The notes under the pieces are model-generated. The model worked only from the letters and a program-made list of their open reading frames with translations, searched no databases and was not told the origin of the DNA. Shown here one piece after another: positions 1 to 64,000 of a stretch of DNA of 64,000 nucleotides. Positions within the stretch are counted from its first letter, which is position 1. Every line of letters begins with the position of its first letter. Source of the DNA: Bryobacteraceae bacterium (lineage in GTDB: Bacteria; Acidobacteriota; Terriglobia; Bryobacterales; Bryobacteraceae); contig JAHCHE010000013.1 in NCBI GenBank assembly GCA_026129905.1, positions 101,475 to 165,474 on the forward strand, in the 5' to 3' direction. Made by a program: the position numbers and the translations under genes.

Positions 1-221
1 CGATGCCAGGTATATATCGATGAATTCGATGGAATTTTCCAGGTATACGGCGATCCGGTCTCCGGACTCAAAACCCTCCGCCGCCAGCAGGTTCGCCAGG
101 CGATTCGAGCGCAGGTCCAGCTCGCCGAACGAGCACTGGAGGCCACCGAACTCCAGCCCGACGTCGCCGGGCCGCTCTTCGAGCGACGGCCGGAACAACG
201 CGCGAAGGTTCATGTCCAGGC

Positions 222-2918
222 TCACTCGGCGGTCGCCCGCACGCGAGGCTGGCTGCGAAAGACGGCGTTCAGGAAGAGGGCGTTCAGCCCGTCCATGTAA
301 GCCCGGAAGTTGGGATCCGCCGTGAACCCGATGACGACGCCGCGCCCGGAGCGCTGCACGATGACAAAGGGCTTGTAGGCCAGTTGGCGGCGGTTCTCCT
401 CCCAGAGGTAGCCACCGGCCAGAAGCTCGGACGGTCCGAGGAACGTCGCGGCGTTGACGCCTTTGTCGAGCTTGATGGGGGTGAAGATGGAGCGGCCTCG
501 GACGGTGACGTTCACCGTCCCCGCAAGACCCGCGGTTATCCAGTGATCTTCGTCGACGCGCGCCCGCGCCAGCACGCCGGGAATCTGGTCGGGCCGCTCG
601 TGTTCCGGCTCGATCGCCTTCCGGTAGTCGTCTTCTTTTTCGAGAAATTGCCCGGGCGCGGAGCCCGGTGGGGGCGGCGTTTCCGTTTTTTCCGGCTTTT
701 CTTTGGCGGCGCCGGCCCGGGGCTGATTCTCGCGAGCGATGGCGAGCAGGCCGACCTTCGGATCGGCCAGGTACGTCAGAGCGCCCTCGACGCCGATGAG
801 GGCGCCGCCGGACTCTACCCAGGCATTCAGGCGTTTCAGGCCTTCCTCGCCGAGCACGGACGCATAGTTGCCGCCGTCGGGGAGGATCAGCACGTCCAGG
901 CGGCTCAAATCCGCCGTGGCGGCCAGCAAGTGCGTGCGGATCGGCGTGACGGGATATCCGAACTGGCGTTCGAGGACGAAGCGGGTATGCCCGGCGGCGT
1001 TTCCCGCGACGGGCCGGTCCCAGGCAATAGCGACGGCTGGGCGGGACAGCGCCACCACGCGGTTGCTGCCGAAGCTGACGCCTCGATCGACCCAGCCGCT
1101 GTCAGTGGCCACGGCATCCGCGCCAGCCGCCGCGGCAAGTTTCGGCATCAGGTCGTGAATGCGGGGTTCGTTCTCGCTCACCCGCAGGATGAGCGTCCCT
1201 CGCGGAAATGTGCGTCCGTTCTGTTCGAATTCCTTATCCGTGGTCCAGACTTTCAGACCTTCGCGCAGCGCCGCGGCGAGAAACCGCCCTGCCGGCGCCG
1301 TACCCCACGGAACGAGGTAGGCGAGCTTCGCCCGCCCGATGGGCGCCGGGGCGGGCGGGGCGGCTCCTGGCGCGACGATTTCCGAGGCTGCGGCAGGAAG
1401 CTGGTCCGCGGGAATCAGCTCGACGTTGTAGAGCAGCGGGAGGGACCATGCGACGATGTCGTAGATTTCGTCGGGCAGGTTCTTCGAGCGGAGGCGTTCC
1501 TGCTCCTTGACGAACTCCTCCTCCATCTTCACGTCCGGGTCGAGCAGCGTGCGGACGAGGCGGGCGGCCGGCTGAGCCATGTCGATGATGTAGCTGCCGG
1601 CCGGCGCCGGTTTACCGCCCGCGTCGAAGGGCGCCGCCGTCCGTTTCACCTCGATCCCCTGGCCGGCGAGCAGATGCGCGAGCTTGTCGACGGCGGGGAC
1701 GTCGCCCCGGCGGGGGAGGATGTAGGCGCGCACCGGTCCCTTTCCTCCCTCGTCGATCGCGGACTGCCGGTATTTATAGAAATTGGAAAGCAACTCCCGG
1801 TGGCGAAGGGCCGCCGTCTCGCAGGTCGCGATGGACGCCAGAAAGTGCTGGCGCACGGTTTCGCGGAAGTGAAACACGCGGCTGTCGGTGCGGCGCATGA
1901 TGGCCAGGCCCCGCGAGGATGCCTGTTCGTAGGTCATCGCCACGCTGCCGTAGTAGGACGGCCAACTGGCGCCGTAGCCGGGATAGAAGGCGTCGAAGAT
2001 CTCGCGGGTGAAATAGCTGAAGCCGAACTGGTCGAACCACCGCGCGTTATTGCGCCCGAACCACTCCAGGGCGTCGCGCTGATCGCGGGCGATGTGCGGA
2101 TTGTAGGGAACGGCCTCCGGCGCGAAGTAATAGGTGGCTTCGGAGCCCATTTCGTGCAGGTCGACGAACACCAGCGGAAGCCACTCGAGCAGCGCCTTCA
2201 CACGGCCGCGGGTTTCCGGCTGGGTCAGCGCGAACCAATCGCGGTTCATGTCGAAGTGGTAATGGTTGGTGCGGCCGCCGGGCCAGGGCTCGGTGTGCTC
2301 GAGGGAATCCGGGTTGGGATCGGGCTCCGGGCCGAGGCTTTCGATGAAGTGGTGGAGAAAACGGGTGCGCCCGTCCGGGTTTTGAAGCGGATCGATGAAG
2401 ACCAGGACGTCGGCCAAGACGCTCGCCGCCAGCTTGTCGTTGCGCGCGGCCAGCAGATGGTAGGCGGTGAGCAACGCGGCATCGGGCGAAGAAATCTCGT
2501 TGCCATGCACTCCGTAGGCGAGCCAGACGGTCGCGGGCAGGGAGGCGATCAGCTTTTCGGCTTCGGCTCGGGGCGTGCGGCGCGGGTCGGCCAGTTTCTT
2601 GATGCCGGTCCGGATTTCTTCGAGCCGGCGGAGGTTCGCCTCCGAGCCGATGACGGCGTAAACCAGCCGGCGATCCTCCCACGTCCGGCCGTACTCGAAC
2701 ACCCTCATGCGGCCCGGGGCCGCGGCGGCCAGGGCGTCCAGGTACTGCAGGATGCCTTCATGGCTGGTGATGCGCTCGCCGGCGTCGTAGCCGAGCGTCC
2801 GGCGGTGCGTGGGTATCGAGGGATCGTAGGTAACCGAGGGCCAGAATTCGAATTTTGTCTGCGGCACCGCGGGAACGAGCGTGAGGAGCGAAACCAGGCC
2901 GGCGCGTGCGATTCGCAT
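222..2918 (-). CDS. Secreted M14-family zinc carboxypeptidase
   Basis: 898-aa ORF with signal-like N-terminus (MRIARAGLVSLLTLVPAVP). HxxE zinc motif in 'AYGVHGNEISSPDA', typical of peptidase M14. The overlapping 1223-aa plus-strand ORF (384..4055) is an antisense GC artefact over this region. Confidence 0.8.
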   Translation of the reverse strand: MRIARAGLVSLLTLVPAVPQTKFEFWPSVTYDPSIPTHRRTLGYDAGERITSHEGILQYLDALAAAAPGRMRVFEYGRTWEDRRLVYAVIGSEANLRRLEEIRTGIKKLADPRRTPRAEAEKLIASLPATVWLAYGVHGNEISSPDAALLTAYHLLAARNDKLAASVLADVLVFIDPLQNPDGRTRFLHHFIESLGPEPDPNPDSLEHTEPWPGGRTNHYHFDMNRDWFALTQPETRGRVKALLEWLPLVFVDLHEMGSEATYYFAPEAVPYNPHIARDQRDALEWFGRNNARWFDQFGFSYFTREIFDAFYPGYGASWPSYYGSVAMTYEQASSRGLAIMRRTDSRVFHFRETVRQHFLASIATCETAALRHRELLSNFYKYRQSAIDEGGKGPVRAYILPRRGDVPAVDKLAHLLAGQGIEVKRTAAPFDAGGKPAPAGSYIIDMAQPAARLVRTLLDPDVKMEEEFVKEQERLRSKNLPDEIYDIVAWSLPLLYNVELIPADQLPAAASEIVAPGAAPPAPAPIGRAKLAYLVPWGTAPAGRFLAAALREGLKVWTTDKEFEQNGRTFPRGTLILRVSENEPRIHDLMPKLAAAAGADAVATDSGWVDRGVSFGSNRVVALSRPAVAIAWDRPVAGNAAGHTRFVLERQFGYPVTPIRTHLLAATADLSRLDVLILPDGGNYASVLGEEGLKRLNAWVESGGALIGVEGALTYLADPKVGLLAIARENQPRAGAAKEKPEKTETPPPPGSAPGQFLEKEDDYRKAIEPEHERPDQIPGVLARARVDEDHWITAGLAGTVNVTVRGRSIFTPIKLDKGVNAATFLGPSELLAGGYLWEENRRQLAYKPFVIVQRSGRGVVIGFTADPNFRAYMDGLNALFLNAVFRSQPRVRATAE

Positions 2919-3080
2919 AACGATAAGGATACGCCCAGCGACTGCGCCCGTCAGCCGCGTCCGGCGGTTCGCCGAGTCGAGTCGAGATCCGTTACGATAG
3001 AAAACACAACGGCGGCGCGCGGGGCTCCGCTGCCTGGAAGAGCAATCGACAGCCCCGTCAAGGCGAGGTTCGGGATCGCG

Positions 3081-4055
3081 TTGGATCAGAAAACCCTTAG
3101 AGCACTATTGGAGCCGGCGCTTGCCGACTTTATTGAAGAGTGCCGAACCATCTGTTGCCTTGCCGCGAACGAGCACGGGGTTATCGCGTTCGCCAACACC
3201 GCGGCGGCGGCGCTGTTTGGCGTAGTGGAGTCCGAACTCCTGGGGCGAACGTTGTGGGAGTTTCTCCCGCATGCCGATGCCGCGGCCTTGCGATCGGGTT
3301 CGCGCGAACGACAGGGAAGCCGGCGGCTACGGCTTAACGTAGTCGGCGCGGATCACCGCCCGATCACGCTCGACTGCGTCGTCCGGACACACGGCGATAC
3401 GGTTGTGCTCGTCGGAGAGCCGTCAAGCCTCGATCCCGCGCAGGCGACGCAACTCCTGCAACTGCACCACGAGATGGAAGCGTTAGCCCGGCAGCAGGCT
3501 CGTCCGGGCGCCCATTTCCGTCCAGGACGAAGCGAGTGGCACGATCCCGCGCAATGGGATCCGCTGACCGGCGCGGCGAACCGAAGCCGCCTGGACAGCG
3601 TGCTGCATCGCGAAACGGAGTACCAGCGGGCGCACGGCACGCCGCTTACCGTTGTGCTGCTCGACGTCGATCACCTGAAAGCGGTGAACGATACCTATGG
3701 AGAAGCCGCCGGCGACGCCGTTCTGGTGGAACTCGGCCGGCTTCTGCACCACGATACGCGTTCGCACGAACTGGTAGCGCGTTACGGCGGAGAGGAGTTT
3801 GTCGTCGTGCTGCCCGGCGCCGGGTTGCGGCAAGGAGCGGGACTCGCCGAGCGCCTGCGGATCAAGGTGGCCGACATGGAGGTCGAAGCTTGCCCCGTCT
3901 CTGTCACAGCCAGTTTCGGAGTCGCTTCGATGCAGCAGGGCGAATCCCCCGAATCCTTGCTAGGAAGGGCCGACGTGGCGATGCAGACGGCAAAACGAAA
4001 GGGCCGCAATCGCGTCGAGTGCGCCCTGGACGGCGATTGCCAGCCGATTCCGTAG
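3081..4055 (+). CDS. PAS-GGDEF diguanylate cyclase (start uncertain, possibly TTG ~3081)
   Basis: C-terminal GGDEF domain with RYGGEEF active-site motif ('DPLTGAANRSRLDSVLHRETEYQ...ARYGGEEFVVVL'). A PAS-like segment (IAFANTAAAALFGVVESELLGRTLWEFLPH) precedes it. It lies at the 3' end of the long artefactual ORF 384..4055, so the true start cannot be fixed; a purine-rich AGGCGAGG sits upstream of TTG 3081. Confidence 0.75.
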   Translation: MDQKTLRALLEPALADFIEECRTICCLAANEHGVIAFANTAAAALFGVVESELLGRTLWEFLPHADAAALRSGSRERQGSRRLRLNVVGADHRPITLDCVVRTHGDTVVLVGEPSSLDPAQATQLLQLHHEMEALARQQARPGAHFRPGRSEWHDPAQWDPLTGAANRSRLDSVLHRETEYQRAHGTPLTVVLLDVDHLKAVNDTYGEAAGDAVLVELGRLLHHDTRSHELVARYGGEEFVVVLPGAGLRQGAGLAERLRIKVADMEVEACPVSVTASFGVASMQQGESPESLLGRADVAMQTAKRKGRNRVECALDGDCQPIP

Positions 4056-4074
4056 CAGGACGACTTGCACAAAC

Positions 4075-4113
4075 GGATAACGGTGGCTGTTGATTCTTAT
4101 CCAAAAGGATAAG
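4075..4113. promoter_or_regulatory. Operator-like palindrome: GGATAA-N16-CTTATCC-aaaa-GGATAAG
   Basis: Perfect 7-bp inverted repeat with 4-bp spacer (cttatccaaaaggataag, 4096..4113) plus an extra upstream GGATAA half-site at 4075..4080. It sits in an AT-rich spacer just downstream of the GGDEF gene. Confidence 0.35.
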
Positions 4114-4467
4114 TTTCCGTTCGCCGCCGCCATTGCTCAGATCAAATAAGTCATTATGTCGCAATAGCATACAGCCGAACTGCGCGTTAACCGTACTATG
4201 GCGCCCAGATTGCTCCTTACAAGAGCACGGCTGGCGGAGAACCCCGGAGCACAAACTCCGGGCCGGCCGGAGGTTATCGACGTGCAACGCTCGGGAGAGC
4301 CTGAGGGAGGGGCAATCGAGTTGCCTCAATCCAACCGTCCGTTGCCACGGGTTTTTGACGGGGACGCAGATCTCAGCGTCTCGTCCCGGAGGCGAATTCC
4401 TCTCTCCCAAGAGGAACCGGCTGAGCGCCTCCCGGCAGATTCCGGGATGCCTTAGCCAGTTTTATTT

Positions 4468-4516
4468 GCCCGCCCCCCCGTCTGGTCAGGCTCAGCGGAC
4501 GGGGGGGCTTTTTTTT
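4468..4516 (+). terminator. Rho-independent terminator (10-bp GC stem, 15-nt loop, T8 tract)
   Basis: 5' arm cccccccgtc (4473..4482) pairs perfectly with gacggggggg (4498..4507), followed by c + tttttttt (4509..4516). It lies 410 bp downstream of the GGDEF stop and 90 bp upstream of the GH3 start, implying an unannotated plus-strand transcript ending here. Confidence 0.6.
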
Positions 4517-4605
4517 CCTTCGCCTGGATTTGATCGCCATCTCCGTATTCTCCCGCTTCGGAGTTCGGATCGTGGCCGGCGCGTGGTGTATACTGGCGGC
4601 TTCCC

Positions 4606-6486
<1,881 letters not shown>

Positions 6487-6501
6487 CGGCCCCTGACAAC
6501 G

Positions 6502-7224
6502 ATGTCTTCCATCACCCATCAACACCGCTTTCGCTACCTCGACTACCTGATCCAGGTGTTCGTCGTGGTTCTGCTGGTCTCGAACCTGGTCGGCCCGAAG
6601 ATTGTGGCCATCGGGCCGTTCCGAATCAGCGGCGCCCAATTGCTGTTCCCCATCACGTACATCTTTGGCGACATCTTTACAGAGGTGTACGGCTATGGAG
6701 CGTCGCGCCGCGCCATCTGGACGGGCTTCTTCGCCTCCGCCTTGCTGTCGATCATGGGACTCATCACCGTGGCGCTTCCGCCCGCCCCCGACTGGCCGAA
6801 CCAGGAAGCGTTCGCCATCGTGTTCCAGTTCGTGCCGCGCATGGTGGTCGCCAGCCTGCTGGCGTACTGGGCCGGAGAGTTCGCCAACGCCTTCGTGATG
6901 GCGAAGGTCAAGCTCAGGACGAAAGGGCGGTTCCTGTGGGTGCGCACGATCGGCTCCACCGCCGTGGGCCAGGCCGTGGATACGACCATCGTGATGATCG
7001 TGGCGTTCGCCGGCAGCCTCAGTCCGTCGCTGATCGGGAAACTGATCGTCTCCGGTTACCTGGGCAAGGTCCTCTACGAGGCCGCCGCCACGCCGCTTAC
7101 CTATGCGATCGTGAACTTCCTGAAGCGCAAAGAAGGCGTCGACGTGTTCGACTACGCGACGGACTTCAATCCGTTCGCCGGATCGCCGGCGGCCGAAGTC
7201 CGGCGGTCGGCCGGGTCGGCTTGA
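6502..7224 (+). CDS. Queuosine-precursor transporter, YhhQ/DUF165 family
   Basis: 240-aa polytopic membrane protein; 'LVSNLVGPKIVAIGPF...LLFPITYIFGDIFTEVYGYGASRRAIWTGF' matches the YhhQ (vitamin-uptake transporter) family signature. Confidence 0.75.
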   Translation: MSSITHQHRFRYLDYLIQVFVVVLLVSNLVGPKIVAIGPFRISGAQLLFPITYIFGDIFTEVYGYGASRRAIWTGFFASALLSIMGLITVALPPAPDWPNQEAFAIVFQFVPRMVVASLLAYWAGEFANAFVMAKVKLRTKGRFLWVRTIGSTAVGQAVDTTIVMIVAFAGSLSPSLIGKLIVSGYLGKVLYEAAATPLTYAIVNFLKRKEGVDVFDYATDFNPFAGSPAAEVRRSAGSA

Positions 7225-7243
7225 GGGTCTTGGCGGCTATCGC

Positions 7244-7807
7244 GTGAAAATGCGGTTGATATACTTGGAGGAAAGCACACCGCGCTATCTGGAGACGTCA
7301 ATGAGCACTGCCAAACTGCAACCGGTCGAGAGTCAGGAACATGGTCTGGAGCCACCCGAGCTTTCGGGTCCGCCCGCTTACCGCGTCGCCAACAGGATCC
7401 TGGATTGGATTACCAGCGAGAGAACGCAGTTGCTGAACATTACCGAACGGATCAACGAGGTGGTGCGCAAAAGCGGCATCCGCAACGGTCTCGTTCACTT
7501 GCAGTCGCTGCACACCACAACCGCGGTATTTCTCAATGAATGGCAGGAGGCGCTGCTCGACGACGTCAAGGCTTTCCTCGAGGAGACCGTCTCGCCGCGC
7601 AAGTATTACCGCCACAACGACCCGCAATTGTCCGACTGCGAACGGCAGAACGCCGACTCACACCTCCGAGGCATGCTGATGGGACAGAGTCTCCTGCTTC
7701 AGGTCCGCAACGCGAAAGTGCTGCTGGGGACGTGGCAGACGATCGTGCTGGCGGAGTTCGATGGGCCGCGGAGCCGGTCGCTGGCCGTTCAGGTATCGGG
7801 CGTCTGA
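7244..7807 (+). CDS. YjbQ/UPF0047 family protein (secondary thiamine-phosphate synthase-like); true start may be the internal ATG at 7301
   Basis: Core 'LQSLHTTTAVFLNEWQ...HLRGMLMGQSLLLQV...LGTWQTIVLAEFDGPRSRSL' matches YjbQ. A paralog lies at 22431..22850. Confidence 0.7.
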   Translation: MKMRLIYLEESTPRYLETSMSTAKLQPVESQEHGLEPPELSGPPAYRVANRILDWITSERTQLLNITERINEVVRKSGIRNGLVHLQSLHTTTAVFLNEWQEALLDDVKAFLEETVSPRKYYRHNDPQLSDCERQNADSHLRGMLMGQSLLLQVRNAKVLLGTWQTIVLAEFDGPRSRSLAVQVSGV

Positions 7808-7810
7808 CGG

Positions 7811-8251
7811 ATGCCGAGATACTTCACGCTGAGCCAGGCTCAGAGTCTGTTGCCGCTGCTGGAAAAGGAATTCCGGCAGGTGGTTCACATCCGGCGGGAG
7901 TTGGAAGGCGCCGCATCCGATCTGGACGCCTACTCGCAGCACATCGCCATGGCTGGCGGCGCCCTGGTGGACCAGCGGCGGCTGCTGAGTCTGCGCGGCC
8001 GGCGCGACGCGCTCGCCACGCGGCTGAAGGAAGGCATTGAAGCCATTCAAGAGCATGGCTGCCAGGTGAAGGACCTGGACATGGGCCTGCTCGACTTCCC
8101 GACGTTGTTGCGAGGGCAGGAAGTGTTGCTGTGCTGGAAGCTCGGCGAGTCCGAGATCGCCTATTGGCACGGAACCGAGGAGGGCTTCCGAGGCCGCAAG
8201 CCGATCGACGACGACTTTCTCGCCAACCACGCCGGCGACCCGCAGCACTGA
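7811..8251 (+). CDS. DUF2203-like hypothetical protein, 4-nt downstream of yjbQ (operon)
   Basis: 146-aa ORF starting 'MPRYFTLSQAQSLLPLLEKEFRQ...', resembling the DUF2203 N-terminus. It is tightly coupled to the upstream gene. Confidence 0.45.
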   Translation: MPRYFTLSQAQSLLPLLEKEFRQVVHIRRELEGAASDLDAYSQHIAMAGGALVDQRRLLSLRGRRDALATRLKEGIEAIQEHGCQVKDLDMGLLDFPTLLRGQEVLLCWKLGESEIAYWHGTEEGFRGRKPIDDDFLANHAGDPQH

Positions 8252-8264
8252 GCCCGGTTTCTCT

Positions 8265-8311
8265 CGAACCCTCACGCCTCCTCGCCGTCGAATAGCCGCC
8301 GCGGCGTGCGC
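8265..8311. repeat. Direct repeat copy 1 (degenerate duplicate of the amidohydrolase 3' end)
   Basis: 'cgaaccctcacgcctcCTCgccgtcgaataGccgccgcggcgtgCgc' matches 9132..9175 at 44/47 (3-nt indel plus 2 substitutions). It still encodes a degenerate '...TPRRLFDGEEA*' on the minus strand. Confidence 0.7.
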
Positions 8312-8327
8312 GCGCGATTGGGGAGGG

Positions 8328-8899
8328 ATGTCGAAGCGCGAAAGTTCTTCAAATCTAGTACAGAGTACTATAGAATTTAAGTGGAGCTTGAATTCCCTGC
8401 GCGGCAAGGCGACAGTTTTCAAGACAAAATGGTTTCAGCGGTTTGCCCGGAGGGAGAAGCTCTCGGACGCAGCTCTCTCGGAAGCCGTCGTGCGCGCCAG
8501 AATGGGCGGATCGATGCAGACCTCGGCGGTGGCGTCATAAAGCAGTGGATCGCGCGGGTGGGGGAGGGAAAGTCGGGTGGATACCGGACCATCATTCTCT
8601 TCCGGCGGGGGGAGCGTGCGATCTTTATGTACGGCTTCGCAAAGAGTGAGCGGGAGAACCTCCGCCCCGATGAACAAAAACAATTCAAAGAAGCCGCGAA
8701 GCACGTGTTCGCCCTGACGGAAGCGGAGCTTGCGGCGTTGGTTCGGGAAGGCGAATTCGTAGAGATGACAAGGACATGCGTAAGAGCAAGAAGTACCGAA
8801 GCGATGCGATGGCCTCCATTCACGAGACAATGGAGGCCCTACACAAGGTGGGCGCGATCGGCAAACGGACGATGCGGCGCTTCGACGAAGCTTGCCTGA
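8328..8899 (+). pseudogene. RelE/HigB-like toxin (PF06296-type, 'KTKWFQ...GKSGGYR' family), frameshifted
   Basis: The N-terminal part is in the frame of ORF 8328..8540 (TVFKTKWFQRFARREKLSDAALSEAVVRA). The rest is in the frame of ORF 8381..8899 (NGRIDADLGGGVIKQWIARVGEGKSGGYRTIILFRRGERAIFMYGFAKSERENL...ELAALVREGEFVEM). Joining them at about 8490..8510 reconstitutes the canonical family layout. This is consistent with a 1-nt deletion in an A-run (...gccagaa[a]tggg...). Confidence 0.6.
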
Positions 8900-9099
8900 C
8901 TCGGGTCCAGCCGCTCAGGCCGGGCGAGATCAGAGCGCTGCGGGAGCGGGAGCAGGTGAGCCAAGCGGTCTTTGCGAATTACCTGAACGTGACACCGAAC
9001 CTGGTGAGCAAGTGGGAGCGAGGCGAGAAGACGCCTTCCGGCCCGGCGCTAAAGCTGCTGTCGCTGGTCGAGAAGCACGGCATTGCGGCGGTTGCCTGA
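8776..9099 (+). CDS. HTH (XRE/COG2944-type) antitoxin partnering the RelE/HigB-like toxin (start 8776 or 8809)
   Basis: '...MASIHETMEALHKVGAIGKRTMRRFDEACLTRVQPLRPGEIRALREREQVSQAVFANYLNVTPNLVSKWERGEKTPSGPALKLLSLVEKHG' is the typical antitoxin paired with PF06296 toxins. The reading frame is intact. Confidence 0.75.
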   Translation: MRKSKKYRSDAMASIHETMEALHKVGAIGKRTMRRFDEACLTRVQPLRPGEIRALREREQVSQAVFANYLNVTPNLVSKWERGEKTPSGPALKLLSLVEKHGIAAVA

Positions 9100-9131
9100 C
9101 GATAATAACGCCCGCTGTTTCGATGAGATCC

Positions 9132-9175
9132 CGAACCCTCACGCCTCGCCGTCGAATACCCGCCGCGGCGTGTGC
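9132..9175. repeat. Direct repeat copy 2 (the authentic 3' end of the amidohydrolase gene)
   Basis: The minus-strand reading gives '...LWHTPRRVFDGEA*', the C-terminus of CDS 9139..9891. Confidence 0.7.
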
Positions 9176-9891
9176 CAGAGAATATCGGTCTTCGCTTCGG
9201 CGGGGATATCCATCCCGGTGATCTTGCCGAACTCCGTCTCGATGCTCTCGGGGAGGTCGGCGCCGGCCATGAGGCGGCTCGACGGGATGTGCGCGAGGAC
9301 CTCCGTGATGTGGTGCGGCATCAGCGAGGATACCTCGATATAGATATTCGGGCACACCGACGCCGCGACGATGGCTTCCGCGACATAGACGCTGCCGCCG
9401 GCGTGGCCGAGGACGATCGACAGTCCGGGGAACTTGCGCGCCGGCATGATGAACAGCGACGGCAGCGCGAAGGGCGCGCCGGTCCCCGTATGGCAGATCA
9501 AGACGAACGAATGTTCCAGCGCCGTCTCGAAGTAGAAGTCGCTGCGCGGGGAGATGGGGTTCAACGGCTGATACTGCGGCTGGAGCTTCAGCGCCCGAAA
9601 TCCGAGTTCCTCGGCGCAGCGGCGCGCCTCCGTGCGGAAAGCCGCGAGCGGCTGGAATGGATAGAGACAGGCAACGCCGGTGAAGCGGTCCGGGTGAGCC
9701 CGGACGGCGCGGCCGATCTCGTCGTGCGCCGCTCGTTCATCTTCGACGACTGGGAAGGGAATCAGCGCCGCGCGATCGACGCCGCCGCGGTCCATCGCCC
9801 GCAGCATTTCGTCCGCGCTGCATGTGCGGCCGCTGTGCCGCGCCGCGCCGAGGTGGGCGTGCGTGTCGTAGATGCGGAAGCCGTTTCTCAT
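9139..9891 (-). CDS. Amidohydrolase-2 family (TIM-barrel metal-dependent hydrolase)
   Basis: 'MRNGFRIYDTHAHLG...' carries the HxH metal-binding start of amidohydro_2 proteins. Its ATG overlaps the tag stop (ATGA at 9888..9891). Confidence 0.7.
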   Translation of the reverse strand: MRNGFRIYDTHAHLGAARHSGRTCSADEMLRAMDRGGVDRAALIPFPVVEDERAAHDEIGRAVRAHPDRFTGVACLYPFQPLAAFRTEARRCAEELGFRALKLQPQYQPLNPISPRSDFYFETALEHSFVLICHTGTGAPFALPSLFIMPARKFPGLSIVLGHAGGSVYVAEAIVAASVCPNIYIEVSSLMPHHITEVLAHIPSSRLMAGADLPESIETEFGKITGMDIPAEAKTDILWHTPRRVFDGEA

Positions 9892-10490
9892 CCGCGCCGC
9901 GTCGCCCGGCCCGCCTGGCGGTAACGGAAGCAGCTCACCAGGTGGTCGTTCACCATGCCCGCCGCCTGCATGAAGGCGTAGCAAATTGTGGATCCGACGA
10001 AGCGGAACCCGCGCTCCTGGAGATCCTTGCTCATCCGGTCCGATTCCGCCGTGCGGGCCGGAACCTCGCGCAGCTCCGCCCACGCGTTTTGAACCGGTTT
10101 TCCGTTCACAAAGCGCCAGATATATGCGTCGAACGAACCAAATTCCTTGCGGGTTTCGACAAAAGCCGCGGCATTGCGGATCGCCGCCCGGATCTTCAGG
10201 CGATTTTTGACGATGCCGGAATCGGCGAGCAGCGCCGCGACTTTCGCCTCGCCGTACGCCGCCACCGCGTCGGGGTCGAAGCTGTCGAAAGCCGCGCGGT
10301 AGTTGTCCCGCTTCCGCAAGATGGTGGACCAGCTCAGCCCCGCCTGCGCTCCTTCGAGAATGAGAAGCTCGAACAGCGCCCGGTCGTCATGGAGCGGAAC
10401 GCCCCACTCCCGATCGTGGTAGGCGATGTCGAGCTGTCCCCGGGCCCAAGGGCAGCGCGTCTTTGTACTTGCCGCCATCGCCTCCCTCAT
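9888..10490 (-). CDS. tag: DNA-3-methyladenine glycosylase I
   Basis: 'CPWARGQLDIAYHDREWGVPLHDDRALFELLILEGAQAGLSWSTILRKR...' is the Tag signature. Its ATG overlaps the stop of the upstream hydrolase gene (ATGA at 10487..10490). The long N-terminal extension in the ORF track is artefactual. Confidence 0.85.
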   Translation of the reverse strand: MREAMAASTKTRCPWARGQLDIAYHDREWGVPLHDDRALFELLILEGAQAGLSWSTILRKRDNYRAAFDSFDPDAVAAYGEAKVAALLADSGIVKNRLKIRAAIRNAAAFVETRKEFGSFDAYIWRFVNGKPVQNAWAELREVPARTAESDRMSKDLQERGFRFVGSTICYAFMQAAGMVNDHLVSCFRYRQAGRATRRG

Positions 10491-12742
10491 CGTTCGGGCC
10501 ACCGCAGATGCTTGTGCAGGAACCGGAAGGTCCCTTCGCCGTTGATCGAGTGGCCTCCATTGAAGTACTCGATCTCCGTGCGGTCCGCCAGGCCGAGCTG
10601 CGCGTACAGCCAGCGCACTTTCGCGTATTCGTGGGCCACCCACTCGTCGCGGCTCACCAGGTCGTGGTGTCCCCGCTCCGCCATGAACGGCCGCGGGATC
10701 ATCAGGTACGCCAGTTCGGCGTAATCGAACGTGTTGCCCATGTCGAAGTACGGCATCTCCCATTCGATGGTGAACATGAAGCCGAACGGCAGATCGGTAG
10801 AGGCCACCTTGCGCGTCCAGTTGTTGAAGTCGCCCGAGCAGATGGATAGCGCGTAGCCCTCCAGGACGGTCGGGACGCGCACGGCCGTCTCTCCGCCGTA
10901 GCTCAGGCCGTAGAAGCCGATCCGGTCGCCGTCGACGAACGGCAGCGTCTTGAGCCAGCGCAGGATCTGGTCGTGCTGGCTCACGATCACGGAGAACATC
11001 GACGCTTTCACCGAATTCGCCTTCCGGTCCAGCCACCGGTAGCGGTCCTCGCCGCGGTAGAGGTTGTGGGGCGCGAACACCACGAAGCCCCGGTCGGCCA
11101 GGCGCGCGCCGAAGTTGTTGTACGCCGTCTTGTCGCCTTCGATGACGTCCGCGGGGACGCCCTGCCGTCCGTGCTGGCAGACCACCACCGGGCGGCGCTC
11201 CCCCGGCGCAACGTTCTTGGGAACCAGCAGGACGCCCCAGGCGATCGTCTCCGGCCACACGTCCAGTACCACGTCGTAGCCGGCCCATTTCGGATTGTCG
11301 TAGATCTTGCGCGTGCGGGCGTTGGGCGGAAGCAGCGGCTCGTCGAACTGGCCGAGCACCTCCTCGCGCAGGTAGTCCCGATACCAGCGCGCGCTTTCGA
11401 CAAACGGCTGCGCCTGAACCGTTTCGTGCCGGCGCAGCGTGCTCCATTTTTGGTCGGTGAAGCGCGGCAGCGCCTTGTCAAGGAAAAAGCGCCGGCGAAC
11501 GTGCTCGGAGACGCGCACAAGGTTCTGGACGTGCGCCTCCAGTTCCTTCACCTGGCGCCGCTGCCGCGCCGCCGGATCGAACGTCTTCCTACGGTCCTCG
11601 AAGACGCCGGCGTCGCGCGGCGCCAGCTCCCGCACACCGGCCATTCGCAGCAAAGCCCGTAAAGCAGTGTCGGACCACGGCGCTGGCGACGCCACGAATT
11701 CCCTCCTCTGGAACCCGGGCTTCAGCAAACCTTCGATGCGGGCGTACTCCGCCCGGGCAGCGTCAACGGCGGGAGTCGTGATGTCCCCTTTGTGCCCCTG
11801 AACTTCGGGCGCCTGCGTATGCTCCACTACAAGTCCCCGCGGCGCGATAAGGGTCGCCAGTTCGGCGTCGCCGAACTCCCGCAGCAGCCCCCAGACATTG
11901 CGGTAGATCGGCTCCGACCAGACCCGGTCGCGAGGACCGAAATAGCCGCTCACCAGCGCCGCGTCAATGCGCGTGTCCGCCGCCGCGGCGTAAAAGGCGA
12001 CCAGCCCGCCCTCCCCGTATCCAGCGACCAGGACTTTCGCCTCCGGATCCCGTGACTTGAACCAGTCGACCGCAGCCAACGCCTTCTGCGCTTCATAACC
12101 GATAACGTGGCGGCCCATGTGAAACGCCTGCCGGTAGATCCACTCGCGATGCGGCTGGTCCGTCATGCGGATGTCCGGGTTGCCGGACCATCGCGCGGTC
12201 CGGTCCACCAAGGCCGGGACGAGCACCTCGCAGCCGCTCGCCGCCAGCCGGCCCGCCACCGTTCCCGCGATCTCCTCCGGGGTCTGGTCCGCGTCCGGAA
12301 GCAGGATTACGTAGGCGGCCGGCGGGGTCTTCGGGCGAAAGAGCAGGCCCTCGCCGTTGACGGCTTCCAGAACCGGCCACCGCGACTGGTAGGCGCGGTA
12401 CGCCGCCGTTTCCGCCGCCAACGCCGGATTGTCGTCGTCGCCGAAGAACTCCATCGCCGGGGCACGACGCGAATCCACCGCGCCGATGACTTTGCGGAAG
12501 CGATCGCGGTTGGCCGCCACCGACGCTTCGTAAGCGGCGCGTGAGGACAGATCGCGACGCCACCAGCGGGAGCGCCCGCCTGCCGACTCGGCGATCTTCC
12601 GTTCGACGAACCGGTGGGCCCCGTCCATCAGCATCACGTCCAGGGCGCCCTCTTCCCCCAGCGGCCGCGTACCCGGCAGTGGCTCCACCGCCGCCCCAGG
12701 GACGCTCACCAGCGCAAGCCACAAAGGTATCGTGAATCGCAT
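10487..12742 (-). CDS. Secreted tandem alpha/beta-hydrolase-fold protein (esterase/peptidase-like, two GxSxG nucleophile elbows)
   Basis: 751 aa with signal peptide (MRFTIPLWLALVSVPGAAV). Contains 'VAGYGEGG' and 'GLSYGG' nucleophile-elbow motifs in two hydrolase-fold halves. Confidence 0.65.
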   Translation of the reverse strand: MRFTIPLWLALVSVPGAAVEPLPGTRPLGEEGALDVMLMDGAHRFVERKIAESAGGRSRWWRRDLSSRAAYEASVAANRDRFRKVIGAVDSRRAPAMEFFGDDDNPALAAETAAYRAYQSRWPVLEAVNGEGLLFRPKTPPAAYVILLPDADQTPEEIAGTVAGRLAASGCEVLVPALVDRTARWSGNPDIRMTDQPHREWIYRQAFHMGRHVIGYEAQKALAAVDWFKSRDPEAKVLVAGYGEGGLVAFYAAAADTRIDAALVSGYFGPRDRVWSEPIYRNVWGLLREFGDAELATLIAPRGLVVEHTQAPEVQGHKGDITTPAVDAARAEYARIEGLLKPGFQRREFVASPAPWSDTALRALLRMAGVRELAPRDAGVFEDRRKTFDPAARQRRQVKELEAHVQNLVRVSEHVRRRFFLDKALPRFTDQKWSTLRRHETVQAQPFVESARWYRDYLREEVLGQFDEPLLPPNARTRKIYDNPKWAGYDVVLDVWPETIAWGVLLVPKNVAPGERRPVVVCQHGRQGVPADVIEGDKTAYNNFGARLADRGFVVFAPHNLYRGEDRYRWLDRKANSVKASMFSVIVSQHDQILRWLKTLPFVDGDRIGFYGLSYGGETAVRVPTVLEGYALSICSGDFNNWTRKVASTDLPFGFMFTIEWEMPYFDMGNTFDYAELAYLMIPRPFMAERGHHDLVSRDEWVAHEYAKVRWLYAQLGLADRTEIEYFNGGHSINGEGTFRFLHKHLRWPER

Positions 12743-12808
12743 TTTTTGGGCTCGATTGCACCCGATTATAGTTGACTTCCGCGCGCGGCGGGACTACAGA
12801 GAAGATAG

Positions 12809-13273
12809 GTGACGATTATGGTCTCATCAAAATTCGTTAACCTCATCGAGTCGCACGCCGACCGGATCGCCGACGGCGTGCTGCGGCGCCTGTCGGAGGA
12901 TCGCCGCGCCTCGCACATCGCCCGCTTGCCGCAATCCGAACTGCGCGAATCCTGCCAAAGGGTTTTGAAGAACCTCGGGCACTGGCTTACCGCGAGTTCC
13001 GAGAACGAGATCGCCCGGCACTACGAGGAGCGCGGCCGGGTGCGCGCCGTCGAAGGCGTGCCGCTCCACGAAGCGGTGCTATTCCTCTTCATTCTCAAGG
13101 AGAAGATGCTTGACTACACCCGCGACCAGGGCTTCACGCAATCCACCGTCGATCTCTACGCGGAAGAAGAACTGGAACACCAGGTGGGCCGCTTTTTCGA
13201 TTCCGCCACGTATCACCTGATCCGCGGCTACGAAAGCGCGCGAACCGGGGCCGCCGCTCAGGCCATCGCCTGA
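12809..13273 (+). CDS. Hypothetical protein (small all-helical, RsbR-N/globin-like sensor domain possible)
   Basis: 154-aa ORF with high GC3, located immediately upstream of the ECF sigma/anti-sigma pair. Confidence 0.45.
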   Translation: MTIMVSSKFVNLIESHADRIADGVLRRLSEDRRASHIARLPQSELRESCQRVLKNLGHWLTASSENEIARHYEERGRVRAVEGVPLHEAVLFLFILKEKMLDYTRDQGFTQSTVDLYAEEELEHQVGRFFDSATYHLIRGYESARTGAAAQAIA

Positions 13274-13430
13274 GGACAAGGAACATTTCGTTTCCGCCGC
13301 TCGTTCTTGATTCCAGGATGGCAACAGCTACGAGTGAGAACACGCCGCTAGCCCGCCGGACTTCACGCCTGGCGCCGCCAACCCGCATTCTCGCCGCCGT
13401 TGTTAATAACCGGATGGGAGAGACGTCTCT

Positions 13431-14012
13431 ATGACGGACGACAAGACAAGGAGCGAGACGTTGCAGGCCGCAGTCGAAATGGAGCCGATGCCCGGCGAGG
13501 TCGAATCCCTGGAAGAGATCTTCCAGCGGCATCACGGCCTGGTCTTCCGCGCGGCTTACCGCGTCACGGGAAATGCGGTAGATGCCGAAGATGTGCTTCA
13601 GACCGTCTTCCTGCGCCTGGCTCGGCGACCGCCGGAGGCCGGGAAGGTGGACGGAATGGAAAGCTATCTCTATCGCGCCGCCGTGAACTCCGCTTTGGAT
13701 GTGGTGCGGCGTCGGAGGACAACGTTGACGATGCCGCTGGAGTCGGCGGCGGCCACTGCCGAATCCAGCCTGGCCGGCAACCCGGCTCGGGCGTTTTCCG
13801 ATCGCGAAACCCGGCAATGGCTTCGCGCTGCCATCGCTCGCTTGAGTCCAACCGCCGCGGAGATGTTTGTTCTGCGGTTTTTTGAAGACAAGGAGAACCC
13901 GGAAATCGCGCGGCTCCTGGGGACGACGGTCGCCACCGTGGCCGTTACCCTGCACCGTACGCGGGAGCGCTTGCTGCGCGAGTTTCAGGCCCGTTCTGGA
14001 GGTGGACGATGA
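13431..14012 (+). CDS. ECF-family RNA polymerase sigma-70 factor
   Basis: 193 aa. Region 2 ('FQRHHGLVFRAAYRVTGNAVDAEDVLQTVFLRL') and region 4 ('EMFVLRFFEDKENPEIARLLGTTVATVAVTLHRTRERL') motifs are present. Confidence 0.85.
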   Translation: MTDDKTRSETLQAAVEMEPMPGEVESLEEIFQRHHGLVFRAAYRVTGNAVDAEDVLQTVFLRLARRPPEAGKVDGMESYLYRAAVNSALDVVRRRRTTLTMPLESAAATAESSLAGNPARAFSDRETRQWLRAAIARLSPTAAEMFVLRFFEDKENPEIARLLGTTVATVAVTLHRTRERLLREFQARSGGGR

Positions 14013-16561
14013 AGGCGAATGAGCCATCTGAAGAGATGTTCGATCGGGCGATCGAAGATATCCGAAACGAATCCGTCGACGCCGGGGCAGTAAAGGCCGC
14101 GGCCCAGCGAGCGTGGGCACGCGTCTCGCAGGCCGGCGCGTCGCTCAACAGTTGCGACGATTTCCAGGCCCTGATCCCGGACTACCGCGTGGGACGGCTG
14201 AACCAGGCCCGCATGCTGCTGGTGAAGGACCATCTGGGCGAGTGCATCGCTTGCCGCAAGGTCTACATGGGACGCGCCGAAGGTCCCCGTTCCCACGCCG
14301 CGCCCAGCCTTTCCTGGCCGCTGCGCTGGGCCATCGCCGCCGCACTGGCCATCACAGCCGGCGCTGCCGGCTGGTACATGTTCCAACAGTTCGGCGGCGG
14401 CGGGCGCGAACCGGCCGCGACGGTCGCTTATGTGAACGGGCCGTTGTACCGCCTGGCCGCCGATGAAGCCCAGCCGATCGGCGCCGGCGCCGCGATCCGC
14501 GCGGGAGAACCGATACGCGTCGGCAACGCCTCCGGCGCAACGATCCGCCTTCGCGACGGCTCGACAGTGGAAGCGCGGCAACGCTCGGACTTCTCCGTCA
14601 TTCAGACGCGCAGCGACGTGACGATCCGCCTGACCCGGGGAAGTGTTATCGTTGAGGCGGCGAAGCGCCGGAACGGCCATCTCTACGTCTCCACGCCCGA
14701 TTGCCGTGTCGCCGTCACCGGAACCGTCTTCAGCGTCAACAGCGGCGTCAAGGGCTCCCGCGTTTCGGTGATCGAAGGCGAGGTCCATGTGAACCACGGC
14801 GGACGGGAACGGATCCTCCATGCCGGCGATCAATACGCCAGCACGGCGACCTTGGCGCAAGTTCCGGTGGAGCAGGAAATCGCCTGGAGCCGCAAGGCCG
14901 ACGAGCACATCGCGCTGCTCGGCGAATTCAAGAGACTTGGCGAGGCGATGGAGCGCGCCGTCAGCCTGCCCGATGCCCGCTACGCGAGCGCGCTGCTGAA
15001 TTACCTGCCGCGCGACACCGCCATCTACGCCGCCATACCCAATCTCGCCGAATCGCTGGCCCAGGCTGAGCAGGTGTTCGAACAACGGCTCAGCGAGAGC
15101 GCCGCGCTCCGCCAGTGGTGGGAGGAAAAGAACGGCGCGGATTCCGCCAACAAGCTCCGCGAGACGATCGACGAAATCCGCCGGCTCGGCGCCTACCTGG
15201 GCGACGAAATCGTGATCGCGGCCGCCCTCGACGCCGAGGGCAAGCTCGGCGACCCCGTCATTCTGGCGGAACTGAAGCAGAGCGGCTTTGCCGAGTTTCT
15301 GCAAGCGGAAGCAGGCAAGCACGGCGGCTCGCTGCGTCTCTATGACAGCGCCGCCGACATCGCGCCCGCGGCGGGCGACCTGCTGGTGTACGCCCGGCCG
15401 AATATCGCCGCGGCTTCAACCAGCGTTGCGCTGCTGCGGACCGTAGCGGCCGCTATCGAAGGCCAGGCCGCCGGCAGCCTCGCCGGGACCCCGTTCCACG
15501 CACAGGTCGCCGAAGCCTACCGCGACGGCGTCGGCCTGCTGTTCTGCGCCGATCTTCAGCGCATCATTCCCAAAGGCGACGAAAGAGAGATGCTCGGCAA
15601 CGTCGGCGGCCTGGTGGTCAGCCAGAAGATGGTTTCCGGCAAGCCCGACACCCACGCCGTGCTGACCTTCCGCGGCAACCGCGAAGGCATAGCCTCCTGG
15701 CTGGCCGATCCGGCCCCGGTCGGCGCGCTGGACTTCGTTTCGCCCGACGCGACGGTCGCGTTCTCCTTCGTGGCGAAGGACCTGACCAAAGTGGTTGACG
15801 AACTGGCAAGCAAGGTTCCGGGCTTCACCGACGGCTTGGCCGGGGCGGAGCGGGAACTCGGCGTCAACATCCGCAACGACCTTGCGGCGTCGCTGGGCGG
15901 AGAGTTCGTCTTCGCCTGGGACGGCCCCGCGATCCCCACGCCTTCCTGGAAAGCCGTCGCCGAAGTGAACAACCCCGGCGCGCTACAGGGCGCGCTGCTG
16001 GCGATGGTGAACTCCCTCAACCAGAAGGCCGCGCAGGAAGGTAAACCGCTGCTCGAAACCTCGCAGGAAATGGTGGGCGGCCGGGCGTATTACTCGATCA
16101 CGAGCCCCGCGTTCAAGCCGTTCACCGAGATGCACTACGTCTTCATCGACGGCTACCTGGTGGCCGCCCCATCCCGGGCGCTGCTCGATAAGGCGATCCA
16201 GAACCGGGCCGCGGGCAACGTGCTGGCCTCCTCGCCGAAGTTCACGTCGCTTCTGCCCCGCGACGCGCAGCCGAACTTCTCGGCCATGGCCTATCACAAT
16301 ATGACCGCGGCGGCCGGCGCGGTGAGCGGCGCGCTCACCCCCGAGCAGCAGAAAGCCCTGGCGGAATTCGCCCAACCTACGCTCGTGATGGCCTACGCTT
16401 CCAACGACCGTATCGCGATGGCCACCGCCGGCGAAGCCTTCGCCCTCACTCCCGGTAATCTCTTCGGCCTGAAGACGCCGCTCGGCCTGTCCGGGATGCT
16501 CGAGTCGGGCAAAGGGCGCCGGGACGCAAAAGAAGCGACAAAGAAGCCGCACCGGCATTGA
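14009..16561 (+). CDS. Anti-sigma factor: zf-HC2 N-terminus, one TM helix, FecR domain and a large (~550 aa) periplasmic C-terminal domain
   Basis: Overlaps the sigma gene by 4 nt. The HxxxCxxC-like 'HLGECIACR' is followed by a TM helix 'WAIAAALAITAGAAGWYMF'. FecR-like beta segments ('TIRLTRGSVIVE...VAVTGTVFSV') follow. Confidence 0.75.
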   Translation: MKANEPSEEMFDRAIEDIRNESVDAGAVKAAAQRAWARVSQAGASLNSCDDFQALIPDYRVGRLNQARMLLVKDHLGECIACRKVYMGRAEGPRSHAAPSLSWPLRWAIAAALAITAGAAGWYMFQQFGGGGREPAATVAYVNGPLYRLAADEAQPIGAGAAIRAGEPIRVGNASGATIRLRDGSTVEARQRSDFSVIQTRSDVTIRLTRGSVIVEAAKRRNGHLYVSTPDCRVAVTGTVFSVNSGVKGSRVSVIEGEVHVNHGGRERILHAGDQYASTATLAQVPVEQEIAWSRKADEHIALLGEFKRLGEAMERAVSLPDARYASALLNYLPRDTAIYAAIPNLAESLAQAEQVFEQRLSESAALRQWWEEKNGADSANKLRETIDEIRRLGAYLGDEIVIAAALDAEGKLGDPVILAELKQSGFAEFLQAEAGKHGGSLRLYDSAADIAPAAGDLLVYARPNIAAASTSVALLRTVAAAIEGQAAGSLAGTPFHAQVAEAYRDGVGLLFCADLQRIIPKGDEREMLGNVGGLVVSQKMVSGKPDTHAVLTFRGNREGIASWLADPAPVGALDFVSPDATVAFSFVAKDLTKVVDELASKVPGFTDGLAGAERELGVNIRNDLAASLGGEFVFAWDGPAIPTPSWKAVAEVNNPGALQGALLAMVNSLNQKAAQEGKPLLETSQEMVGGRAYYSITSPAFKPFTEMHYVFIDGYLVAAPSRALLDKAIQNRAAGNVLASSPKFTSLLPRDAQPNFSAMAYHNMTAAAGAVSGALTPEQQKALAEFAQPTLVMAYASNDRIAMATAGEAFALTPGNLFGLKTPLGLSGMLESGKGRRDAKEATKKPHRH

Positions 16562-17324
16562 GCGCCAAGCCGTTGAGTACTTGACCACGGCTCCGCCGCC
16601 GCCACGTTGTACAGCCACGTTGGCGGCGCGGAGCCTTTTTGTGTTCGGCCGCGCGGTGAGAGGGTCGCCGGAGAGATGTTTTCCCGAGACTTCCGTGATC
16701 TGCGGTTCCCGTCAAGACGTCCCGGAGCTCTTTGAGAGAGGCGGACTCGCCGTTGAACTCGGCGATCAAGTGTCAACTGGCGAATACCGAGCAGCAGATT
16801 CCGAGCGATGGCGTCAGGTTTTTCATCGGGCGAAAACTCGGGCGAAAACATGGGTCCGACCGTGAGCACTTGCTTGGCTAGCTTTTCTCCAACGGCTGGA
16901 AGCTTGCACGTGCTTGACCCCAGCAACACCGTGTTACAACGCGGGTAGCGCCGCAGCAGTGTTCACGGGAACGGTCGTTGACGCTGTTGAACATCCGGCG
17001 CGGCCCGTTTCGGTGGAAACCAGTGGGCGAGGGTTTCAAAATCGATTTTGACGAAAAGAAGAACGAGAAGACGGCATGTTCATAGAGTGCCGGGCAATTT
17101 CCCCGACGCGCGACATCCCGAAAGCGCTGGCATGGATCATTGAGCCAATCATTCTAAATCCCGTCGCCCCGAAAGACCTCGTACGCGCCTCTGCCCTCTC
17201 CACACTTGCAGCATGGCCTGCGCAACGCTTGGCGAGAGCCGTAGCTCGGCGGCACGAGCCGTCCGCGGATGGGCAAGCATCACGCGCCCCGGCGCCCCCT
17301 GCTAAAATCAAGACGTAACCCCGC

Positions 17325-18431
17325 TTGCCTTTGGTGAAAACGACCTTGTGTGAACTTGCGACTGTTGCGGCGCTTGAGCTGAAATTCGGCCTCAAGTTTG
17401 ACGATCTCTACCGGCGCGAAGGCCTCCAGGTCCTCGATTCACGGTTCCTGAAGTACTTGGAGGGACTTGATCCCGCTCTGCTCCAGCGGCTCGCTGCGGC
17501 GAGGGCTCGCCCCGAGGCGCTCGCGGCCAAGGAACGCTCCGAGCTGATCCTCGCGCTCGCGCCGGTTGTCGAGAGCTTCATTGCCGAACTGTTCGGCATC
17601 GCGGACGAGCTCGAGGAACTCCGCTCCCGCCACCTCGAGCCCGAGCGGCTCTTCTTTGTCAAGCGCCAGTTCGTCCAGCGCAGCCAGTACGTGAAAACCG
17701 CCGCGCCGGAAGCCGCGCGTATCGACGGCGAAGCGCTCGCCGCCGAACTCGAGGCTCTGTTCGGCGAGCCGTTTTCCGAGGAAGCCTACGCCGCGCACGT
17801 CGCGCGCTGGCTGGAAACGGAAGCCGCCAACCGAGACAACCTGGTTCTGGCCGGCCGCTACGCCGCCTGGGCCCTCAATACGGAAGAGGGCCGTCGCATG
17901 CACATCTTCGGCGCGCTGTTCCGCTTCCCTCAGAAGATCGACATGTACAACCTGGTCCCCGCCGAAGCCATCGTTCGCAACGGCGTGGAACAGAAAGGGC
18001 TCGGCGGCGAACACTGGCGCAGCCGCGACGGCTTCCAGTTGACCGATGCCGGCATGAACCTTGTCGAAGCCCTCGACCAGGCGCGCTATTGCATCAAGTG
18101 CCACAACCAGGGCAAGGATAGCTGCTCCACCGGCCTGATCGAGAAAACCGGCGCCTTCAGACAGACGGTGTTCGGCGTCACCCTCAACGGCTGCCCGCTC
18201 GAGGAGAAAATCTCCGAGTTCCAGACGCTCAAGGAGCAGGGTCACGCCCTCGGCGCCCTCGCCGTCATCGCCATCGACAACCCCATGGCCGCCGCTACCG
18301 GGCACCGCATCTGCAACGACTGCATGAAGTCCTGCATTTACCAGAAGCAGGAGCCGGTCAACATCCCCCAGGTGGAAACCCGCACGCTGAAGGACGCGCT
18401 GGCGCTGCCCTGGGGCTTCGAGATCTACTAG
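17325..18431 (+). CDS. N-terminal part of a large GltD/NfnB-like oxidoreductase (unknown ~260-aa domain + [Fe-S] Cys cluster region), ended by in-frame TAG
   Basis: 'CIKCHNQGKDSC...NGCPLEEKI...ICNDCMKSCIYQ' resembles the Fe-S region of glutamate-synthase small-subunit-like proteins. The ORF ends at TAG 18429..18431, yet homology continues in the same frame downstream. Confidence 0.6.
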   Translation: MPLVKTTLCELATVAALELKFGLKFDDLYRREGLQVLDSRFLKYLEGLDPALLQRLAAARARPEALAAKERSELILALAPVVESFIAELFGIADELEELRSRHLEPERLFFVKRQFVQRSQYVKTAAPEAARIDGEALAAELEALFGEPFSEEAYAAHVARWLETEAANRDNLVLAGRYAAWALNTEEGRRMHIFGALFRFPQKIDMYNLVPAEAIVRNGVEQKGLGGEHWRSRDGFQLTDAGMNLVEALDQARYCIKCHNQGKDSCSTGLIEKTGAFRQTVFGVTLNGCPLEEKISEFQTLKEQGHALGALAVIAIDNPMAAATGHRICNDCMKSCIYQKQEPVNIPQVETRTLKDALALPWGFEIY

Positions 18432-20852
18432 CTGCTCACCCGCTGGAACCCGCTCAATTTCGAGCAGCCGCTGCCGCTGCCGCCCAGTGGATACAAGGTG
18501 CTGGTGGTGGGCCTCGGCCCCGCCGGCTTCACGCTGTCGCACTACCTGGTCAACCAGGGACACGCGGTCGTCGCCGTGGACGGGTTGAAGATCGAACCGC
18601 TGCCCGAAGCCGTTTCCGGATTCGACGCTTCCGGCGCCCGCGTGCCGTTTCGCCCTATCCGCGATCTCGACGAGCTGTACGAGCCGCTCGAGAACCGCTC
18701 GATGGCCGGCTTCGGCGGCGTCGCCGAGTACGGCATCACCGTCCGTTGGGACAAGAACTTCCTCAAGGTCATCCGCCTGCTGGTGGAGCGCCGCGAGCAG
18801 TTCGCCATGTACGGCGGCGTTCGGTTCGGAGGCACGCTGACGCCCGAGGGCGCGATGGCGCTCGGCTTCGATCACATCGCGCTGTGCATGGGCGCCGGCC
18901 GTCCGACCGTCGTCGACATGAAGAACGGGCTCGCCCGCGGCGTGCGCCAGGCGTCCGATTTTCTCATGGCGCTGCAACTCACCGGCGCGGCCAAGCGGGA
19001 TTCGCTCGCCAACCTCCAGATCCGCATGCCGGTGGTGGTGATCGGCGGCGGCCTGACGGCGATCGACACCGCGACGGAGTCGTTGGCCTACTACGTCGTC
19101 CAGGTGGAGAAGTTCATGCGCCGCTACGAAGCCCTCGCGGCCGAACGGGGCGAGCAGGCCGTGCGCGCCGGATGGACCAAAGAGGAGAACGCCATCGCCG
19201 ACGAGTTCCTGGCGCACGCGCGCGCTATCTGCATCGAGCGCCAGCGCGCCGCCGCCGAATCCAGAGCGCCCCGCTTCATCGACCTGCTGAATTCCTGGGG
19301 CGGCGCCACGATCGCTTACCGCCGCCGCCTGGTGGATTCGCCCAGCTACACCCTCAACCACGAAGAGGTGCAGAAATCGATGGAGGAGGGCGTCCGGTTC
19401 GCCGAAGGTCTTTCGCCGGAGGAGGTGCTGCTCGACGCCTTCGGCCACGCCCAGGCCGTCCGCTTCCGTAAGAGCCGCTACGACGAAGCCACCGGCAAGA
19501 TGGTGGATACCGGCGAAACCGCGGTGATGCCGGCGCGGTCGGTCCTCGTCGCCGCGGGCACCCAGCCCAATACCGTCCTGGCGCGCGAGGCGCCCGGCAT
19601 CGTTCTCGACGGCAAGTATTTTCAGGCGGTGGGCGAGGACGGCAGCCCCGTCGCGCCGGAGCGCATCGCCAAGCCGAAGACGCCGCAGGTGCTGATGTCG
19701 CTAAGGCCCGACGGCCGCGCGATGAGTTTCTTCGGCGATCTCCATCCGTCGTTCTCCGGCAATGTCGTCAAGGCCCTGGCCAGCGCCCGGCTCGGCTACC
19801 GGGTGGTGGACAACGTCCTGAGCCAGCGCAAGCCTGAGACGCCCGCGCCCGCGGATCTTCTGGAGACGTTGCGCGAGGAACTCCGGCCGGTGGTCTACGA
19901 GGTGGAACGGCTGACGCCGACGATCGTCGAGGTCGTCGTGAAGGCGCCGCAGGCCGCTCGCATGTTCAACCCCGGGCAGTTCTACCGCCTCCAGAACTAC
20001 GAGTCCCACGCATTGCGCGCCAACGGCACGACGCTGACCATGGAAGGCCTCGCGCTCACCGGCGCCTCCGTCGATCGCGAGCGCGGCCTCGTGTCGCTGA
20101 TCGCCTTGGAAATGGGCGGCTCGTCGGACTTGTGTGCGCACCTGAAGCCGGGCGAGCCTGTGGTTCTGATGGGTCCCACCGGGTCGCCGACGGAAACGCC
20201 CTCGGGCGAGACCGTGCTGCTGGCCGGCGGCGGCTTGGGCAATGCCGTTCTGTTCTCCATCGGACAGGCTCTGCGCGCCAACGGCTCGAGCGTCATCTAT
20301 TTCGCCGGCTACAAGAAGATCATCGACCGTTACAAGGTCGAGGAGATCGAGCGCGCTGCCGACGTCGTCGTCTGGTGCTGCGACGAGGCGCCCGGGTTCC
20401 AGCCGGACCGGCCGCAGGACCGCTCCGTCGCCGTGAACATTGTCGAGGCGATGGTCCGCTATGGACGCGGCGATCTCGGCCCCCCGGAGATCCCGCTCAG
20501 CGACGTCGATCGCATCATCGCCATCGGCTCCGACGGCATGATGTCCGCCGTGGCGCGCGCCCGCGCCGAACGTCTCGCGCCTTACCTCCGCCCCGGCCAT
20601 TGCGCTATCGGGAGCATCAACTCGCCGATGCAGTGCATGATGAAGGAGATCTGCGCGCAGTGCATTCAAAAGCACCGTGATCCCGTCAGCGGACGCGAGA
20701 TCGTGGTGTTCAGTTGCTTCAACCAGGATCAGCCGCTCGACCGCGTCGATTTCCCGTCCCTGCGCGACCGCCTTTCGCAGAACACACTGCAGGAGAAGCT
20801 GACGCGCCTTTGGATCGATCGCAGCCTTCGCCAGCTCGGACTACGGTCGTGA
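18432..20852 (+). CDS. Continuation: GltD/NfnB-like FAD/NAD(P) Rossmann domains + PyrK/FNR-like C-terminal domain (annotated ORF start GTG 18498)
   Basis: Same frame as 17325..18431. 'KVLVVGLGPAGF' and 'VVVIGGGLTAIDTA' dinucleotide-binding motifs are followed by FNR-like 'VLLAGGGLGNAVLFSIG' and a Cys cluster (CMMKEICAQC). The linker 'WGFEIY*LLTRWNPLNFEQPLPLPPSGYK' spans the stop codon. Confidence 0.6.
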   Translation: MLTRWNPLNFEQPLPLPPSGYKVLVVGLGPAGFTLSHYLVNQGHAVVAVDGLKIEPLPEAVSGFDASGARVPFRPIRDLDELYEPLENRSMAGFGGVAEYGITVRWDKNFLKVIRLLVERREQFAMYGGVRFGGTLTPEGAMALGFDHIALCMGAGRPTVVDMKNGLARGVRQASDFLMALQLTGAAKRDSLANLQIRMPVVVIGGGLTAIDTATESLAYYVVQVEKFMRRYEALAAERGEQAVRAGWTKEENAIADEFLAHARAICIERQRAAAESRAPRFIDLLNSWGGATIAYRRRLVDSPSYTLNHEEVQKSMEEGVRFAEGLSPEEVLLDAFGHAQAVRFRKSRYDEATGKMVDTGETAVMPARSVLVAAGTQPNTVLAREAPGIVLDGKYFQAVGEDGSPVAPERIAKPKTPQVLMSLRPDGRAMSFFGDLHPSFSGNVVKALASARLGYRVVDNVLSQRKPETPAPADLLETLREELRPVVYEVERLTPTIVEVVVKAPQAARMFNPGQFYRLQNYESHALRANGTTLTMEGLALTGASVDRERGLVSLIALEMGGSSDLCAHLKPGEPVVLMGPTGSPTETPSGETVLLAGGGLGNAVLFSIGQALRANGSSVIYFAGYKKIIDRYKVEEIERAADVVVWCCDEAPGFQPDRPQDRSVAVNIVEAMVRYGRGDLGPPEIPLSDVDRIIAIGSDGMMSAVARARAERLAPYLRPGHCAIGSINSPMQCMMKEICAQCIQKHRDPVSGREIVVFSCFNQDQPLDRVDFPSLRDRLSQNTLQEKLTRLWIDRSLRQLGLRS

Positions 20853-22456
20853 ACCCGGTTTCACTTCCGGGTCTGGTTGCCGGCGCCCGTTTTTTCGCCC
20901 GCCTTCCCGTTTATCTGCACCGGCGGCTCGACCTGCCGGAGGCCCGCGCCTTGCTGGCGCGAAGGCTGGAGCAGAGGGAGGCCCGCTTCCTCGACCGGCT
21001 GCGCACCGATGTCTACAGCCGGCCCAGCGGCGTCTACGCACGCTTACTCCGTCACGCGGGCTGCGAGTACGGCGACATTGAGCGCCTGGTGAAGACCGGC
21101 GGCGTCGAGGGGGCGCTCGAACGCCTCTTCGCCGCCGGCGTCTACCTCAGCGTCGACGAGTATAAGGGCCGGAAGCCTGTCGTTCGCGGGACTCTTCACA
21201 TCGAGGCCGGACCCGAACGGCTGCGCTCCCCCCGCGCCGCCTATCATCTTCCCGGCGCCAGCGGCGGCAGCCGCAGCGGCGGAACGCCGGTATTGATGGA
21301 CCTGCGTTTTGTCAGGGATTGCGCCGGCAACTGCGCGCTTTGCCTGGACGCCTGGGGCGGCGCGAACTGGCGGAAGGGAGATTATGAAACACCCGGCGCG
21401 GGCGCGCGTTTCCGCCTGGTGAAGTTCGCCGCCTTCGGGAGACTGCCGGAAGCCTGGTTTTCGCAGGTCCATCCCGCCGACCCGGCGCTGGCGCCCATCG
21501 CCCGATGGAACACGCGCGCCATGCGGCTGGCGAGCACGCTGGCCGGAAGGCCGCTCCCGGCGCCGGTCCACGCGCCTCTATACGACCCGGCGCCGGTGGC
21601 CGAGTGGCTCTCTTCGGTGTTGCGCGCCGGCGACACCCCTCACCTGTTCACCTTCCCGGGCTCCGCCGTGCGCGTCTGCCTGGCGGCCGAACAGAAAGGG
21701 ATCGAAATCGCGGGCGCTCGTTTCATGCTGGCCGGCGAGCCCATCACGGAGGCGCGGGTGGCCACCGTCCGCCGCAGCGGCTGCGTCGCCATCCCGAGGT
21801 ACGGCACGGTGGAGACCGGCGCCATCGCCTACGGCTGCCCCAACGGCGAGCATTCCGACGACGTCCACGTCCTGCGCGATATGCACGCCCTGATTCAGGC
21901 TGGCGACGACAACCCGGCCGGCCTGCCGCCCACCGGCATTCTGCTCACGCTCCTGCATCCGCGCTCGCCCTTCCTGATGATCAACGTCTCGATGGGCGAC
22001 CAGGCGCAGGTCGGCGAGCGGGACTGCGGGTGCCCTCTCTACAATGCCGGCTGGACGACGCGCCTCTACGAGATTCGCAGCTTCGAAAAGCTCACCGGCG
22101 GCGGCGTGACCTTCCTGGGGACGGACGTTATCCGTATCCTCGAGGAACTGCTGCCCGCGAAATTCGGCGGCGCGGCTACCGACTACCAGTTGGTGGAGGA
22201 AGAAGCCCCCGATGGCAGGCCGCTTCTGCTTCTCGTGGCGCATCCTGCGCTCGGGCCGATCGAGGAGTCGCGCCTCACCGAGACCTTTTACGCGGCGCTT
22301 GGCGAACTCTCGGATTACTCGGCGGCCATGACCCGGCGCTGGCGGGATGCCAATACGCTCCAGGTCGCCCGCCGCCCTCCCTCGATCTCGCGCGCCGGAA
22401 AGATCCTCCACCTGCACGCGTCCGGAAAGGTTAGTCCCCCACCACCGTCACCGTGA
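20849..22456 (+). CDS. PaaK-like adenylate-forming enzyme (phenylacetate-CoA ligase / F390-synthetase-related); GTG start overlapping the upstream stop (GTGA)
   Basis: 'FTFPGSAVRVCLAAEQKGIEIAGARFMLAGEPITEARVATVRRSGCVAIPRYGTVETG' matches PaaK/CapK-like ligases. The ORF track's upstream start at 20714 would overlap the preceding gene. Confidence 0.55.
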   Translation: MNPVSLPGLVAGARFFARLPVYLHRRLDLPEARALLARRLEQREARFLDRLRTDVYSRPSGVYARLLRHAGCEYGDIERLVKTGGVEGALERLFAAGVYLSVDEYKGRKPVVRGTLHIEAGPERLRSPRAAYHLPGASGGSRSGGTPVLMDLRFVRDCAGNCALCLDAWGGANWRKGDYETPGAGARFRLVKFAAFGRLPEAWFSQVHPADPALAPIARWNTRAMRLASTLAGRPLPAPVHAPLYDPAPVAEWLSSVLRAGDTPHLFTFPGSAVRVCLAAEQKGIEIAGARFMLAGEPITEARVATVRRSGCVAIPRYGTVETGAIAYGCPNGEHSDDVHVLRDMHALIQAGDDNPAGLPPTGILLTLLHPRSPFLMINVSMGDQAQVGERDCGCPLYNAGWTTRLYEIRSFEKLTGGGVTFLGTDVIRILEELLPAKFGGAATDYQLVEEEAPDGRPLLLLVAHPALGPIEESRLTETFYAALGELSDYSAAMTRRWRDANTLQVARRPPSISRAGKILHLHASGKVSPPPPSP

Positions 22457-22850
22457 TCTCGCGATCCCTCGGCCGGTCGTCGAAGTCGCACAACACGATC
22501 TGCTGCCACATTCCCGAACCCAACTGCCCGTCGATGATCGGGAAGCTCCTTGCCGTCCCTACCAGCGCGCTCCGCAAGTGCGAATACCCGTTATTGTCGC
22601 CCCACCGCGCGTTGTGGGCGTAATCTGAGGTCGGCGGCGCGATCTTGTCGAGGGCGCGTTGAAGATCGGACACGCAGCCCGGTTCGTACTCGATCGTGGT
22701 GATGCCGAGCGTCGAGCCGCGCCCGGAGACGTTCACTATCCCCGTGCGAATCCCGCTGTCCCGCACCATCTGCTCCACCTGCCGGTGGATGTCCACCACG
22801 TGACCGTGTCCCTGCGTGGATATCGGGAAGGACTTCTGAAAACTCGCCAT
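22431..22850 (-). CDS. yjbQ: YjbQ/UPF0047 family protein
   Basis: 139 aa, canonical YjbQ length. 'GIVNVSGRGSTLGITTIEYEPG...SHLRSALVGTARSFPIIDGQLGSGMWQQIVLCDFDDRPRDREI' matches the family signature. Confidence 0.8.
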   Translation of the reverse strand: MASFQKSFPISTQGHGHVVDIHRQVEQMVRDSGIRTGIVNVSGRGSTLGITTIEYEPGCVSDLQRALDKIAPPTSDYAHNARWGDNNGYSHLRSALVGTARSFPIIDGQLGSGMWQQIVLCDFDDRPRDREITVTVVGD

Positions 22851-22854
22851 GCCC

Positions 22855-24156
22855 TTATCGTCGCCCCGAAAAGTGGTGCGCCGCTTCCAGCATGGCTACG
22901 ATGTTTTTCACCGGCGTGTTCGCCTGGATATTGTGAATGGTATTGAAGACAAAACCGCCGTCCCTCGAAAATACCTCGCACCGGCGCAACGCCTCTTCCC
23001 GTACCTGGTCAGGCTGGCCGAACGGCAGCGTCTTCTGCGTGTCCGCGCCGCCGCCCCAGAATACCAGCTTGTCGCCGTAGCTCGATTTCAGGTGTTCGGC
23101 GCCCATGTTCGCGGCCGAGCATTGCACCGGGTTCAAAATGTCGAACCCTCCTTCGATGAACGACGGGATGAAGCGATCCACCGAGCCGCAGGAATGTTTG
23201 AAACACTTCCAGTTCGTATTGGCGTGAATCCAGGCATTGATCTTCGTGTAATAGGGAAGCCACAGTTCGTTGAACGTGCCGGCCGAACAGAACGAGGAGT
23301 CCTGCGTGCCGAAATCCGTCCCGCACAGAAACACCGCGTCGACGTTCCCGTTCACCGCCTCGCGGATCTTCACCAGGTTCTCCAGCGCGTACTCGCATTG
23401 CCGCGCGAAGATCGCATGAACGTAATCGCGGCGCAGGCGCGTGGACATGTACCACTCCGCGATGTCCCGGATTCCCTTCGGGCGCTTCAGAAATGGCGCG
23501 GGGACCAGCGCGATGTCGCCGAACGCCATCCCGCCGAAACAGGCCACCACCGCCCGCCCGCTCGCCCTCGCGCGCTGGGCGGAGGTCCGGAGATGTTCGA
23601 GATCGGCCTCCGTGACGGGTCCGAACTCCTCGAGGTTGTCCTCCACGTTCAGGTTATCCTCGTCGATCGGCGGCTGCCGGACGATGGCGTCGAAAAAGAA
23701 TCCGCCCTTGGGCATCCTGCCGCTTGCCGGCGCCGCCGTATCGCCTTCCGGATAGATCAGCACGTCCCCGTTTTCGTCGATCGTGGTCTTGAAGTCCTCC
23801 GGAACCAGCGCCTCGAGCCCGTCCTGGCAGCGCCACTCCTTCCAGCCGCGGTTCTCGAACCCGAACATGGTCTTGCGCGGGAACACGCCTTCGGTGTCGA
23901 TGCCCATGGCGTCCTTCAGGTCGTCGTCCACGTAGCCGAGCATCTGGTACGGCTCGTGCACCTTCACCGGCTTCTTCTCCAGGCCGTAGTAGTCGCGCAG
24001 CGCCGCCACGCAACTGACGTGAATGCCCGTCACCGCCGTGCTGCCGAAATCCACCGGAATCCGGTCGGGCTCGCGATGATCGAGCGCGGCAAGAACTCTC
24101 TCTCTGCTGGTCATGGAGGGCGTCACCAATTCGTAGAATAGGACATTTTCGTCCAT
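22855..24156 (-). CDS. Uroporphyrinogen-decarboxylase (URO-D)-like family enzyme (methyltransferase/decarboxylase fold)
   Basis: 433 aa from the internal ATG at 24156 (MDENVLFYELV...). URO-D-like TIM-barrel features are present. The longer 512-aa ORF adds a low-complexity, non-conserved N-terminus. Confidence 0.6.
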   Translation of the reverse strand: MDENVLFYELVTPSMTSRERVLAALDHREPDRIPVDFGSTAVTGIHVSCVAALRDYYGLEKKPVKVHEPYQMLGYVDDDLKDAMGIDTEGVFPRKTMFGFENRGWKEWRCQDGLEALVPEDFKTTIDENGDVLIYPEGDTAAPASGRMPKGGFFFDAIVRQPPIDEDNLNVEDNLEEFGPVTEADLEHLRTSAQRARASGRAVVACFGGMAFGDIALVPAPFLKRPKGIRDIAEWYMSTRLRRDYVHAIFARQCEYALENLVKIREAVNGNVDAVFLCGTDFGTQDSSFCSAGTFNELWLPYYTKINAWIHANTNWKCFKHSCGSVDRFIPSFIEGGFDILNPVQCSAANMGAEHLKSSYGDKLVFWGGGADTQKTLPFGQPDQVREEALRRCEVFSRDGGFVFNTIHNIQANTPVKNIVAMLEAAHHFSGRR

Positions 24157-24238
24157 GATGGCCGGCCGTCTCGAACCGGCGGCGCCGCGCGGGTTACAAT
24201 CCCTGGTAGACCATCTCTCTCTGGGGAGGGCAATCAGG

Positions 24239-25186
24239 ATGCAGCGAAGAAGCTTTTTCGGCGCGGCGTTCGCGGGCCTGGCGGCGTCCAAGGCGCCGGC
24301 GGCCAAGGCGGGCGGCATTCCCACCCGCGCGTTCGGCAAAACGGGCGAGAAGCTCACTATCGTCGGCCAGGCGGGCGGCCGCTTTCCGCTCATCGACTTC
24401 GACGAAGCGAAGGCCGTCGTCCGGCGCGCCTACGATCTCGGCGTCAACTATTTCGACAACGCGCGCGGGTACGGCGACGGGCAGGCCGAGGAAGTCTACG
24501 GCGCGGTGCTGCCGGAGTTCCGCAAAGAGGTGTTCATCACCACCAAGTCCACCAAGCGGAGCCGCAAGGAAGCCGAAGAGGAACTCCACCTTTCTCTGGA
24601 GGCGCTGAAGACCGACTACATCGACCTGTGGCAGATCCACAGCGTCAGCGAGATGAGCGAGGTGGACGCCATCTTCGCACCCGGGGGCGCCATCGAAGCG
24701 TTCGAGGCCGCCAAGAAGGCGGGCAAGTGCCGCTTCATCGGCTTCACCGGCCACACCGACCCGCACGTCCACGCCGAGATGCTGAAGCGCTACGACCGCT
24801 ACGACTCGATCCTGATGCCGCTGAACATCGCCGACCCCGGCTACCTCAGCTTCGAGAAGATCGTGCTGCCGGAAGCGGTAAAGCGCGGCATCGGCATCCA
24901 GGCCATGAAGACGACGGCGAACGCGAAGCTGCTGCAATCGTTCAGCGTCCGCGAGTGCCTCGACTACGCCCTCAGCCTGCCGGTCCACTGCGCGACGCTC
25001 GGCTGCACGACGCTGGGCCAGATCGAGGACGACGTCCGCATCGCCCAACAATTCCGCCCGCTGGCATCCGACGACTTGACCAAGCTGCGCGCCCGCGCCG
25101 ACAAGCTGGCCGGCCCCTCGCTCGAAGACTGGAAACGCAACATCCACACCGCCGGCGCCCGCGTCCCCCGGTACACGGGAAGCTGA
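24239..25186 (+). CDS. Aldo/keto reductase with twin-arginine (Tat) signal
   Basis: Starts 'MQRRSFFGAAFAGLAASKAPAA' (RRxFF Tat motif), preceded by a ggggaggg SD. The AKR core is 'GVNYFDNARGYGDGQAEEVYG...IDLWQIHS...GKCRFIGFTGH'. Confidence 0.8.
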   Translation: MQRRSFFGAAFAGLAASKAPAAKAGGIPTRAFGKTGEKLTIVGQAGGRFPLIDFDEAKAVVRRAYDLGVNYFDNARGYGDGQAEEVYGAVLPEFRKEVFITTKSTKRSRKEAEEELHLSLEALKTDYIDLWQIHSVSEMSEVDAIFAPGGAIEAFEAAKKAGKCRFIGFTGHTDPHVHAEMLKRYDRYDSILMPLNIADPGYLSFEKIVLPEAVKRGIGIQAMKTTANAKLLQSFSVRECLDYALSLPVHCATLGCTTLGQIEDDVRIAQQFRPLASDDLTKLRARADKLAGPSLEDWKRNIHTAGARVPRYTGS

Positions 25187-25225
25187 GTCGGCCGGGCACG
25201 CGCTACCAGACGCAACGACCGGCGA

Positions 25226-26158
25226 TTATCTCCCGACCGAGATCCGGACCGTGACCGGATAGTGATCGGACGCTCGTACTTCACTTTTAACGCTCCCGTC
25301 GGAAAAACCGAGATCGCCTCGCACAAAGATCCAATCCAGAGGAGCGCCGCGCGCGGTCGTCGCCTGGCCGCCAACCGCCGTGCGGAACCCGGCTTCGAGT
25401 ATCGCCTGAATCACCGGCGATGACGCGCTCGCGACATTCAGATCCCCCGCGATGACGATCGGCATCGCCCCGGAATGCTTGAGGGCGTGGGCCAGCACCT
25501 CTTGCATCTGCCGCAGCCGGACGGCCTCCGGACCGCGGCTTTCCAGGTGTACGTTGTACACGACAATGGCGCGCCGGCCCGCCTGGATTTCCGCCGCCAG
25601 GGCCAGCCGTCCGCCAACCCGCCTCTGAAACACCGCCCAGTTGGGAATGAACCACCTCGGGCGCCAGTAGTCGGACTGATGCGTGAATCGCACGATGGAC
25701 GCGGACCGGATCGGCAGCGAAGCCAGCACGGCTTGGCCTTGATAAGCGGGCGAGGCGGATGTCTTCTGGCCCAGTTCCAGGAACTCGGCGGCGAAAACGT
25801 AGTTCATCTTGAAGCGCCGCGCGAGGTCTTCCGCAATGTCGACGGATCCGCTGCGCCGGGCGTTCCGGTCCACTTCCTGCAACAGCAGGATGTCGGCGGT
25901 TTCGCGGCCCAGCGCCGCGGCGACCCCCTCCAATTGTTGTCCCCGCTCGATGTTCCAACTCACCAGCCTGAAGTCGTTCCGTTCCTCTTGCGCTTCGGCG
26001 GCGGAACCGCCACGCCAGATGCGGTCCCGAAAATCCTCGGCGCCGGCAGGAAACGCGGCAAGAGCGAGACAGGCCGCCAATAGCACTGGCGGCGTCAGGC
26101 CGCTCGGGGATCCTGTTCTACAAATCGGAACGGGCGTTTCTCTCGTGAACCTCGGCAT
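25226..26158 (-). CDS. Endonuclease/exonuclease/phosphatase (EEP) family protein, secreted
   Basis: 'FRLVSWNIERG...ADILLLQEVD...IVVYNVHLES...IVIAGDLN...ASDHYPV' are EEP catalytic motifs. A signal-like N-terminal region is present. Confidence 0.75.
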   Translation of the reverse strand: MPRFTRETPVPICRTGSPSGLTPPVLLAACLALAAFPAGAEDFRDRIWRGGSAAEAQEERNDFRLVSWNIERGQQLEGVAAALGRETADILLLQEVDRNARRSGSVDIAEDLARRFKMNYVFAAEFLELGQKTSASPAYQGQAVLASLPIRSASIVRFTHQSDYWRPRWFIPNWAVFQRRVGGRLALAAEIQAGRRAIVVYNVHLESRGPEAVRLRQMQEVLAHALKHSGAMPIVIAGDLNVASASSPVIQAILEAGFRTAVGGQATTARGAPLDWIFVRGDLGFSDGSVKSEVRASDHYPVTVRISVGR

Positions 26159-26290
26159 AGGCTGCGTCTATCATCATTACGATAGCGATTGGCCGGGGAG
26201 GCGCGTCGCCCGGCACATAGGAATCTTGACCGCTCGGCCGTAACGCTCCGCCGGGATGTGTTAAGTTGAGGAAGGACCTGCCCTTGCCGC

Positions 26291-26384
<94 letters not shown>

Positions 26385-26460
26385 GCCCTAATCATTCAAA
26401 GACTTAGACGGATTCGTGATATCGTTCGCAGGAGTACTGCCACTTGATGCCCGGGCAAGA

Positions 26461-26628
26461 TCAGGAAGCGGCCGCGCGCAGCGGCGGGAGCGCGACGGTG
26501 CGGGTTCGCTTGCCCTTGGGCTTCTTGATGAACACATGCCACCTACGACGAGCATCCGCCCTGGTGCAATGTGGAAACGAATCCGGCGGATTGGAGAACC
26601 TACCTGCGGTTGCGGACCACGGCAGCAT
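26461..26628 (-). pseudogene. Fragment of a tyrosine recombinase/integrase (~56 codons) abutting tRNA-Ser
   Basis: The minus-strand reading gives '...RRRWHVFIKKPKGKRTRTVALPPLRAAAS*'. 'GKGxKxRTVPL' is the conserved motif just upstream of the catalytic domain of tyrosine integrases. It is bounded by stops, so only a remnant remains. Confidence 0.45.
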
Positions 26629-26703
26629 TCAGGCGAAGCGAAGGCCGTTCATTGGACGCGCCAAATCCACAATCGGGCCGGTGGCAACAGCTCTAGAGCG
26701 ACT

Positions 26704-27054
26704 TCAACTCGCCCTCCGCAGCACGTCCTCCACTGCCTCGGGATGCTTGGCGATTACTGCCAGCAGCACGCGCGTAGGCGCGTCCGGCCGCGACCTGCCC
26801 TGCTCCCAGTTGCGCAGTGTGGCTGGCGGAAGGCCGAACTTTGTCGCGAACTCCGACTGGCTGAGTCCCATCTTGGTCCGGACCTTGCGCACATCAATCT
26901 CAGGGATGTGAACCAGCGTTACGCGGGCGTTGGTGCTCTCTCCGCGCGTCCACGCGATCGCGTCGTTCAGGCCCTGAATGATGCTCTCGCCCACCGTCTG
27001 GCGCTTTCGAGCGACCGCCTTCTTCGCCGGTTTCGCCGTCTTCCTCGCAGCCAT
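26704..27054 (-). CDS. HTH (XRE/COG2944-type) antitoxin, partner of second RelE/HigB-like toxin
   Basis: '...VTLVHIPEIDVRKVRTKMGLSQSEFATKFGLPPATLRNWEQGRSRPDAPTRVLLAVIAKHPEAV' has the same architecture as the 8776..9099 antitoxin. Confidence 0.75.
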   Translation of the reverse strand: MAARKTAKPAKKAVARKRQTVGESIIQGLNDAIAWTRGESTNARVTLVHIPEIDVRKVRTKMGLSQSEFATKFGLPPATLRNWEQGRSRPDAPTRVLLAVIAKHPEAVEDVLRRAS

Positions 27055-27064
27055 ATTGCACCTC

Positions 27065-27414
27065 CTATGCCTTCCTCGGATAGCCGGCGATCAGGGCCGG
27101 CACCAACCGTTTCATGGCGTTCTGCTCGGCCTTGCTCAGGTTCTCCTTCCGGCCCTTCGCATATGCGGAAAGCAGAAACACCGGCAGACGCTCGCTGTGG
27201 TAGTAGTAGATCACTCGCGCGCCGCCGCGCTTGCCCATGCCCGGCAAGGCCCACCGGATCTTCTAACGCCGCCGGTCTCCGGAATGATCTCTCCGGCTTC
27301 TGGATTCGCCGCGATGAACGCCACCAACCCCGCGCGCTCTGATCCGGAAAACAACGGCTTCGCCTTGCGCAGGGACTCCGCGGTCTCGACCACCGTCATC
27401 GGAGCATTCGCCAT
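27065..27414 (-). pseudogene. Second RelE/HigB-like toxin (paralog of 8328..8899), frameshifted
   Basis: The N-terminal part (ORF 27211..27414) reads '...GEIIPETGGVRR'. The C-terminal part (ORF 27065..27247) is in another frame: 'KIRWALPGMGKRGGARVIYYYHSERLPVFLLSAYAKGRKENL'. Restoring one 'a' in 'gttagaa[a]gatccgg' joins them into the family layout (TGGVRKIRW.PGxGKRGGAR). Confidence 0.6.
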
Positions 27415-27799
27415 GCTCCTTCACTATACGCAATTTGCGCAGCCTGAGTGCAGTTCCTTATCGGCGGCCTGCCGGGCGGGGTTGGTCACGAAACGGCCCG
27501 GATCGTCTGGCTCCACCTGATAGTCGAAAAATCGATCAGAAACTCCTGCCGCATGTATCACGGCCAACGTAACAGCCAGGCGCCCCAGTTTGCGGCGCAG
27601 CGTTTTGACCTCGGGCACGCGATCCAAGCCCACGATGCGCCCCAGATCGCCGGGCGCATGACGTTTCAAGGTCTCGAGGCGCGGGATGCGCCCTTCTCCA
27701 GTCCCTGGCGAAACCAACCCGTGACGGCGCCATGTATTGCGGCGTCCCGAGGATGGTTCCCTGGCCGAATGGTATTGTCCCCCGCCATATGACGCTGGG

Positions 27800-28560
27800 C
27801 GCTCGGCAAGGCGTTCGTGGCGGCCCTGGACATCGGCCGGTCCGGCCAAGTGCAGTTGATCTTCGACCGCCGCGTCAGCCGGCGTACGCCCGGCAAGTTC
27901 CGCACACGGGTGATTGCCGAGGGCGTGGTCCCGTCGCGGCACGTCGATTACAAGAACCACCCGGATCAAGCAGTATCACAAGGAAGGGCGCGCACTGCGC
28001 ACCGAAACCACGATCAACAACACCCGCGACTTCGGCATCGGCAAGTTGCTCAAGAACCTGCCCACCCTGCGGCAGGTCGGCTTCCAACCGGCGTCTCCTG
28101 GACGTCCAAAGAGTTTCGCACGATTGCGCGATTGGCGAGGACGCGTTTGATCGGGTGGTTCGCCCCACCGAAGTGGACGGACAAAGGGCATCGGCCCTTC
28201 GTTTCGGCGACCAGCGCGAGCAGGCTCTGTTCGCTGCGCTGGTGGTATTCCGTCTCCAACGGCGAGGGTTCACCAATCAGGAAATGCGCGCCCTGCTGGC
28301 GCAACTGCTGGGCCTCGATCCAGCCAACTACCCCATCGGAAGGATGACCTACGACCTCCGCCGGCTTCGCCTCCACGGAATCATCGAACGCATTCCGCAC
28401 AGCCATCGATATCAACTCACCCCGGATGGTCTACGCATTGCGCTCTTCTTCTCCCGGACCTACGCCCGCCTGCTGCGCCCTAAACTTGCCGAGATTATGC
28501 CGGCCGCGGCCACTCACATCCACGTTGCGCACGGCATTCGGCCGCCTCAACGGTCACATT
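27800..28560 (+). mobile_element. Transposase-like remnant: fragments of one protein spread over three reading frames (IS family not identified)
   Basis: Consecutive pieces sit in different frames: 'GRSGQVQLIFDRRVSRRTPGKFRTRVIAEGVVPSRHVDYKNHPDQ', then 'KQYHKEGRALRTETTINNTRDFGIGKLLKNLPTLRQVGFQ', then 'FTNQEMRALLAQLLGLDPANYPIGRMTYDLRRLRLHGIIERIPHSHRYQLTPDGLRIALFFSRTYARLLRP'. The region is dense with overlapping ORFs on both strands, as expected for a decayed gene. It lies in the island downstream of tRNA-Ser. Confidence 0.3.
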
Positions 28561-28697
28561 GATGCCTGCTGTGAAGACCAGCGCTTGGTCGCCTAAACTT
28601 GACTCATTCGAATTACATTTCTATAGGCAAGGACTCTAGCGTCCGATATCCATATTCCGGTAACGCCGTTTCTAAAGCGAAGTGATAATATCGGATT

Positions 28698-29168
28698 GTG
28701 GCATCGGCAATCCTCGCCTTTATCGCCTTCACGGGCGCGTTCACGCCGGTCGACCCGCCAAATTTGGCGTATTCTACGTACCTGCCGGGACCTGCCGCGG
28801 TCTACAGCGTCGCGGACAAGACGGGCGCTCTGTATTTCACCTTCGATTCGACATCCGCCTGCTATGCGGGACCCTCGTACGATCCTCGGCAGCCAGTGGT
28901 GGCCGCGTTCATCGGCAGGCTGGAACGCGAAGGACAAACCGTAACGTGGGTGGCTTGCGTCCCCGGGGCCTCCGGGGGAATTGCGATTGACGATGCCGCG
29001 GCGCTTTACCTTGCGACGAAATCGAGCGGATCATCGACCATCACCAGACTTGCGGCGGATACATTGCGGCCCGTTTACGCGACGGCGCTGGGAGCTGCAT
29101 CCGTTACGGCGTTGGCATTGGATCGCGCGGGTAGCGTGTACGCCGCTGGTGCGGCTGGGCCGGAATGA
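28698..29168 (+). CDS. SBBP beta-propeller repeat protein, N-terminal piece (likely part of a split gene with 29165..30691)
   Basis: SBBP-type repeats ('YSTYLPG...', '...VYAAGAAGPE'). No convincing signal peptide. Preceded by an AT-rich spacer. Ends in ATGA overlap with the next ORF. Confidence 0.5.
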   Translation: MASAILAFIAFTGAFTPVDPPNLAYSTYLPGPAAVYSVADKTGALYFTFDSTSACYAGPSYDPRQPVVAAFIGRLEREGQTVTWVACVPGASGGIAIDDAAALYLATKSSGSSTITRLAADTLRPVYATALGAASVTALALDRAGSVYAAGAAGPE

Positions 29169-30691
29169 ATACAACGCCGGGCGCATATCTCGACAATTGC
29201 GAGAGCTCCCCGTGCGGATTTGTGACGAAACTCGGCCAGTCGGGCGCTGTTAGCTTCGCGACCTATACACCGGGGAGAGTGAACGCCATTGCGGTGGACA
29301 GCCGCGGACAGGCGTGGATCACGGGGACGCACACGATTAAGGTCATATCGCCCGGCGGCAATGCTTCGTACTCGCTTGCTTTCGTCACCAAACTAGACGC
29401 TGAAGGGAAGACGAGATTGTTCAACCAGGACTTCGGCGGCGGCGTTTTTTTTCGAACGCCAGTGGACGGGGCCGGTCTGGGCCTCGCCATCGACGGCGAG
29501 GACGCTGCGTACGCGGTGGGCCTGGGGAGCGTGACGCTCGCCACGCCTGGCGCGATCCAACCGTCGAATCCGTCGCTGTTCACGCATTACCCGTACCTCG
29601 TGAAGTTCGACTCCGGGGGGAACGTCGCTTTCGGCGCAATTCTGGACCCGGAATACCAGCGCATTTACGCGGTATCCGTCGACGCCTCGGGTAACGCATA
29701 CGTTGGGGTGGCCGGTCAGTACAGGCCGGCGAGCGCGAAGGGACTCTGTGGTTGGGGTATGACCTCGAACCTGATAGCGATTAGCCGGGACGGTTCCAAA
29801 GTGCTGGCTTCCCGGTTCGTCGGCGGTTGGATCCTATCGCTAACGCGGCACGAATCCGGAGCCGTATACGTTTCCGGCGCCACCACCAGTACCGCTTTCC
29901 TGGCGACTCCCGGGGCCTATCAGTCGGAATACCCCAGGTTATCGCAGTCGGCCTTTGCGGCGAAAATCGATTTCTCCGAACAAGCCTCCCCGATCCTGAC
30001 GTGCGTGGCAAATGCGGCCAGCGGGTGGGCAGGCAGGAACGCGTCGGGCTTCAACGGGGCTGTCGCGCCGGGGGAACTTGTGACCATCTACGGCGAACCA
30101 TTTGAAGCAGGCGAGGACGTGAACGTGACGTTTGACGGCGTGCCGGCCCCTGTCGTTTATTCCGCCGTTAATGAGATCAACGCCGTAGTCCCATTCAGAA
30201 TGGACACCGAGGGTGGCTTCACGCAGCTCTCAATCAGGCTCGGATCGCAGGTCATCGGGCCCTACCGTTTACCGCTCTCGCAAGCCGTTCCAGGCATATT
30301 CCTGAGTGACGGGTCTTCTACGGTTGCCGCGCTGAATCAGGACGGCTCCGTCAACTCGATTGCGAACCCAGCCCCGCCCGGCTCGGTGGTCGCGGTTTAC
30401 GTGACCGGGGCCGGCCTCTATGACCGCGAAATAGAAGATGGAGCGTCGGGTCCGATGGAACCGCCCTTTCCGGCGCCGGTCCTGGGAGTCCGCGCGGCCA
30501 TGTGGTCGACCTCGTGGCCGACCATTGAAGCGCCGGTCCTGTTTGCCGGCCAGGCGCCTGGACTGATCGCCGGCGTCGTGCAAGTCAATCTGAGGATCCC
30601 CGAGGGACTTGCGCCCGGCCCGGCGCATCTGGTGATGTACTTCGGGAATTTTCCGACCCCCGATCCGGTGATTTTTGTCGGCAGCAAATAG
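29165..30691 (+). CDS. SBBP repeat + TIGR03437 ('Solibacter C-terminal domain') protein, C-terminal piece
   Basis: Starts mid-repeat ('NTTPGAYLDN...GFVTKL...SFATY') with no signal peptide. The C-terminal domain ('...GFNGAVAPGELVTIYGEPF...PAPVVYSAVNEINAVVPF...GVVQVNLRIPEGLAPGPAHLVMYFGNFPTPDPVIFV') matches the uncharacterized Solibacter-type C-terminal domain. Confidence 0.6.
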   Translation: MNTTPGAYLDNCESSPCGFVTKLGQSGAVSFATYTPGRVNAIAVDSRGQAWITGTHTIKVISPGGNASYSLAFVTKLDAEGKTRLFNQDFGGGVFFRTPVDGAGLGLAIDGEDAAYAVGLGSVTLATPGAIQPSNPSLFTHYPYLVKFDSGGNVAFGAILDPEYQRIYAVSVDASGNAYVGVAGQYRPASAKGLCGWGMTSNLIAISRDGSKVLASRFVGGWILSLTRHESGAVYVSGATTSTAFLATPGAYQSEYPRLSQSAFAAKIDFSEQASPILTCVANAASGWAGRNASGFNGAVAPGELVTIYGEPFEAGEDVNVTFDGVPAPVVYSAVNEINAVVPFRMDTEGGFTQLSIRLGSQVIGPYRLPLSQAVPGIFLSDGSSTVAALNQDGSVNSIANPAPPGSVVAVYVTGAGLYDREIEDGASGPMEPPFPAPVLGVRAAMWSTSWPTIEAPVLFAGQAPGLIAGVVQVNLRIPEGLAPGPAHLVMYFGNFPTPDPVIFVGSK

Positions 30692-30785
30692 CGTTCTTCG
30701 TCCTCGACGCGGTCTTTGGATCGGCCGTCAGCCAACGATCTCGTCGTACTGGGCATGTGTGCCGATCCAGAACCAGAGAAAGCCG

Positions 30786-30986
30786 TTAGTTAGACACCTT
30801 GACCGCAAGCGCACGGTGGCGTAGACCAACCCGCGCAGCCCAGAGATCATCGAGTCTCTTGAAGTGGAGGGATGGATACTGAGGATCGGCCTTGAGTAGT
30901 TCGAACGCTCTATCTGCGACTCGCTGCACGTTCACTGGCAGGCGGCGGTAGCAGGCCCAGAAGTCAGGCGCCGCGTGGTGCGTCAC
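30786..30986 (-). CDS. ParE/RelE-superfamily toxin (short, 66 aa)
   Basis: '...DPQYPSLHFKRLDDLWAARVGLRHRALAVKV' follows the ParE/RelE-like pattern. ATGA-type overlap with the upstream antitoxin gene. Confidence 0.6.
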   Translation of the reverse strand: MTHHAAPDFWACYRRLPVNVQRVADRAFELLKADPQYPSLHFKRLDDLWAARVGLRHRALAVKVSN

Positions 30987-31183
30987 AATTTGGTCGAGCG
31001 CCCGGCTTCGTGATCTCGGACAGCGCGTTCGACAAGACTGGCCAATTCGCCGCTCTTCGCGTCGGCTTCGATCTGGCGGTCCCGGAGGTCGGCATCAAGG
31101 CGGTCAAACCACTCGCGAAGGGCTCTAAGCTCAGAGGGACTCAACTCGGCAATCTGTTCTTTGAGTTGCTCCACGTGGCTCAT
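30983..31183 (-). CDS. Addiction-module antitoxin (TIGR02574-like small helical component)
   Basis: 66 aa, 'MSHVEQLKEQIAELSPSELRALREWFDRLDADLRDRQIEADA'. Antitoxin-first gene order, overlapping the toxin. Confidence 0.6.
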   Translation of the reverse strand: MSHVEQLKEQIAELSPSELRALREWFDRLDADLRDRQIEADAKSGELASLVERAVRDHEAGRSTKL

Positions 31184-31210
31184 CCTCGCCTCGCTGTTCA
31201 GAATAACGCG

Positions 31211-32791
31211 CTACAGCTTCGGCTCTTCCACCGAGACGGTCACCGATGGTTTCACCTTCAGCCCTTCGCCATCGTGATGGATGCCGAGAGACTGCAGCAA
31301 GGTCGGCACGTCCAGACCGAGCGCCTGAAGTTGCTGGAGAAGGCTGAACACCACGGCCGGCGCGGCCTGAGCCATCCGCCCGATACCGGAGGCGCCCGCG
31401 CCGCCGTTGCCGCCCTGGTCGATCACCACGAGCTTGTCGATGTTGCCGAGCGGCGCCGCTACCGCGCCAAAGACGCCGGTGGACGACTGAATGATCGCCG
31501 GGAGTTTCTCGAGGATGGTCTGGAGTTTCGCCGCTTCATTGAACTCCTTCCACGCTTCGGCCTTGCGGAGGATGGCGGCGGCCTCGGCAACGCCCTGCGC
31601 CTCGATGGCTTTGGCCTGCGCCAGGCCGACAGCTTCGATCTTGGCCGCCTCGGCCCTGCCTTCAGCTTCGATGGCGGCGGCGCGGCCGACGCCCTCCTTG
31701 CGTCGCTTTTCCTGTTCGGCTTCGGCGAGAGCAATGAGAGCCGCGCGCCGGCCCTCAGCTTCGAGGATGGCCGCCTGCTTGGCGGCCTCGGCGCGGACGA
31801 CGGCGGCCTGGCGGTCGGCGTCGGCGGGCTTGATTACGGTGGCCTCAAGTTCCCGCTGCTTGCGAAGGACCTCCTGCTCCTGGACGGCAATCATCTCCTG
31901 GGTGCGGGTCTTCTCGATCTTCACCTGCTCGGCCACCACCGCCTGCCTCGCGCGGGCTTCGGAAAGCGGACCGGCCTGCGCCGCCTTGGCCTTCTCGTTC
32001 TCGACCTCGGCCTGGTACTGCGCCTGCTTGATCTGGAAGCCGCGCTGGGCCTCGGCGATGGTGGTATCGGCAGCGAACTTCTCCTTCTCGCCCTCTTGCA
32101 AGGCCACGGCCGACTTGATTTTGGCGTCGCGCTGCGCCTCGGCTTCGCCGATAACGGCGTCCCGCTTCACCTCGGCGGTGCGGCGGCGGCCTAGCGCGTT
32201 CAGATAGTCCTCCTCGTCGCTGATTTCCTGGATGGTGAGAACATCGACGCCGATGCCCATCTTCTCCAGGTCCACCGCCGCCTCGCTGGTCAGCTTCTGG
32301 GCGAAACTCTGGCGGTCGTTGTTGATCTCTTCCACCGACAGCGTGCCGAGAATGGAGCGCAGGTGGCCTTCGAGCGTCTGGAAAATCACCTGCTGGATCT
32401 GGCCGACCGACATGCCAAGGAAGCGTTCCGCGGCGGCGTGGAGGGACGCCTCGTCCCCCCGGATCTTGACGTTCGCGATCGCCTTGACGAACACCGGGAC
32501 GCCGTGCAGAGTGTAGGCGCGCTTGATCTCTAGCGGAATCGTGAAGACGTTCAGCGACAGGTGATCCACTTTTTCAAGCAGGGGGATGCGCAGGGCCGCG
32601 CCGCCGCGCACCATCCGGTAGCCGACGAACCGCCCGTCGGCCAGCTTCCGCTTCCGGCCGCTCAGCACCGCCACCATGTTCGGGGACACCTTGATGTAGT
32701 TGCGGCTGAACAGGGCCGCCGCAATGAAAAAGCCGAGCAGAACCAGCAATACCACCAGGGGCATCAACAACTGCGAGGCCTCGGAAAACAT
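31211..32791 (-). CDS. Flotillin (SPFH/band-7 domain, YqiK/FloA-like)
   Basis: N-terminal TM followed by an SPFH domain, then a long Ala/Glu/Lys-rich coiled-coil ('EAEAQRDAKIKSAVALQEGEKEKFAADTTIAEAQRG...'). Likely start is the internal ATG (MFSEASQLLMPLVVLL). Confidence 0.8.
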   Translation of the reverse strand: MFSEASQLLMPLVVLLVLLGFFIAAALFSRNYIKVSPNMVAVLSGRKRKLADGRFVGYRMVRGGAALRIPLLEKVDHLSLNVFTIPLEIKRAYTLHGVPVFVKAIANVKIRGDEASLHAAAERFLGMSVGQIQQVIFQTLEGHLRSILGTLSVEEINNDRQSFAQKLTSEAAVDLEKMGIGVDVLTIQEISDEEDYLNALGRRRTAEVKRDAVIGEAEAQRDAKIKSAVALQEGEKEKFAADTTIAEAQRGFQIKQAQYQAEVENEKAKAAQAGPLSEARARQAVVAEQVKIEKTRTQEMIAVQEQEVLRKQRELEATVIKPADADRQAAVVRAEAAKQAAILEAEGRRAALIALAEAEQEKRRKEGVGRAAAIEAEGRAEAAKIEAVGLAQAKAIEAQGVAEAAAILRKAEAWKEFNEAAKLQTILEKLPAIIQSSTGVFGAVAAPLGNIDKLVVIDQGGNGGAGASGIGRMAQAAPAVVFSLLQQLQALGLDVPTLLQSLGIHHDGEGLKVKPSVTVSVEEPKL

Positions 32792-32810
32792 AGAAGACTC
32801 CTTTTCGACT

Positions 32811-33350
32811 CTAATACGGGCGAACGACGACAATCTCGCCGAGAATCTGGTCGACAACGACGATCGTATTCTCGGGGAGGGCGGCGCCGTCCTTGGAGCG
32901 CGCGATCTTATCGATGACTTCCTCGCCGAGCTGGCAGCGCACCTGGCCGATTCCGCCCGCGGGGATAGAGACGACCACCCGGGCGGTCTTGCCCATCATG
33001 TCTTCCGTCTGAAGGTGCGTGCTGGCCTGCTGGCCATAGAGGAAACGCGCGAACAGGTAGATGAGGCTGCCGAAGCCGATGCCGCTGGCGAAGCCCACCC
33101 CTGACGCGGCTAGGGTGGACAGGCCATAATGGATGCCCACAGCGCCGAAGCCGCCGAACGCGGTGATGAAAACGCTGAGCACGCGTGGACTTAGAAAACT
33201 CGGCCCGCCGTGATCGAAGTCATGATCAAAGCCGCCGATATGCTCGAAGATCTCTCCGAACATCAGGGAAACAACAAGAAATATGAAGCCGATCGCGGCG
33301 ATGCCAAGAAAAACGCTGAAAGCGGAGATTTGCGAGAGCCAGCCCGGCAA
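32811..33350 (-). CDS. NfeD-family membrane protein (YqiJ-like), flotillin partner
   Basis: Polytopic N-terminal half plus a C-terminal OB-fold-like beta domain ('GKTARVVVSIPAGGIGQVRCQLGEEVI...TIVVVDQILGEIVVVRP'). Sits immediately upstream of flotillin, the classic nfeD-flotillin operon. Confidence 0.75.
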   Translation of the reverse strand: MPGWLSQISAFSVFLGIAAIGFIFLVVSLMFGEIFEHIGGFDHDFDHGGPSFLSPRVLSVFITAFGGFGAVGIHYGLSTLAASGVGFASGIGFGSLIYLFARFLYGQQASTHLQTEDMMGKTARVVVSIPAGGIGQVRCQLGEEVIDKIARSKDGAALPENTIVVVDQILGEIVVVRPY

Positions 33351-33495
33351 AGGACCTCCTTGCCAGGATAAGTCTACATAACCGGGTTGGCGAGGTCAAT
33401 CCACTGGACACCGGCTCCAAGATGATGAATGCTATCAGCGCAACGCCCAGGTAGCGGAAGTGCTCGGGGGAATTCAGCCGGGCATCGCGCGCGCT

Positions 33496-34401
33496 CTACA
33501 GAGCGAAACGCTTATAGCGCGCAGCGACAAACTGGAAGACGCCATACAAAAGAAGGCCGGCGGCAACCAGCGCGAGCAGGAGAACTCCGTACGGCTGCCG
33601 GGCGATCTTCTCGAGAGCGCCGTCCAAACCGATCGCCTCGTACGGGTCGGATTGCCACGCGGCGACGATCAGAAACAGGCCAACGATGGCGAACACAACG
33701 CCGCGCGCGGCCAGCCCCGCTTTGCCCAGACGCCGGATCCAGGGGCGCGCCGTTGTCGTCATGCGCTCCCGGAGAGTCATCATGAACTCGCCGCAATAGC
33801 TCCGGCGGAATTGCGCGACGGCGGTGGCGATGACGATCGCCCCGGCAAGAGCGACCAGCCAGCGGCCAAATGGGCGCGACATGAGTTCGGCGGTCAGACT
33901 CGCCGGTTCCTTGGGAGCGGCGCCGAGTCCCACGGCGAGATTGAAAGCGTAGATCGCCAGCCCGCCGTGAAACACGCCGCTAGCGATCCGGCCGGCTCGC
34001 CGAGTTATCGCTCGCGCGCTGGCGCCGAGTCTGTCCGGATCCGTGACGCCTTCCACGATGCGCCAGACGGCATAACAAACCAGGCCGGCCGCCAGGATCC
34101 ATAGCATGAGCTGGCCGAACGGCTGCCTTCCGATCTCGTCCAGCGCGCCATGCGTGTCCTGAGCCTCTCCGCCGCCTGCGGCCGCCATCCGCAGCGCCAG
34201 CGCGCCGACCGTCACATACACAACGCCTTTGGCCAAAAAGCCGAATCGGGCCAGGGCGGTGAGCCGGTCGACGTGACGCGCGGCCAGCCGCTTCGTCGAG
34301 CGGATGTTCGGAAGAGTCTTCGTGCGCAAGGTCCCCTGCTCCTTAGATCCCACCGGCGCCGCAGCGTTACCTTGGTTTCGAAAGTGGGTTACGGCGGGCA
34401 C
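33496..34401 (-). CDS. DUF1206-type membrane protein (internal repeats)
   Basis: Repeated units 'ARxGxxAKGVVYxxVGxxALxxAxxGG...GALxxIxRQPxGxxLLxxxAAGLxxYxxxxxV' occur at least twice. Confidence 0.6.
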   Translation of the reverse strand: MPAVTHFRNQGNAAAPVGSKEQGTLRTKTLPNIRSTKRLAARHVDRLTALARFGFLAKGVVYVTVGALALRMAAAGGGEAQDTHGALDEIGRQPFGQLMLWILAAGLVCYAVWRIVEGVTDPDRLGASARAITRRAGRIASGVFHGGLAIYAFNLAVGLGAAPKEPASLTAELMSRPFGRWLVALAGAIVIATAVAQFRRSYCGEFMMTLRERMTTTARPWIRRLGKAGLAARGVVFAIVGLFLIVAAWQSDPYEAIGLDGALEKIARQPYGVLLLALVAAGLLLYGVFQFVAARYKRFAL

Positions 34402-34469
34402 GACAAAATGGTTGGGATGCGTCCGCTACGCAGCGGCTCTTGCCTGCGCGGGCCTTGCCGCGGGCGGCT

Positions 34470-36305
34470 TCAGTTGCCTGTGACAACTATCTTGTAGCTG
34501 ACTTCGTTCCGATCAGGCTGCGCGGCGTAAACGTCGAGTCTCGCCGGCCCGTCGCTGCTCCAGGCCCTGAGAGTGCCGGTACGGCGCAGGCCCTCGACCG
34601 AGACCGAAGCCGCGCTCTCTGTCGCGCTTCTGACGCACAATTCGATGCGCTTTCCTGTCAGCGGCCCGCCAAGGGTATCTTCGATCTCAAAGGAGTCCTC
34701 GAACACTTCCACGCGGCGAAGCAGTTTGAAGCGCTTGTCGTGCGGAAAAGGATCGGAATCGGGTAGGCGCCGCTTATCGTGCGCCGCCCCTGGCCGGAAC
34801 AACTGCAGTAAGGCCGCCACGACCCCACGCAATCGAACGCGCTGCATTCCGTGTTCCGTCTTGACCCAGGTGTCGGACATGAAACAATCGCTCGGCCATG
34901 TCGGGGTCAACACGTAGGCGCCGTCAATCACCACGGGTATGAACCCCGTATATCGCGGGTCCAGTTCATCATTGCCAAGCGCATACCGGCGACTGATCTT
35001 CTGCGCGACGCGGAACAGACGGTTCCAACTCGTAGGTCTCACCACGGCGTCGCGAGAACATCGCCGGGGGATGGCGCCGACGGCCAACTTTTCGCCAACT
35101 TGGAAGCGGAGCACGGTCGGTCCGAAGTATCTACGGTCCCCTATCTCCTGCTGCGAACCCGTTCGGATAAACAGCTCCGCTTCGGAATGACTAAGCTTCG
35201 CGATGCCCAAGTCGCGGGAGAGGGCGCTGCGGGAACCGATGCTGGACTTCACGGGCGCGTCCGAGTTCATATCCGCATCCTGATACAGAACCTCGGCCAA
35301 AAGCACATACGCGGCGGAGGCGACCGAATACGTCGATGGGAGCGCGTAGACGTCTCTGGACCAGGCTTGCTCTTGTTTGTTGGATCCGCCGAACCGATTC
35401 GTCTGCAGGTAACCTTCCGGCGTCCGAGGAGTCGAGCGATAAACGGCCGTCAGCCTCCGGGCGTATTCCACGCAGTCCGCGCGCAGTTCTCCGTCCTGCG
35501 CCGCAGCCGCGCGCAAGCAGAACAAAGTCAGACCCGAGGCGAAAGTCGTGTTGTCCGATCGTCCGAAGTACGAGAAATTCCCATCTCGGGACATCAGTGG
35601 AAGGGCCGCTCGCATGCCATCGGCAAACCTGCATTTGAATCGCTCGTCTTCGGTCAGAGCGTGACATACCGCGAGCAGGAACAGGAACTTCATGCAATAC
35701 GCCAGAGGAAAGCGTCGGATGGCGCCGGTCGCCGCGAAGCGTGGCTCGTCATAGTAGAAACCGTCTGCGGATCGATACCGGTCGAGTTCGGCGAACAGGA
35801 AAGCGAGCCGGGACTCGCTCATCCCGCCGCCCGTGGCAACGGGGAGAAGCACGAAGTCATTAACCAGTTGCATGAAGTACATGTTGTTGCCGCTGGGATG
35901 GTCGAGCGCTTCCGCGTGGAAAGGTCTTGACGCTGCGCACAGCCGGCCTAATGTCTCCTGCAACCCAGTGCGTTCGATCCCGCTCCGCCGCGACAGGATC
36001 TGAGCGAGATAGATGGCCAGGGCGTTGAAGAAGCGTGCCGGATAGCCGCGCCGTTCCCACTGGCGCAACCGTAGATCAGCAAGCTCTAGCCGCTCCGAAG
36101 CTCGGCCATCGAGCAGGAAAATGAGCAACTGCGCAAGGGTATAGTGCGACGCAACGTACAGGTCCGTCGTCTCGTGGATGAGACCGCGGCCCGGTTCCAC
36201 GGCGCCGGCCTCGGTAAAACAGGGCGTGATCGCATCGATCACCTCACCGACGAAAACAGCGAGTTCCGAGGGCCCGGAGCCGTGCGATCGAAACGGAGGC
36301 GCCAT
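34470..36305 (-). CDS. Hypothetical cytoplasmic protein (611 aa), function unknown
   Basis: Long ORF with genome-typical codon bias and no signal peptide. Member of the minus-strand operon 33496..43489. Confidence 0.5.
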   Translation of the reverse strand: MAPPFRSHGSGPSELAVFVGEVIDAITPCFTEAGAVEPGRGLIHETTDLYVASHYTLAQLLIFLLDGRASERLELADLRLRQWERRGYPARFFNALAIYLAQILSRRSGIERTGLQETLGRLCAASRPFHAEALDHPSGNNMYFMQLVNDFVLLPVATGGGMSESRLAFLFAELDRYRSADGFYYDEPRFAATGAIRRFPLAYCMKFLFLLAVCHALTEDERFKCRFADGMRAALPLMSRDGNFSYFGRSDNTTFASGLTLFCLRAAAAQDGELRADCVEYARRLTAVYRSTPRTPEGYLQTNRFGGSNKQEQAWSRDVYALPSTYSVASAAYVLLAEVLYQDADMNSDAPVKSSIGSRSALSRDLGIAKLSHSEAELFIRTGSQQEIGDRRYFGPTVLRFQVGEKLAVGAIPRRCSRDAVVRPTSWNRLFRVAQKISRRYALGNDELDPRYTGFIPVVIDGAYVLTPTWPSDCFMSDTWVKTEHGMQRVRLRGVVAALLQLFRPGAAHDKRRLPDSDPFPHDKRFKLLRRVEVFEDSFEIEDTLGGPLTGKRIELCVRSATESAASVSVEGLRRTGTLRAWSSDGPARLDVYAAQPDRNEVSYKIVVTGN

Positions 36306-36365
36306 CTCCGGTTCACCGATGGCCGATTGGCTGCCAGGCCACCGCGACGGACTCCTGCCTCGGCG

Positions 36366-37112
36366 TCAAGCTGACGTTCTCTCCGGCGCGGGAAAACGCG
36401 GCTCGATGATAGTCTTCTCGAACGCAAAGCACCCTAACTGATGCGGCGCGTCTTCCGATTCCGCCTGCTCCCAATCGACGCGCCGGCCTGTCGCCCAGAC
36501 CGGACCACTGAAAAGCCGCCACATCTCCCGCCGCTTCAGACGGGCGCCAAGACGTTGCCACTGCTCAATCTCCCTAGCGGAATGCGAGCGGCAGATATAC
36601 GGCAAGTCCTGGCCGTAGAGCGCGTCGGTTCGTTTGTAGACGTTTGGGCAGTGCTCGCGATGATTGTAAGGCGTGGTGATGATCAGCAGCCCTCCGGGCG
36701 CAAGCAGGGCCAGCATGTTGCGCACCGCGTTCTCATGCTCGACGATATGCTCGATCACGCTGATGCATGTCACTGCGTCGAATGGGCCCCCGAACTCGCT
36801 GGGTTCGGTGATGTCTACGTCCAGGACGGTCCAGTGACGGTTCACGATCTGGTTGCGCCAGTAGTCACGCACATTGTCAATCGCGGTCACGATAAAGCCA
36901 CAGTTGCGCAAGAGGTGCGGCCACGCCGTAGTGCCGGTTCCGACGTCCAGCACGGTTTTCGGACGTTCCGCTGCGAGACAGTCGAGCGCAAAGCCGTATT
37001 CTATCGGTCGCTCGTTATGATGGGTGAAAGTCTGCCTGCGGTATTCCATCGAACAGAGTCGACGGATGTACCAGTTACCGGTCTGCCTCGCCAGCGCTTT
37101 CAGTGGGTTCAT
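36366..37112 (-). CDS. Class I SAM-dependent methyltransferase
   Basis: Motif I 'VLDVGTGTTAW' and motif II/III 'FDAVTCISVIEHI...LLAPGGLLIITTP'. Confidence 0.7.
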   Translation of the reverse strand: MNPLKALARQTGNWYIRRLCSMEYRRQTFTHHNERPIEYGFALDCLAAERPKTVLDVGTGTTAWPHLLRNCGFIVTAIDNVRDYWRNQIVNRHWTVLDVDITEPSEFGGPFDAVTCISVIEHIVEHENAVRNMLALLAPGGLLIITTPYNHREHCPNVYKRTDALYGQDLPYICRSHSAREIEQWQRLGARLKRREMWRLFSGPVWATGRRVDWEQAESEDAPHQLGCFAFEKTIIEPRFPAPERTSA

Positions 37113-37481
37113 ATATCGTAGCGGGCTGCAAGGAAGAGTGCACAGCCTTTTCCCTCCGCCTCTGGCGAACCGGGAACAACCGCGCTTTCCAGGCGTCCGC
37201 CCGGGTCGACAGCCGACGGCGAACCGTTCGCCGTGCGCCGCAGTTCATCATACCGCACGGCGCGCCCGAGCCGCTGGCGTGCGCACGCTTCGTGAACGCC
37301 TCTCCGGCTGGACCGATCTCGGCTCACTCTATCGCGTCGCCTCCGCGGGGAGACGAGCGCTGCTCCAAATCGGCCCTTCGTTCGGATGTCGTGCGCGTGT
37401 TCGCCGCGGCCAAGTTCCATTCCGACGCATCGCAGGCTCGGACAGAAAAAGGAACTTCGCCGCTTCTGCTTCGGTGTGATG

Positions 37482-40169
37482 TCAGATGGGTCGAACCTGC
37501 ACCGGCTTCTTGTTGCCGGATAGGGATTCCACCCGGTAATACGCGATTCCGGGCGGAATCGTCGCGGAGACCTGGCACGACTGGTTAACGGCGCACGATA
37601 CCCAGCCTCCGAACGACGGAGACTGGATGCTGTCGCTCGTGCGGGAGTACGAAGCGCCGTAGGCGATGCGGAACTGACTCGTCTCCCGCGCCGTGAAGCC
37701 AACGCTTACGCTCTTGGAAGAACTCGCCGCCGAAGCCGTTGTGAAACTCCCTTCGTAGATAGGCCCGCAGTGCAGCCGGTACCAGTACGTCGTGCCGGCC
37801 GAGAGCCCGGTAATCACGATGTTCCGCCGGTTGCCGGGGCGCGGATATCCGTCGAAGATATCTGTCAGCCTGTTCGGATCTGACATCGATATGAGATTGT
37901 CGATGTCGCGCGTCGTCGAAACCTCCAACGAGCACGCAAGGTCGTACGCCACCAGCGGGGAATGCGCCCAGTACGAGAATAACGCCGAGTTGTTCGTCGC
38001 CGAGATCACCGGGCCTTCTCCGCCGGTCGGTTTTCGGATCAGCGGCAGCATCTGATAGTCCACGCCGATAGCCTCGCCTTCCGGTCCCCCCCGAAACGCG
38101 AAGTGATCGGTCCTCGGTTTCAATATCCCAAGTGACTTGTTCTGGAAGAGCTTTCCATGGGTCGGATCGTTGAAATCGAAATCGACATTGCAGGCGGCGG
38201 AAGTCGAGCACAGGTTGTAAACCGGACCCCCTTGCGTATAATTGCCCTTGTTCACGCCCGCGATGACGTTGAATCCCCATTCGTTGGACGTGCAGGATTG
38301 CCCATAACACAAGTGCGTGGTCAGAGTGTTATTGCCCTCGCTGGTAGTCGGATCGATGCCGGAGAGCCCGACCCCGCTCGATTTGGGCCAAATATTACCC
38401 CTTATCCGGCGGAGGCCCCGCCCGGTGACGTTGTTCGGGTTGCTCAGCAGCAGGCCGGTTGTAGGAGCGTTCTGCGAGTCCACGATCGTGTTATTCTCGA
38501 ACATCACTCCTGGAACGGCGTAAGCGAACCAGTTGAAGCCCCGGACCCCCAGGCCCCCGCAGCCTCCCCACACTTGGCAGTCGATCTCGCGAAAAAGATT
38601 GTTCTTAACGAGTAGATTCCCGATTCTCCATTGCATTCCGTTGTCGAACTGCACGACTTCCACTCCCATCGAGCTCTGCTCGACGATGTTATACATGAAT
38701 TTGTTGTCGCGGTCCGACGAAGCGAAACAATTCGACCACCCATACGAGTACGTCACGTTGCTTTGGACGCCAGCCGACGTGGTTAGTTGAAGCGTGTAGT
38801 CGTTGTCCCACACGAAGTCTCCTATCGTATAGCTCGTGCTTCCGATCGTGATCTTCCGCGGGTCCACGTTGTTCATGGTGAGCGGCAAGTGGTTATTGGG
38901 AATTGGATTTCCGTCCGCCGACGTCACCGTGACTCCATTGGTGTTGACCTTGCCTGTCATGAACGGAACGCACCGCTGATTCGACGACGTGTTCGGCGGA
39001 CTGTTGGATAGCTTGTAGACGATCGCCTGCACCTGGGCCTGGTTTGTGTATCCCCGGTATTGGTTCCAGGCATTGGTAACATTTCGCGAGTTTTTGGTTT
39101 CGTACAGGTTCTTCAAGATGATCTGAGACGATGCGCTGCTGGCTGCCACGCGGGTCCATGTGACCCCGTTATCATTGACGCTGCCGCTGGTCGGAAAGTC
39201 GGGCTGCGAACTTCCCGTCGTGCCGCTAGTCGTCGCCTTGAACCACCCGTTCGAATGTTTGACGTAGCGTCCTTTGAATACCGCGGTATTTGACTGCCAC
39301 ACCGGGTTGAGCGAATTCAGGCCAAGCATGCGCTCCGGGTGGTTGTAGAAGGCGTTCAAAATCATGGAGCCGGACGGCGACACGTCCCAGTTCGGCCCTA
39401 CGCCGCCGTGCATGATGGTCTCGCCGCCGGTGTCTCCAAGATAGTTGTTGAGTACGTCCACCGGCCCCGGTCCATTCATGATCAGGATGGCCTGCACCTC
39501 CACGCCCGGCCACCTGCCGCCAGCGATCCAGTTGTTGCGGACAAGCGCGCCTCGAGTGAACGCGCCGATGTACGCCGCCTGCTGGTTTACGTTCCAGTCC
39601 GGGTTCCGAAATATGCAGTGTTCCACGATGATGTCGTCGGGCTGGTCGCCGTCCGCGCTAGCGGTTCGCCCAAAAAGGGACGCGCCCACGCAGCCCAGCG
39701 TGAGGACTTGCGCGCCGGAGGTGCTCGAATCGAAGATCAGGCCGCGGATGCGAACGTGCTCCGCCGGCGGGCCGCACTGGACAAACAGCGCTCGCGTCCC
39801 GGCGTCGGCTCGCAGAACCGGCATTTTGCTCGCCCAGTGCTGCGTGATTCGTGTCATCTCGCGTGGCGGAAGCGAAGCGTCTTCCGTCGTCGTGAGCGTA
39901 AGATACCCGGACGTCCCGGGACGGCTTGGAATCTGCAAGGGCGTGGAGCCGACCGGGAATATCCGGCCGGCTTCCAGTTTGATCGTGTCGCCCCTGTATG
40001 CGTCGTTCAGCGCCGTCTGGATCTCCTGGACTTCGGCCCCGGTACATCTCGCGGCGGCGCACGTGATCGTGTACGTGCACGGGCGCGAGGAACAGTTCGA
40101 AGGCGATTTCTGCGTCGCCGCGTAAGCTCCAAAACTCGCGAGGAGGATCGGCAGGAAGATATGCTTCAT
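37482..40169 (-). CDS. Secreted right-handed parallel beta-helix (pectate-lyase-fold) protein, 895 aa
   Basis: Signal peptide MKHIFLPILLASFGAYAA. Many Asn/Gly/Thr-rich beta-helix rungs ('NNWIAGGRWPG', 'NNYLGDTGGETIMHGG', 'NNTIVDSQNAPTTG') and many Cys. Confidence 0.7.
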   Translation of the reverse strand: MKHIFLPILLASFGAYAATQKSPSNCSSRPCTYTITCAAARCTGAEVQEIQTALNDAYRGDTIKLEAGRIFPVGSTPLQIPSRPGTSGYLTLTTTEDASLPPREMTRITQHWASKMPVLRADAGTRALFVQCGPPAEHVRIRGLIFDSSTSGAQVLTLGCVGASLFGRTASADGDQPDDIIVEHCIFRNPDWNVNQQAAYIGAFTRGALVRNNWIAGGRWPGVEVQAILIMNGPGPVDVLNNYLGDTGGETIMHGGVGPNWDVSPSGSMILNAFYNHPERMLGLNSLNPVWQSNTAVFKGRYVKHSNGWFKATTSGTTGSSQPDFPTSGSVNDNGVTWTRVAASSASSQIILKNLYETKNSRNVTNAWNQYRGYTNQAQVQAIVYKLSNSPPNTSSNQRCVPFMTGKVNTNGVTVTSADGNPIPNNHLPLTMNNVDPRKITIGSTSYTIGDFVWDNDYTLQLTTSAGVQSNVTYSYGWSNCFASSDRDNKFMYNIVEQSSMGVEVVQFDNGMQWRIGNLLVKNNLFREIDCQVWGGCGGLGVRGFNWFAYAVPGVMFENNTIVDSQNAPTTGLLLSNPNNVTGRGLRRIRGNIWPKSSGVGLSGIDPTTSEGNNTLTTHLCYGQSCTSNEWGFNVIAGVNKGNYTQGGPVYNLCSTSAACNVDFDFNDPTHGKLFQNKSLGILKPRTDHFAFRGGPEGEAIGVDYQMLPLIRKPTGGEGPVISATNNSALFSYWAHSPLVAYDLACSLEVSTTRDIDNLISMSDPNRLTDIFDGYPRPGNRRNIVITGLSAGTTYWYRLHCGPIYEGSFTTASAASSSKSVSVGFTARETSQFRIAYGASYSRTSDSIQSPSFGGWVSCAVNQSCQVSATIPPGIAYYRVESLSGNKKPVQVRPI

Positions 40170-40179
40170 AACTGCTCCC

Positions 40180-41430
40180 TTACTGGAATTGAGGCTTCAC
40201 GTAGAAGCGCAGCATCAACTGGTACACACTCACCGTACCTGTGAAGTCGTCGATCGGCTTCGTAGGATCGCGGCTGATCCGGACGAACATCGTCCGTCGT
40301 TCGGCGCAGCCCGTCATGTTGAGGCTCGCAATACTGCTCGTCCGCTGCCTGTCGGCGGTCGGCAGTCCCGGCGTCAAACTCTGAGCCGAGTTGTACGCTG
40401 GATTCACGATATCTCCGTTATCCAGGACGCACGCGGTGTTGATATCGAACGCGACTGCGCTGCCTGTGCCCGCGCCTCGCGTCCACCGGAAAAGGAGTTC
40501 GACGCCGGTACCGTCCCACCCTTGGGGCACGGCAGTCTGCCACGTGGCCGACATCGACGCTATCCCGTCGGGGAACGTCAAGAAGCCGATTGTGTGCGGA
40601 TGCGTGCCGGCGGCGGCCTTGCTCGCTGCCTGCGTCGCAGGCAGGGATACTCCCATCAGGTCTTGCGTGCCGGCCGTTCGATCCACCGATACCGGAATCG
40701 CTTCCTTCTCAACCAACGTCCGGATCGTCGTCCATTTCAACCCCGTTGCTTCTTGTTCGTTGCTGACGAGGAATTGCTCGTTTGAGCCGACGGGCAGCGG
40801 GAAGTCGGTCGTCCCATCGTGCGTGTGAATGTCGCCCCGGTTGGACAGCGGCGTGCCTCCCGCTCCACAATCCCCCCATGTCCCATCCCCCTTGAGACAC
40901 TTGTACCCATCGCCCGGCTCCGGCCGCGGCACGGCGCCTTTCGACCCGCCGCCGCCGGAATCCCCAACCATCGTCGGCAACCAGTCGCGGTCCAGCGTCC
41001 CGACGCTCGTTGCCTTCGGTATCCCGTACGCCGTCGCTGTTGACGTCGCCACTTCATCTGCGCCTCCATGTTGATGCCTCGAGCGGTGGCTATCGCTGGC
41101 AAATCCCGTGTGACCCGAGGTCGCATAATCGAGGTTGCTGAGTTGCGAGTGATTCAGCGTCCCACCGCCGCTGTCCACCGGCTCCCACTCCGTTCCCGAT
41201 GCCTTGCACCGCAGCAGTCTTTGCCCTGCCGGCGCGTCCGTGTCGTTGAAAAACTCCTTCAGCGGCGTGCACGTCGCCGGAGGAGTAGGCCCGCTCTTGA
41301 TCGGCGACGTGGCGCCGGCATCGGAGTAATCCTGTATCGAACCTGTCTCGGCGACCGTGCCGTGGTCCTTCTTCTGACCCGAAAGTGAAATCGCTATCAG
41401 CACAGTCGTTATGTAAAGTCTCAATTTCAT
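40180..41430 (-). CDS. Secreted repeat protein with His-x-His motifs (paralog of 41483..43489)
   Basis: Signal peptide MKLRLYITTVLIAISLSG. Shared modules are 'NLDYATSGHTGFASDSHRSRHQHGGADEVAT...IPKA...LDRDWLP...GAVPRP..GDGYKCLKGDGTWGDCG'. Additional HTH/HPH triads are present. Confidence 0.7.
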   Translation of the reverse strand: MKLRLYITTVLIAISLSGQKKDHGTVAETGSIQDYSDAGATSPIKSGPTPPATCTPLKEFFNDTDAPAGQRLLRCKASGTEWEPVDSGGGTLNHSQLSNLDYATSGHTGFASDSHRSRHQHGGADEVATSTATAYGIPKATSVGTLDRDWLPTMVGDSGGGGSKGAVPRPEPGDGYKCLKGDGTWGDCGAGGTPLSNRGDIHTHDGTTDFPLPVGSNEQFLVSNEQEATGLKWTTIRTLVEKEAIPVSVDRTAGTQDLMGVSLPATQAASKAAAGTHPHTIGFLTFPDGIASMSATWQTAVPQGWDGTGVELLFRWTRGAGTGSAVAFDINTACVLDNGDIVNPAYNSAQSLTPGLPTADRQRTSSIASLNMTGCAERRTMFVRISRDPTKPIDDFTGTVSVYQLMLRFYVKPQFQ

Positions 41431-41482
41431 GACACCCTCTTTCTTACCCGCAACATGCAGCCGAATCGGACCGAGCCGGCGG

Positions 41483-43489
41483 CTAGAACATCAGGACCAC
41501 TTCGTACGCCCCGCCTTGCGAAACCGCCGAGTACACCACTCCCACGAGCCCGCTCGAAGGCTTAGTCGCGCCGGCGTCCCGGCAGTTCCCCGGCGTCGAA
41601 TTGCTGACCGCGACATAGCGCCCTGGCGTTGGCGGACTGTCGAACACGCACAGCGCCCGGCCGCGTATCGCGATGCGCGGCGATCCGGATGTCCCGCATG
41701 CCCCGGCGCATATCCCGAGCAGGTCGCCGCTGGAAGCGGGCGCTCGCACCGCTTTTACCGGGTCGCCGTTTGTCCACGACACCAGTTTGTTCAGCGTCGT
41801 CCCCGTCGCCGTGTCGTTTGCCACCGAGAAATCGAGATACTTGGTCCCCAGTCCCAGTTGATTGTTGCCGCTGAAGTTGTTGTCGTCGCCCTGGCATCCT
41901 ACGTACGAGCAGTCGACTTCCCATCGCATGTTCGGACTCGTCTTCGTGATCACGATCCCCGCTCCTGCCTGCGCGACGTACTCGTTCGTCAGCGTCGAAT
42001 TCGCGCTCGCGACCACGTACTCCGCATCGATCGGCCCGCCGCCACCGCCGCCGCTGCCTCCGTCGTTTCCGTCGCCCTGCAAAATCCACGTCCCCCCTTC
42101 ACAGGCGTACAGCCGCCGCCCCGAGAGAGCATTCGTGTTCAGGAACACTTCGCCCGTCACGCACGAGCCCGGCAGTCCCGCTCCACTCGGTATGCCGAGT
42201 TTGCCGCCGCCCAGATCGATCTTCCCGGTGTGGGCAATCGTGCTCCCGCTGACAGACGTCCCCGTTACTCCGCCCAGCACCCCGGAACTGTTGTACTGAA
42301 GTTGCCCGCTCGCGCCGCCCGGCGCCCCGCCGGTGCCGGTTCCGCAGGCGCCCCACGTCGCATCGCCCTTCAGACACTTGGATGCGTCGCCCGCCGCCGG
42401 CACCGGTACCGCGCCCGTTTGCCCTCCGCTGCCCTGGTCACCCGTCATCGCAGGCAGTTGAGCGCGGCTGATCTTCACAGCGGCGTCCAGCCCGGCGTAC
42501 CCCGAAGCCTGGTTTTTGCGCGATAGCGCCTCGTAGACGCCGCTGAGGTCCGGCATCCAACCGGCGGCGAGTTTACCGCTGGCATCCGCTTTGGGTATCG
42601 CGTTAGCCCCGGGCGTTCCTGTCGCCACCTCGTCTCCGCCTCCGTGTCGATGCCTCGATCCGTGATTCTCCGCCGCGAAACCCACATGGCCGGAATTGGC
42701 GTAATCCAGATTGGTCAGTTGCGAATGGTCCATCGTTCCGCCGCCCGCGCCTCCGCTCCCCTGAAGCCGCGAGATCATGATCCGCCCCGCAGTGGCCTTC
42801 GACCAGGTAACCGTAACGTCCCCGGTCGATTTCCCTATCTCAACCGAAGCCGGCGAGATCCGGTTCCACTTCGCCCCGCCATCCGATTGCGCAAATACCT
42901 CTACGTTCGCTCCCAATCCATGCGTGGTCCCCGCGATCGTCCAGGGGTTCGACGCCCCCAGGAATTGTTGGATGTAGGGCGCCGGAGAAGCTCCGCCGCA
43001 GTCGCCCCACGCGCCGTTCCCTTTGAGACACCTTTCGGCGTCGCCCGCTCCGGGGGCCGGCACCGCTCCGCTCTGTCCTCCCGCGCCGTCGTCGCCGGTC
43101 ATCTCCGGAAGCCAGTTCCGGTCCAGTTTGCCGTCGCTCTTTGCCTTCGGAATCACGTTGGCGCCCGCCGTGGCGCTCGCCACCTCGTCGACGCCGCCGT
43201 GCTTATGCGCCGCTGCGTGCAACTCCGCGCTGTTAACCCGTGTCCACGAGTTCACCGCCGTGCAAAGGTAGAGGTTTTGTCCTGCGCTGGCGTCGCTCTT
43301 GAAGAATGCTTGCCCGATCGAGCAAGTCCCCGGAAGCGTCGTTCCGACGGTAAACGGTTTCGTCGCCGCCGCGCTGCCAAAATCAACGTTCCGGCCCTGG
43401 GCCTTGAGGTCCACCCGTGTTTCGCTGAAACTGGGCGCCGCCATGGCCAGAACCAGCAGCGCGCCGCGCATAGGTCCGTGAACAATCAT
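41483..43489 (-). CDS. Secreted repeat protein with duplicated HxHGG-DEVA / CLKGxGxWGxCG modules
   Basis: Signal peptide. Two copies of '...H.HGG.DEVA..T.GAN.IPKA...GKL...W.P...GD.G.GGQ.GAVP.P.AGDA..CLKG...WG.CG'. Two copies of 'G(T/S)C..G..F....A.(A/S)G..LY.C'. Confidence 0.7.
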   Translation of the reverse strand: MIVHGPMRGALLVLAMAAPSFSETRVDLKAQGRNVDFGSAAATKPFTVGTTLPGTCSIGQAFFKSDASAGQNLYLCTAVNSWTRVNSAELHAAAHKHGGVDEVASATAGANVIPKAKSDGKLDRNWLPEMTGDDGAGGQSGAVPAPGAGDAERCLKGNGAWGDCGGASPAPYIQQFLGASNPWTIAGTTHGLGANVEVFAQSDGGAKWNRISPASVEIGKSTGDVTVTWSKATAGRIMISRLQGSGGAGGGTMDHSQLTNLDYANSGHVGFAAENHGSRHRHGGGDEVATGTPGANAIPKADASGKLAAGWMPDLSGVYEALSRKNQASGYAGLDAAVKISRAQLPAMTGDQGSGGQTGAVPVPAAGDASKCLKGDATWGACGTGTGGAPGGASGQLQYNSSGVLGGVTGTSVSGSTIAHTGKIDLGGGKLGIPSGAGLPGSCVTGEVFLNTNALSGRRLYACEGGTWILQGDGNDGGSGGGGGGPIDAEYVVASANSTLTNEYVAQAGAGIVITKTSPNMRWEVDCSYVGCQGDDNNFSGNNQLGLGTKYLDFSVANDTATGTTLNKLVSWTNGDPVKAVRAPASSGDLLGICAGACGTSGSPRIAIRGRALCVFDSPPTPGRYVAVSNSTPGNCRDAGATKPSSGLVGVVYSAVSQGGAYEVVLMF

Positions 43490-43829
43490 GTCGTTTTTCT
43501 TCCTTAAGCAAACAAATCGGGACGAAATATGGCCCCATTTATCTCCATTTTAACATGGCCGCGCGAAATGTTCGGCTGTATCTGGTTGATTCTAAAGGAA
43601 TATATTGGTGGAACCGATAGGCCGACCGCCGTCCCCTTCCGCCCAGCGACGGCTGGCTTCGCCTTTGCGGCGGTTTGACGCGGCGGGCGAACTTATCTTA
43701 CGCTCAAAAGAGAATGTGAGTTGCGCCCCAGTCCCGGTGCTTCCCCTTGTTTTGCGCGGGAGGCGACCCCGGCGCAGGTTTCCCGTCGCGCGGGGCGGCG
43801 ACGCTCGGACATGAAGGGGAGGAGGACTC

Positions 43830-45284
43830 TTGCCCGGCCCTGCTGCGACAACCCCAATCTGGCAGCGGTTCACCCGGCCGGCTGGCCGTGGGGAGGCGCC
43901 CGTCCCTGCGGCGGTTCCGCCGGCGCCTGCGTCTGCTCCGGTCGAGGCCGTACCCTTCAGCCTCTTTCACAAAGCCGGCTTCTTCTCTCTGCTCATCTTC
44001 GTACCCATCGTCTTCAGCCGAATCAACGAGTTCCTCCGCATCCCCAATCTCGTTTTCTCCACCGTCTCCGTCTGCCTCGCCACCAGCATTCTCACCGGCG
44101 CCGCCTATCGCGCCGCCACTTCGCGGCCCGGCAAGCTCCTGCTGTTGTTCACCGTTTGCATCGTCGCTTCCGTTCCGTTCAGCGTTTGGCGAGGCGGCAG
44201 CTATGAGGTCTTAGCCAAAGACTGGGTAATATCCCTCCTGGTCTTCTTCGCCATAGCGGGATCGGTCCACACCTTCGAGCAATGCCGCAAAGCGATGTAT
44301 GCGATGGCGCTCGGCGGGATGCTCATCCTGCTCCTTAGCGTCCGCTTCGGCTCCAGCGCGGCCGGACGCTTCGCCTTCATGTGGGGCACTCTCGGCAATC
44401 CCAACGATTTCGCCACCTATCTCATCATGGGCCTGCCGTTCTGCCTTTTCGTCTTTCTCAACGATACCCGCCTGCCGTTGCGCGCGGTCGCCGCTCTGTC
44501 CGGCCTCGGCATTCTCGTCTACGGCCTTAGGTCCGGTTCGCGCGGCGGCATGGTCGCTCTTGTCGGACTTGTCTTTGTTCTCTTTCTGAAACTCTCCCTG
44601 GCGGACAAATTCAAGCTCCTCGCCGCCGGCGCCCTCGTGTTCCCCGTCGTCCTCGCCCTCGTCCCGCGCGACACCCTCCAGCGGCTCGTCACGTTTGGAA
44701 TCTCCAGCGAGGAGGATCGTGAAGACAACCGTCAGGTCGGTCTTGCCACCTCCTCCTACAATGCCCGCCGCCGCCTCATGCAGGACGCCATCAAGGTCAC
44801 CCTCCAGAATCCCGTGGTCGGCGTCGGCGCCGGCCAGTTTCAGGTCGCCGCCACCCGGTTGGCGGAAGATCGCGGCATCGTCGCCATGTGGCGCGAAACC
44901 CATAACGGTTATCTGCAGGTTTCCAGCGAGTGCGGCATTCCTGCCCTGCTGATCTACCTCGGCTTATTCGCCTATTGCTTTCGTACCCTTACCGAGCTTC
45001 GCAAAGCCGCCGCTCCGCATCCGGCCCTCGCCACCATATCCAAGATGGCAATGTGCCTGTTCATGGCTACGGCGATTTTCGCCGTCGTCAGTCTCTTCGG
45101 CAGCTACGGCTATACCATGCTCCTGCCCGTTCTGTGCGCGTTCACGTATGTCCTTCAAACTACTGCGGAGCCCGTCATTCGCGCTGCGTTGGCGTCGTCT
45201 CCCCCCGCACCGAATGTCCCTTCAGGTCCACTGCCGCCGCGAGCCCGTCCATTGATGCCTCGATTGCCCCTAATGAGGTTCTGA
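43830..45284 (+). CDS. O-antigen ligase / Wzy-like polymerase family membrane protein (TTG start with GGAGG SD)
   Basis: Polytopic; O-antigen-ligase-like region 'AALSGLGILVYGLRSGSRGGMVALVGLVFVLFL...NPVVGVGAGQFQV...HNGYLQV'. Confidence 0.7.
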   Translation: MPGPAATTPIWQRFTRPAGRGEAPVPAAVPPAPASAPVEAVPFSLFHKAGFFSLLIFVPIVFSRINEFLRIPNLVFSTVSVCLATSILTGAAYRAATSRPGKLLLLFTVCIVASVPFSVWRGGSYEVLAKDWVISLLVFFAIAGSVHTFEQCRKAMYAMALGGMLILLLSVRFGSSAAGRFAFMWGTLGNPNDFATYLIMGLPFCLFVFLNDTRLPLRAVAALSGLGILVYGLRSGSRGGMVALVGLVFVLFLKLSLADKFKLLAAGALVFPVVLALVPRDTLQRLVTFGISSEEDREDNRQVGLATSSYNARRRLMQDAIKVTLQNPVVGVGAGQFQVAATRLAEDRGIVAMWRETHNGYLQVSSECGIPALLIYLGLFAYCFRTLTELRKAAAPHPALATISKMAMCLFMATAIFAVVSLFGSYGYTMLLPVLCAFTYVLQTTAEPVIRAALASSPPAPNVPSGPLPPRARPLMPRLPLMRF

Positions 45285-45285
45285 T

Positions 45286-47223
45286 ATGTGTGGAATTGCT
45301 GGCTTCGTCAAGGGTGAAGGCGACTCCGGCGCCGCCCGCGTCATTGCTCGCATGACGGATGTGATCCGCCACCGCGGGCCGGACGATAGCGGAACCTATG
45401 AGGACGCGTGGGTTGCGCTAGGCCATCGCCGCCTGAGTATCATCGACCTTGCCGCCGGCCACCAGCCGATGGAAAACGAGGATGGTTCCGCCTGGATCGT
45501 TTTCAACGGCGAGATCTTCAACCATGCCGACCTTCGCGCTGAACTGGAGCGCCTCGGCCATCGCTTTCGCACCCGCTGCGATACCGAAACCATCCTGCAT
45601 GCCTACGAAGAGTACGGCCCCGCATGCCTCGATCGCTTGCGCGGCATGTTCGCCTTCGCCGTCTGGGACCGCGACGCCCGCACGCTGTTCTGCGCCCGCG
45701 ACCGGCTCGGAAAGAAGCCCCTCTATTACGTCTGGGACGGACGCCGCTTCGCGTTCGCCTCGGAGATCAAGGCCCTCCTGCAGCACCCCGACCTCGCCGC
45801 TTCACTTGACGCCTCCGTCCTCCCCGAGTACCTGAGCCTCGGCTACTCTTGCGACGATCGGACTCTGTTTCGCGGCATCCGTAAGTTGATGCCGGGACAT
45901 TACCTCATCCTCCGCTGCTCCGCGGAAGGCCCTTCCCTCGAAACCAGCGCTTACTGGGACCTCCCGTTTCCGGATCCGCCCGAGCTCCGCTCGGACGAGT
46001 CCTGGATCGAAGAGTGCCGCCTGCGCCTCGAAGACGCCGTCAGCACCCGCCTGATGAGCGATGTTCCCCTCGGCGTTTTCCTGAGCGGCGGCGTGGATTC
46101 CAGCGCTATCACCGCCGTCATGAAGCGCATCGTTGCGGGTCCTGTCAAGTCCTTCTCCGTGGGCTACGCCGAAACGGCTTACAGCGAGTTGTCCTACGCC
46201 CGCCGCGTGGCGCAACATCTCGGCGTCGACTATCACGAAGTCCTCATCTCCCGGGACGATTTCTTCCGCGCCCTCCCCAGCCTCATCTGGCACGAGGATG
46301 AGCCGATCGTCTGGCCCTCCAGCGTCTCTCTCTACTACGTGTCCAGGCTCGCCGCCGAACAAGTGAAGGTCGTCCTTACCGGCGAAGGCGGAGACGAGTT
46401 GTTCGCAGGCTATGCTCGTTACCGTCGCCACGCCTTGAATGAACGGTTGCGGCCCGCCTTTCGCCTCCTTCCGTCCGCGCTCAGGAACCGGATCCGAAAC
46501 TGGATCGTTGCCTCGAACCTCCTTTCGGCCGGCCTCCGCCGAAAACTCGGCCACACCCTGCTCGGTCGCGAAGATAACCTCGAATCCCTCTACCTCGACA
46601 ACTTCTACTCGGCTTTCCCCCGCAACGGCCGCGAGCGTCTCCTCCAAAACGGCGCCGCCCCCCCTTACAACAACTTCCTCGCCTACTGGAGCCGCGAACC
46701 CCGGCGCTCCCTTCTCGAGCGAATGTTGTACGCCGACCAGAAAACCTATCTGGTCGAACTCCTGATGAAGCAGGACCAGATGAGCATGGCGACCTCCATT
46801 GAGTCCCGCGTCCCGCTCCTTGATCATCTGTTCGTTGAGTTCGCCGCTCGGGTCCCCCAGAGCCTCAAACTCCGTAACGGCGGCGGCAAGCGCATTCTCA
46901 AGAAGGCCGTCGAAGATCTCCTTCCTCAAGACATCCTCTACCGAAAGAAGATGGGATTCCCCACCCCCTTGCGCGCGTGGCTCCAGCATCCCGACGCGGG
47001 CTGGGTCGCGTCCACCCTCCTCCGTCCCGACAGCCTCCTCGGCGATTATCTCGACTTGAACGCCGTACGTTCGCTCCTCGAACGCCACCAGAGCGGCGCC
47101 GAGGACGCCACCGACTCCATCTGGCGCCTCCTCAACCTGCAGCTTTGGGGCGACGTCTTCCTCAGCGACGGCGTGGCGCCGCAGTTCGAACAGCGTTTCG
47201 CCCCTCTGCCGGTTTTCTTGTAG
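45286..47223 (+). CDS. asnB: Asparagine synthase (glutamine-hydrolysing), exosortase-locus-associated amidotransferase
   Basis: Starts 'MCGIAGF' (Cys2 nucleophile); 'LSGGVDSSAI' PP-loop; 645 aa. Confidence 0.9.
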   Translation: MCGIAGFVKGEGDSGAARVIARMTDVIRHRGPDDSGTYEDAWVALGHRRLSIIDLAAGHQPMENEDGSAWIVFNGEIFNHADLRAELERLGHRFRTRCDTETILHAYEEYGPACLDRLRGMFAFAVWDRDARTLFCARDRLGKKPLYYVWDGRRFAFASEIKALLQHPDLAASLDASVLPEYLSLGYSCDDRTLFRGIRKLMPGHYLILRCSAEGPSLETSAYWDLPFPDPPELRSDESWIEECRLRLEDAVSTRLMSDVPLGVFLSGGVDSSAITAVMKRIVAGPVKSFSVGYAETAYSELSYARRVAQHLGVDYHEVLISRDDFFRALPSLIWHEDEPIVWPSSVSLYYVSRLAAEQVKVVLTGEGGDELFAGYARYRRHALNERLRPAFRLLPSALRNRIRNWIVASNLLSAGLRRKLGHTLLGREDNLESLYLDNFYSAFPRNGRERLLQNGAAPPYNNFLAYWSREPRRSLLERMLYADQKTYLVELLMKQDQMSMATSIESRVPLLDHLFVEFAARVPQSLKLRNGGGKRILKKAVEDLLPQDILYRKKMGFPTPLRAWLQHPDAGWVASTLLRPDSLLGDYLDLNAVRSLLERHQSGAEDATDSIWRLLNLQLWGDVFLSDGVAPQFEQRFAPLPVFL

Positions 47224-47225
47224 GG

Positions 47226-48341
47226 ATGGCTGCCATCGTCTTCTGGTCGTCGCTCGCCGTCGTTCTCTACGTCTATCTCGCCTACCCAGCCCTCCTCAGG
47301 ATTCTGGCCGTCTTCTTTCGTCGCCCGGTCGCCAAAGCCCCCATCCTTCCATCCGTCTCCCTTGTCATTCCCGCCTATAACGAACAGCGCGTCATCGAAG
47401 CCAAGCTCCGCAACGTTCTTTCGGTCGACTACCCAGCGGAAAAGCTCGAAATAGTTGTCGTCTCGGACGGCTCCACCGACGCGACCAATGCCATCGTCGA
47501 AAAATACGCCTCCGCCGGCCGCGTCCGCCTGTTCGCCTTCGCTCAAAACCGCGGCAAAATCGCGGCGCTCAACGACGCGTTTCCCCATCTGCGCGGAGAA
47601 ATCGCCGCCCTTTCCGACGCCTCCAGCATGCTCGCTCCCGATGCCTTGCGCGTTCTCGTCTCCAGCTTCGCCGACCCCTCCGTCGGGGCGGTCAGCGGCC
47701 TCTACCGCGTTCGCCGCCAGCGCGAGGCCGAACTCGGCGAGCAGGAAGGCTTCTACTGGAGTTACGAAAGCTGGCTCAAAACATTGGAGGCGGAACTCGA
47801 CTCCATCCTCGGCGCCCATGGCTCGCTCTACGCCATCCGCACGAAACTCTATCCGTTTCCCGAGCCCGGCGCGATCAACGACGACTACATCATCCCCGTC
47901 CGGATCATCCAAAAGGGATACCGCGCCGTGTATGACACCCGCGCCCTCGCCTACGAAGAAGCGCTCGAGATGACCGGTTTCAAACGTCGCATCCGGATCA
48001 TGACCGGCAATTTCGAGCAGCTCAGCGAGCTTCGTCCTCTAATCTGGCACCCGCGCTGGCTGCCTCTATTCTTCTTTCTGTCTCATAAGGCCGGCCGGCT
48101 GGCTGTCCCCCTGGCCATGCTGGCCCTGTTCGCTTCCAACATCTTCCTCCTGGCCCAGCCGTTCTACCTCGCCGCGTGGATCGCGCAATTGCTTTTCTAC
48201 GGCGTCGTCGTCGTAGGAGCTCTATGGCCCGTGAACTCCCGGCTGCTGCGGCTGCCCTACTACTTCTGCATGATCAACGCGGCGGCCTTCTTCGGGCTTT
48301 ACTACGCTTTGATCGCCCGCCGTAAAATGGCCTGGAAGTAA
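47226..48341 (+). CDS. Family 2 glycosyltransferase (membrane-anchored)
   Basis: 'SLVIPAYNEQRVIEAKL...EIVVVSDGSTD' DxD-type GT2 motifs with C-terminal TM segments. ATG 47226 lies 2 nt after the asnB stop. Confidence 0.85.
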   Translation: MAAIVFWSSLAVVLYVYLAYPALLRILAVFFRRPVAKAPILPSVSLVIPAYNEQRVIEAKLRNVLSVDYPAEKLEIVVVSDGSTDATNAIVEKYASAGRVRLFAFAQNRGKIAALNDAFPHLRGEIAALSDASSMLAPDALRVLVSSFADPSVGAVSGLYRVRRQREAELGEQEGFYWSYESWLKTLEAELDSILGAHGSLYAIRTKLYPFPEPGAINDDYIIPVRIIQKGYRAVYDTRALAYEEALEMTGFKRRIRIMTGNFEQLSELRPLIWHPRWLPLFFFLSHKAGRLAVPLAMLALFASNIFLLAQPFYLAAWIAQLLFYGVVVVGALWPVNSRLLRLPYYFCMINAAAFFGLYYALIARRKMAWK

Positions 48342-48407
48342 GCCGTTATTCGGTTTTTTTCCGAACTGGTTTGCTGTCTTCGCCGTCGTGTGGTCTACTT
48401 GAATTGA

Positions 48408-49307
48408 GTGTCCATTGTCGTCGGCCGTCCCGTTCGGGACGATGCTCCACCTCGTACCGGGGCCCCGTTTGACTGGCCCGTCGTCGCGTGGTTCGCCATC
48501 CTGTTGATCGCCGCCTACGCTCAGGTCCTTTACCGTCTGCTTCAGCAGTGGTGGGCGGACCCCGATATGGGTCACGGCTTCTTTGTCCCCATCATTGCCG
48601 CCGTCATCGCCTGGGGCAGGCGCGATCGACTCCGATCCCTTGCACTGTCCACGAACTGGTGGGGACTGGCGCTCGTCGTGTGGGCGTCCGTCCAGCTCCT
48701 CATAGGCCTTTTGGGCGCCGAACTCTTTCTGACCCGTACCGCATTCCTGATCGCCCTCATCGGCGCCGTGCTCTTTTTGGGTGGCGCTGGACTCGTGCGC
48801 TCGTTGGCTTTCCCGCTGTTCCTGCTGTTCTTCATGGTTCCCATTCCCAAGGTGATCTTCAATCAGGTCGCCCTGCCCCTCCAGTTGCTTGCCAGCAACC
48901 TTGCTGAGGCCTTTCTAGGGGCCATCGGCGTGCCCGTCTTGCGCGAGGGCAATATCCTCGAACTCGCCAGCCAGCGCCTGAACGTCGTCGAAGCGTGCAG
49001 CGGCATTCGCTCGCTGCTGTCGCTTTCGTTTCTCGCCCTCGTCTACGCTTACTTCTTCGATTCCAAACCCTGGATGCGCGCCGTCCTCCTCCTCGCCAGC
49101 GCTCCCATCGCCATCCTCGCCAACGCAGGCCGCGTTGCCATCACCGGCATCCTCAGCGAACGCAATGCCGAACTCGCCGACGGCTTCTTCCACGCCGCCG
49201 AAGGCTGGGTCATTTTCGTTATCTCGCTCGCCGCCCTGTTCCTGGCGCACCGGCTGATTGACGTTTCCATCAACGGAGTCTCGCGTCTTGTTCGCCGTCC
49301 CCGATAG
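48408..49307 (+). CDS. Exosortase (EpsH/XrtA-like)
   Basis: 'WWADPDMGHGFFVPIIAAVIAWGRRDRL...' followed by 8 TM helices. Conserved Cys/Arg region 'ASQRLNVVEACSGIRSLLS...ANAGRVAITGIL'. Confidence 0.85.
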   Translation: MSIVVGRPVRDDAPPRTGAPFDWPVVAWFAILLIAAYAQVLYRLLQQWWADPDMGHGFFVPIIAAVIAWGRRDRLRSLALSTNWWGLALVVWASVQLLIGLLGAELFLTRTAFLIALIGAVLFLGGAGLVRSLAFPLFLLFFMVPIPKVIFNQVALPLQLLASNLAEAFLGAIGVPVLREGNILELASQRLNVVEACSGIRSLLSLSFLALVYAYFFDSKPWMRAVLLLASAPIAILANAGRVAITGILSERNAELADGFFHAAEGWVIFVISLAALFLAHRLIDVSINGVSRLVRRPR

Positions 49308-49959
49308 ATTTCGCTTTCTGAACTGGCGTCCCGCCCGCGTGTTGACCCTCGCGTTGGTCGCCCACATCGTCCTTGTGAACGCCTTTTCCCGAAAGGAGAC
49401 TCCGCCCCCGCCTCCTCCTCTTCGCGAGTTCCCCGCCAGTCTGGATGACTGGCGAATGGTGCACGAGGGAACCGTCGTTCGCGAAGTCCAGGATGTCCTT
49501 CGGGCCGATGAAACCCTTACGCGGACGTACTTCGGACGCGACGGCCGGGCGGCCTCCCTCTTTGTCGCCTTCTTCCGATCTCAGCGCGCCGGCGTCAACC
49601 CGCACTCTCCCAAGAACTGCCTGCCGGGCTCGGGCTGGCTTCCGCTGGAATCCGGGATCGTCTCCATTCCCTTGCCCGGCCGCTCCGTTCCGCTCCAGGC
49701 GAATCGTTACCTCATCGCCAAGGGAGACAGCAAGAGCGCCGTCCTCTATTGGTACCAGACGCGCGATCGAACGATTGCCAGCGAGTACGTCGCCCGCTTC
49801 TACCTCGTGCTGGACGCCATCCGCTCCAACCGCACCGACACCTCCCTGATCCGGATCTCCGTCCCTGTCGTCGGCGAAAACGTCGACGGCGCGTTCGACG
49901 CCGCGGTCGCCTTTGCGCAGATCGCCTTCGAGCCCCTCTGCCTGATCCTCCCGTCCTGA
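49258..49959 (+). CDS. EpsI-family exosortase-associated protein (start uncertain; overlaps the exosortase 3' end)
   Basis: N-terminal TM (ARVLTLALVAHIVLV) then a periplasmic domain. The exosortase-EpsI adjacency is characteristic. Confidence 0.7.
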   Translation: MTFPSTESRVLFAVPDRFRFLNWRPARVLTLALVAHIVLVNAFSRKETPPPPPPLREFPASLDDWRMVHEGTVVREVQDVLRADETLTRTYFGRDGRAASLFVAFFRSQRAGVNPHSPKNCLPGSGWLPLESGIVSIPLPGRSVPLQANRYLIAKGDSKSAVLYWYQTRDRTIASEYVARFYLVLDAIRSNRTDTSLIRISVPVVGENVDGAFDAAVAFAQIAFEPLCLILPS

Positions 49960-50034
49960 GGACATCCCCTCGGCGTCTCCAGTTCCTATGGGAGAGAAAT
50001 GCCGCCATCCTCCAACTACTCCCGTGGGGAGTCC

Positions 50035-50499
50035 ATGAGCGCCTGCCAGACCCAACACTTCGGCGTGATCGAGTACCTCCCCGATCAGGTGGTTACGTTC
50101 CCCGTCGGGCTGCCGGCCTTTGAAGACGAGCGTCAGTTCGTGCTGATCGAGCAGTCGGCCACCATCCCCGTGATCTTTCTTCAGAGCCTCGCCCGGCCAG
50201 ACCTGGCCTTTATCACCCTTCCTATGGCCGTCGTCGAACCTTCTTATCGGTTGAGCGTGTCGCCCGAAGACCTCGAGCTCCTTCAGCTTCCGCCCGACAT
50301 CCCGGCGACCTCCCCAGAGAACGTTCTCTGCCTCGCCATCGTCACCGTGCCCGAGGCCGGGCCGCCCACCGCGAACCTCATGGCGCCTGTCGTCATCTGT
50401 CGCGAGAGCCGTTGCGCCGTGCAGGCGATCCAGTCCGATTCGGCGTACTCTCACCAGCACGTCCTGCCGGCGACCTCCCCGGAGGAACGATGCTCGTAA
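50035..50499 (+). CDS. fliW: Flagellar assembly factor FliW
   Basis: 'MSACQTQHFGVIEYLPDQVVTFPVGLPAFEDERQFVLIEQ...PVIFLQSLARPDLAFITLP...TANLMAPVVI' is the FliW signature. It overlaps the csrA start. Confidence 0.8.
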   Translation: MSACQTQHFGVIEYLPDQVVTFPVGLPAFEDERQFVLIEQSATIPVIFLQSLARPDLAFITLPMAVVEPSYRLSVSPEDLELLQLPPDIPATSPENVLCLAIVTVPEAGPPTANLMAPVVICRESRCAVQAIQSDSAYSHQHVLPATSPEERCS

Positions 50500-50720
50500 T
50501 TCGCAGAAAGCCCGGCGAATCCATCCTCATCGGCGAGGACATCGAGATCCAGGTCATCGATATCTCTCCTTCCCGCGTCCGCATCGGCATCTCCGCGCCC
50601 TCCAGCGTGCTCATCCTCCGCAAAGAGATCCAGTTGGCACAGCGCCAAAACCTCGCCGCGGCCCTCCGCTTCTCCCCTGACGCCGTCCGCTCCGTCCTCT
50701 CCCGTTTCCCCGCCCGCTGA
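50490..50720 (+). CDS. csrA: Carbon storage regulator CsrA (with C-terminal extension, FliW-partner type)
   Basis: 'MLVIRRKPGESILIGEDIEIQVIDISPSRVRIGISAPSSVLILRKEI' with a GGAGG SD at -9. Confidence 0.85.
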   Translation: MLVIRRKPGESILIGEDIEIQVIDISPSRVRIGISAPSSVLILRKEIQLAQRQNLAAALRFSPDAVRSVLSRFPAR

Positions 50721-50846
50721 CCGCCCGGCGCCCCAAAACAATCCGTTCATACTTCATCCCTAGTCACCGATAAGCCCACTGTGAGCAGTTAGCGGCTTAC
50801 GCCGCAGGCCGGGAAGGATCCCAGGCCCCACATTTCAGGAGAGAAC

Positions 50847-53800
50847 ATGGCTTACAGTATCAACACCAATGTCACATCCTTGCAGGCACAGGATTACCTG
50901 CGGATCAGCTCCGAGTTTCAGAGCAAGACCATCAACCGAGTCACTTCGGGCTTACGCATCATCAGCTCCGGTGACGACGCGGCCGGTCTCGCGATCGCCA
51001 ACAGCCTTCGCTCAGACCGCGCCGTGATTACCCAGGGCGTTCGCAACGCCAACGACGGCTTGTCCACCTTGCAGACCATCGACGGCGGCATCAACAACAT
51101 CTCTCAGTTGCTCGATCGCGCCCGGACCCTCGCCGCCCAGTCGGCCTCGGGTACGTTCTCCGGCAACCGGAACGTGCTGAACAGCGAGTTCGAGAGCGTG
51201 ATCCTGGAAATCGATCGCCAGGCCCAGGCGATCGGCCTCGATCAGGGCGGCAGCTTCGCCAAGAACCTGACCGTATTCATCGGCGGCGGCCGCAGCAATT
51301 CCGGCGTCTCCGAGATTGCCAACGGCTCCCTCTCCGTCGATCTGTCGCAATCCACGGTCGATTCCAAGAGCCTTGGACTCAAAGGCGTGCAGGCGCTCGG
51401 AGCCCCGGGCACCGATATCGGCACGGGCTCCGTTTCCACCAGCGTCGGGCAGATTCTCGCCGATCTGTCCAATCTCAATGACCTCACCACGGCCAACTAC
51501 ACGGTCTTCAAGTTCTACGGACCCGGCTTTGGCGATGGCGACGGCGTCGCGATCTCCGTCAATACGCAGGGCGTCACCGACACCGACACCCTCGTGACCG
51601 CCATCAACGCCGCCATTGAATCGGCTGGAAACGGTGGCTCCACCGCGGCTACGGCCTTTAAGAACGCCAATATTGTGGCCTCCGTCAACACCGACAGCGC
51701 CGGCCGCAAGCAGCTTGCCTTCTCTTCCAGCAGCACCGCCTTCCAGGTCAAAGCCGGCGACAAGATGGCGAACGCCCTCATGGGCAACTTCGGAGTCGGC
51801 GCCACGGGCGCGGATATGTCCACCACGGTGACCGCTGACGTAGCCTCTGCCGCAGGCTCTGCCGCCTTTGGCGCCGCCGGCGCCGGCGACATCGTCTTCC
51901 GTTTCCAGGGCGCCGGCATGACCAGTCCACTGGAATTGACCGTCAGCGTCGCGGCTGCGACCACGGTGGCCGAGGCGATCGCCGACCTGAGCACCCAGGT
52001 GGTAAACAACGCCACCCTGAAGGCCGCCGGGATCAGTCTCACCAGCGCTTCCGCCGGATCCGCTCTCGAATTCACCAGCACTCGTAGCGAACAATTCGAC
52101 GTGCAGGTCAGTAACGACAAACTGAACCATCTTGGATTCGGCTCGTTCCTGGCCGGCGTGAACGCCGCCTTCGACTACGCAAGCATCACCGCTTCCGCCA
52201 ACTACTCCACGGCCTCGGTCGGCTCGGCTACGTTCGAAGTCTCCATCAACGGCGGGGCTTCAAACACAAACGCGATGGTCGTTAACCTCGCGGGAGGCGA
52301 CGCCACCGCCGCCACCGTCAGCGGCACGGATACCGCCTTGACGGTCGATACCACCGGCGGCGCCAACCTGTTCCGACTCGCCGTCGACGGCTCGGTATAT
52401 GCCATCGCGCTGACGGCCAATGCCACCGCCAGCAAGATTACGTTGGCCAACGACATCAACACCGCGGTCGGCGCAACCATCGCCAGCGTCGGCGCCGACG
52501 GCAAACTCGTCCTCGCTTCCACGACCAAGGGCGCCGCCTCCACCATCCAGATCCTCGCTGGCACCGCCAATGCTGTGCTTGGCTTCACGGAAGGGGACGT
52601 CGTCACGGGCGCTTCCCGGTCCGGAGCCAGCGTGGCCGATGCCCTCAATGCGGCCATCGCCGCCGACGCCGAATTGAGCGCCGCGGGCCTGGTGGCGGAC
52701 TTCGGCGTCACCGCCGCCGGCAAAATCAGCATCAACTCCAGCAACGGGACCTACTTCCGCCTGAATACGTTCGGCGACGTGGCGGCCGCCACCGCCATGG
52801 GCACAAAGGCTGCCACCTATGACACCACCGGCGGCAACAACGTGCTGACCATCGCTGTGGACGGCGGCTTGGCCCAAACCGTGACCCTCACCGCCGGCGC
52901 CGCCCGCACGGCCGCCCAGATCGTGCAGGATATCAACGACGCCGACATCGGCGTCACCGCCTCGGTCGTGACGCACGGCGGCGTGAATTTCGTCCAGGTC
53001 GTCTCCGACACCACTGGCGCCGCTTCCTCCCTCGAGTTCGGTGGCACGGCGCGCACCATAATTGGCTTCGCCGCAACCGCCTATGACGGCACGGAAGCCA
53101 ATGCCGGCTATGGCGTGGCAGGCCAGACGTTCGCGGGCAATGTTGCCAGCGCGGCGCCGGCCACCGCCGCTCAGTTCAATGCGGGCGGCTCTCAGGCCAC
53201 CGCGGCGCTTGCTTTCCAGCCCCTGGCCTACGGCAACGACGATCAGACCATCACCATCTCCGCCAACGACAACGCCGGCGTGCAGCAGTCCAAGACGATC
53301 GTCTTGAAAAACGACGGCGCCAGCGATCGCTATGGCCGGAACATCGATCAGGTGCTCGACAAAATCAACGCCGACCTCCAACAGACCAACAACCAGACCT
53401 TGCAGAAGATCGTGGCCGTCAAGGTCAACGACGGCGGCGTGGAGAAGATCCAGTTCCTGAGCTCGCTCGGCGCCTTCCAGGTCTCCATCGGGCAGACCCC
53501 GGACGGCAACGGCATCGGCGCTCAGGGCAGCACGCAGTCGTCGCAGGCCTTGGACGGCGGCAGCGTCGCGGCCATCGATACCCAGGCCGGCGGTGAAGCC
53601 GCCGTCGCCGCGCTCGCCAACGCCGTGGCCGCCCTCGGCGAGGCTCAGGCCGTCGTCGGTAAGGGCCAGAACCGCTTTAACTTCGCCGTCAACCTCGCCC
53701 AGACCCAGCTCAACAACCTGGCGGCGTCGGAATCCCGCATCCGCGACGCCGACCTGGCGCTGGAAGCGGCGAACCTGACCAAAGCCCAGATCATGCAACA

Positions 53801-53870
53801 GGCCGGCATCGCCGCCTTGGCCCAGGCCAATTCGGCGCCGCAGACCGTCCTCAGCCTGCTCCGCGGGTAA
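50847..53870 (+). CDS. Flagellin, giant (1007 aa) with very long Ala/Gly/Thr/Ser-rich variable region
   Basis: Conserved D0/D1 N-terminus (MAYSINTNVTSLQAQDYLRISSEFQSKTINRVTSGLRIISSGDDAAGLAIANSL...) and C-terminus (...QNRFNFAVNLAQTQLNNLAASESRIRDADLALEAANLTKAQIMQQAGIAALAQANSAPQTVLSLLRG). About 700 aa of insert lie between them. Confidence 0.9.
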   Translation: MAYSINTNVTSLQAQDYLRISSEFQSKTINRVTSGLRIISSGDDAAGLAIANSLRSDRAVITQGVRNANDGLSTLQTIDGGINNISQLLDRARTLAAQSASGTFSGNRNVLNSEFESVILEIDRQAQAIGLDQGGSFAKNLTVFIGGGRSNSGVSEIANGSLSVDLSQSTVDSKSLGLKGVQALGAPGTDIGTGSVSTSVGQILADLSNLNDLTTANYTVFKFYGPGFGDGDGVAISVNTQGVTDTDTLVTAINAAIESAGNGGSTAATAFKNANIVASVNTDSAGRKQLAFSSSSTAFQVKAGDKMANALMGNFGVGATGADMSTTVTADVASAAGSAAFGAAGAGDIVFRFQGAGMTSPLELTVSVAAATTVAEAIADLSTQVVNNATLKAAGISLTSASAGSALEFTSTRSEQFDVQVSNDKLNHLGFGSFLAGVNAAFDYASITASANYSTASVGSATFEVSINGGASNTNAMVVNLAGGDATAATVSGTDTALTVDTTGGANLFRLAVDGSVYAIALTANATASKITLANDINTAVGATIASVGADGKLVLASTTKGAASTIQILAGTANAVLGFTEGDVVTGASRSGASVADALNAAIAADAELSAAGLVADFGVTAAGKISINSSNGTYFRLNTFGDVAAATAMGTKAATYDTTGGNNVLTIAVDGGLAQTVTLTAGAARTAAQIVQDINDADIGVTASVVTHGGVNFVQVVSDTTGAASSLEFGGTARTIIGFAATAYDGTEANAGYGVAGQTFAGNVASAAPATAAQFNAGGSQATAALAFQPLAYGNDDQTITISANDNAGVQQSKTIVLKNDGASDRYGRNIDQVLDKINADLQQTNNQTLQKIVAVKVNDGGVEKIQFLSSLGAFQVSIGQTPDGNGIGAQGSTQSSQALDGGSVAAIDTQAGGEAAVAALANAVAALGEAQAVVGKGQNRFNFAVNLAQTQLNNLAASESRIRDADLALEAANLTKAQIMQQAGIAALAQANSAPQTVLSLLRG

Positions 53871-53906
53871 CCTCGGTTCCCCGGAGTAACAGTCGGCAGC
53901 AGTAGC

Positions 53907-53957
53907 GAGCCGCGGCCATCGTAGACGACGATCCGCGATGGCTGCGGCTCTCTTGTT
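53907..53957 (+). terminator. Putative intrinsic terminator after flagellin
   Basis: 15-bp inverted repeat gagccgcggccatcg / cgatggctgcggctc (one G-U) followed by tcttgtt. Confidence 0.45.
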
Positions 53958-54034
53958 CCAACCAGCCGGCCGCGCCCTCGGGGCGCGCCCCTGGCAGCAG
54001 CGTCCATCCAAGCGGAGGTACTGAAAGTCTCATC

Positions 54035-55990
54035 ATGTCCGTCATACCGGAGCTGTTGGATTGTGCGGTCGCGCACCACAAGGCCGGCCGTTTCGCCGAA
54101 GCCGAGGGCCTCTACCGCAGAGTTCTGACCATCGAGCCGCGCCACGCCGATTCACACCACCTCCTGGGCCTGCTCGCCGGAGAAGCCGGCAACTACCCCC
54201 TCGCCGTCGCCTGCATCGGCCGCGCGATTCAATTCAAGCCCTGGGAGCCGCTCTACTATCGCAATCTGGGCCTGGCGCTGCATCGGGACCAAAGGTATGA
54301 GCAGGCGATTATCTGCTATTCCAAGGCGATCGAGCTGGAGCCCAACCACGCCGAAACCCTCCTCCGCATGGGCCGCTCCCTCGCCGCCCGCGGCTTGCTC
54401 GACGACGCCATCCAGTTGTTCCTCCATGCCCGGCGCCTTGCGCCTAACGAGCCAAATGCCCACCTCGATCTCGGCCTCGCCTTCGCCCGGACGGGGAAGC
54501 TTGACGAAGCGGCCGCCAGTTTCGGCGAGGCGCTCTGGTTGCGGCCCAACGACCCCCAGGCCGCTTTCGAACTCGGCAACTCCCTCCATATGTTGGATCG
54601 CCTTGTCGAAGCCGAACAGGCATACCGCCGGGTGGTGGCTCTGGAACCCCGGCATCCGGACGCCTGGTTCAACCTCGGCGTGACTCTCTCTCGTCGGAGT
54701 TCCTTCCTCGAAGCCATCGCCGCCTATGAGGCTGCCTTGGAAATCAGGCCATCCCACGCGGCCGCCCATAACAACCTGGCGAACCTCCGCCAGGCCCAGG
54801 GCAAACTCGACGAGGCGATCGCCGGCTACCAGGCGGCGCTCCGGCTGGAGCCGGCCAACCTCGATACCCGTTACAATCTCGGCCTCGCCTTCCAGGAGCG
54901 GTTCCGCTTTGATGAAGCGCTCGACGCCTACGACGATGTCCTCTCGCATCAGCCGGACCACGTCGAGGCCCAGAACAATCGCGCCAATACGCTGCTGGCC
55001 CTGGGACGCCCGCGCGAGGCCGTCGAAGGCTATACCCTCGCCATCCGCCGGCAACCAGATCATCTCGAGGCCAACTTCAACCGGGGCATCGCGCGACTCC
55101 TCCTCGGCAATTTCGCCGAGGGCTGGCAAGGCTACGAGTGGCGCTCCCGCCAAACGAATGCCCCTCGTCGCGACTTTGAGCAGCCACTCTGGGATGGCGA
55201 GCCCCTTACGACCCAGACTCTGCTCGTCCACGCGGAACAGGGCCTCGGCGACGCCATCCAGTTTGTTCGATACCTCCCGCTCGTCAGGGAAAGGTGCGCG
55301 CGCGTCTTTTTCGAATGCCAGCCCCGCCTTGTCCCGCTCTTCGCCGGCCTCTCCTCTATCGATGGCCTGATCGCCCGGGGTTCGCCGCTGCCGGATTTCG
55401 ATTTCCATATCCCCTTGATGAGCTTGCCGCGCGTCTTCGAAACAACGCTGGAGACAATTCCCTCCGATACCCCTTACCTCGCCATCAATCCGGACCTCGT
55501 CGGCTATTGGCGCCGGCGGATTGGTTTCCCGGGGCGCCGCAAGATCGGCCTCGTGTGGGGCGGCAACGCCGGCTTCAAGAATGAGCTGCGCCGCGGCCTG
55601 CCCCTCGAGACGTTCCGGCCCCTGGCCGCCCTCCGCGACGTCGCCCTGTTCAGCCTTCAGCGCGGACCGCAGGCACGTCAGCTCGAAGCTCTCCCCCCCG
55701 GCATGAAGGTCCATCATCTCGAGCCCGAGGAGAATCAGATCACCGATACGGCCGCCATCCTCCACGTTCTCGACCGAGTGATCACCGTCGATACGATGGT
55801 CGCTCACCTCGCCGGCGCCCTGGCCCGGCCGGTCTGGACCTTGCTGTCCTTCGCGCCCGACTGGCGATGGCTTCTCGATCGTCCCGACAGCCCCTGGTAC
55901 CCCACCATGCGCCTGTTCCGCCAGCCGCGCGAGGGGGACTGGGAGACCGTTGTGCATCGGGTTGCCGCGGAACTCAAAACCGGCTGTTGA
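54035..55990 (+). CDS. TPR-repeat protein with C-terminal GT9 (heptosyltransferase-fold) glycosyltransferase domain; FlmG-like candidate flagellin glycosyltransferase
   Basis: About 10 TPR units (AYRRVLTIEPRHADSHHLLG..., AIICYSKAIELEPNHAET...). Then 'LLVHAEQGLGDAIQFVRYLP...IGLVWGGN...TVDTMVAHLAGALARPVWTLL', typical of GT9 ADP-heptose transferase-like domains. Confidence 0.65.
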   Translation: MSVIPELLDCAVAHHKAGRFAEAEGLYRRVLTIEPRHADSHHLLGLLAGEAGNYPLAVACIGRAIQFKPWEPLYYRNLGLALHRDQRYEQAIICYSKAIELEPNHAETLLRMGRSLAARGLLDDAIQLFLHARRLAPNEPNAHLDLGLAFARTGKLDEAAASFGEALWLRPNDPQAAFELGNSLHMLDRLVEAEQAYRRVVALEPRHPDAWFNLGVTLSRRSSFLEAIAAYEAALEIRPSHAAAHNNLANLRQAQGKLDEAIAGYQAALRLEPANLDTRYNLGLAFQERFRFDEALDAYDDVLSHQPDHVEAQNNRANTLLALGRPREAVEGYTLAIRRQPDHLEANFNRGIARLLLGNFAEGWQGYEWRSRQTNAPRRDFEQPLWDGEPLTTQTLLVHAEQGLGDAIQFVRYLPLVRERCARVFFECQPRLVPLFAGLSSIDGLIARGSPLPDFDFHIPLMSLPRVFETTLETIPSDTPYLAINPDLVGYWRRRIGFPGRRKIGLVWGGNAGFKNELRRGLPLETFRPLAALRDVALFSLQRGPQARQLEALPPGMKVHHLEPEENQITDTAAILHVLDRVITVDTMVAHLAGALARPVWTLLSFAPDWRWLLDRPDSPWYPTMRLFRQPREGDWETVVHRVAAELKTGC

Positions 55991-56030
55991 CGCCGCTGCG
56001 CGTCCCTGCGGTATGCTCGTCAGGCAAGCT

Positions 56031-56921
56031 ATGCCTTACCGCTTGGTCTCCATCGTCGCCCTGCTCGCCCTCGCCGCTCACGCCGCCCCGATCGGCCCCA
56101 TCCCGCTCTGGAAAGGTCCGGCCCCCGGAGATACGGCTGGCATCGGTCCCGAGCACGATACCACCACCGACAAGGACGCCCTTGTCGCCGGCAAACGCGT
56201 CAGCCGCATCACCAACATCGCCAATCCCACCATCACCGTTTACCCTACCGCGAAAGCCGCGCCGAAAGGCCCCGCCGTGCTTGTGTTTCCCGGCGGAGGC
56301 TACCGCATCCTCGCCTGGGATCTCGAGGGGACCGAAATTTGCGAGTGGCTCAACTCCGTCGGCGTCACCTGCGTTCTCGTGAAATACCGTGTGCCGGCCC
56401 GCGAAGGCTTACCCCGCTGGGCCCCGCCCTTGCAGGACGCTCAGCGCGCTCTTGGAACCGTTCGCGCCCGCGCCTCGGAGTGGGGCATCGATCCCGTCCG
56501 CGTCGGCGTACTTGGCTTCTCCGCCGGAGCCCACCTGTCGGCCATGCTCAGCAACAGCTTCGACCAGCGCCGCTACCCCCGCGTCGACGCCGCCGACGAC
56601 CTATCCTGCCGCCCCGACTTCGCGGTGCTCGTCTATCCCGGCGGAATCGTCCCCCGCGACTCCGACGCCATGTCGCCCGACTTGCATGTCATTCCCAAAG
56701 CCCCACCCACCTTCATCGTCCAAACGCAGGACGATAACGTGCGCGTCGAGAACAGCCTCGCCTACTACGCCGCCCTCAAGGCGGCCAAGGTCCCGATCGA
56801 GATGCACCTCTACCCGTCCGGAGGACACGGCTACGGATTGCGCCCTTCCCCGCACTCCGTCTCCGCCTGGCCCGCCCGCGTGGAAGACTGGATGCGCTCG
56901 CTCGGCATCGTCGGAAAATAG
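56031..56921 (+). CDS. Secreted alpha/beta-hydrolase esterase (acetyl-esterase/lipase-like)
   Basis: Signal peptide (MPYRLVSIVALLALAAHA). 'LVFPGGGY' oxyanion-type motif, 'GFSAGAHL' nucleophile elbow, and C-terminal 'GGHGYG'. Confidence 0.75.
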   Translation: MPYRLVSIVALLALAAHAAPIGPIPLWKGPAPGDTAGIGPEHDTTTDKDALVAGKRVSRITNIANPTITVYPTAKAAPKGPAVLVFPGGGYRILAWDLEGTEICEWLNSVGVTCVLVKYRVPAREGLPRWAPPLQDAQRALGTVRARASEWGIDPVRVGVLGFSAGAHLSAMLSNSFDQRRYPRVDAADDLSCRPDFAVLVYPGGIVPRDSDAMSPDLHVIPKAPPTFIVQTQDDNVRVENSLAYYAALKAAKVPIEMHLYPSGGHGYGLRPSPHSVSAWPARVEDWMRSLGIVGK

Positions 56922-56999
56922 GTCCCACCCGCTCTCCGTCGCGATTCGCTGTTCCGTAACCGGGAATTTATCCCGCCGTGACCGGATCTACCGGATAAG

Positions 57000-58835
57000 G
57001 TGAATATGGAACTCGCGTCTCACGATGCCGCGCTGAACCGGCGCGGTAACCTCGGCGGTTTTCCCCTGCCGTCCCTCGTCTCCAGGGTCCAGCCGCTGCT
57101 TAAGAAAGTCCTTCTTGTCGACCGGCTAAACGCTGCTTATGCCGAGGCCAAGGCCGGGACCGAAGGCGGTGAAGTCTTCCGTAGGATGCTCGACGCCGCC
57201 CGCGTTTCCTATGACGTCGATCCGCGCGATCTCGCCAAGATCCCGCCGGCCGGTCCCGTCGTCGCCGTCGCCAATCACCCCTTCGGGATCGTCGAAGGCG
57301 CGATACTCGCCTCTCTGCTTTCGCGCGTTCGTTCCGACGTCCGGATCATGACCAACTTCCTGGTCTCCTCCATCGCCGCCGTCGAACCCGTCGACCTCTT
57401 CCTCTGGGTCGATCCCTTCGGCGGCCCCAATTCGGTGCTCGCCAACCGCCGCCCCCTCCGCGCGGCCGTCGACTGGGTCCGCCAAGGCGGCATGCTCGTC
57501 GCCTTCCCTGCCGGCGAAGTCGCCCACTTCGATCTCCGCTCGCGCCGCGTTGTCGACCGCGCTTGGAACCGCTCCATCTCCGGCCTGATCCGCCTCTCCC
57601 AAGCCTCGGCGCTGCCTGTCTTTTTCCATGGCGCCAATAGCGTCCCGTTTCACCTCGCCGGCCTCCTGCATCCCTCCCTCCGCACGCTTTGTCTTGCGCG
57701 CGAGTTCTTCAACAAACGCGGCCGTCGGATCCCCGTCCGCGTCGGCGACGAAATCCCGTTCCAGCGGCTCGCCAAATTCTCCGACGACTGTGAGATGACA
57801 GACTACCTCTACCGGCGCACCTTCCTCCTGGCCAACCGCGCCGAGGCCTCCCCGTCCCGCTCGTTGCCTCGCCGCCTTCCGCCCATTGCGGCGCCGGAGG
57901 ACTCCGCCACCCTCGCCGCCGAAGTTGCCCGCCTGTCCCCGGACGAGGAACTCGCCGCACTCAGCGGCTATGCCGTCTATTGCGCTCGCGCCTCGCGAGT
58001 CCCGGCTCTCCTCCGCGAAATCGGAAGGCTTCGCGAGATCTCCTTCCGCGCCGTCGGCGAAGGCGTCGGCCGTCCCGCCGATCTGGACTCGTTCGACACG
58101 GATTACGAGCACCTCTTCCTCTGGAATCGCGAGCGCAACGAGGTTGTTGGCGCCTACCGCATCGCGCCCGTCGATCGGATCGTCGCGGACCGCGGCTTGT
58201 CGGGGCTCTATACCAGCACCCTCTTCGAGTTCCGCCCGGACTTCTTTCGGAAACTCGGTCCCGCCGTCGAATTGGGCCGATCGTTCGTCAGGCCCGAGTA
58301 TCAGCGCAGTTTCGCTCCCCTCATGATGCTTTGGAAAGGCGTCTGCGCTTGGCTGGTTCGCCACCCCGCATACCACGTGCTTTTCGGAGCCGTCAGCATC
58401 AGCGACAACTATTGCGCCGCTTCCCGGCAGTACATGGTTCAGTTTCTCAGGACCAGGTGCCTTTCTTCGGAACTGGCCGGCCTCGTCAGGGCTAGGAGTG
58501 GCTTCAAGTTAACTCCGCCCCGCGATTGGGAGGTTCACCTTAACAGCAACTTCGTCAACGATATCGAGGACCTTTCCTCCCTGATCACCGATCTCGAGCA
58601 CGATCGCAAAGGCGTGCCCATACTCGTCAGGCAGTACTTGAAACTCGGTGGCCGGCTGATCGACTTCAACCTCGACCCAGACTTTTCTCGCGCCCTCGAC
58701 GGCCTGATTGTCGTGGATCTTCTGAAGACGGATCGCTGCATCCTGGAACGCTACATGGGAAAGGATAACGCCACCCGCTTCTTCCTCCATCACCTATCCC
58801 CCGCCGGCGGCCACACACAGACTCAACCCGGCTAG
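57000..58835 (+). CDS. Bifunctional acyltransferase: N-terminal PlsC/LPLAT-like O-acyltransferase + C-terminal GNAT/OlsB-like N-acyltransferase (OlsF-like ornithine-lipid synthase candidate)
   Basis: N-domain 'VVAVANHPFGIVEGAILASL...VAFPAGEV' (HX4-5[D/E] plus a PEG-like motif). C-domain has the OlsB/hemolysin-like GNAT fold ('YEHLFLWNRERNEVVGAYRI...'). GTG start at 57000. Confidence 0.55.
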   Translation: MNMELASHDAALNRRGNLGGFPLPSLVSRVQPLLKKVLLVDRLNAAYAEAKAGTEGGEVFRRMLDAARVSYDVDPRDLAKIPPAGPVVAVANHPFGIVEGAILASLLSRVRSDVRIMTNFLVSSIAAVEPVDLFLWVDPFGGPNSVLANRRPLRAAVDWVRQGGMLVAFPAGEVAHFDLRSRRVVDRAWNRSISGLIRLSQASALPVFFHGANSVPFHLAGLLHPSLRTLCLAREFFNKRGRRIPVRVGDEIPFQRLAKFSDDCEMTDYLYRRTFLLANRAEASPSRSLPRRLPPIAAPEDSATLAAEVARLSPDEELAALSGYAVYCARASRVPALLREIGRLREISFRAVGEGVGRPADLDSFDTDYEHLFLWNRERNEVVGAYRIAPVDRIVADRGLSGLYTSTLFEFRPDFFRKLGPAVELGRSFVRPEYQRSFAPLMMLWKGVCAWLVRHPAYHVLFGAVSISDNYCAASRQYMVQFLRTRCLSSELAGLVRARSGFKLTPPRDWEVHLNSNFVNDIEDLSSLITDLEHDRKGVPILVRQYLKLGGRLIDFNLDPDFSRALDGLIVVDLLKTDRCILERYMGKDNATRFFLHHLSPAGGHTQTQPG

Positions 58836-60295
58836 AAGCTCCAGTCGTAGAGAGCGGGATCCTTGAGCGATGCACCCTGCCGCATGTGTAGCCGCAGCAA
58901 GCCCGCCAGCAGATCGCCCGCCCCCACTTTCGCTTCGTAGTACCGATCGTACGGCTGTCGTACGAAAAGTCCCCCGGTCGGAGTCGGCTTCCAAAACTTT
59001 CTGACGGCGGAGTCGACGTAGGAACGCGCTTCATCGAGGTACGCCTTCTCGCCGGTTACATCGTAGAGGTCGAGACTCAGGTTCAGCGCGAACCCCACGC
59101 CCTCGATCGAAACGTTATCTGGCGCCGGCGTCCTCTTGGCGATGCGTGCGATCCGGCGCGCCATCTCCAGAAAAACCGGATCTTTCTCGGTCCTGGCGAA
59201 ATACGCCGCGATCCGTCCGACAGACAGGAGGCTGGTCCCGCCGTAGCTGATCTCCCACGGCCTCGCCAGTTCCTCCCCGCGCGGCGAGCCATCGACGGAA
59301 ACGCTGACCAGATATCCGTCCCTGCGGGCGTCGTAAAAGAACCTCTGATACGCCTTCAACAGCGCAACCGCCCGCGTCCAAATCGCCGTTTCCCGCGGGT
59401 AGAGCTGGTACGTCTTCACGAGCCAATAACCCAGTTGCGTCATGCCCGCCGAGGCGGCCTGTGCTTCCTCGCGCGCATCCCCGATGCAGCTCGGCGTCAG
59501 GTCTGTGGAAACGTTCCGGTGTTTCCAGTAGAGTTCGCCCGCGGCGCGGCTCCACGCCAGCCAGCGCCGGTCCCCGGTCTGTTTGTGCAGGAACATGAAC
59601 GAGTAGGCGAACAGTCCCGAGTGCTTGATCCAGGGCTGGCCGCCGCTCGCCTGGTGCTCGGCGCGGCCCCACGCGGCATGCCGGTTATACAGCGCCGCGC
59701 CGTCGTCGCTTTCGTAGTGATATCGCAGCGCCTGGATGGCGCGGCTCGTCGCCGCGGCGTTCACTTCCCAAAGCTCGGCCCACGGAGGCGTCCACTCCAG
59801 CAGTTCGTGCCAGCGGCGCTCGGCCGCCACTTCGTCTCGGTAGAAGTCGTAATAGAGGTGTTCGCCCCATCCCAGGAAGCCCGTCGCCTCATCCACGGCG
59901 TGCGACAGGTAGAAGTCGATGTACTGGCGGGCGGCGCCCGCGTATTCCGGCTTGCCGCTCACGGCGCTCAGCACGCGGAACACGCGCAAAGTGACGGCGT
60001 CGTGGTAGAGATTGCAGCCCCCTACCGCCCGGTCGCTTTCCCGCACTCCCGGAGGCGGCGGCACGCCCTCTTGGGGCGCCGACAGCGTCTCCGCGTCGAT
60101 GACGCCTGCCCAAAGCGGTGTCTTCTTCGGCCCGACCACATCGAGGCCGGCCGCCAGGAGCGTGTCGGCGAACCTCAGGACATAGTCCAGATAGGTGACG
60201 GATGGCGCCCCTCGCCGCCGCTGCGCCGCCGCGGCTAGGCGCGAGACCGCTGGGCCGATCGACAAAGAGAACAACCGCCTCCGGCTAACGCGCAA
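58832..60295 (-). CDS. Tat-signal secreted hypothetical protein (possible alpha/alpha-barrel glycoside-hydrolase-like)
   Basis: 'MRVSRRRLFSLSIGPAVSRLAAAA' twin-arginine leader. 487 aa, Trp/Tyr-rich. Confidence 0.55.
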   Translation of the reverse strand: MRVSRRRLFSLSIGPAVSRLAAAAQRRRGAPSVTYLDYVLRFADTLLAAGLDVVGPKKTPLWAGVIDAETLSAPQEGVPPPPGVRESDRAVGGCNLYHDAVTLRVFRVLSAVSGKPEYAGAARQYIDFYLSHAVDEATGFLGWGEHLYYDFYRDEVAAERRWHELLEWTPPWAELWEVNAAATSRAIQALRYHYESDDGAALYNRHAAWGRAEHQASGGQPWIKHSGLFAYSFMFLHKQTGDRRWLAWSRAAGELYWKHRNVSTDLTPSCIGDAREEAQAASAGMTQLGYWLVKTYQLYPRETAIWTRAVALLKAYQRFFYDARRDGYLVSVSVDGSPRGEELARPWEISYGGTSLLSVGRIAAYFARTEKDPVFLEMARRIARIAKRTPAPDNVSIEGVGFALNLSLDLYDVTGEKAYLDEARSYVDSAVRKFWKPTPTGGLFVRQPYDRYYEAKVGAGDLLAGLLRLHMRQGASLKDPALYDWSF

Positions 60296-60334
60296 ACCGT
60301 TAATCTATCGCACTGCGCACGCGACCCGCCGGGA

Positions 60335-61135
60335 CTACTTCACCGTCTGGTCGGGCGACATGCCGAGCTTCTCATATAGCTTCCTCCTGCCCTCTTTGTC
60401 GCCTTCGAGGATGATGTAGGCCAGTTTCGCGACCTCTTCGGCTACCTCCCGCGGCACAACCACCACGCCGTCGCCGTCGGCCACGATCACGTCGCCCGGC
60501 CGGACCATGACGCCGCCGCACATGATCGGCCGGTTGACGGATTCCACTTCGTTGCGGCCGGGACGAATGCCCCGAGCGGGCCGCTTGTAGTAGAGCGGGA
60601 CTTGCTGCTTGATCACTTCATCCGTATCCCGCGCCCCTCCGCTGGTGACGACGCCAACCGCGCCTCGCGTCTTCCACCCCAGGATATTGTTCGAGCCGAT
60701 CGTACCGGTGTCGCCGTCCTCGCCCCCGTCAATCACCACGACCGACCCTTTGCGGAGGTACTTCGTGAACGGTTCTGGGGAGAGCTTGCCATACCAATCG
60801 CCTTCCCACTTGCGGAATTCGTCCGGCGTCATCTTGCCAACGCGCCGGTTGGTCGGCAAATAGCGGACCGTAACCGCGATGCCGGCGAACTTGTGCCGCA
60901 TCTCGTCGGTATCGCGCCACAGCGGGCGGATCGCGGGATCCATCAGCCCGACGTCCTGTAGGCCCACCATGTCCAAGCCGTCGGAAACGTCGGCGACCCG
61001 CAGCGGTTCGTACAGCTTCAGGATCTTCTCGTCTTCTTCTTGCGTGTATGTCCTGAATTGGATGAACTGGTCCTGGGCCGCCATCAGGCCGGGGAAAACG
61101 CACAGCGCAAGCGCCGCGAACTGTTGACCTCGCAT
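60335..61135 (-). CDS. RraA-family protein (RNase E inhibitor / HMG-CHA aldolase fold) with signal peptide
   Basis: 'GSVVVIDGGEDGDTGTIGSNNILGW...GDVIVADGDGVVVVPRE' matches RraA/MenG-like family motifs. Confidence 0.65.
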   Translation of the reverse strand: MRGQQFAALALCVFPGLMAAQDQFIQFRTYTQEEDEKILKLYEPLRVADVSDGLDMVGLQDVGLMDPAIRPLWRDTDEMRHKFAGIAVTVRYLPTNRRVGKMTPDEFRKWEGDWYGKLSPEPFTKYLRKGSVVVIDGGEDGDTGTIGSNNILGWKTRGAVGVVTSGGARDTDEVIKQQVPLYYKRPARGIRPGRNEVESVNRPIMCGGVMVRPGDVIVADGDGVVVVPREVAEEVAKLAYIILEGDKEGRRKLYEKLGMSPDQTVK

Positions 61136-61265
61136 CGAGCCAATAACCTCCCTAAGTAAGCTATCATCCGCCCGGGAAGTCCGCTATCGCTTGGAGGAAC
61201 CGGCGGCTTCGGCAGCCGAGGACCGTTGCGGGAGGACGGATGCTCAGGTACTCTGACCTGTAGCC

Positions 61266-62564
61266 GTGAGCCGGGAAGTCTTCATCAGCCACTCCTCCGC
61301 CGACCGCGCCCTCGCTGAGCGAGCTTGCCGCGCGCTGGAGGATCGCGGCATTCCATGCTGGATCGCCCCGCGAAACATCGCGCTCAGCAGAGGCTGGCCG
61401 GAGGAAATTACAAAGGCCATCGATCGCTGCGCAGCGATGGTGGTGCTGATATCGTCACGCTCCAACGCCTCCAGGCACGTGGCGAAAGAACTAAACCAAG
61501 CCGACCGGCGGAACATTCCGATCTACCCGCTTCGCGTCGAACCGGTAGAGCCCTCGACAAGTCTGCGCTACGCTCTCGGGGAAAGCCAGTGGCTGGATGC
61601 GTTCGACGAGCCGAGGGAGCCGGTTCTGACCCGGCTCGTCGAGGCCATCGTCGGCGCGCTGCCGGAACCGCCGCCAACGCCCCCAGGCGGTAGCGAGGCT
61701 CTCTCGGAGAGGCTGTCGCGCGCGCGTGGTTCGCGGCGCCGGTATGCATGGATTGCCGCGGCGCTGCTCGCCATCGGTGCCGCCGCAGTATTGGTGGGGC
61801 CGAAACTGTCGTCCAGGATTGCGGGACCGGTCTACGTGAGCATACCTCGGGGCTCATTCATTATGGGCTGCTCTCCAGGCGATTCGGAGTGTCGAGAGGA
61901 CGAGGTTCCCGGCCACACCGTGACGATCAGCCGGCCATTCCAAATCGGCCGGACAGAAGTAACCGTGAACGAGTACCGCCGGTTTTGCCTGCAAGCCGGC
62001 TGCACGCCTCCGCCGCCGGACCTTGCGGGCGACCTCCCGGTGGTGGACGTGACGTGGGAAGACGCCGACGCGTACTGCCGCTGGGCCGGAGGACGGCTGC
62101 CGACCGAAGCCGAATGGGAGTACGCGGCTCGCGGCGGAACCACCACCGCTCGCTATGGCTCGCTGGACGACATCGCCTGGTACGGCCGCAACGCGGGCCG
62201 CAACTACCTCGATACGGGACCGTGGGAACTCAATCCAGCCAACTATGAAACCCGGCTGAAGGAGAACGGCAACCGTCCTCAACCCGTGGGAAAAAAGCAG
62301 GCCAACCGCTTCGGCTTGTACGACATGCTCGGCAACGTATGGGAGTGGTGTTCCGACTGGTACGACCCGGCCTACTACAGCCGCAGTCCTGCCAGCGACC
62401 CCGTCGGACCCGAGAGCGGAGACAGGAAAGTGTTTCGTGGCGGCTCCTGTCAGAATTTCCCCCCGAATGTGCGGGTCTCCAGGCGCTACCCGGGCGTTCT
62501 GCCGAGCGGCGCGCGCCGGGGCGCGGATGTCGGCTTCCGGTGCGTCCTGCCCGCCCAGCCCTAA
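61266..62564 (+). CDS. TIR domain - single TM - FGE-sulfatase (SUMF1/DUF323) domain protein
   Basis: N-terminus 'VFISHSSADRALAERACRALEDRGIPCWIAPRNI...AAMVVLISSRSNASRHVAKELNQA' is a TIR fold. A TM helix 'RRRYAWIAAALLAIGAAAVLVGPK' follows (positive-inside, so TIR is cytoplasmic). FGE-sulfatase motifs follow: 'GHTVTISRPFQIGRTEVTVNEY', 'RLPTEAEWEYAARGG', 'YDMLGNVWEWCSDWY', 'RGGS'. Confidence 0.8.
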   Translation: MSREVFISHSSADRALAERACRALEDRGIPCWIAPRNIALSRGWPEEITKAIDRCAAMVVLISSRSNASRHVAKELNQADRRNIPIYPLRVEPVEPSTSLRYALGESQWLDAFDEPREPVLTRLVEAIVGALPEPPPTPPGGSEALSERLSRARGSRRRYAWIAAALLAIGAAAVLVGPKLSSRIAGPVYVSIPRGSFIMGCSPGDSECREDEVPGHTVTISRPFQIGRTEVTVNEYRRFCLQAGCTPPPPDLAGDLPVVDVTWEDADAYCRWAGGRLPTEAEWEYAARGGTTTARYGSLDDIAWYGRNAGRNYLDTGPWELNPANYETRLKENGNRPQPVGKKQANRFGLYDMLGNVWEWCSDWYDPAYYSRSPASDPVGPESGDRKVFRGGSCQNFPPNVRVSRRYPGVLPSGARRGADVGFRCVLPAQP

Positions 62565-62618
62565 CCCCGCAGGCGTACGTAGGCAGCCTCTCCTCCCGTC
62601 TATACTCTGATCACAGCC

Positions 62619-63737
62619 ATGCGCCGATTTCTTAAGCCTTCGTTCAACTGGTTGCTGATTCTCGTCCCCGCGAGCCTCGCTTGCGAATTTCTGGCGCCCG
62701 GGAACCACGTCCTGCTCTTCGCGCTGGCCGCCCTGGCCATCGTTCCCCTGGCCGGCTGGATGGGCCGCGCCACGGAACACCTGGCGCATCACACCAGCGA
62801 GGGCGTCGGCGGTCTGCTGAACGCCACGTTCGGCAACGCCGCCGAGCTAATCATCGCGCTGATGGCGCTGCGCGGCGGCCTGCACGACGTGGTGAAAGCT
62901 TCACTCACCGGATCGATTATTGGCAACGTACTGCTGGTGATGGGCGCCGCCTTCGCGGCGGGCGGCCTGCGCCACAAGACCCAGACGTTTCATGAGGGAG
63001 GCGCCCGCATTCAATCCACGATGATGACGCTCGCCACTATCGCGCTCATCCTGCCCGCCGCCTTCCACCACCTCGGCGGAGCGGAGGTGCAGGCCCGGGA
63101 AAGCGGCTTGAGCTTGGAGATCGCCGTCGTCATGCTAGTGACCTACGGCCTCGGACTGGTGTTCACGCTCCACACCCACCGGCATTTCTTCTCGGGCCAC
63201 ATGCGAGAAGGGTCGGCGGAGGTTCACGGGACGGGCCAACCATGGCCGCTCGGCCGCAGTTTGGCGACGCTCGGCGTGAGCACCGCCTTCATCGCGTGGA
63301 TGAGCGAAATCCTGGTCGGGTCGGTTGAGCCGGCGGGCAAGGAACTCGGCCTCAGCAGCCTGTTTGTCGGCGTCGTGGTCGTCGCGGTAATCGGCAACGC
63401 CGCCGAGCACAGCACCGCGATCCTCATGGCCATGAAGGACCGCATGGACCTGAGCCTCGGCATCGCGATGGGCAGCAGCATCCAGGTGGCGCTGTTCGTC
63501 GCCCCCGCGCTGGTCCTTGCCAGCTACGGCATCGCGGACCGGCCCATGGACCTCGTCTTCACGCCGATCGAAATTCTGGCCGTTTTCGCTGCCGTCATCA
63601 TCGGCAACGAGATCGCCCGCGACGGCGAGTCCAACTGGCTGGAAGGCGTACAGTTGCTGGCGGTGTATCTGCTGCTGGCCATCGTCTTCTATTTCATGCC
63701 GGAATCCGCCGCGCATGTTTCCCCGCTGGCGGGCTAA
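62619..63737 (+). CDS. Ca2+/H+ antiporter (CAX/ChaA family)
   Basis: Two alpha-repeat signatures 'GNAAELIIALMALRGG' and 'GNAAEHSTAILMA' within 11 TM segments. Confidence 0.85.
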   Translation: MRRFLKPSFNWLLILVPASLACEFLAPGNHVLLFALAALAIVPLAGWMGRATEHLAHHTSEGVGGLLNATFGNAAELIIALMALRGGLHDVVKASLTGSIIGNVLLVMGAAFAAGGLRHKTQTFHEGGARIQSTMMTLATIALILPAAFHHLGGAEVQARESGLSLEIAVVMLVTYGLGLVFTLHTHRHFFSGHMREGSAEVHGTGQPWPLGRSLATLGVSTAFIAWMSEILVGSVEPAGKELGLSSLFVGVVVVAVIGNAAEHSTAILMAMKDRMDLSLGIAMGSSIQVALFVAPALVLASYGIADRPMDLVFTPIEILAVFAAVIIGNEIARDGESNWLEGVQLLAVYLLLAIVFYFMPESAAHVSPLAG

Positions 63738-64000
63738 CCTAATCTCTTGTCCTGCGCAACCCTTGGCAATGCCTGGATCGGGTCGGGGGACGGGGATTGC
63801 GCCCCGGCGTCCCACACCACCGGACGTGCGGTTTTCCGCATCCGGCGTTTGAAGCAAGCGGTTTAACTACTCGCCAGATCCGACGGCAGCAGTAACCCGT
63901 GACGGCGTAGTCGTGCTTTCGACCGCGCGGTTTGCGGCTCCCGGTCCCGGCCAGATGCCAGGCTCCCCGGGAACTCTGGGCTACGTTCAGCAGGCGGCCC

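Follow-up and report, generated by a model that had tools for sequence, protein, structure and literature searches.

A type II toxin-antitoxin (TA) cassette in a Bryobacteraceae chromosome lies between two direct copies of the 3' end of a neighbouring amidohydrolase gene. We consider it probable that the locus is an "insertion with long target duplication" with TA cargo, formed without a dedicated recombinase by illegitimate break repair. The locus is in a 64-kb stretch of DNA (the window), for which the original prediction, made from sequence, was that a small TA module had inserted into the end of a host ORF and duplicated its target. Our analysis confirms the observation and supports the interpretation, as a related contig that has no cassette (L130) aligns to the window on both sides, the left-hand match running through copy 1 and the right-hand one starting in copy 2.

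Copy 1 of the target spans positions 8262–8311 (50 nt) and copy 2 spans 9129–9175 (47 nt). When the two are aligned, 44 of 47 aligned bases match. The three mismatches are at 8264 (t/c), 8295 (g/c) and 8309 (c/t), there is one 3-nt indel (CTC), and all differences between the copies keep the reading frame. The repeat was found where it had been predicted, with a left boundary 3 nt further out. Copy 2 is continuous with the body of the amidohydrolase gene and forms its functional 3' end, which reads ...HTPRRVFDGEA followed by the stop (tca at 9139–9141). It contains the last 11 codons and stop of the gene plus 10 nt past the stop, rather than the last 14 codons as first proposed. In copy 1 the same gene end survives as a relic, with a pseudo-stop (tca at 8272–8274) and 10 nt of what was the inter-stop spacer; as predicted, the minus strand of copy 1 reads ...RTPRRLFDGEEA followed by a stop. 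Copy 1 had also been described as decayed. It is indeed a relic of the gene tail, but it is not clearly more decayed than copy 2, as a reading by eye finds 5 differences from L130 among 28 positions in each copy. Compared by eye with L130 and other members of the family, copy 1 has retained an Arg codon and a tail length like those of L130; in copy 2 the residue is His and the tail is one codon shorter. The motif 'gtttc', found at 8257–8261 and 9116–9120, would lengthen the repeat and could mean that the duplication was slightly longer, although the extension is not significant.

The repeat occurs only twice in the window. Comparison of the two flanks by blastn-short gives E = 4e-11, and none of 100 dinucleotide shuffles produced two or more matches. 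None of the 132 related loci that were fetched contains the exact 25-mer pattern GCCGTCGAATASCCGCCGCGGCGTG. From the count of two in the window and the lack of the 25-mer in those loci, we conclude that, within that set, the repeat is not a REP-like element.

The two genes flanking the junction are convergent, and Pfam agrees with the identities originally given to them. On the left, a DUF2203 gene (7811–8251, plus strand; PF09969, E = 2.8e-37) ends with a TGA stop at 8249–8251, and its orthologues in three related contigs (L130, L131 and L132) occupy the same position. On the right is the target host gene, an amidohydrolase (9139–9891, minus strand; PF04909, Amidohydro_2, E = 3e-23), which overlaps a downstream Tag glycosylase gene (about 9888–10478) by 4 nt. 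The amidohydrolase is 100% identical to an NCBI Bryobacteraceae protein from a metagenome-assembled genome (P0001), and exact-protein look-ups for the window amidohydrolase, DUF2203 protein and antitoxin matched no record. The duplicated segment starts just beyond the stop of DUF2203 and ends 37 nt into the coding sequence of the amidohydrolase. Duplication of this segment explains why the C-terminus of the amidohydrolase is complete (copy 2) and why a relic tail lies cut off beyond the insert.

Relatives with an empty site carry a single copy of the target. L130, a related metagenome contig from sample SRR21707666, has YjbQ, DUF2203, a 6-nt gap and the convergent amidohydrolase, and no TA cassette. 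Its DUF2203 protein is 88% identical to that of the window, and nucleotide identity is 84.9% on each flank. Window positions 7300–8311, through copy 1, align to L130 1–998, and window positions 9144–9813, from within copy 2, align to L130 967–1636. These alignments overlap on L130, and thus L130 967–998 matches both copies. A second empty site, L132, has stops 0 nt apart. It had been expected that cassette-free relatives would show one copy of the repeat and adjacent stop codons; L130 shows this, and the stops adjoin in L132. A widespread repeat, or relatives with the same pair of copies and no cassette, had been named as evidence against insertion, and neither was seen. Empty sites could in principle be revertants produced by recombination between the two copies. 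An earlier scan of contigs based on the amidohydrolase gave 45 loci of at most 77% identity; DUF2203, Tag and TA cassettes were missing from the neighbourhood of every one. This first suggested that synteny at the junction is not conserved, an idea that was dropped when a DUF2203 search found closer relatives that keep the junction.

The insert between the copies (8312–9128, 817 nt) holds a promoter/operator, a RelE-type toxin sequence (PF06296) and an HTH antitoxin, and no other gene. Its left end (8312–8347) resembles no part of the target and is not shared with other TA loci; homology to L130 stops at 8311 and homology to TA loci starts at about 8347. A promoter-like site follows on the plus strand (8348–8376), with TTCAAA at 8348–8353, a 17-nt spacer and TAGAAT at 8371–8376; a consensus scan found 1 such site where 0.1 were expected. 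Inside it is a palindrome, TAGTAC-AGA-GTACTA (8356–8370), that we presume to be the antitoxin operator. The promoter/palindrome sequence is conserved across homologous TA loci. The intact antitoxin gene (8776–9099, plus strand) encodes 107 aa with a C-terminal HTH_3 domain (E = 1.5e-08) and a weak match to MqsA_antitoxin, and is followed by the right end of the insert (9100–9128), in which the second 'gtttc' lies. Domain content, gene order and promoter/operator all agree with toxin-first type II operons of the PF06296 RelE/HTH (Xre/MqsA-like) kind, in whose homologues toxin and antitoxin overlap by 4 nt.

We surveyed homologous TA loci for similar scars by self-blastn over their 3-kb flanks, checking gene identities by Pfam. 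Strong, long direct repeats (52–615 nt) bracket 9 of 69 loci, at unrelated genes; by analytic count, 0.07% of positions are so bracketed in 310 kb of unrelated loci, a control that is not matched for accessory genomic context. The targets of related cassettes include polA, purF (L072), a glycosyltransferase and AIRS-family genes. The repeat is at least 57 nt at the tail of DNA polymerase I (L066), 172 nt in L093 and 615 nt in L050. In L048, a 99-nt repeat brackets an insert made up of a TA cassette and an MmeI restriction-modification (R-M) gene. L095 has three copies of one convergent junction, between which lie a HicBA cassette and a RelE/HTH cassette. The surveyed loci are metagenome contigs, and two of the exact repeats are at contig ends, where assemblers stop. 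A donor allele was considered for the mosaic repeats of L066 and L048, in which a 100% identical block adjoins a block of 85–89%, and was rejected, as both exact blocks (57 and 99 nt) sit where a contig ends and a k-mer assembler would have stopped. L053 was also rejected as a target duplication because its repeat is a small palindromic element. L128 is a weak case, its flanking repeat being a paralogous C-terminal domain that is present three times. It should also be noted that one homologous locus (L129) has inverted repeats of 33–47 nt.

Insertion with long target duplication was reportedly described for R-M units by Nobusato in 2000 (Gene 259:99). R-M units are bracketed by long, variable target duplications without mobility genes, including 46-bp repeats over gene 3' ends in H. 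influenzae (PMC2853133; PMC3874152; PMC3457768). Furuta, Abe and Kobayashi (2010, NAR 38:2428) found R-M repeats of more than 30 bp that are unique in the genome and present in one copy in the empty-site genome; they left the mechanism unsolved and suggested double-strand breakage by the restriction enzyme as its driver (PMC2853133). A 2013 review from the same school assigned this mode to R-M systems only (PMC3874152), and 'other DNAs' have been mentioned as cargo beside R-M (PMC3457768). The window locus resembles the insertions of Furuta et al. Its flanking direct repeats exceed 30 bp (copies of 50 and 47 nt, with 44 matches), both copies align to one empty-site sequence with flanks that are 84.9% identical, and the insert is below 20 kb (817 nt), with no linked mobility genes among 20 ORFs from 0–33 kb. 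The repeat is low-copy (two in the window, none in 132 loci), its length varies between events, there are no terminal inverted repeats, and it overlaps the 3' end of a host gene. Unlike those insertions, the cargo is a type II TA pair rather than an R-M system, and breakage by a restriction enzyme cannot apply to a toxin of the mRNA-interferase type. L048 joins both kinds of cargo in one repeat-bracketed insert.

The evidence shows that a self-contained 817-nt TA cassette with short foreign ends entered a tight convergent junction and that its insertion copied about 50 bp of the target. We propose that no dedicated recombinase was involved. Instead, a linear or templated TA fragment may have been captured during illegitimate break repair, and candidate routes are the joining of staggered or sister-chromatid breaks and a replication template switch that leaves and then returns behind its point of departure. 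Such repair would naturally yield duplications of variable length and would have no need of element ends. Survivorship may then expose rare events, since a gene that was interrupted is made whole again by the duplication and addiction modules are hard to lose. We infer this mechanism rather than observe it, and the data do not tell apart break repair, template switching and a trans-acting enzyme.

The 3' ends of genes are typical targets of integrative elements, which bring a replacement tail and typically have imperfect flanking repeats of 40–100 bp. The copies could accordingly be the attL and attR of site-specific recombination, with the element either mobilised in trans or shrunk to its TA genes as a CIME-like remnant. 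As in integrative elements and CIMEs, there are flanking direct repeats at a gene 3' end, a reconstituted tail and a relic tail left behind; the differences between the copies are in frame; and the L095 array, with cassettes separated by the same repeat, resembles tandem site-specific integration. However, the insert has no integrase, and there were no integrase or transposase Pfam matches among 20 ORFs chosen by codon composition from 0–33 kb of the window. The absence of an evident transposase thus holds for the insert and for these ORFs; the window is 64 kb of a multi-megabase genome, and an integrase may lie elsewhere in it. The related cassettes lie in unrelated targets with repeats of varied length (52–615 nt) and no shared att core at nine loci. 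Alignment of the TA loci shows that the cassettes are alike only from promoter to stop and have nothing in common outside that span. At the same junction, L131 and a JGI contig hold single small genes without repeats or integrase. We therefore regard site-specific recombination as an unlikely origin of this locus. A tRNA or other RNA gene as target was also rejected, as the region matched no RNA family and the sole tRNA lies at 26.3 kb.

Classical transposons, IS elements and MITEs have target duplications fixed at 2–14 bp. The window insertion is, like theirs, flanked by duplicated target, but it has no inverted repeats at its ends and no transposase, and duplications across the window and the other loci measure 47–615 nt. 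An integron gene cassette would have an attC hairpin site at its end and an IntI integrase with attI; at this locus the flanks are direct repeats derived from the target, and the insert and the 20 ORFs from 0–33 kb gave no integrase.

A tandem duplication of the junction could also have come first, with the TA cassette arriving later exactly between the two units. The first duplication would be neutral, as each gene would keep one intact end. Such duplications do occur: L009 has a cargo-free, 207-nt head-to-tail tandem duplication of an amidohydrolase tail and the tail of its convergent neighbour, showing that junction duplications arise without any element, and the same gene end in L033 carries tandem repeats of 65 nt. 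However, the two copies cover the same stretch of the target; a cassette arriving later would therefore need to strike the joint between units exactly, and the same coincidence would be required at every independent TA locus. Furthermore, no relative with an empty duplication was found, L130 and L132 both being single-copy. An origin in two steps is improbable on this evidence, and we return to a single insertion that duplicated its target.

One-sided homologous recombination (homology-facilitated illegitimate recombination) offers a further route, in which TA-amidohydrolase DNA from a related strain was anchored in the gene and joined at 8311/8312, leaving the recipient tail as copy 1. This would fit the outgroup-like Arg codon and tail length of copy 1, the His and shorter tail of copy 2, and the in-frame differences between them. 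However, identity to L130 is equal on the two sides, ranging from 82 to 92% and uniform away from the junction and along the amidohydrolase. There is no foreign block by the junction, and this uniformity argues that no foreign amidohydrolase allele came with the cassette. The copies are equally far from L130, a TA cassette beside this amidohydrolase is seen neither in 35 amidohydrolase loci nor in 84 TA loci, and an extra unequal exchange would be needed to give duplication in place of replacement. We consider this route very unlikely. Finally, in a GC-rich, metagenome-assembled genome one might suspect that the similarity is due to chance, that the repeat is of the dispersed REP type or that the assembly is at fault, but these readings are effectively refuted already by the shuffles, the E value and the copy counts given above, by the matching empty site on an independent contig, and by the differences between the copies, which show that they are not a collapsed repeat.

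The movement of chromosomal TA systems without a plasmid, phage, transposon or integron has so far been poorly explained. In the literature searched, which covered few subscription journals, we found no work that describes insertion with long target duplication in the case of TA cassettes. Our claim is a modest one, of a new cargo for a known and mechanistically unsolved process that has until now been described mainly for R-M genes. The empty site, together with scars at 9 of 69 homologous loci, ties TA cassettes to the R-M type of long-target-duplication route. This link weakens the idea that restriction cleavage is the driver, and points instead to a trait common to addiction modules or to general break repair followed by selection. 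A broader possibility, which we put forward tentatively and think rather doubtful, is that type II TA cassettes are, like R-M systems, themselves recombinase-free mobile units that leave long, variable target duplications and prefer gene ends and convergent junctions. If so, much of the spread of TA systems among chromosomes could take this route, with a scar on at least 13% of the loci of this family and with arrays such as L095 able to accumulate. It would also suggest that addiction modules in general have some trait in common, for example selection by post-segregational killing or stress-induced break repair, a driver unlike restriction cleavage.

The locus also provides a dated example of what follows insertion: the duplication preserves the host gene, the toxin falls into decay and the antitoxin is retained. 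The original prediction of a RelE/HigB-like toxin with an HTH antitoxin agrees with the Pfam assignments (PF06296 RelE and HTH_3), but it missed that the toxin (8400–8779, plus strand) is a pseudogene. Its Pfam match is split over two frames, covering profile positions 3–33 and 33–119 (E = 1.1e-07 and 4e-33). Compared with 126-aa homologues (P0121–P0125), the former ATG is now cgc (8400–8402), 1 nt is deleted after 8498, and a 6-nt insertion at 8779–8784 has removed the TGA stop. Compared with intact PF06296 RelE/HTH systems, the window toxin thus lacks start codon, frame and stop, with the antitoxin alone intact; the three lesions inactivated the toxin after the insertion. With the toxin dead, the unit is now an orphan antitoxin with a toxin relic. 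Divergence from homologues is greater for the toxin than for the antitoxin, which the 6-nt insertion has lengthened by Arg-Lys (its homologues are 105 aa).

The toxin-antitoxin (TA) pair lies on the plus strand between two genes that converge on it, a DUF2203 gene on the plus strand (7811-8251) and, on the minus strand, a PF04909 amidohydrolase gene (9139-9891), as laid out in the original prediction. The predicted imperfect direct repeats of about 45 bp are real and bracket the pair, with copy 1 on the DUF2203 side (8262-8311) and copy 2 on the amidohydrolase side (9129-9175); the two align with 44 matches, 3 mismatches and one CTC indel. The repeat occurs just twice within the 64-kb window, none of the dinucleotide-preserving shuffles had two repeat matches, blast of one flank against the other gave E = 4e-11, and the exact 25-mer repeat pattern was found in 0 of 132 related loci fetched. 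Therefore, across the window and those loci, the repeat is neither due to chance nor the dispersed REP-like element that had been considered as an alternative. Copy 2 is indeed the real tail of the amidohydrolase gene, although it comprises the final 11 codons, the stop and 10 nt past the stop rather than 14 codons. On the minus strand, copy 1 reads ...RTPRRLFDGEEA*, the peptide expected for it.

A search from the amidohydrolase side returned only relatives of at most 78% identity, including 45 genome loci with no DUF2203 gene, Tag glycosylase gene or TA cassette nearby. The DUF2203-side search found nearer relatives in which the junction is kept. In L130, a contig of 1,636 nt, the DUF2203 protein shares 88% identity with that of the window and the gene order is YjbQ, DUF2203, 6 nt, convergent PF04909 gene, the last ending in ...ILWRTGRRVFDGVES*. 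Window positions 7300-8311 align to L130 1-998 and positions 9144-9813 to L130 967-1636, with 84.9% identity in each case. These alignments overlap, so L130 967-998 matches both window copies, the signature of target duplication. Away from the junction, flank identity is even on both sides (82-92% per 100 nt). In a second empty site, L132, the two stop codons abut. These two loci look as cassette-free relatives had been predicted to look, with a single repeat copy and adjacent stops, and the comparison supports TA insertion with target duplication. Two further contigs, L131 and JGI 3300056388, have a different small gene between DUF2203 and the amidohydrolase, encoding a 159-aa zinc-ribbon protein (L131 1227-1706, with no flanking repeat) and a 119-aa protein, respectively. 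These occupants and the empty sites show that insertions have landed repeatedly at this junction and that the TA insertion is a derived state in the lineage of the window. At 22431-22850 there is a second UPF0047/YjbQ paralogue, about 15 kb from the one adjoining DUF2203.

Copy 1 had been described as a decayed duplicate. This description is not clearly borne out: of 28 positions that can be compared with L130 by eye, each copy differs at 5. Like L130, copy 1 has an Arg codon preceding Thr and three codons following Asp-Gly; the same Arg is present in several further family members, and copy 2 retains Val. Neither copy is clearly more decayed, and the evidence is too slight to polarise the changes.

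The antitoxin of the predicted pair (HTH_3, 8776-9099, plus strand) is intact, but the toxin is not: it is a pseudogene, which was overlooked previously. Its PF06296 match is divided over two frames, with profile positions 3-33 in the 8328-8537 frame and 33-119 in the 8504-8785 frame. DNA alignment with homologues, the nearest of which are 126 aa long and 75-77% identical, reveals cgc at 8400-8402 in place of the start ATG, the loss of 1 nt after 8498 and 6 nt inserted at 8779-8784. In the homologues the toxin TGA stop overlaps the antitoxin ATG; the 6-nt insertion abolishes this stop and lengthens the antitoxin by Arg-Lys. The window toxin DNA has diverged from the homologues more than the antitoxin DNA has. 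What survives of the pair is the antitoxin; the toxin is dead. Homology with other TA loci spans from a promoter-like site (TTCAAA at 8348-8353, a 17-nt spacer and TAGAAT at 8371-8376, with the palindrome TAGTAC-AGA-GTACTA inside) as far as the stop codon of the antitoxin (9099). The insert ends outside this shared core, 36 nt on the left and 29 nt on the right, match nothing.

The insert has no inverted termini and no recombinase gene, and no integrase or transposase was found among 20 selected ORFs from 0-33 kb (crude codon-composition gene call and Pfam), consistent with the claimed lack of an evident transposase. There was no Rfam match in the region, and the sole tRNA gene is a tRNA-Ser (26291-26384). 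Just past it, within 26291-27414, is a second TA-like module with an antitoxin that is intact and HTH_3/MqsA-like (26704-27054, minus strand) and, upstream, a PF06296-like toxin in two frames (27065-27247 and 27211-27414; a weak match, 25.4 bits against a cut-off of 27). This toxin appears to be likewise frameshifted, and no direct repeat was seen flanking the module.

We scanned metagenome contigs with the toxin alignment and sought repeats bracketing the TA pair at each of 80 loci. Strong direct repeats (E <=1e-9) bracket 9 of the 69 loci with usable flanks, two exact repeats sitting at contig ends. In 310 kb of control loci, unmatched for accessory-region context, 0.07% of positions were bracketed at like strength and 0.8% at E <=1e-3. 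Targets and repeat lengths vary between cases; the majority of targets are the 3' ends of genes. In L066 the repeat (at least 57 nt, 100%) belongs to a DNA polymerase I C-terminal fragment of about 200 nt that begins about 4-15 nt past the antitoxin stop; in L072 (52 nt, 96%, with a further block of 22 nt) a decayed PurF 3' fragment immediately follows that stop. The L093 repeat (172 nt, 86%) runs across the 3' end of a FecR/DUF6600 gene, and that of L050 (615 nt, 89%) covers the 3' part of an AIRS-family gene. In L095 (1886-3948), two different TA cassettes form an array. The junction at which a Polysacc_synt_2 gene meets a convergent heptosyltransferase gene is present there three times (a, 1886-1975; b, 2725-2858; c, 3816-3948), with a HicBA cassette (2018-2601, minus strand) between a and b and a RelE/HTH cassette (2998-3682, plus strand) between b and c. 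The repeats of L062 (59 nt, 98%) and L117 (185 nt) are about 4 kb apart and enclose further genes, and L128 (95 nt, 79%, in a paralogous C-terminal domain) is a weak case. In L048 (1-4600), a complete MmeI-type restriction-modification (R-M) gene and a RelE/HTH pair share one insert; the direct repeats that enclose it, of 99 nt (100%) and 54 nt (89%), derive from the N-terminal region of an AIRS-family gene. In L062 (2200-6372), the repeat corresponds to the 5' end of two different genes, with about the first ten codons (MRLTSIRAQN) included; one encodes an AAA_21/OLD-like ATPase and the other a TIR-domain protein, and the TA pair lies in between, a setting that resembles a defence island.

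Junction duplications do arise without any element: L009 4668-5073 is a head-to-tail tandem duplication (~207-nt unit, ~80% identity) of the 3' ends of an amidohydrolase homologue and its convergent neighbour, with nothing between the units. If duplication came first and insertion afterwards, each locus would need an insertion that fell precisely on the joint between units, and this two-step route is less favoured. The uniform flank divergence argues against one-sided homologous recombination that brought in a foreign amidohydrolase allele, the unrelated targets against a site-specific att system, and the variable repeat lengths against a transposase. From this evidence and the L009 duplication we infer, and therefore favour, a recombinase-free, one-step origin for the window insertion. 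Break repair or template switching may have captured a TA fragment, duplicating the target meanwhile; the event would be visible since duplication of the target saves the host gene and an addiction module resists loss.

This kind of insertion is already known and mechanistically unsolved. Insertion with long target duplication is defined by repeats over 30 bp that align to an empty site, an insert under 20 kb and no mobility genes; published repeats include 45-47-bp cases and others of hundreds of bp, two 46-bp H. influenzae repeats overlap gene 3' ends, and double-strand breakage by the restriction enzyme is the proposed driver for R-M insertions (PMC2853133). The mode has been recognised for R-M systems "and other DNAs" (PMC3457768), and a later review from the same school ascribes it to R-M systems while treating TA and R-M mobility together (PMC3874152). 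Here, in contrast, the cargo is a TA cassette, and this is what is new; no description for TA cassettes was found in the literature searched, coverage of which was incomplete. A clean, datable example and a recurrent pattern make the question of mechanism testable, without creating a new category.

Other repeats were also observed. In L129 (2517-3539), a homologous TA pair has inverted rather than direct repeats (33-47 nt, 91-97% identical), an arrangement that is transposon- or MITE-like. L033 has 65-nt tandem repeats (4554-4707, 97% identical) directly past the end of the amidohydrolase match (residue 211), which may be another rearrangement at the amidohydrolase tail. In the window, several diverged direct repeats at 40874-43228 (83-158 nt, 70-75% identity) sit within and between large minus-strand ORFs (40180-43489) and look like internal or paralogous protein repeats.

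What the first reader, a model, noticed from the sequence alone, without database searches (positions are those of the whole stretch)
17325..20852. Large GltD/NfnB-like + PyrK-like oxidoreductase interrupted by one in-frame TAG
ORFs 17325..18431 and 18498..20852 are in the same frame, separated only by TAG at 18429..18431. Homology to glutamate-synthase small-subunit-type proteins runs straight across the stop: the Fe-S Cys region, then the linker 'WGFEIY*LLTRWNPLNFEQPLPLPPSGYK', then the first Rossmann 'VLVVGLGPAGF' at the expected spacing. The intact product would be a ~1175-aa protein with three parts: an unknown N-domain, an NfnB/SudA-like domain, and an NfnA/SudB/PyrK-like domain. The stop could be a recent nonsense mutation, a sequencing error, a real split into two polypeptides, or stop-codon read-through.
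Basis: seen in the sequence. Interest (0 to 1): 0.55.

Follow-up and report, generated by a model that had tools for sequence, protein, structure and literature searches.

The report
Single premature stop in oxidoreductase gene
A gene for a large, normally single-chain iron-sulfur flavoprotein in this metagenome-assembled Bryobacteraceae genome is cut in two by one TAG codon where every relative examined has a sense codon, which is an ordinary recent nonsense mutation or assembly error and not a special decoding event.

Summary
TAG at 18429-18431 lies in frame between two ORFs that together match one single-chain family of about 1,170 aa: an RP005_N domain, an NfnB/GltD-like part and an NfnA/PyrK-like part.

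All 120 best protein homologs, 81 genomic loci and 20 metagenome contigs with identical flanking bases are uninterrupted at this site. They carry Ser, Gly, Ala or Asp there, and none carries TAG. A single C>A change from TCG (Ser) would give the stop.

Apart from the stop, the gene shows no damage:
- It has no frameshift and no second stop.
- It departs at only 3 of 441 near-invariant columns, all conservatively.
- It has fewer lineage-specific changes than its intact sister sequence.
- dN/dS is about 0.1 on both sides of the stop.

Other evidence against programmed decoding or a conserved split:
- TAG ends about 10 other ORFs in the window.
- No suppressor tRNA was found in the window.
- The RNA downstream of the stop has no unusual fold.
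- No other family fragment ends at this site.

The window comes from a MAG, and the deposit annotates two "hypothetical proteins", KIT09_17315 and KIT09_17320.

Verdict: this is an unprogrammed, very recent lesion. The tools cannot separate a real nonsense mutation from a consensus error. Interest is low.

The parts
17334..18428 (+). 5' part of the interrupted gene (365 codons from GTG 17334). It encodes the RP005_N helical domain followed by the Cys-rich Fe-S domain. The deposit annotates it as KIT09_17315 (361 aa, start TTG 17346).
   Evidence: Homolog N-termini align to MKTTL.... NF005128 profile positions 2-362 are matched, and Pfam Fer4_20 matches residues 288-352. P0122 is a 100% match carrying PF27156 and PF14691. 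GC3 is 0.84.
18090..18335 (+). Cys motifs of the NfnB/GltD-type Fe-S domain: CIKCHNQGKDSC (18090-18125), GCP (18189-18209) and CNDCMKSC (18312-18335).
   Evidence: Motif coordinates are. These Cys are invariant in 68 homologs. The region aligns to the Fe-S region of 5vj7_A.
18429..18431 (+). Premature in-frame TAG. It is followed by C and creates the tetranucleotide CTAG. It occupies a codon that is Ser, Gly, Ala or Asp in all relatives.
   Evidence: Searches show the TAG. Residue counts at the site are S 97, G 20, A 3. Codon counts are AGC 42, TCG 18, AGT 6, GGC 7, GGG 5, TCC 2 in the 80 genome loci, AGC in L081, and AGC 10, TCG 3, TCC 1, GGC 3, GAC 3 in the metagenome contigs. CTAG is about 9-fold depleted in the window.
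18432..18497 (+). Linker codons (LLTRWNPLNFEQPLPLPPSGYK) between the stop and the first downstream start codon. They are conserved in the family but belong to neither annotated product.
   Evidence: One search gives the translation. L366, R369, W370, N371, P372 and L373 are invariant in the alignment. No ATG, GTG or TTG occurs in this stretch.
18498..20852 (+). 3' part of the interrupted gene. It encodes the FAD/NAD(P)-binding NfnB-like domains (first Rossmann motif VLVVGLGPAGF at 18498-18530, second at 19032-19067), then the NfnA/PyrK-like FAD/NAD module (from about 19884) with a C-terminal Cys cluster (20634-20732), and ends at stop TGA 20850-20852. The deposit annotates it as KIT09_17320 (784 aa, start GTG 18498).
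   Evidence: The product is an exact match to MCW5979845.1. NF005128 is matched from profile position 364, and PRK12778 and PRK06222 also hit. Pfam Pyr_redox_2 hits. GC3 is 0.88.

Best explanation
The TAG is an unprogrammed, very recent nonsense lesion in a gene that normally encodes one polypeptide of about 1,172 aa. I think the most likely version is a real point mutation carried by the sampled population. The most parsimonious path is TCG (Ser) to TAG by a single C>A change.

As written, translation stops after the RP005_N and Fe-S domains. The flavin/NAD(P) domains and the NfnA-like module are then not made, or are made only in traces by near-cognate read-through or re-initiation. The enzyme is therefore lost or severely reduced, and the locus is a pseudogene at its earliest stage.

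What is shown:
- The stop is there.
- The family is single-chain.
- The site is a sense codon in every relative examined.
- The rest of the gene is undamaged.
- TAG is a normal stop in this genome.

What is inferred:
- The change is real and not a consensus error.
- The ancestral codon was TCG.
- The truncated products are inactive.
For: The two pieces match one profile contiguously. All 120 best homologs are single chains of about 1,160-1,190 aa, apart from a few truncated or extended entries such as P0002, with S, G or A at the site. All 80 genome loci have uninterrupted ORFs with a sense codon at the site, and so does L081 (which has a separate frameshift downstream). All 20 metagenome contigs that share the exact 35 flanking bases have sense codons.

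TCG occurs at the site in 18 of 80 loci, so a one-step path exists.

There is no decay elsewhere. The window sequence departs at 3 of 441 near-invariant columns, all conservatively, and 13 of 120 intact homologs depart at least as often. The window lineage has fewer unique substitutions than its intact sister P0001 in both halves. dN/dS against L081 is 0.13 and 0.08 for the two halves.

About 40 other ORFs in the window were scanned against Pfam. About 30 of them match Pfam families, most over the full domain profile, and none looks broken, so the assembly is not riddled with errors.

TAG ends about 10 other ORFs in the window.
Against: No reads and no second assembly of this population are available. 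The best other copy in 15 billion proteins is 80% identical, so the base call cannot be verified.

The source is a MAG, where consensus errors and minority alleles do occur.

The closest relatives with DNA (L081, L001, L003, L004) use AGC at the site, not TCG. If the immediate ancestor had AGC, TAG needs three substitutions or a +T/-C indel pair, which looks more like an artefact than a mutation. Synonymous sites are saturated (dS > 1.3), so the ancestral codon cannot be inferred.
Confidence: 0.47

Rival explanations
1. The organism has a sense codon here (Ser), and the TAG was introduced during base calling, assembly, polishing or strain-consensus building of the MAG. The real gene is intact and makes the full-length enzyme.
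For: The sequence is from a metagenome-assembled genome. The gene is otherwise flawless and shows no relaxed constraint, which is exactly what an artefact predicts. The nearest relatives with DNA read TAC AGC CTG, and the window's TAC TAG CTG equals that string with one T inserted and one C deleted, a pattern typical of local consensus misalignment. Related assemblies of this family often show broken copies on long contigs, for example the frameshift in L081 and N-terminal fragments of 354-635 aa on contigs of 100-600 kb. The change creates CTAG, which is about 9-fold depleted in this genome.
Against: None of the roughly 40 other window ORFs scanned against Pfam shows a frameshift or internal stop, so the local error rate is low. 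Residual errors in long-read assemblies are mostly indels, and this one preserves the frame. A one-step real mutation from TCG is equally simple.
Confidence: 0.38
2. The stop is real and tolerated. The N-terminal piece (RP005_N + Fe-S) and a C-terminal piece re-initiated at GTG 18498 (or at GTG 18504 or 18507) are both made, and they assemble non-covalently into an active two-subunit enzyme, as classical NfnA and NfnB do.
For: The break falls between structural modules. It lies in a short helix after the Fe-S domain, 17 residues (by homolog numbering) before Rossmann strand beta-1. A GTG lies 66 nt downstream and the depositor's annotation uses it. Many genes in this window lack a strong Shine-Dalgarno sequence, so a weak one (-3.1 kcal/mol) does not exclude initiation. 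Nfn-type enzymes are known in both fused and split forms (PMC6405883).
Against: No relative is split here. None of 221 DNA or protein homologs has a stop at the site, and none of 119 N-terminal fragments ends there. Re-initiation would drop 22 conserved linker residues, including the invariant R-W-N-P-L, and would start inside the first Rossmann strand. There is no start codon between the stop and 18498. Nothing suggests adaptation to a split, such as a new ribosome-binding site or an overlapping stop-start.
Confidence: 0.08
3. The TAG is decoded as an amino acid at useful frequency, by leaky termination, a suppressor tRNA or pyrrolysine, so that full-length protein is made, possibly as a regulated fraction.
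For: The stop is followed by C. From my own knowledge of E. coli work, not tested here, this is a comparatively weak termination context. The site tolerates several residues in the family (S, G, A, D and N), so a near-cognate insertion would probably be harmless.
Against: TAG is absent from this site in all 221 relatives, so nothing is conserved. TAG ends about 10 other ORFs in the window. The only tRNA in the window is Ser(GCT), and Rfam finds nothing else. The 146 nt around and downstream of the stop fold no better than shuffles (z = +0.79). To my knowledge pyrrolysine is functionally required only in methylamine methyltransferases, and a small-residue linker position is not a plausible site.
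Confidence: 0.05

Closest known systems
NCBIfam NF005128 (PRK06567.1), 'putative bifunctional glutamate synthase subunit beta/2-polyprenylphenol hydroxylase'; Pfam architecture PF27156 RP005_N + PF14691 Fer4_20 + PF07992 Pyr_redox_2
   Same: The domain order is the same and the whole length is collinear with the profile: positions 2-362 match before the stop and positions from 364 match after it. Relatives at 63-80% identity are single chains of about 1,170 aa in Acidobacteriota, Alpha- and Betaproteobacteria and Planctomycetota.
   Different: The summed score of the two pieces (246.9 + 513.8 bits) is below the curated equivalog cut-off of 1,072 bits. This is therefore a homolog with the same architecture and not a member of that narrowly defined equivalog. 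The copy here is interrupted by a stop. I found no experimentally characterised member of the family.
NfnAB / NfnI / Xfn (NADH-dependent ferredoxin:NADP+ oxidoreductase; PDB 5jca, 5jfc, 5vj7, 4ylf), including the uncharacterised fused 'Pattern C' Nfn homologs described in PMC6405883
   Same: The middle part resembles the large subunit (Fe-S domain plus FAD/NADPH domains). Sequence E-values are 4.7e-18 to 5vj7_A and 7.4e-17 to 5jca_L, and Foldseek gives 8e-10. The C-terminal part resembles the small subunit (FAD/NAD plus a Cys cluster): 5jca_S at 3e-10 and 4ylf_A at 5.9e-9. Pattern C homologs likewise carry the NfnA-like part at the C-terminus of one chain.
   Different: This is one chain instead of two, in the reverse order (B-like then A-like). 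It has an extra helical N-terminal domain of about 250 aa (RP005_N) and long insertions in the flavin domain. Identity to Nfn subunits is only about 18-24%. Electron bifurcation and transhydrogenase activity are untested.
Ordinary bacterial pseudogenes created by a single nonsense mutation, and single-base consensus errors in MAGs
   Same: There is one premature stop relative to intact orthologs and no other change. Automated annotation called two adjacent 'hypothetical proteins'.
   Different: Nothing distinguishes this case from that class. The only notable point is that no decay at all is yet detectable.

Membership tests
RP005_N / NF005128-type single-chain Fe-S flavoprotein | N-terminal RP005_N domain (PF27156) | tested here: met
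   The precomputed Pfam annotation of the window's own N-terminal product P0122 lists PF27156 and PF14691. All close homologs carry it too. The local Pfam copy lacks this model.
RP005_N / NF005128-type single-chain Fe-S flavoprotein | Score above the curated NF005128 equivalog cut-off (1,072 bits) | tested here: not met
   The two pieces score 246.9 and 513.8 bits. Even summed (about 761 bits) they fall below the cut-off. The architecture is the same, but the protein lies outside the equivalog.
RP005_N / NF005128-type single-chain Fe-S flavoprotein | Encoded as one uninterrupted polypeptide | tested here: not met
   The window copy has TAG at 18429-18431. All 221 relatives examined are uninterrupted at this site.
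Nfn-type (NfnAB) ferredoxin:NADP+ oxidoreductase | NfnB-like module: Fe-S Cys motifs plus two dinucleotide-binding motifs | tested here: met
   The Cys motifs and the GxGxxG motifs are present and invariant in homologs. There is sequence and fold similarity to 5vj7_A, 5jca_L and 4ylf_B.
Nfn-type (NfnAB) ferredoxin:NADP+ oxidoreductase | NfnA-like module with FAD/NAD domain and C-terminal Cys cluster | tested here: met
   It is similar to 5jca_S and 4ylf_A and to NF004862/PRK06222 and the PRK00054 family models. The C-x5-C-x2-C...C motif lies at 20634-20732.
Nfn-type (NfnAB) ferredoxin:NADP+ oxidoreductase | Two subunits, nfnA upstream of nfnB, about 280 + 470 aa | tested here: not met
   The family is fused in the order B-like then A-like, with an added N-domain. 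This resembles the uncharacterised 'Pattern C' in PMC6405883.
Nfn-type (NfnAB) ferredoxin:NADP+ oxidoreductase | Flavin-based electron bifurcation / transhydrogenase activity | not testable with these tools
   This needs biochemistry on an intact homolog.
Programmed stop-codon recoding (pyrrolysine, suppressor tRNA, programmed read-through) | The stop codon is conserved at the site in orthologs | tested here: not met
   None of 120 proteins, 81 loci or 20 metagenome contigs has a stop there.
Programmed stop-codon recoding (pyrrolysine, suppressor tRNA, programmed read-through) | Decoding machinery (pylTSBCD or a CUA-anticodon tRNA) or a stimulatory RNA element downstream | tested here: inconclusive
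   There is none in the 64-kb window. The only tRNA is Ser(GCT), and the downstream RNA is unremarkable (z = +0.79). The rest of the genome could not be searched.
Programmed stop-codon recoding (pyrrolysine, suppressor tRNA, programmed read-through) | TAG rare or absent as a genuine terminator in the genome | tested here: not met
   11 of 42 ORFs with coding-type GC3 end in TAG, including this one.
Pseudogene by nonsense mutation | Disruption relative to intact orthologs | tested here: met
Pseudogene by nonsense mutation | Signs of relaxed selection or further decay | tested here: not met
   There is no acceleration, there are no unusual replacements, and dN/dS is about 0.1. Any inactivation is therefore very recent, or the stop is an artefact.
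Pseudogene by nonsense mutation | The stop is present in the organism's DNA (read support) | not testable with these tools
   No reads are available, and no second assembly of the population exists in the collections searched.

The most novel reading that the evidence does not exclude
The stop is real and tolerated. In this reading, this Bryobacteraceae lineage has just converted a universally single-chain NfnB-NfnA-type flavoprotein into a two-piece enzyme, by re-initiation at GTG 18498, or keeps it at low level through leaky UAG-C termination. That would capture a gene-fission event, of the kind proposed for Nfn evolution, at its first step.
Probability: 0.06. Interest if true: 0.35.

Novelty: already known. 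Interest (0 to 1): 0.1.

Why it matters
It matters little beyond annotation hygiene. The two 'hypothetical proteins' KIT09_17315 and KIT09_17320 should be one (pseudo)gene of the RP005_N/NfnB-NfnA-like family. If the stop is real, this organism has just lost, or nearly lost, a widely conserved but uncharacterised Fe-S flavoprotein. If it is an artefact, the gene is intact.

The family itself is the more interesting object. It has thousands of homologs in mostly aerobic soil and water bacteria, an Nfn-like cofactor layout in one chain, and no characterised member. That is independent of this stop codon.

Tried and rejected
1. Looking for the same population elsewhere. An exact-pattern scan of metagenome contigs with NNN at the codon found 20 contigs. 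All are distant orthologs at or below 78% nt identity with sense codons, and none is conspecific. Exact-sequence look-ups of the two halves found only the depositor's own entries, and the look-up of encoding contigs had no record of them. Read-level or population-level confirmation was therefore impossible.

2. DNA of the closest homolog. P0001 (80% identical) could not be fetched because the sample file was too large. The ancestral codon stays unresolved.

3. Genetic-code reassignment. Rejected, because TAG ends about 10 other ORFs in the window.

4. Suppressor tRNA or structured RNA. There is only tRNA-Ser(GCT) in the window, and the downstream fold is not exceptional.

5. A recurrent natural split. 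Rejected, because none of 119 short N-terminal homologs ends at the site and their ends are scattered.

6. An error-prone assembly. I looked for other broken genes among about 40 window ORFs with Pfam and found none.

7. Gene neighbourhood as a clue to function. The neighbours (sigma/anti-sigma pair, unknown ORFs, UPF0047, a URO-D-like protein) are not conserved with those in the P0001 or L081 loci, so no operon logic emerges.

8. Literature. A search for 'RP005' returned nothing relevant. I could not identify the sequencing platform of the KIT09 MAG.

9. Structure prediction. The AlphaFold model of the full-length homolog was only moderate (mean pLDDT 60.6). I used it only to place the site and to confirm the Nfn-like modules.
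Full report
**Observation.** The + strand reads GAG ATC TAC TAG CTG CTC, with TAG at 18429-18431. ORFs 17325..18431 and 18498..20852 share a frame. Translating 17325-20852 gives one internal stop, inside '...LPWGFEIY*LLTRWNPLNFEQPLPLPPSGYKVLVVGLGPAGF...'. GC3 is 0.84 upstream and 0.88 downstream of the stop in this frame. The long antisense ORF 17439..19448 is therefore the usual high-GC shadow ORF.

**Is it one gene?** Yes. The upstream piece matches NCBIfam NF005128 (PRK06567.1, 1,031 positions) at profile positions 2-362 (E 3.6e-73). The downstream piece continues from position 364 (E 8.8e-154). A search of 5.8 billion protein clusters with the joined sequence returned single-chain proteins of about 1,160-1,190 aa as nearly all of the 120 best hits, at 67-80% identity and mostly from Bryobacteraceae and other Acidobacteriota. 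In all 120, the residue aligned to the stop is Ser (97), Gly (20) or Ala (3).

A scan of one genome per GTDB species gave 80 loci from Acidobacteriota, Alpha- and Betaproteobacteria and Planctomycetota. Each was a single continuous tblastn match. All 80 have an open frame of at least 319 codons before the site (at least 352 where the contig end does not cut the gene) and at least 793 after it wherever a stop lies within the fetched DNA. Their codons at the site are AGC 42, TCG 18, AGT 6, GGC 7, GGG 5 and TCC 2.

A metagenome scan for the exact 17 + 18 flanking bases, with NNN at the codon, found 20 contigs. All have sense codons: AGC 10, TCG 3, TCC 1, GGC 3 and GAC 3. None is closer than 78% nt identity to the window. 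So TAG at this position is unique to the window among 221 relatives.

**Source and annotation.** The 784-aa product starting at GTG 18498 is exactly NCBI MCW5979845.1, 'MAG: hypothetical protein KIT09_17320 [Bryobacteraceae bacterium]', on a 222,523-bp contig. The upstream piece is 'hypothetical protein KIT09_17315', 361 aa, on the same contig. The window therefore comes from a metagenome-assembled genome, and the depositor's pipeline called two genes. Homolog N-termini suggest the true start is GTG 17334. The next best match to the N-terminal half in the whole collection is only 59-61% identical, and the best full-length match is 80%. No second assembly of this population, intact or broken, is available.

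**State of the rest of the gene.**
- Against 120 homologs, the window sequence departs at 3 of 441 near-invariant columns (V>A, A>S, L>I). Thirteen of the 120 intact homologs depart at least as often.
- In relative-rate tests against its intact sister P0001 with five outgroups, the window lineage has fewer unique replacements in both halves, for example 15 vs 25 (N half) and 26 vs 42 (C half).
- dN/dS against L081 is 0.13 for the N half and 0.08 for the C half. dS is saturated.
- There is no frameshift and no second stop.

Whatever produced the TAG happened too recently to leave any other trace, or it did not happen in the organism at all.

**Tests for programmed decoding.**
- Among 42 window ORFs with coding-type GC3, stops are TGA 21, TAG 11 (including this one) and TAA 10. 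TAG is therefore an ordinary terminator here.
- The only tRNA in the window is Ser(GCT), and Rfam finds nothing else.
- The 146 nt around and after the stop fold no better than shuffled sequence (z = +0.79).
- Nothing at the site is conserved as a stop in relatives.
- The base after the stop is C. From general knowledge of E. coli termination contexts, this is a relatively weak context, so trace read-through is conceivable. That is inference only.

**Tests for a real split.**
- No ATG, GTG or TTG lies between the stop and GTG 18498.
- That GTG is the first codon of the first Rossmann strand motif, VLVVGLGPAGF.
- Starting there would discard 22 linker residues that include the invariant R-W-N-P-L.
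- The Shine-Dalgarno-like pairing upstream is weak (-3.1 kcal/mol). Many genes in this window are equally weak, so this does not decide anything.
- Among 119 short N-terminal homologs returned by the N-half search, none ends at the WGFEIY| site. Their ends are scattered over about 290 positions, as expected from contig ends and random frameshifts.
- In an AlphaFold model of the 80%-identical homolog (mean pLDDT only 60.6), the site (Ser365) lies in a confidently predicted short helix (residues 360-369, pLDDT about 88-91). It is 17 residues before the first Rossmann strand (387-391). The cut therefore falls between modules, which is why a split cannot be excluded outright.

**Mutation or artefact?** A single C>A change from TCG (Ser) gives TAG, and TCG is used at this site by 18 of 80 loci. 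The closest relatives with DNA use AGC, however: L081 at 78% aa identity, and L001, L003 and L004. TAC AGC CTG becomes TAC TAG CTG only by three substitutions or by inserting T and deleting one C. That looks more like a local consensus error. Synonymous saturation prevents inferring the ancestral codon.

Several points speak against a sloppy assembly. About 40 other window ORFs were scanned against Pfam. About 30 of them match families, most over the full domain profile, and none shows signs of breakage. Examples are GH3 N- and C-domains, Vut_1, UPF0047, DUF2203, Asn_synthase, exosortase EpsH, FliW and flagellin. The new TAG creates a CTAG, a tetranucleotide that is about 9-fold depleted in the window (24 observed, 211 expected from base composition). 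That fits either a young mutation or an error. I put a real, recent nonsense mutation slightly ahead of an artefact (0.47 vs 0.38). Only the reads can decide.

**What the gene encodes.** The intact product would have three parts.
1. A helical RP005_N domain of about 250 aa (PF27156), confidently modelled over residues 11-190.
2. An NfnB/GltD/DPD-type module. It has Cys motifs CIKCHNQGKDSC, GCP and CNDCMKSC and two dinucleotide-binding motifs. PDB sequence hits are 5vj7_A (4.7e-18) and 5jca_L (7.4e-17), and the 5vj7_A alignment (residues 283-418) runs across the stop. Foldseek gives 5jca_L at 8e-10.
3. An NfnA/PyrK-type FAD/NAD module with a C-terminal C-x5-C-x2-C...C cluster. Hits are 5jca_S (3e-10) and 4ylf_A (5.9e-9).

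This layout, with the B-like part before the A-like part in one chain, resembles the uncharacterised 'Pattern C' fused Nfn homologs described in a review of Nfn enzymes (PMC6405883), with an extra N-domain added. By analogy, the intact enzyme probably passes electrons between NAD(P)H and a one-electron partner through FAD and Fe-S centres. This is inferred and not shown.

A stop at codon 366 (counting from GTG 17334) would leave only the N-domain and the Fe-S domain, without either flavin module, so the truncated product should be inactive. The summed NF005128 score (about 761 bits) is below the curated equivalog cut-off of 1,072 bits. I therefore describe the gene as a homolog with the same architecture, not as a member of that equivalog.

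**Neighbourhood.** The neighbours in the window are an ECF sigma factor and FecR-type anti-sigma pair upstream (13431-16561), an unknown 178-aa ORF on the minus strand (16393-16929) and an unknown 580-aa ORF downstream. The neighbours of the homologs in the P0001 and L081 loci differ. The gene appears to stand alone, and its context gives no clue to function.

**Verdict.** The finding is real and accurately described, but it is ordinary. It is one premature stop in an otherwise intact member of a known, uncharacterised, single-chain family, in a MAG. Programmed recoding and a conserved split are not supported. Novelty: already known kind. Interest: 0.1.

Noticed in passing
L081:10001-13515 (ENA ERZ25039504 contig_150192): The second-closest homolog (78% aa identity) is itself broken. 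tblastn shows the match switching from frame 2 to frame 1 near residue 1046, and the gene caller produced a 1,053-aa product plus a 103-aa product. This is probably a frameshift in a long-read-style assembly.
   Followed up: partly
Proteins P0125, P0126, P0127, P0135, P0151, P0192, P0199, P0201, P0202 and others: Many N-terminal fragments of this family (354-635 aa) sit on very long contigs (100-600 kb), so contig ends did not truncate them. Their ends are scattered. This suggests that this long gene is often broken by frameshifts or stops in assemblies, or is often pseudogenised.
   Followed up: partly
Family level: The RP005_N + NfnB-like + NfnA-like protein is very widespread. It occurs in Acidobacteriota, Alpha- and Betaproteobacteria and Planctomycetota, is highly conserved (77% mean column identity among 68 sequences), and I found no characterised member. 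The family is more interesting than the stop codon.
   Followed up: partly
Codon aligned to window 18429-18431 in L001-L101: The conserved Ser at this site is encoded by both codon families across relatives: AGC or AGT in 59 and TCG or TCC in 24. Gly (GGC, GGG) and Asp (GAC) also occur. The site has therefore switched between the two Ser codon boxes repeatedly.
   Followed up: no
window 26291-28430: tRNA-Ser(GCT) at 26291-26384 is followed by small ORFs. One has an MqsA/HTH_3 antitoxin-like domain (26704-27090, minus strand) and one is a weak transposase fragment (27424-27969, minus strand; Transposase_29, E 1e-4). This may be the remnant of an element integrated next to the tRNA.
   Followed up: no
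window 8674-9099 and 26704-27090: There are two separate HTH_3/MqsA-antitoxin-like ORFs in the window.
   Followed up: no
window 7244-7807 (+) and 22431-22850 (-): There are two paralogous UPF0047-family genes. The first is followed immediately, in the same frame after a TGA, by a DUF2203 gene (7808-8251).
   Followed up: no
window 48408-53870: Exosortase EpsH (48408-49307) and a DUF3485 protein (49258-49959) lie next to FliW (49999-50499) and an unusually long flagellin of 1,007 aa (50847-53870). The flagellin has normal N- and C-terminal flagellin domains and an insert of about 800 aa.
   Followed up: no
window 34470-36305 and 37482-43489 (- strand): Four consecutive large ORFs (611, 895, 416 and 668 aa) have coding-type GC3 but no Pfam match at E <= 1e-3. 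They flank a methyltransferase gene (36366-37112).
   Followed up: no
window 20714-22456 (+): A 580-aa ORF with no Pfam match has its longest form (TTG 20714) overlapping the 3' end of the oxidoreductase gene by 139 nt. The true start is probably further downstream. It is not conserved next to the homologs in the P0001 or L081 loci.
   Followed up: no
whole window: The tetranucleotide CTAG is strongly depleted: 24 observed against about 211 expected from base composition.
   Followed up: no

Follow-up and report, generated by a model that had tools for sequence, protein, structure and literature searches.

The window, a 64,000-nucleotide stretch of a contig from a Bryobacteraceae bacterium (a soil acidobacterium), contains three consecutive minus-strand genes whose products carry Sec-type export signals. 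Gene B (41483..43489, 668 aa; NCBI KIT09_17430, a hypothetical protein of a Bryobacteraceae MAG, 100% match to P0001) encodes a secreted mosaic fibre-like protein. Gene A (40180..41430, 416 aa; KIT09_17425, also hypothetical, with its own NCBI entry P0057) encodes a shorter paralog, and gene C (37482..40169, 895 aa) a beta-helix protein. The signal peptides of A and B were judged by eye and with a heuristic. In B, residues 1-22 (43424..43489, minus strand; MIVHGPMRGALLVLAMAAPSFS, followed by ETR) were read from the sequence as the signal peptide, and homologues have similar N-termini, ending in A-Q before TRIDL; the N-terminus of A (MKLRLYITTVLIAISLSG, followed by QKK) is Sec-signal-like as well. 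The two proteins align over their N-terminal ~160 aa with 45% identity (E 7e-35), and A also matches the second module copy of B (E 4e-30), so that the predicted pair of secreted paralogs was recovered at this position. Apart from P0057, only three full-length orthologs of A were found in an index of 5.8 billion proteins. Further paralogs, P0005 and P0078, lie elsewhere in the same MAG.

The co-operonic arrangement of A and B with an 895-aa beta-helix protein, as originally proposed, is consistent with the fold of C described below and with the intergenic gaps of 52 nt (B to A) and 10 nt (A to C); no terminator-like site was seen on the minus strand between the three genes. Searched whole or in pieces against Pfam and NCBIfam, A and B matched no model (in Pfam, none even at E up to 10), and a PDB sequence search with B gave no match. 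The Pfam search suggested by the original prediction thus returned no established domain. The accompanying idea of an undescribed family holds with respect to these models, but A and B are mosaics of modules that occur in about 4,600 protein clusters.

In B, the signal peptide is followed by a first N-terminal Cys-loop module (residues 23-90, C56...C76; 43220..43423, minus strand, as are all features of A and B). Its consensus, TRIDLxxQGRNVDF..TKP..GTxLPxxCxxGxxFFKxDAxxGxNLYxC..W, stands right behind the signal peptide in dozens of relatives, often in tandem, and has no Pfam, PHROG or PDB match; it is probably the cell-proximal or anchoring end of the protein. The first copy of fibre module 1 (residues 84-168; 42986..43240) comprises motif 1b (HAAAHKHGGVDEVA...IPKA) and motif 1c (LPxMxGDxGxGGxxGAVPAPxxGD..CLKGNGAWGDCG). 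It is followed by an unclassified beta-rich middle domain (residues 169-250; 42740..42985), a conserved block of B-like proteins that recurs in relatives and lacks a Pfam or PHROG match. The second copy of module 1 (residues 249-386; 42332..42745) consists of motif 1a (DHSQLTNLDYANSGHVGF), motif 1b (HGSRHRHGGGDEVA), a 33-aa insert, and motif 1c ending in CLKGDATWGACG, and a second Cys-loop module (residues 408-470, C443...C463; 42080..42268) lies downstream. Both modules are therefore duplicated within B (residues 84-168 against 249-386, E 2e-28; residues 30-90 against 408-470, E 8e-9). The claim that the larger paralog carries the full module twice needs qualification, as copy 1 lacks the SGHxGF part and copy 2 contains the insertion.

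The C-terminal domain of B (residues 480-668; 41486..42052) contains Cys residues, is conserved in B-like proteins, and is a candidate tip or binding domain. Its consensus, N..TGT..N.L.KLTG...IGIC..GCGT.G.A.IA..G.A.C.FDG.TTAG.YV..S...G.C.DAG...P., is present in single or tandem copies in many relatives, and its profile retrieved nothing from the PDB or PHROGs. A is built along similar lines, with one Cys-loop module (residues 34-86, C54...C75; 41173..41331), one fibre module 1 (residues 88-192; 40855..41169) with motifs 1a, 1b (HRSRHQHGGADEVA), and 1c (CLKGDGTWGDCG), and a C-terminal domain (residues 195-416; 40183..40848), in which the last ~130 residues are modelled as a beta-sandwich of the jelly-roll type, resembling carbohydrate-binding modules. 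The AF2 monomer of A has a mean pLDDT of 54.6, with values below 50 in the fibre region and of 65-82 at residues 283-411. In a Foldseek search of the PDB, this tip retrieved the sugar-binding domain of Fbs1, CBM11/15/22/61, Bdellovibrio Bd1399, and the Klebsiella phage Kp7 fibre gp52 (E ~1e-4). As modelled, the jelly-roll resembles carbohydrate-binding modules and lectins, and the variable C-terminal beta-sandwich would form the glycan-binding fibre tip of A/B. The C-terminal domain of A is retained in short A' genes of three related contigs (L001, L002, L006).

In T4 gp37/gp12-type fibre tips, His side chains of three chains bind metal on the fibre axis, and the original prediction compared A and B with these tips on account of His-x-His triads spaced along the chain. 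All five triads are present in A/B, and HxH is enriched over shuffled sequence in A (3 observed, 0.21 expected, P 0.0007) and in B (2 observed, 0.16 expected, P 0.01). However, HTH(202) and HPH(277) of A are unconserved among three A orthologs, and the third His position, in 79 motif copies from relatives, is occupied by H in only 41, by N in 24, D in 7, and S in 4. The invariant core of motif 1b is H-x3-H-x2-(G)G-x-D-E; judged by this conservation, the real motif is HxxxH and not a T4 gp37-type HxH array. A T4-type tip was rejected for A/B, in which each module copy has one HxxxH(x)H, with a single HxH, instead of a tandem array; T4 fibre chains (gp37, gp12) in the PDB were not returned by phmmer or profile searches. 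Nearer to the T4 type are the relatives P0011, P0012, P0013, and P0060, with true tandem HNHDxxY repeats, and the principle of a metal on the axis may still be shared by A/B.

A profile of motif 1b made from 32 copies matched the tail fibre gp42 of Haloferax tailed virus 1 (HFTV1) in the PDB (9h7v, E 1.2e-8; 9h5b, E 5.2e-7), with two matching stretches in each entry. The shared motif, H-x3-H-x2-GG-x-DE-I, occurs in two tandem copies in gp42 and is present in the A/B family as H-x3-H-x2-GG-x-DE-[IV], with H, H, G, D, and E invariant. The solved gp42 fibre is a homotrimer, and octahedral sites with His ligands in it were assigned as Zn (PMC12494034). HxxxH as a metal site fits such an arrangement, since two His per chain from three chains would supply six ligands, and in A/B the HxxxHxxGGxDE[VI] shaft motif probably binds metal through its His residues on the three-fold axis. 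Unlike A/B, gp42 is an archaeal virion protein for which no signal peptide feature is reported; the shared part covers only ~20-45 residues, and the base and head domains of gp42 are unrelated. Motifs 1b and 1c also recur in proteins matching PHROG tail-fibre and minor-tail families and in proteins with Pfam Collar, Mtd_N, Gly_rich_2, or DUF5907. A and B themselves contain none of the Pfam tail-fibre families Collar, Mtd_N, DUF5907, Gly_rich_2, and Peptidase_S74, which only distant relatives carry. With these shared motifs and the gp42 match, the proposed tail-fibre likeness is confirmed, and at the sequence level it is homology rather than mere resemblance.

The second shaft motif of A/B is GDxGxGGxxGxVPxP..CLKGDGTWGxCG. 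Within the family, the Cys-stapled form CLKGDGTWGxCG contrasts with FLRGDGTW in phage copies, and the Cys pair accompanies signal-peptide-bearing proteins (15/18 vs 5/13, Fisher P 0.02; counted per motif copy, P 4e-6). The Cys pairs in the shaft motifs could form disulfides outside the cytoplasm. An exhaustive HMMER search placed relatives with shuffled modules in 4,629 clusters, including members fused to Pect-lyase, GDSL lipase, or PL4 domains, one with Collagen, and one with Peptidase_S74; the last two domains are hallmarks of trimeric fibres. A and B would be exported via Sec, most likely as trimeric fibres. A Sec signal by itself takes proteins only as far as the periplasm in a diderm; a putative location on the cell surface would call for a further step across the outer membrane.

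A close parallel is offered by the mosaic adhesive trimer (MAT) fibres of Bdellovibrio bacteriovorus, which combine a signal peptide, an invariant N-domain without structural homologues in the PDB, a trimeric fibre, and lectin tips (PMC10769870). Like these, A/B are host-encoded, begin with a signal peptide and next to it a conserved beta-rich N-terminal module (~130 aa in MAT fibres), and have a phage-tail-fibre-like shaft, swappable C-terminal tips with lectin-type folds, and a large mosaic repertoire; the relative with Peptidase_S74 recalls the S74 MATs. Unlike MAT fibres, A/B have a Cys-loop as N-terminal module (the N-domains being compared by description) and disulfide-type variants of the shaft motifs, belong to the Acidobacteriota, and have no sequence match to MAT fragments in the PDB. 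The match of the A tip to Bd1399 (8okh, E 9e-4) is a generic jelly-roll match among many carbohydrate-binding modules. A further difference lies in the context, which is predation for MAT fibres but an EPS locus with a beta-helix enzyme for the A/B genes.

C comprises a signal peptide, a 4-Cys N-terminal motif, a right-handed parallel beta-helix (~residues 20-720), and two FN3-like domains (~721-895). It belongs to no Pfam or NCBIfam family, and a PDB profile search was negative. Its nearest structural neighbours are AlgE, RbmB, and alginate lyases, with general CAZymes close behind, and the fold also matches many tailspikes. Identity to RbmB (PDB 9ozd) is 16%, and an alginate lyase and AlgE4 score equally well. 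C could be an epimerase, lyase, or hydrolase, and it would act as an exported beta-helix enzyme of the alginate-lyase/AlgE/RbmB/tailspike type. In Vibrio cholerae, the rbm cluster, located between the vps operons, encodes the matrix proteins RbmA, RbmC, and Bap1 together with the lyase RbmB. The likeness to this cluster lies in the fold shared by C and RbmB and in the EPS-locus layout, and A/B are set beside RbmA, RbmC, and Bap1 by role; C differs from RbmB in its far greater size and in its two FN3-like domains.

Divergent from B lies a plus-strand operon that begins with a Wzy_C/O-antigen-ligase-like membrane protein (43830..45284; Pfam Wzy_C E 6e-17, weak TIGR03097 match), syntenic in L001, L002, and L006. 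It is followed by an AsnB-like amidotransferase of the XrtA/PEP-CTERM-system type (45286..47223; TIGR03108 595 bits, below the cut-off of 817), a family-2 glycosyltransferase most similar to the processive synthases PgaC and NodC (47220..48341), and an exosortase of the EpsH family with EpsI (48408..49959; Exosortase_EpsH E 5e-69, DUF3485/EpsI E 2e-49, TIGR02602 and TIGR02914 above their cut-offs). B, C, and A-type genes stand divergent from Wzy-like/AsnB-like/GT2 genes, with or without GT4, exosortase, and EpsI, in the window, L001, L002, L006, and a JGI contig. All five contigs are Bryobacteraceae-type, and their B proteins are 42-86% identical; an adjacent exosortase is lacking in L001 and in the JGI contig. 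At one further locus, L005, secreted proteins form an island around which no EPS genes were called. A, B, and C were also considered as PEP-CTERM exosortase substrates, and this was ruled out, as the PEP motif, transmembrane helix, and basic tail are absent from their C-termini (A ..LRFYVKPQFQ, B ..AYEVVLMF, C ..KKPVQVRPI). The synteny suggests, without proving, a link of A/B/C to EPS.

Phage or mobile-element contigs (L003, L004, L011, L012) contain close homologs of B and C, with 37-43% identity over nearly the full length, and in L004, L011, and L012 a B-like gene is found next to a C-like gene within phage structural modules. This bears on the original suggestion to check for homologs in prophage tail-fibre positions. 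In 50,697 GenBank phage records, tblastn with B and C gave no match. The phage-contig homologs, together with the fact that the window C shares 45% identity with the L003 copy but 35-38% with the L001/L002 chromosomal copies, could be taken to mean that the genes are a decaying prophage tail-fibre/tailspike remnant that sits near EPS genes by chance and has no host function. We consider this highly improbable. No other phage gene lies within ~10 kb, in line with the earlier remark that phage structural genes are lacking nearby; the same layout faces the same operon in five contigs even though B has diverged considerably; and all cassette ORFs are intact, with dN/dS of 0.07 to 0.44 indicating purifying selection and with signal peptides and conserved Cys patterns retained in all three genes. 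A/B thus belong to a conserved non-phage locus, as expected of host-encoded proteins.

The adjacency of B-like and C-like genes recalls phage pairs of a tailspike or capsule depolymerase and a tail fibre. Unlike such pairs, host and phage copies alike have signal-peptide-like N-termini and 13-24 Cys each, and no N-terminal virion-attachment domain was recognised; in the tailed phages L004, L011, and L012, the cassette is the only signal-peptide-bearing, Cys-rich block of the virion structural module. On balance, and with a confidence only a little above even, we propose that A/B are exported trimeric lectin-like fibres that form, with the EPS lyase/epimerase C, a matrix-handling cassette shared with phages. 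A and B would bind, and C would cut or epimerise, the polysaccharide made by the adjacent Wzy-like/AsnB-like/GT2 (exosortase-linked) operon, an arrangement that would correspond to an EPS locus with matrix lectins and a matrix lyase of its own. The cassette is also found in phages of related bacteria, which presumably deploy it against the same polymer.

An alternative is that the three proteins are adhesins or degradative tools directed at foreign material, such as surfaces of other microbes or environmental polysaccharides, in the manner of MAT fibres or CAZyme-plus-CBM systems. The MAT-like architecture, the large mosaic superfamily with swapped tips and enzyme fusions, the paralogs elsewhere in the MAG, and the L005 island would all suit such a role. 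Nevertheless, all chromosomal loci examined for the trio of B, C, and A-type genes link it to the EPS operon, and C is structurally nearest to EPS-locus enzymes, albeit with general CAZymes close behind; we regard a foreign target as unlikely. The occurrence of homologous exported B+C cassettes in host and phage, next to genes for the probable receptor, would also be compatible with an anti-phage decoy or receptor editing, in which secreted fibre and depolymerase copies mask or trim the EPS receptor or compete with virions. This proposal is purely inferential and seems very unlikely to us: no defence-system hallmarks or adjacent defence genes were seen, and stable synteny with strong purifying selection is more easily reconciled with a housekeeping role in the matrix than with an arms race.

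The Acidobacteriota rank with the most abundant bacteria in soil, and the EPS (slime) that they produce is important for soil aggregation; we know of no matrix proteins described for it. For one conserved locus, the cassette supplies candidates both for fibres that bind EPS and for an EPS lyase/epimerase. With the proposed matrix-handling role, the concept of domesticated tail fibres in bacteria, demonstrated to date in Bdellovibrio, would be carried over to a different phylum and a different role. The analysis also brings to light domain families that lie beyond Pfam and occur in thousands of clusters, namely the Cys-loop module of the N-terminus, the C-terminal domain of B, and the FLRGDGTW variant with a Cys staple. 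The signal-peptide-bearing phage copies point to an exchange of genes in which EPS loci of hosts and receptor-binding modules of phages took part, and this could help tie uncultured phages to hosts and receptors. A more tentative possibility, to which we give about one chance in four, is that a single exported cassette for EPS handling is common to host and phage, in which a tail-fibre-like lectin rich in disulfides is combined with a tailspike-like beta-helix enzyme and all proteins carry Sec signals. If so, either phage receptor-binding proteins would mature outside the cytoplasm, or the phage would encode a secreted receptor-destroying or matrix-remodelling system captured from, or donated to, the host EPS locus.

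Both open reading frames proposed for the interval 40180-43489 of the window are present on the minus strand: gene B (41483-43489; 668 aa; NCBI KIT09_17430) and gene A (40180-41430; 416 aa; NCBI KIT09_17425), the latter followed directly by gene C (37482-40169, minus; 895 aa). Gaps of 52 nt (B to A) and 10 nt (A to C) separate the three, and no terminator-like site was found between them on the minus strand. A and B are indeed paralogs, as their N-terminal ~160 residues align (E 7e-35) and the module of A matches the second copy in B (E 4e-30). Within B, the fibre module, here module 1, is doubled (residues 84-168 and 249-386, E 2e-28), as is a Cys-loop module (residues 30-90 and 408-470, E 8e-9). 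The claim that the larger paralog carries the full module twice is correct as to both duplications; however, the first copy of module 1 lacks SGHxGF and the second contains a 33-aa insert. The reported signal peptides of A and B were judged likely both by reading and with a crude heuristic (basic residue, hydrophobic stretch, and small-residue cleavage site), and the N-terminus of C shows the same pattern by the same means. A lipoprotein reading was rejected for want of a lipobox Cys, and a PEP-CTERM-substrate reading for want of a C-terminal sorting signal. The NCBI model of C (KIT09_17415) is 780 aa long, compared with 895 aa for the window ORF. The additional N-terminus comprises the signal peptide and a CSSRPCTYTITCAAxxC motif; over 20 homologs share it, and its modelled pLDDT exceeds 90. 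Therefore, the public start codon was probably placed too far downstream.

Scans of A, B, and C against Pfam, NCBIfam, and PHROG, with whole sequences and eight sub-fragments, gave no significant match, in keeping with the original view of A and B as members of an unrecognised family. Weak PHROG matches of unknown function were returned for A and B, and C weakly matched phrog_6005, annotated as a virion structural protein (E 7e-4). Sequence and profile searches of the PDB found nothing for A, B, C, sub-motif 1c, the B C-terminal domain, or the HxH-repeat segment of the homolog P0011. The presumed resemblance of the B C-terminal domain to DUF2190 found no support in HMMER. The family itself is large: exhaustive HMMER searching with B yielded 4,629 representative clusters at E<=1e-3, 1,552 at <=1e-10, and 52 at <=1e-30. 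Its pieces (N-module, i.e., the Cys-loop module; middle domain; 1a; 1b; 1c; and the B and A C-terminal domains) were mapped on 203 relatives, in which they are freely shuffled and tandemly repeated, and ~128 of these relatives have signal-peptide-like N-termini. Only three full-length A orthologs exist in an index of 5.8 billion proteins. A Pfam match was obtained for only 7 of 63 scanned members, and the matches include Collagen and Peptidase_S74, which are hallmarks of trimeric fibres.

Module 1 consists of three sub-motifs, each found independently in other proteins: 1a, DHSxLxNLDYxxSGHTGF; 1b, H-x3-H-x2-GG-x-DE-[VI]-A...IPKA..G.L..W; and 1c, LPxMxGDxGxGGxxGxVPxPxxGD..[C/F]L[K/R]GDGTW. The original prediction compared the His-x-His triads of A and B with the metal-coordinating tail-fibre tips of T4 gp37 and gp12. 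Shuffled sequences contain fewer such triads (P 0.0007 for A, 0.01 for B). However, A and B lack the tandem HxH array of the T4 proteins, have no PDB sequence match, and vary at the third His, and the T4-type reading was rejected on these grounds. The supposed third His of 1b is His in 41 of 79 copies, Asn in 24, Asp in 7, and Ser in 4; Ser also occupies this position in one of the three A orthologs, among which the HTH and HPH triads of A are unconserved. The invariant positions of the 1b profile are H, H, G, D, and E, and true tandem HNHDxxY repeats stand in for 1b in some relatives.

The broader tail-fibre idea reflects real homology. Searched against the PDB, the 1b profile matches two tandem copies in gp42, the tail fibre of Haloferax tailed virus 1 (9h7v; E 1.2e-8), and signal-peptide-free proteins with repeated 1b or 1c match PHROG tail-fibre, minor-tail, and tail-collar families as well as Pfam Collar, Mtd_N, Gly_rich_2, and DUF5907. 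According to PMC12494034, gp42 is homotrimeric, is divided into base, beta-helix, stalk, and head, and carries Zn assigned to octahedral sites with His ligands. By analogy, the HxxxH of 1b would be the natural candidate for a gp42-like His metal site, because two His per chain in a trimer supply six ligands; the metal idea is thus plausible. In A, B, and close relatives, 1c ends in CLKGDGTWGxCG, and the phage copies read FLRGDGTWxx[V/P]. The Cys-pair form tracks signal-peptide-like N-termini (15 of 18 versus 5 of 13 proteins, P 0.02; P 4e-6 when counted per motif copy), and the second module is likewise a Cys-bounded loop. From these sequence patterns, the modules of A and B can be read as tail-fibre modules adapted to extracytoplasmic life through putative disulfides.

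AlphaFold2 modelled C with confidence (pLDDT 89.1, pTM 0.90) as a right-handed beta-helix with two FN3-like domains, which agrees with its earlier description as a beta-helix neighbour. The monomer model of A, built from 18 sequences, was poor (mean pLDDT 54.6, with the module region <50), a result that would fit an oligomerisation-dependent fibre or a disordered region equally. Only the beta-sandwich formed by the last ~130 residues (pLDDT 65-82) was usable; Foldseek matched it to sugar-binding jelly-rolls, namely Fbs1, CBM11/15/22/61, Bdellovibrio Bd1399, and a Klebsiella phage fibre.

The window is part of a Bryobacteraceae MAG (Acidobacteriota). The genes divergent from B encode a Wzy_C-like protein, an AsnB-like amidotransferase (XrtA-system type), a GT2, an exosortase, and EpsI. 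For ~10 kb around, no phage gene is present, in line with the original remark that phage structural genes are absent nearby. The Wzy-like, AsnB-like, (GT4), and GT2 genes also stand opposite B-, C-, and A-type genes in four chromosomal relatives (L001, L002, L006, and a JGI contig). In the first three, the order is B, C, A', the last being a short A-type gene with the Cys-loop and A C-terminal domain but without the fibre module. The exosortase gene is adjacent in the window, L002, and L006; L001 and the JGI contig lack this adjacency. Estimates of dN/dS range from 0.07 (for a pair 86% identical) to 0.44 among B genes and from 0.21 to 0.43 among C genes. A dead or cryptic prophage remnant is countered by this conserved synteny and purifying selection. 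B, A, and C are read as functioning host genes whose synteny ties them to the polysaccharide (EPS) operon. A literature search on exosortases in Acidobacteria or Bryobacter found nothing relevant, and a genome scan with alignment A8, which uses short exact patterns, returned only four loci. Two genes downstream of C, beyond a methyltransferase gene, a 611-aa ORF (34470-36305, minus) gave no Pfam or NCBIfam match and has no counterpart in the syntenic loci.

Homologs do occupy phage tail-fibre positions, in the phage contigs L004, L011, and L012. On L004, a B-like gene adjoins a C-like gene (37-43% identity to B and C across most of the length); the same contig encodes a major head protein, an exonuclease, tail and virion proteins, and SU10-type adaptors. 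Two IMG/VR contigs, L011 and L012, each have a gene with the B C-terminal domain immediately upstream of a C-like one, and L011 encodes a terminase, a portal, a major head protein, and a virion structural protein besides. A B-like and a C-like gene are adjacent in L003 too, an element that contains numerous small ORFs along with VRR_NUC and a 3,428-aa ParB/AAA protein. Among 50,697 GenBank phage records, tblastn with B and C found no match. All four contigs have a block of genes with clear signal-peptide-like N-termini, made up of the B-like and C-like genes plus one to three neighbours on the flanks (L004 10001-14711; L011 7782-14437; L012 7152-12885; L003 2398-6906), and the B-like and C-like proteins contain 13-24 Cys each. 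Identified virion proteins there contain 0-8 Cys (mostly 0-4) and lack an N-terminus of this type. A few additional, Cys-poor genes in these contigs are picked up by the crude heuristic. The predicted export of the phage-encoded proteins is a puzzle. On L005 (1-15246), which may be a phage, an island, or plain chromosome, at least seven consecutive genes encode signal-peptide-like N-termini; their products include one B-like and one A-like protein, a 968-aa protein that contains these modules, and a Pect-lyase protein. The run is followed by numerous small ORFs and an HTH gene.

Overall, the original observation was confirmed and its interpretation was partly supported: tail-fibre homology and host encoding were upheld, and the T4-type HxH reading fails. 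Host-encoded tail-fibre-like fibres are a known kind, and the present ones are unusual in being exported, Cys-rich, linked to an EPS locus, and shared with phages. A mechanism that we favour, if only slightly, has A and B exported as fibres that are probably trimeric, each composed of an N-module near the cell, a tail-fibre shaft stabilised by metal and disulfides, and a tip that binds sugar. C would be an exported lyase or epimerase acting on the polymer of the neighbouring operon, and the joint task of the three would be to bind, organise, and trim the matrix polysaccharide. The functional parallel would be the matrix proteins and RbmB of the Vibrio rbm cluster. Alternatively, the proteins may be adhesins or enzymes targeting foreign material, or an anti-phage decoy. 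In architecture, A and B resemble the Bdellovibrio MAT fibres (PMC10769870).

As to the polymer, the GT2 is most similar to the processive synthases PgaC and NodC, a hint of a synthase-type polymer. As listed (46977-48341, plus), the GT2 ORF shares ~250 nt with the end of the AsnB-like gene, and its true start is probably near 47220. Flagellin glycosylation was considered as a candidate role of the EPS operon. Beyond EpsI lie FliW (49999-50499), a CsrA-sized ORF (50412-50720), which we take to be CsrA by analogy with L001, and a giant flagellin (50847-53870, plus; 1,007 aa) with Flagellin_N and Flagellin_C ends and an ~800-aa insert. Flagellar genes adjoin the EPS operon in the window and L001, but not in L002 or L006. 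The flagellin layout is the same in L001, where the flagellin has 808 aa. In L001 (19484-21896), L002 (14921-18355), and L006 (15591-18290), another C-like paralog is encoded on the opposite strand (minus), a few kb away from the cassette. It has 1,144 aa in L001 and L002, the C-like match in L006 is of about the same extent, and JGI assigns the L001 copy to the TIGR03437 family.
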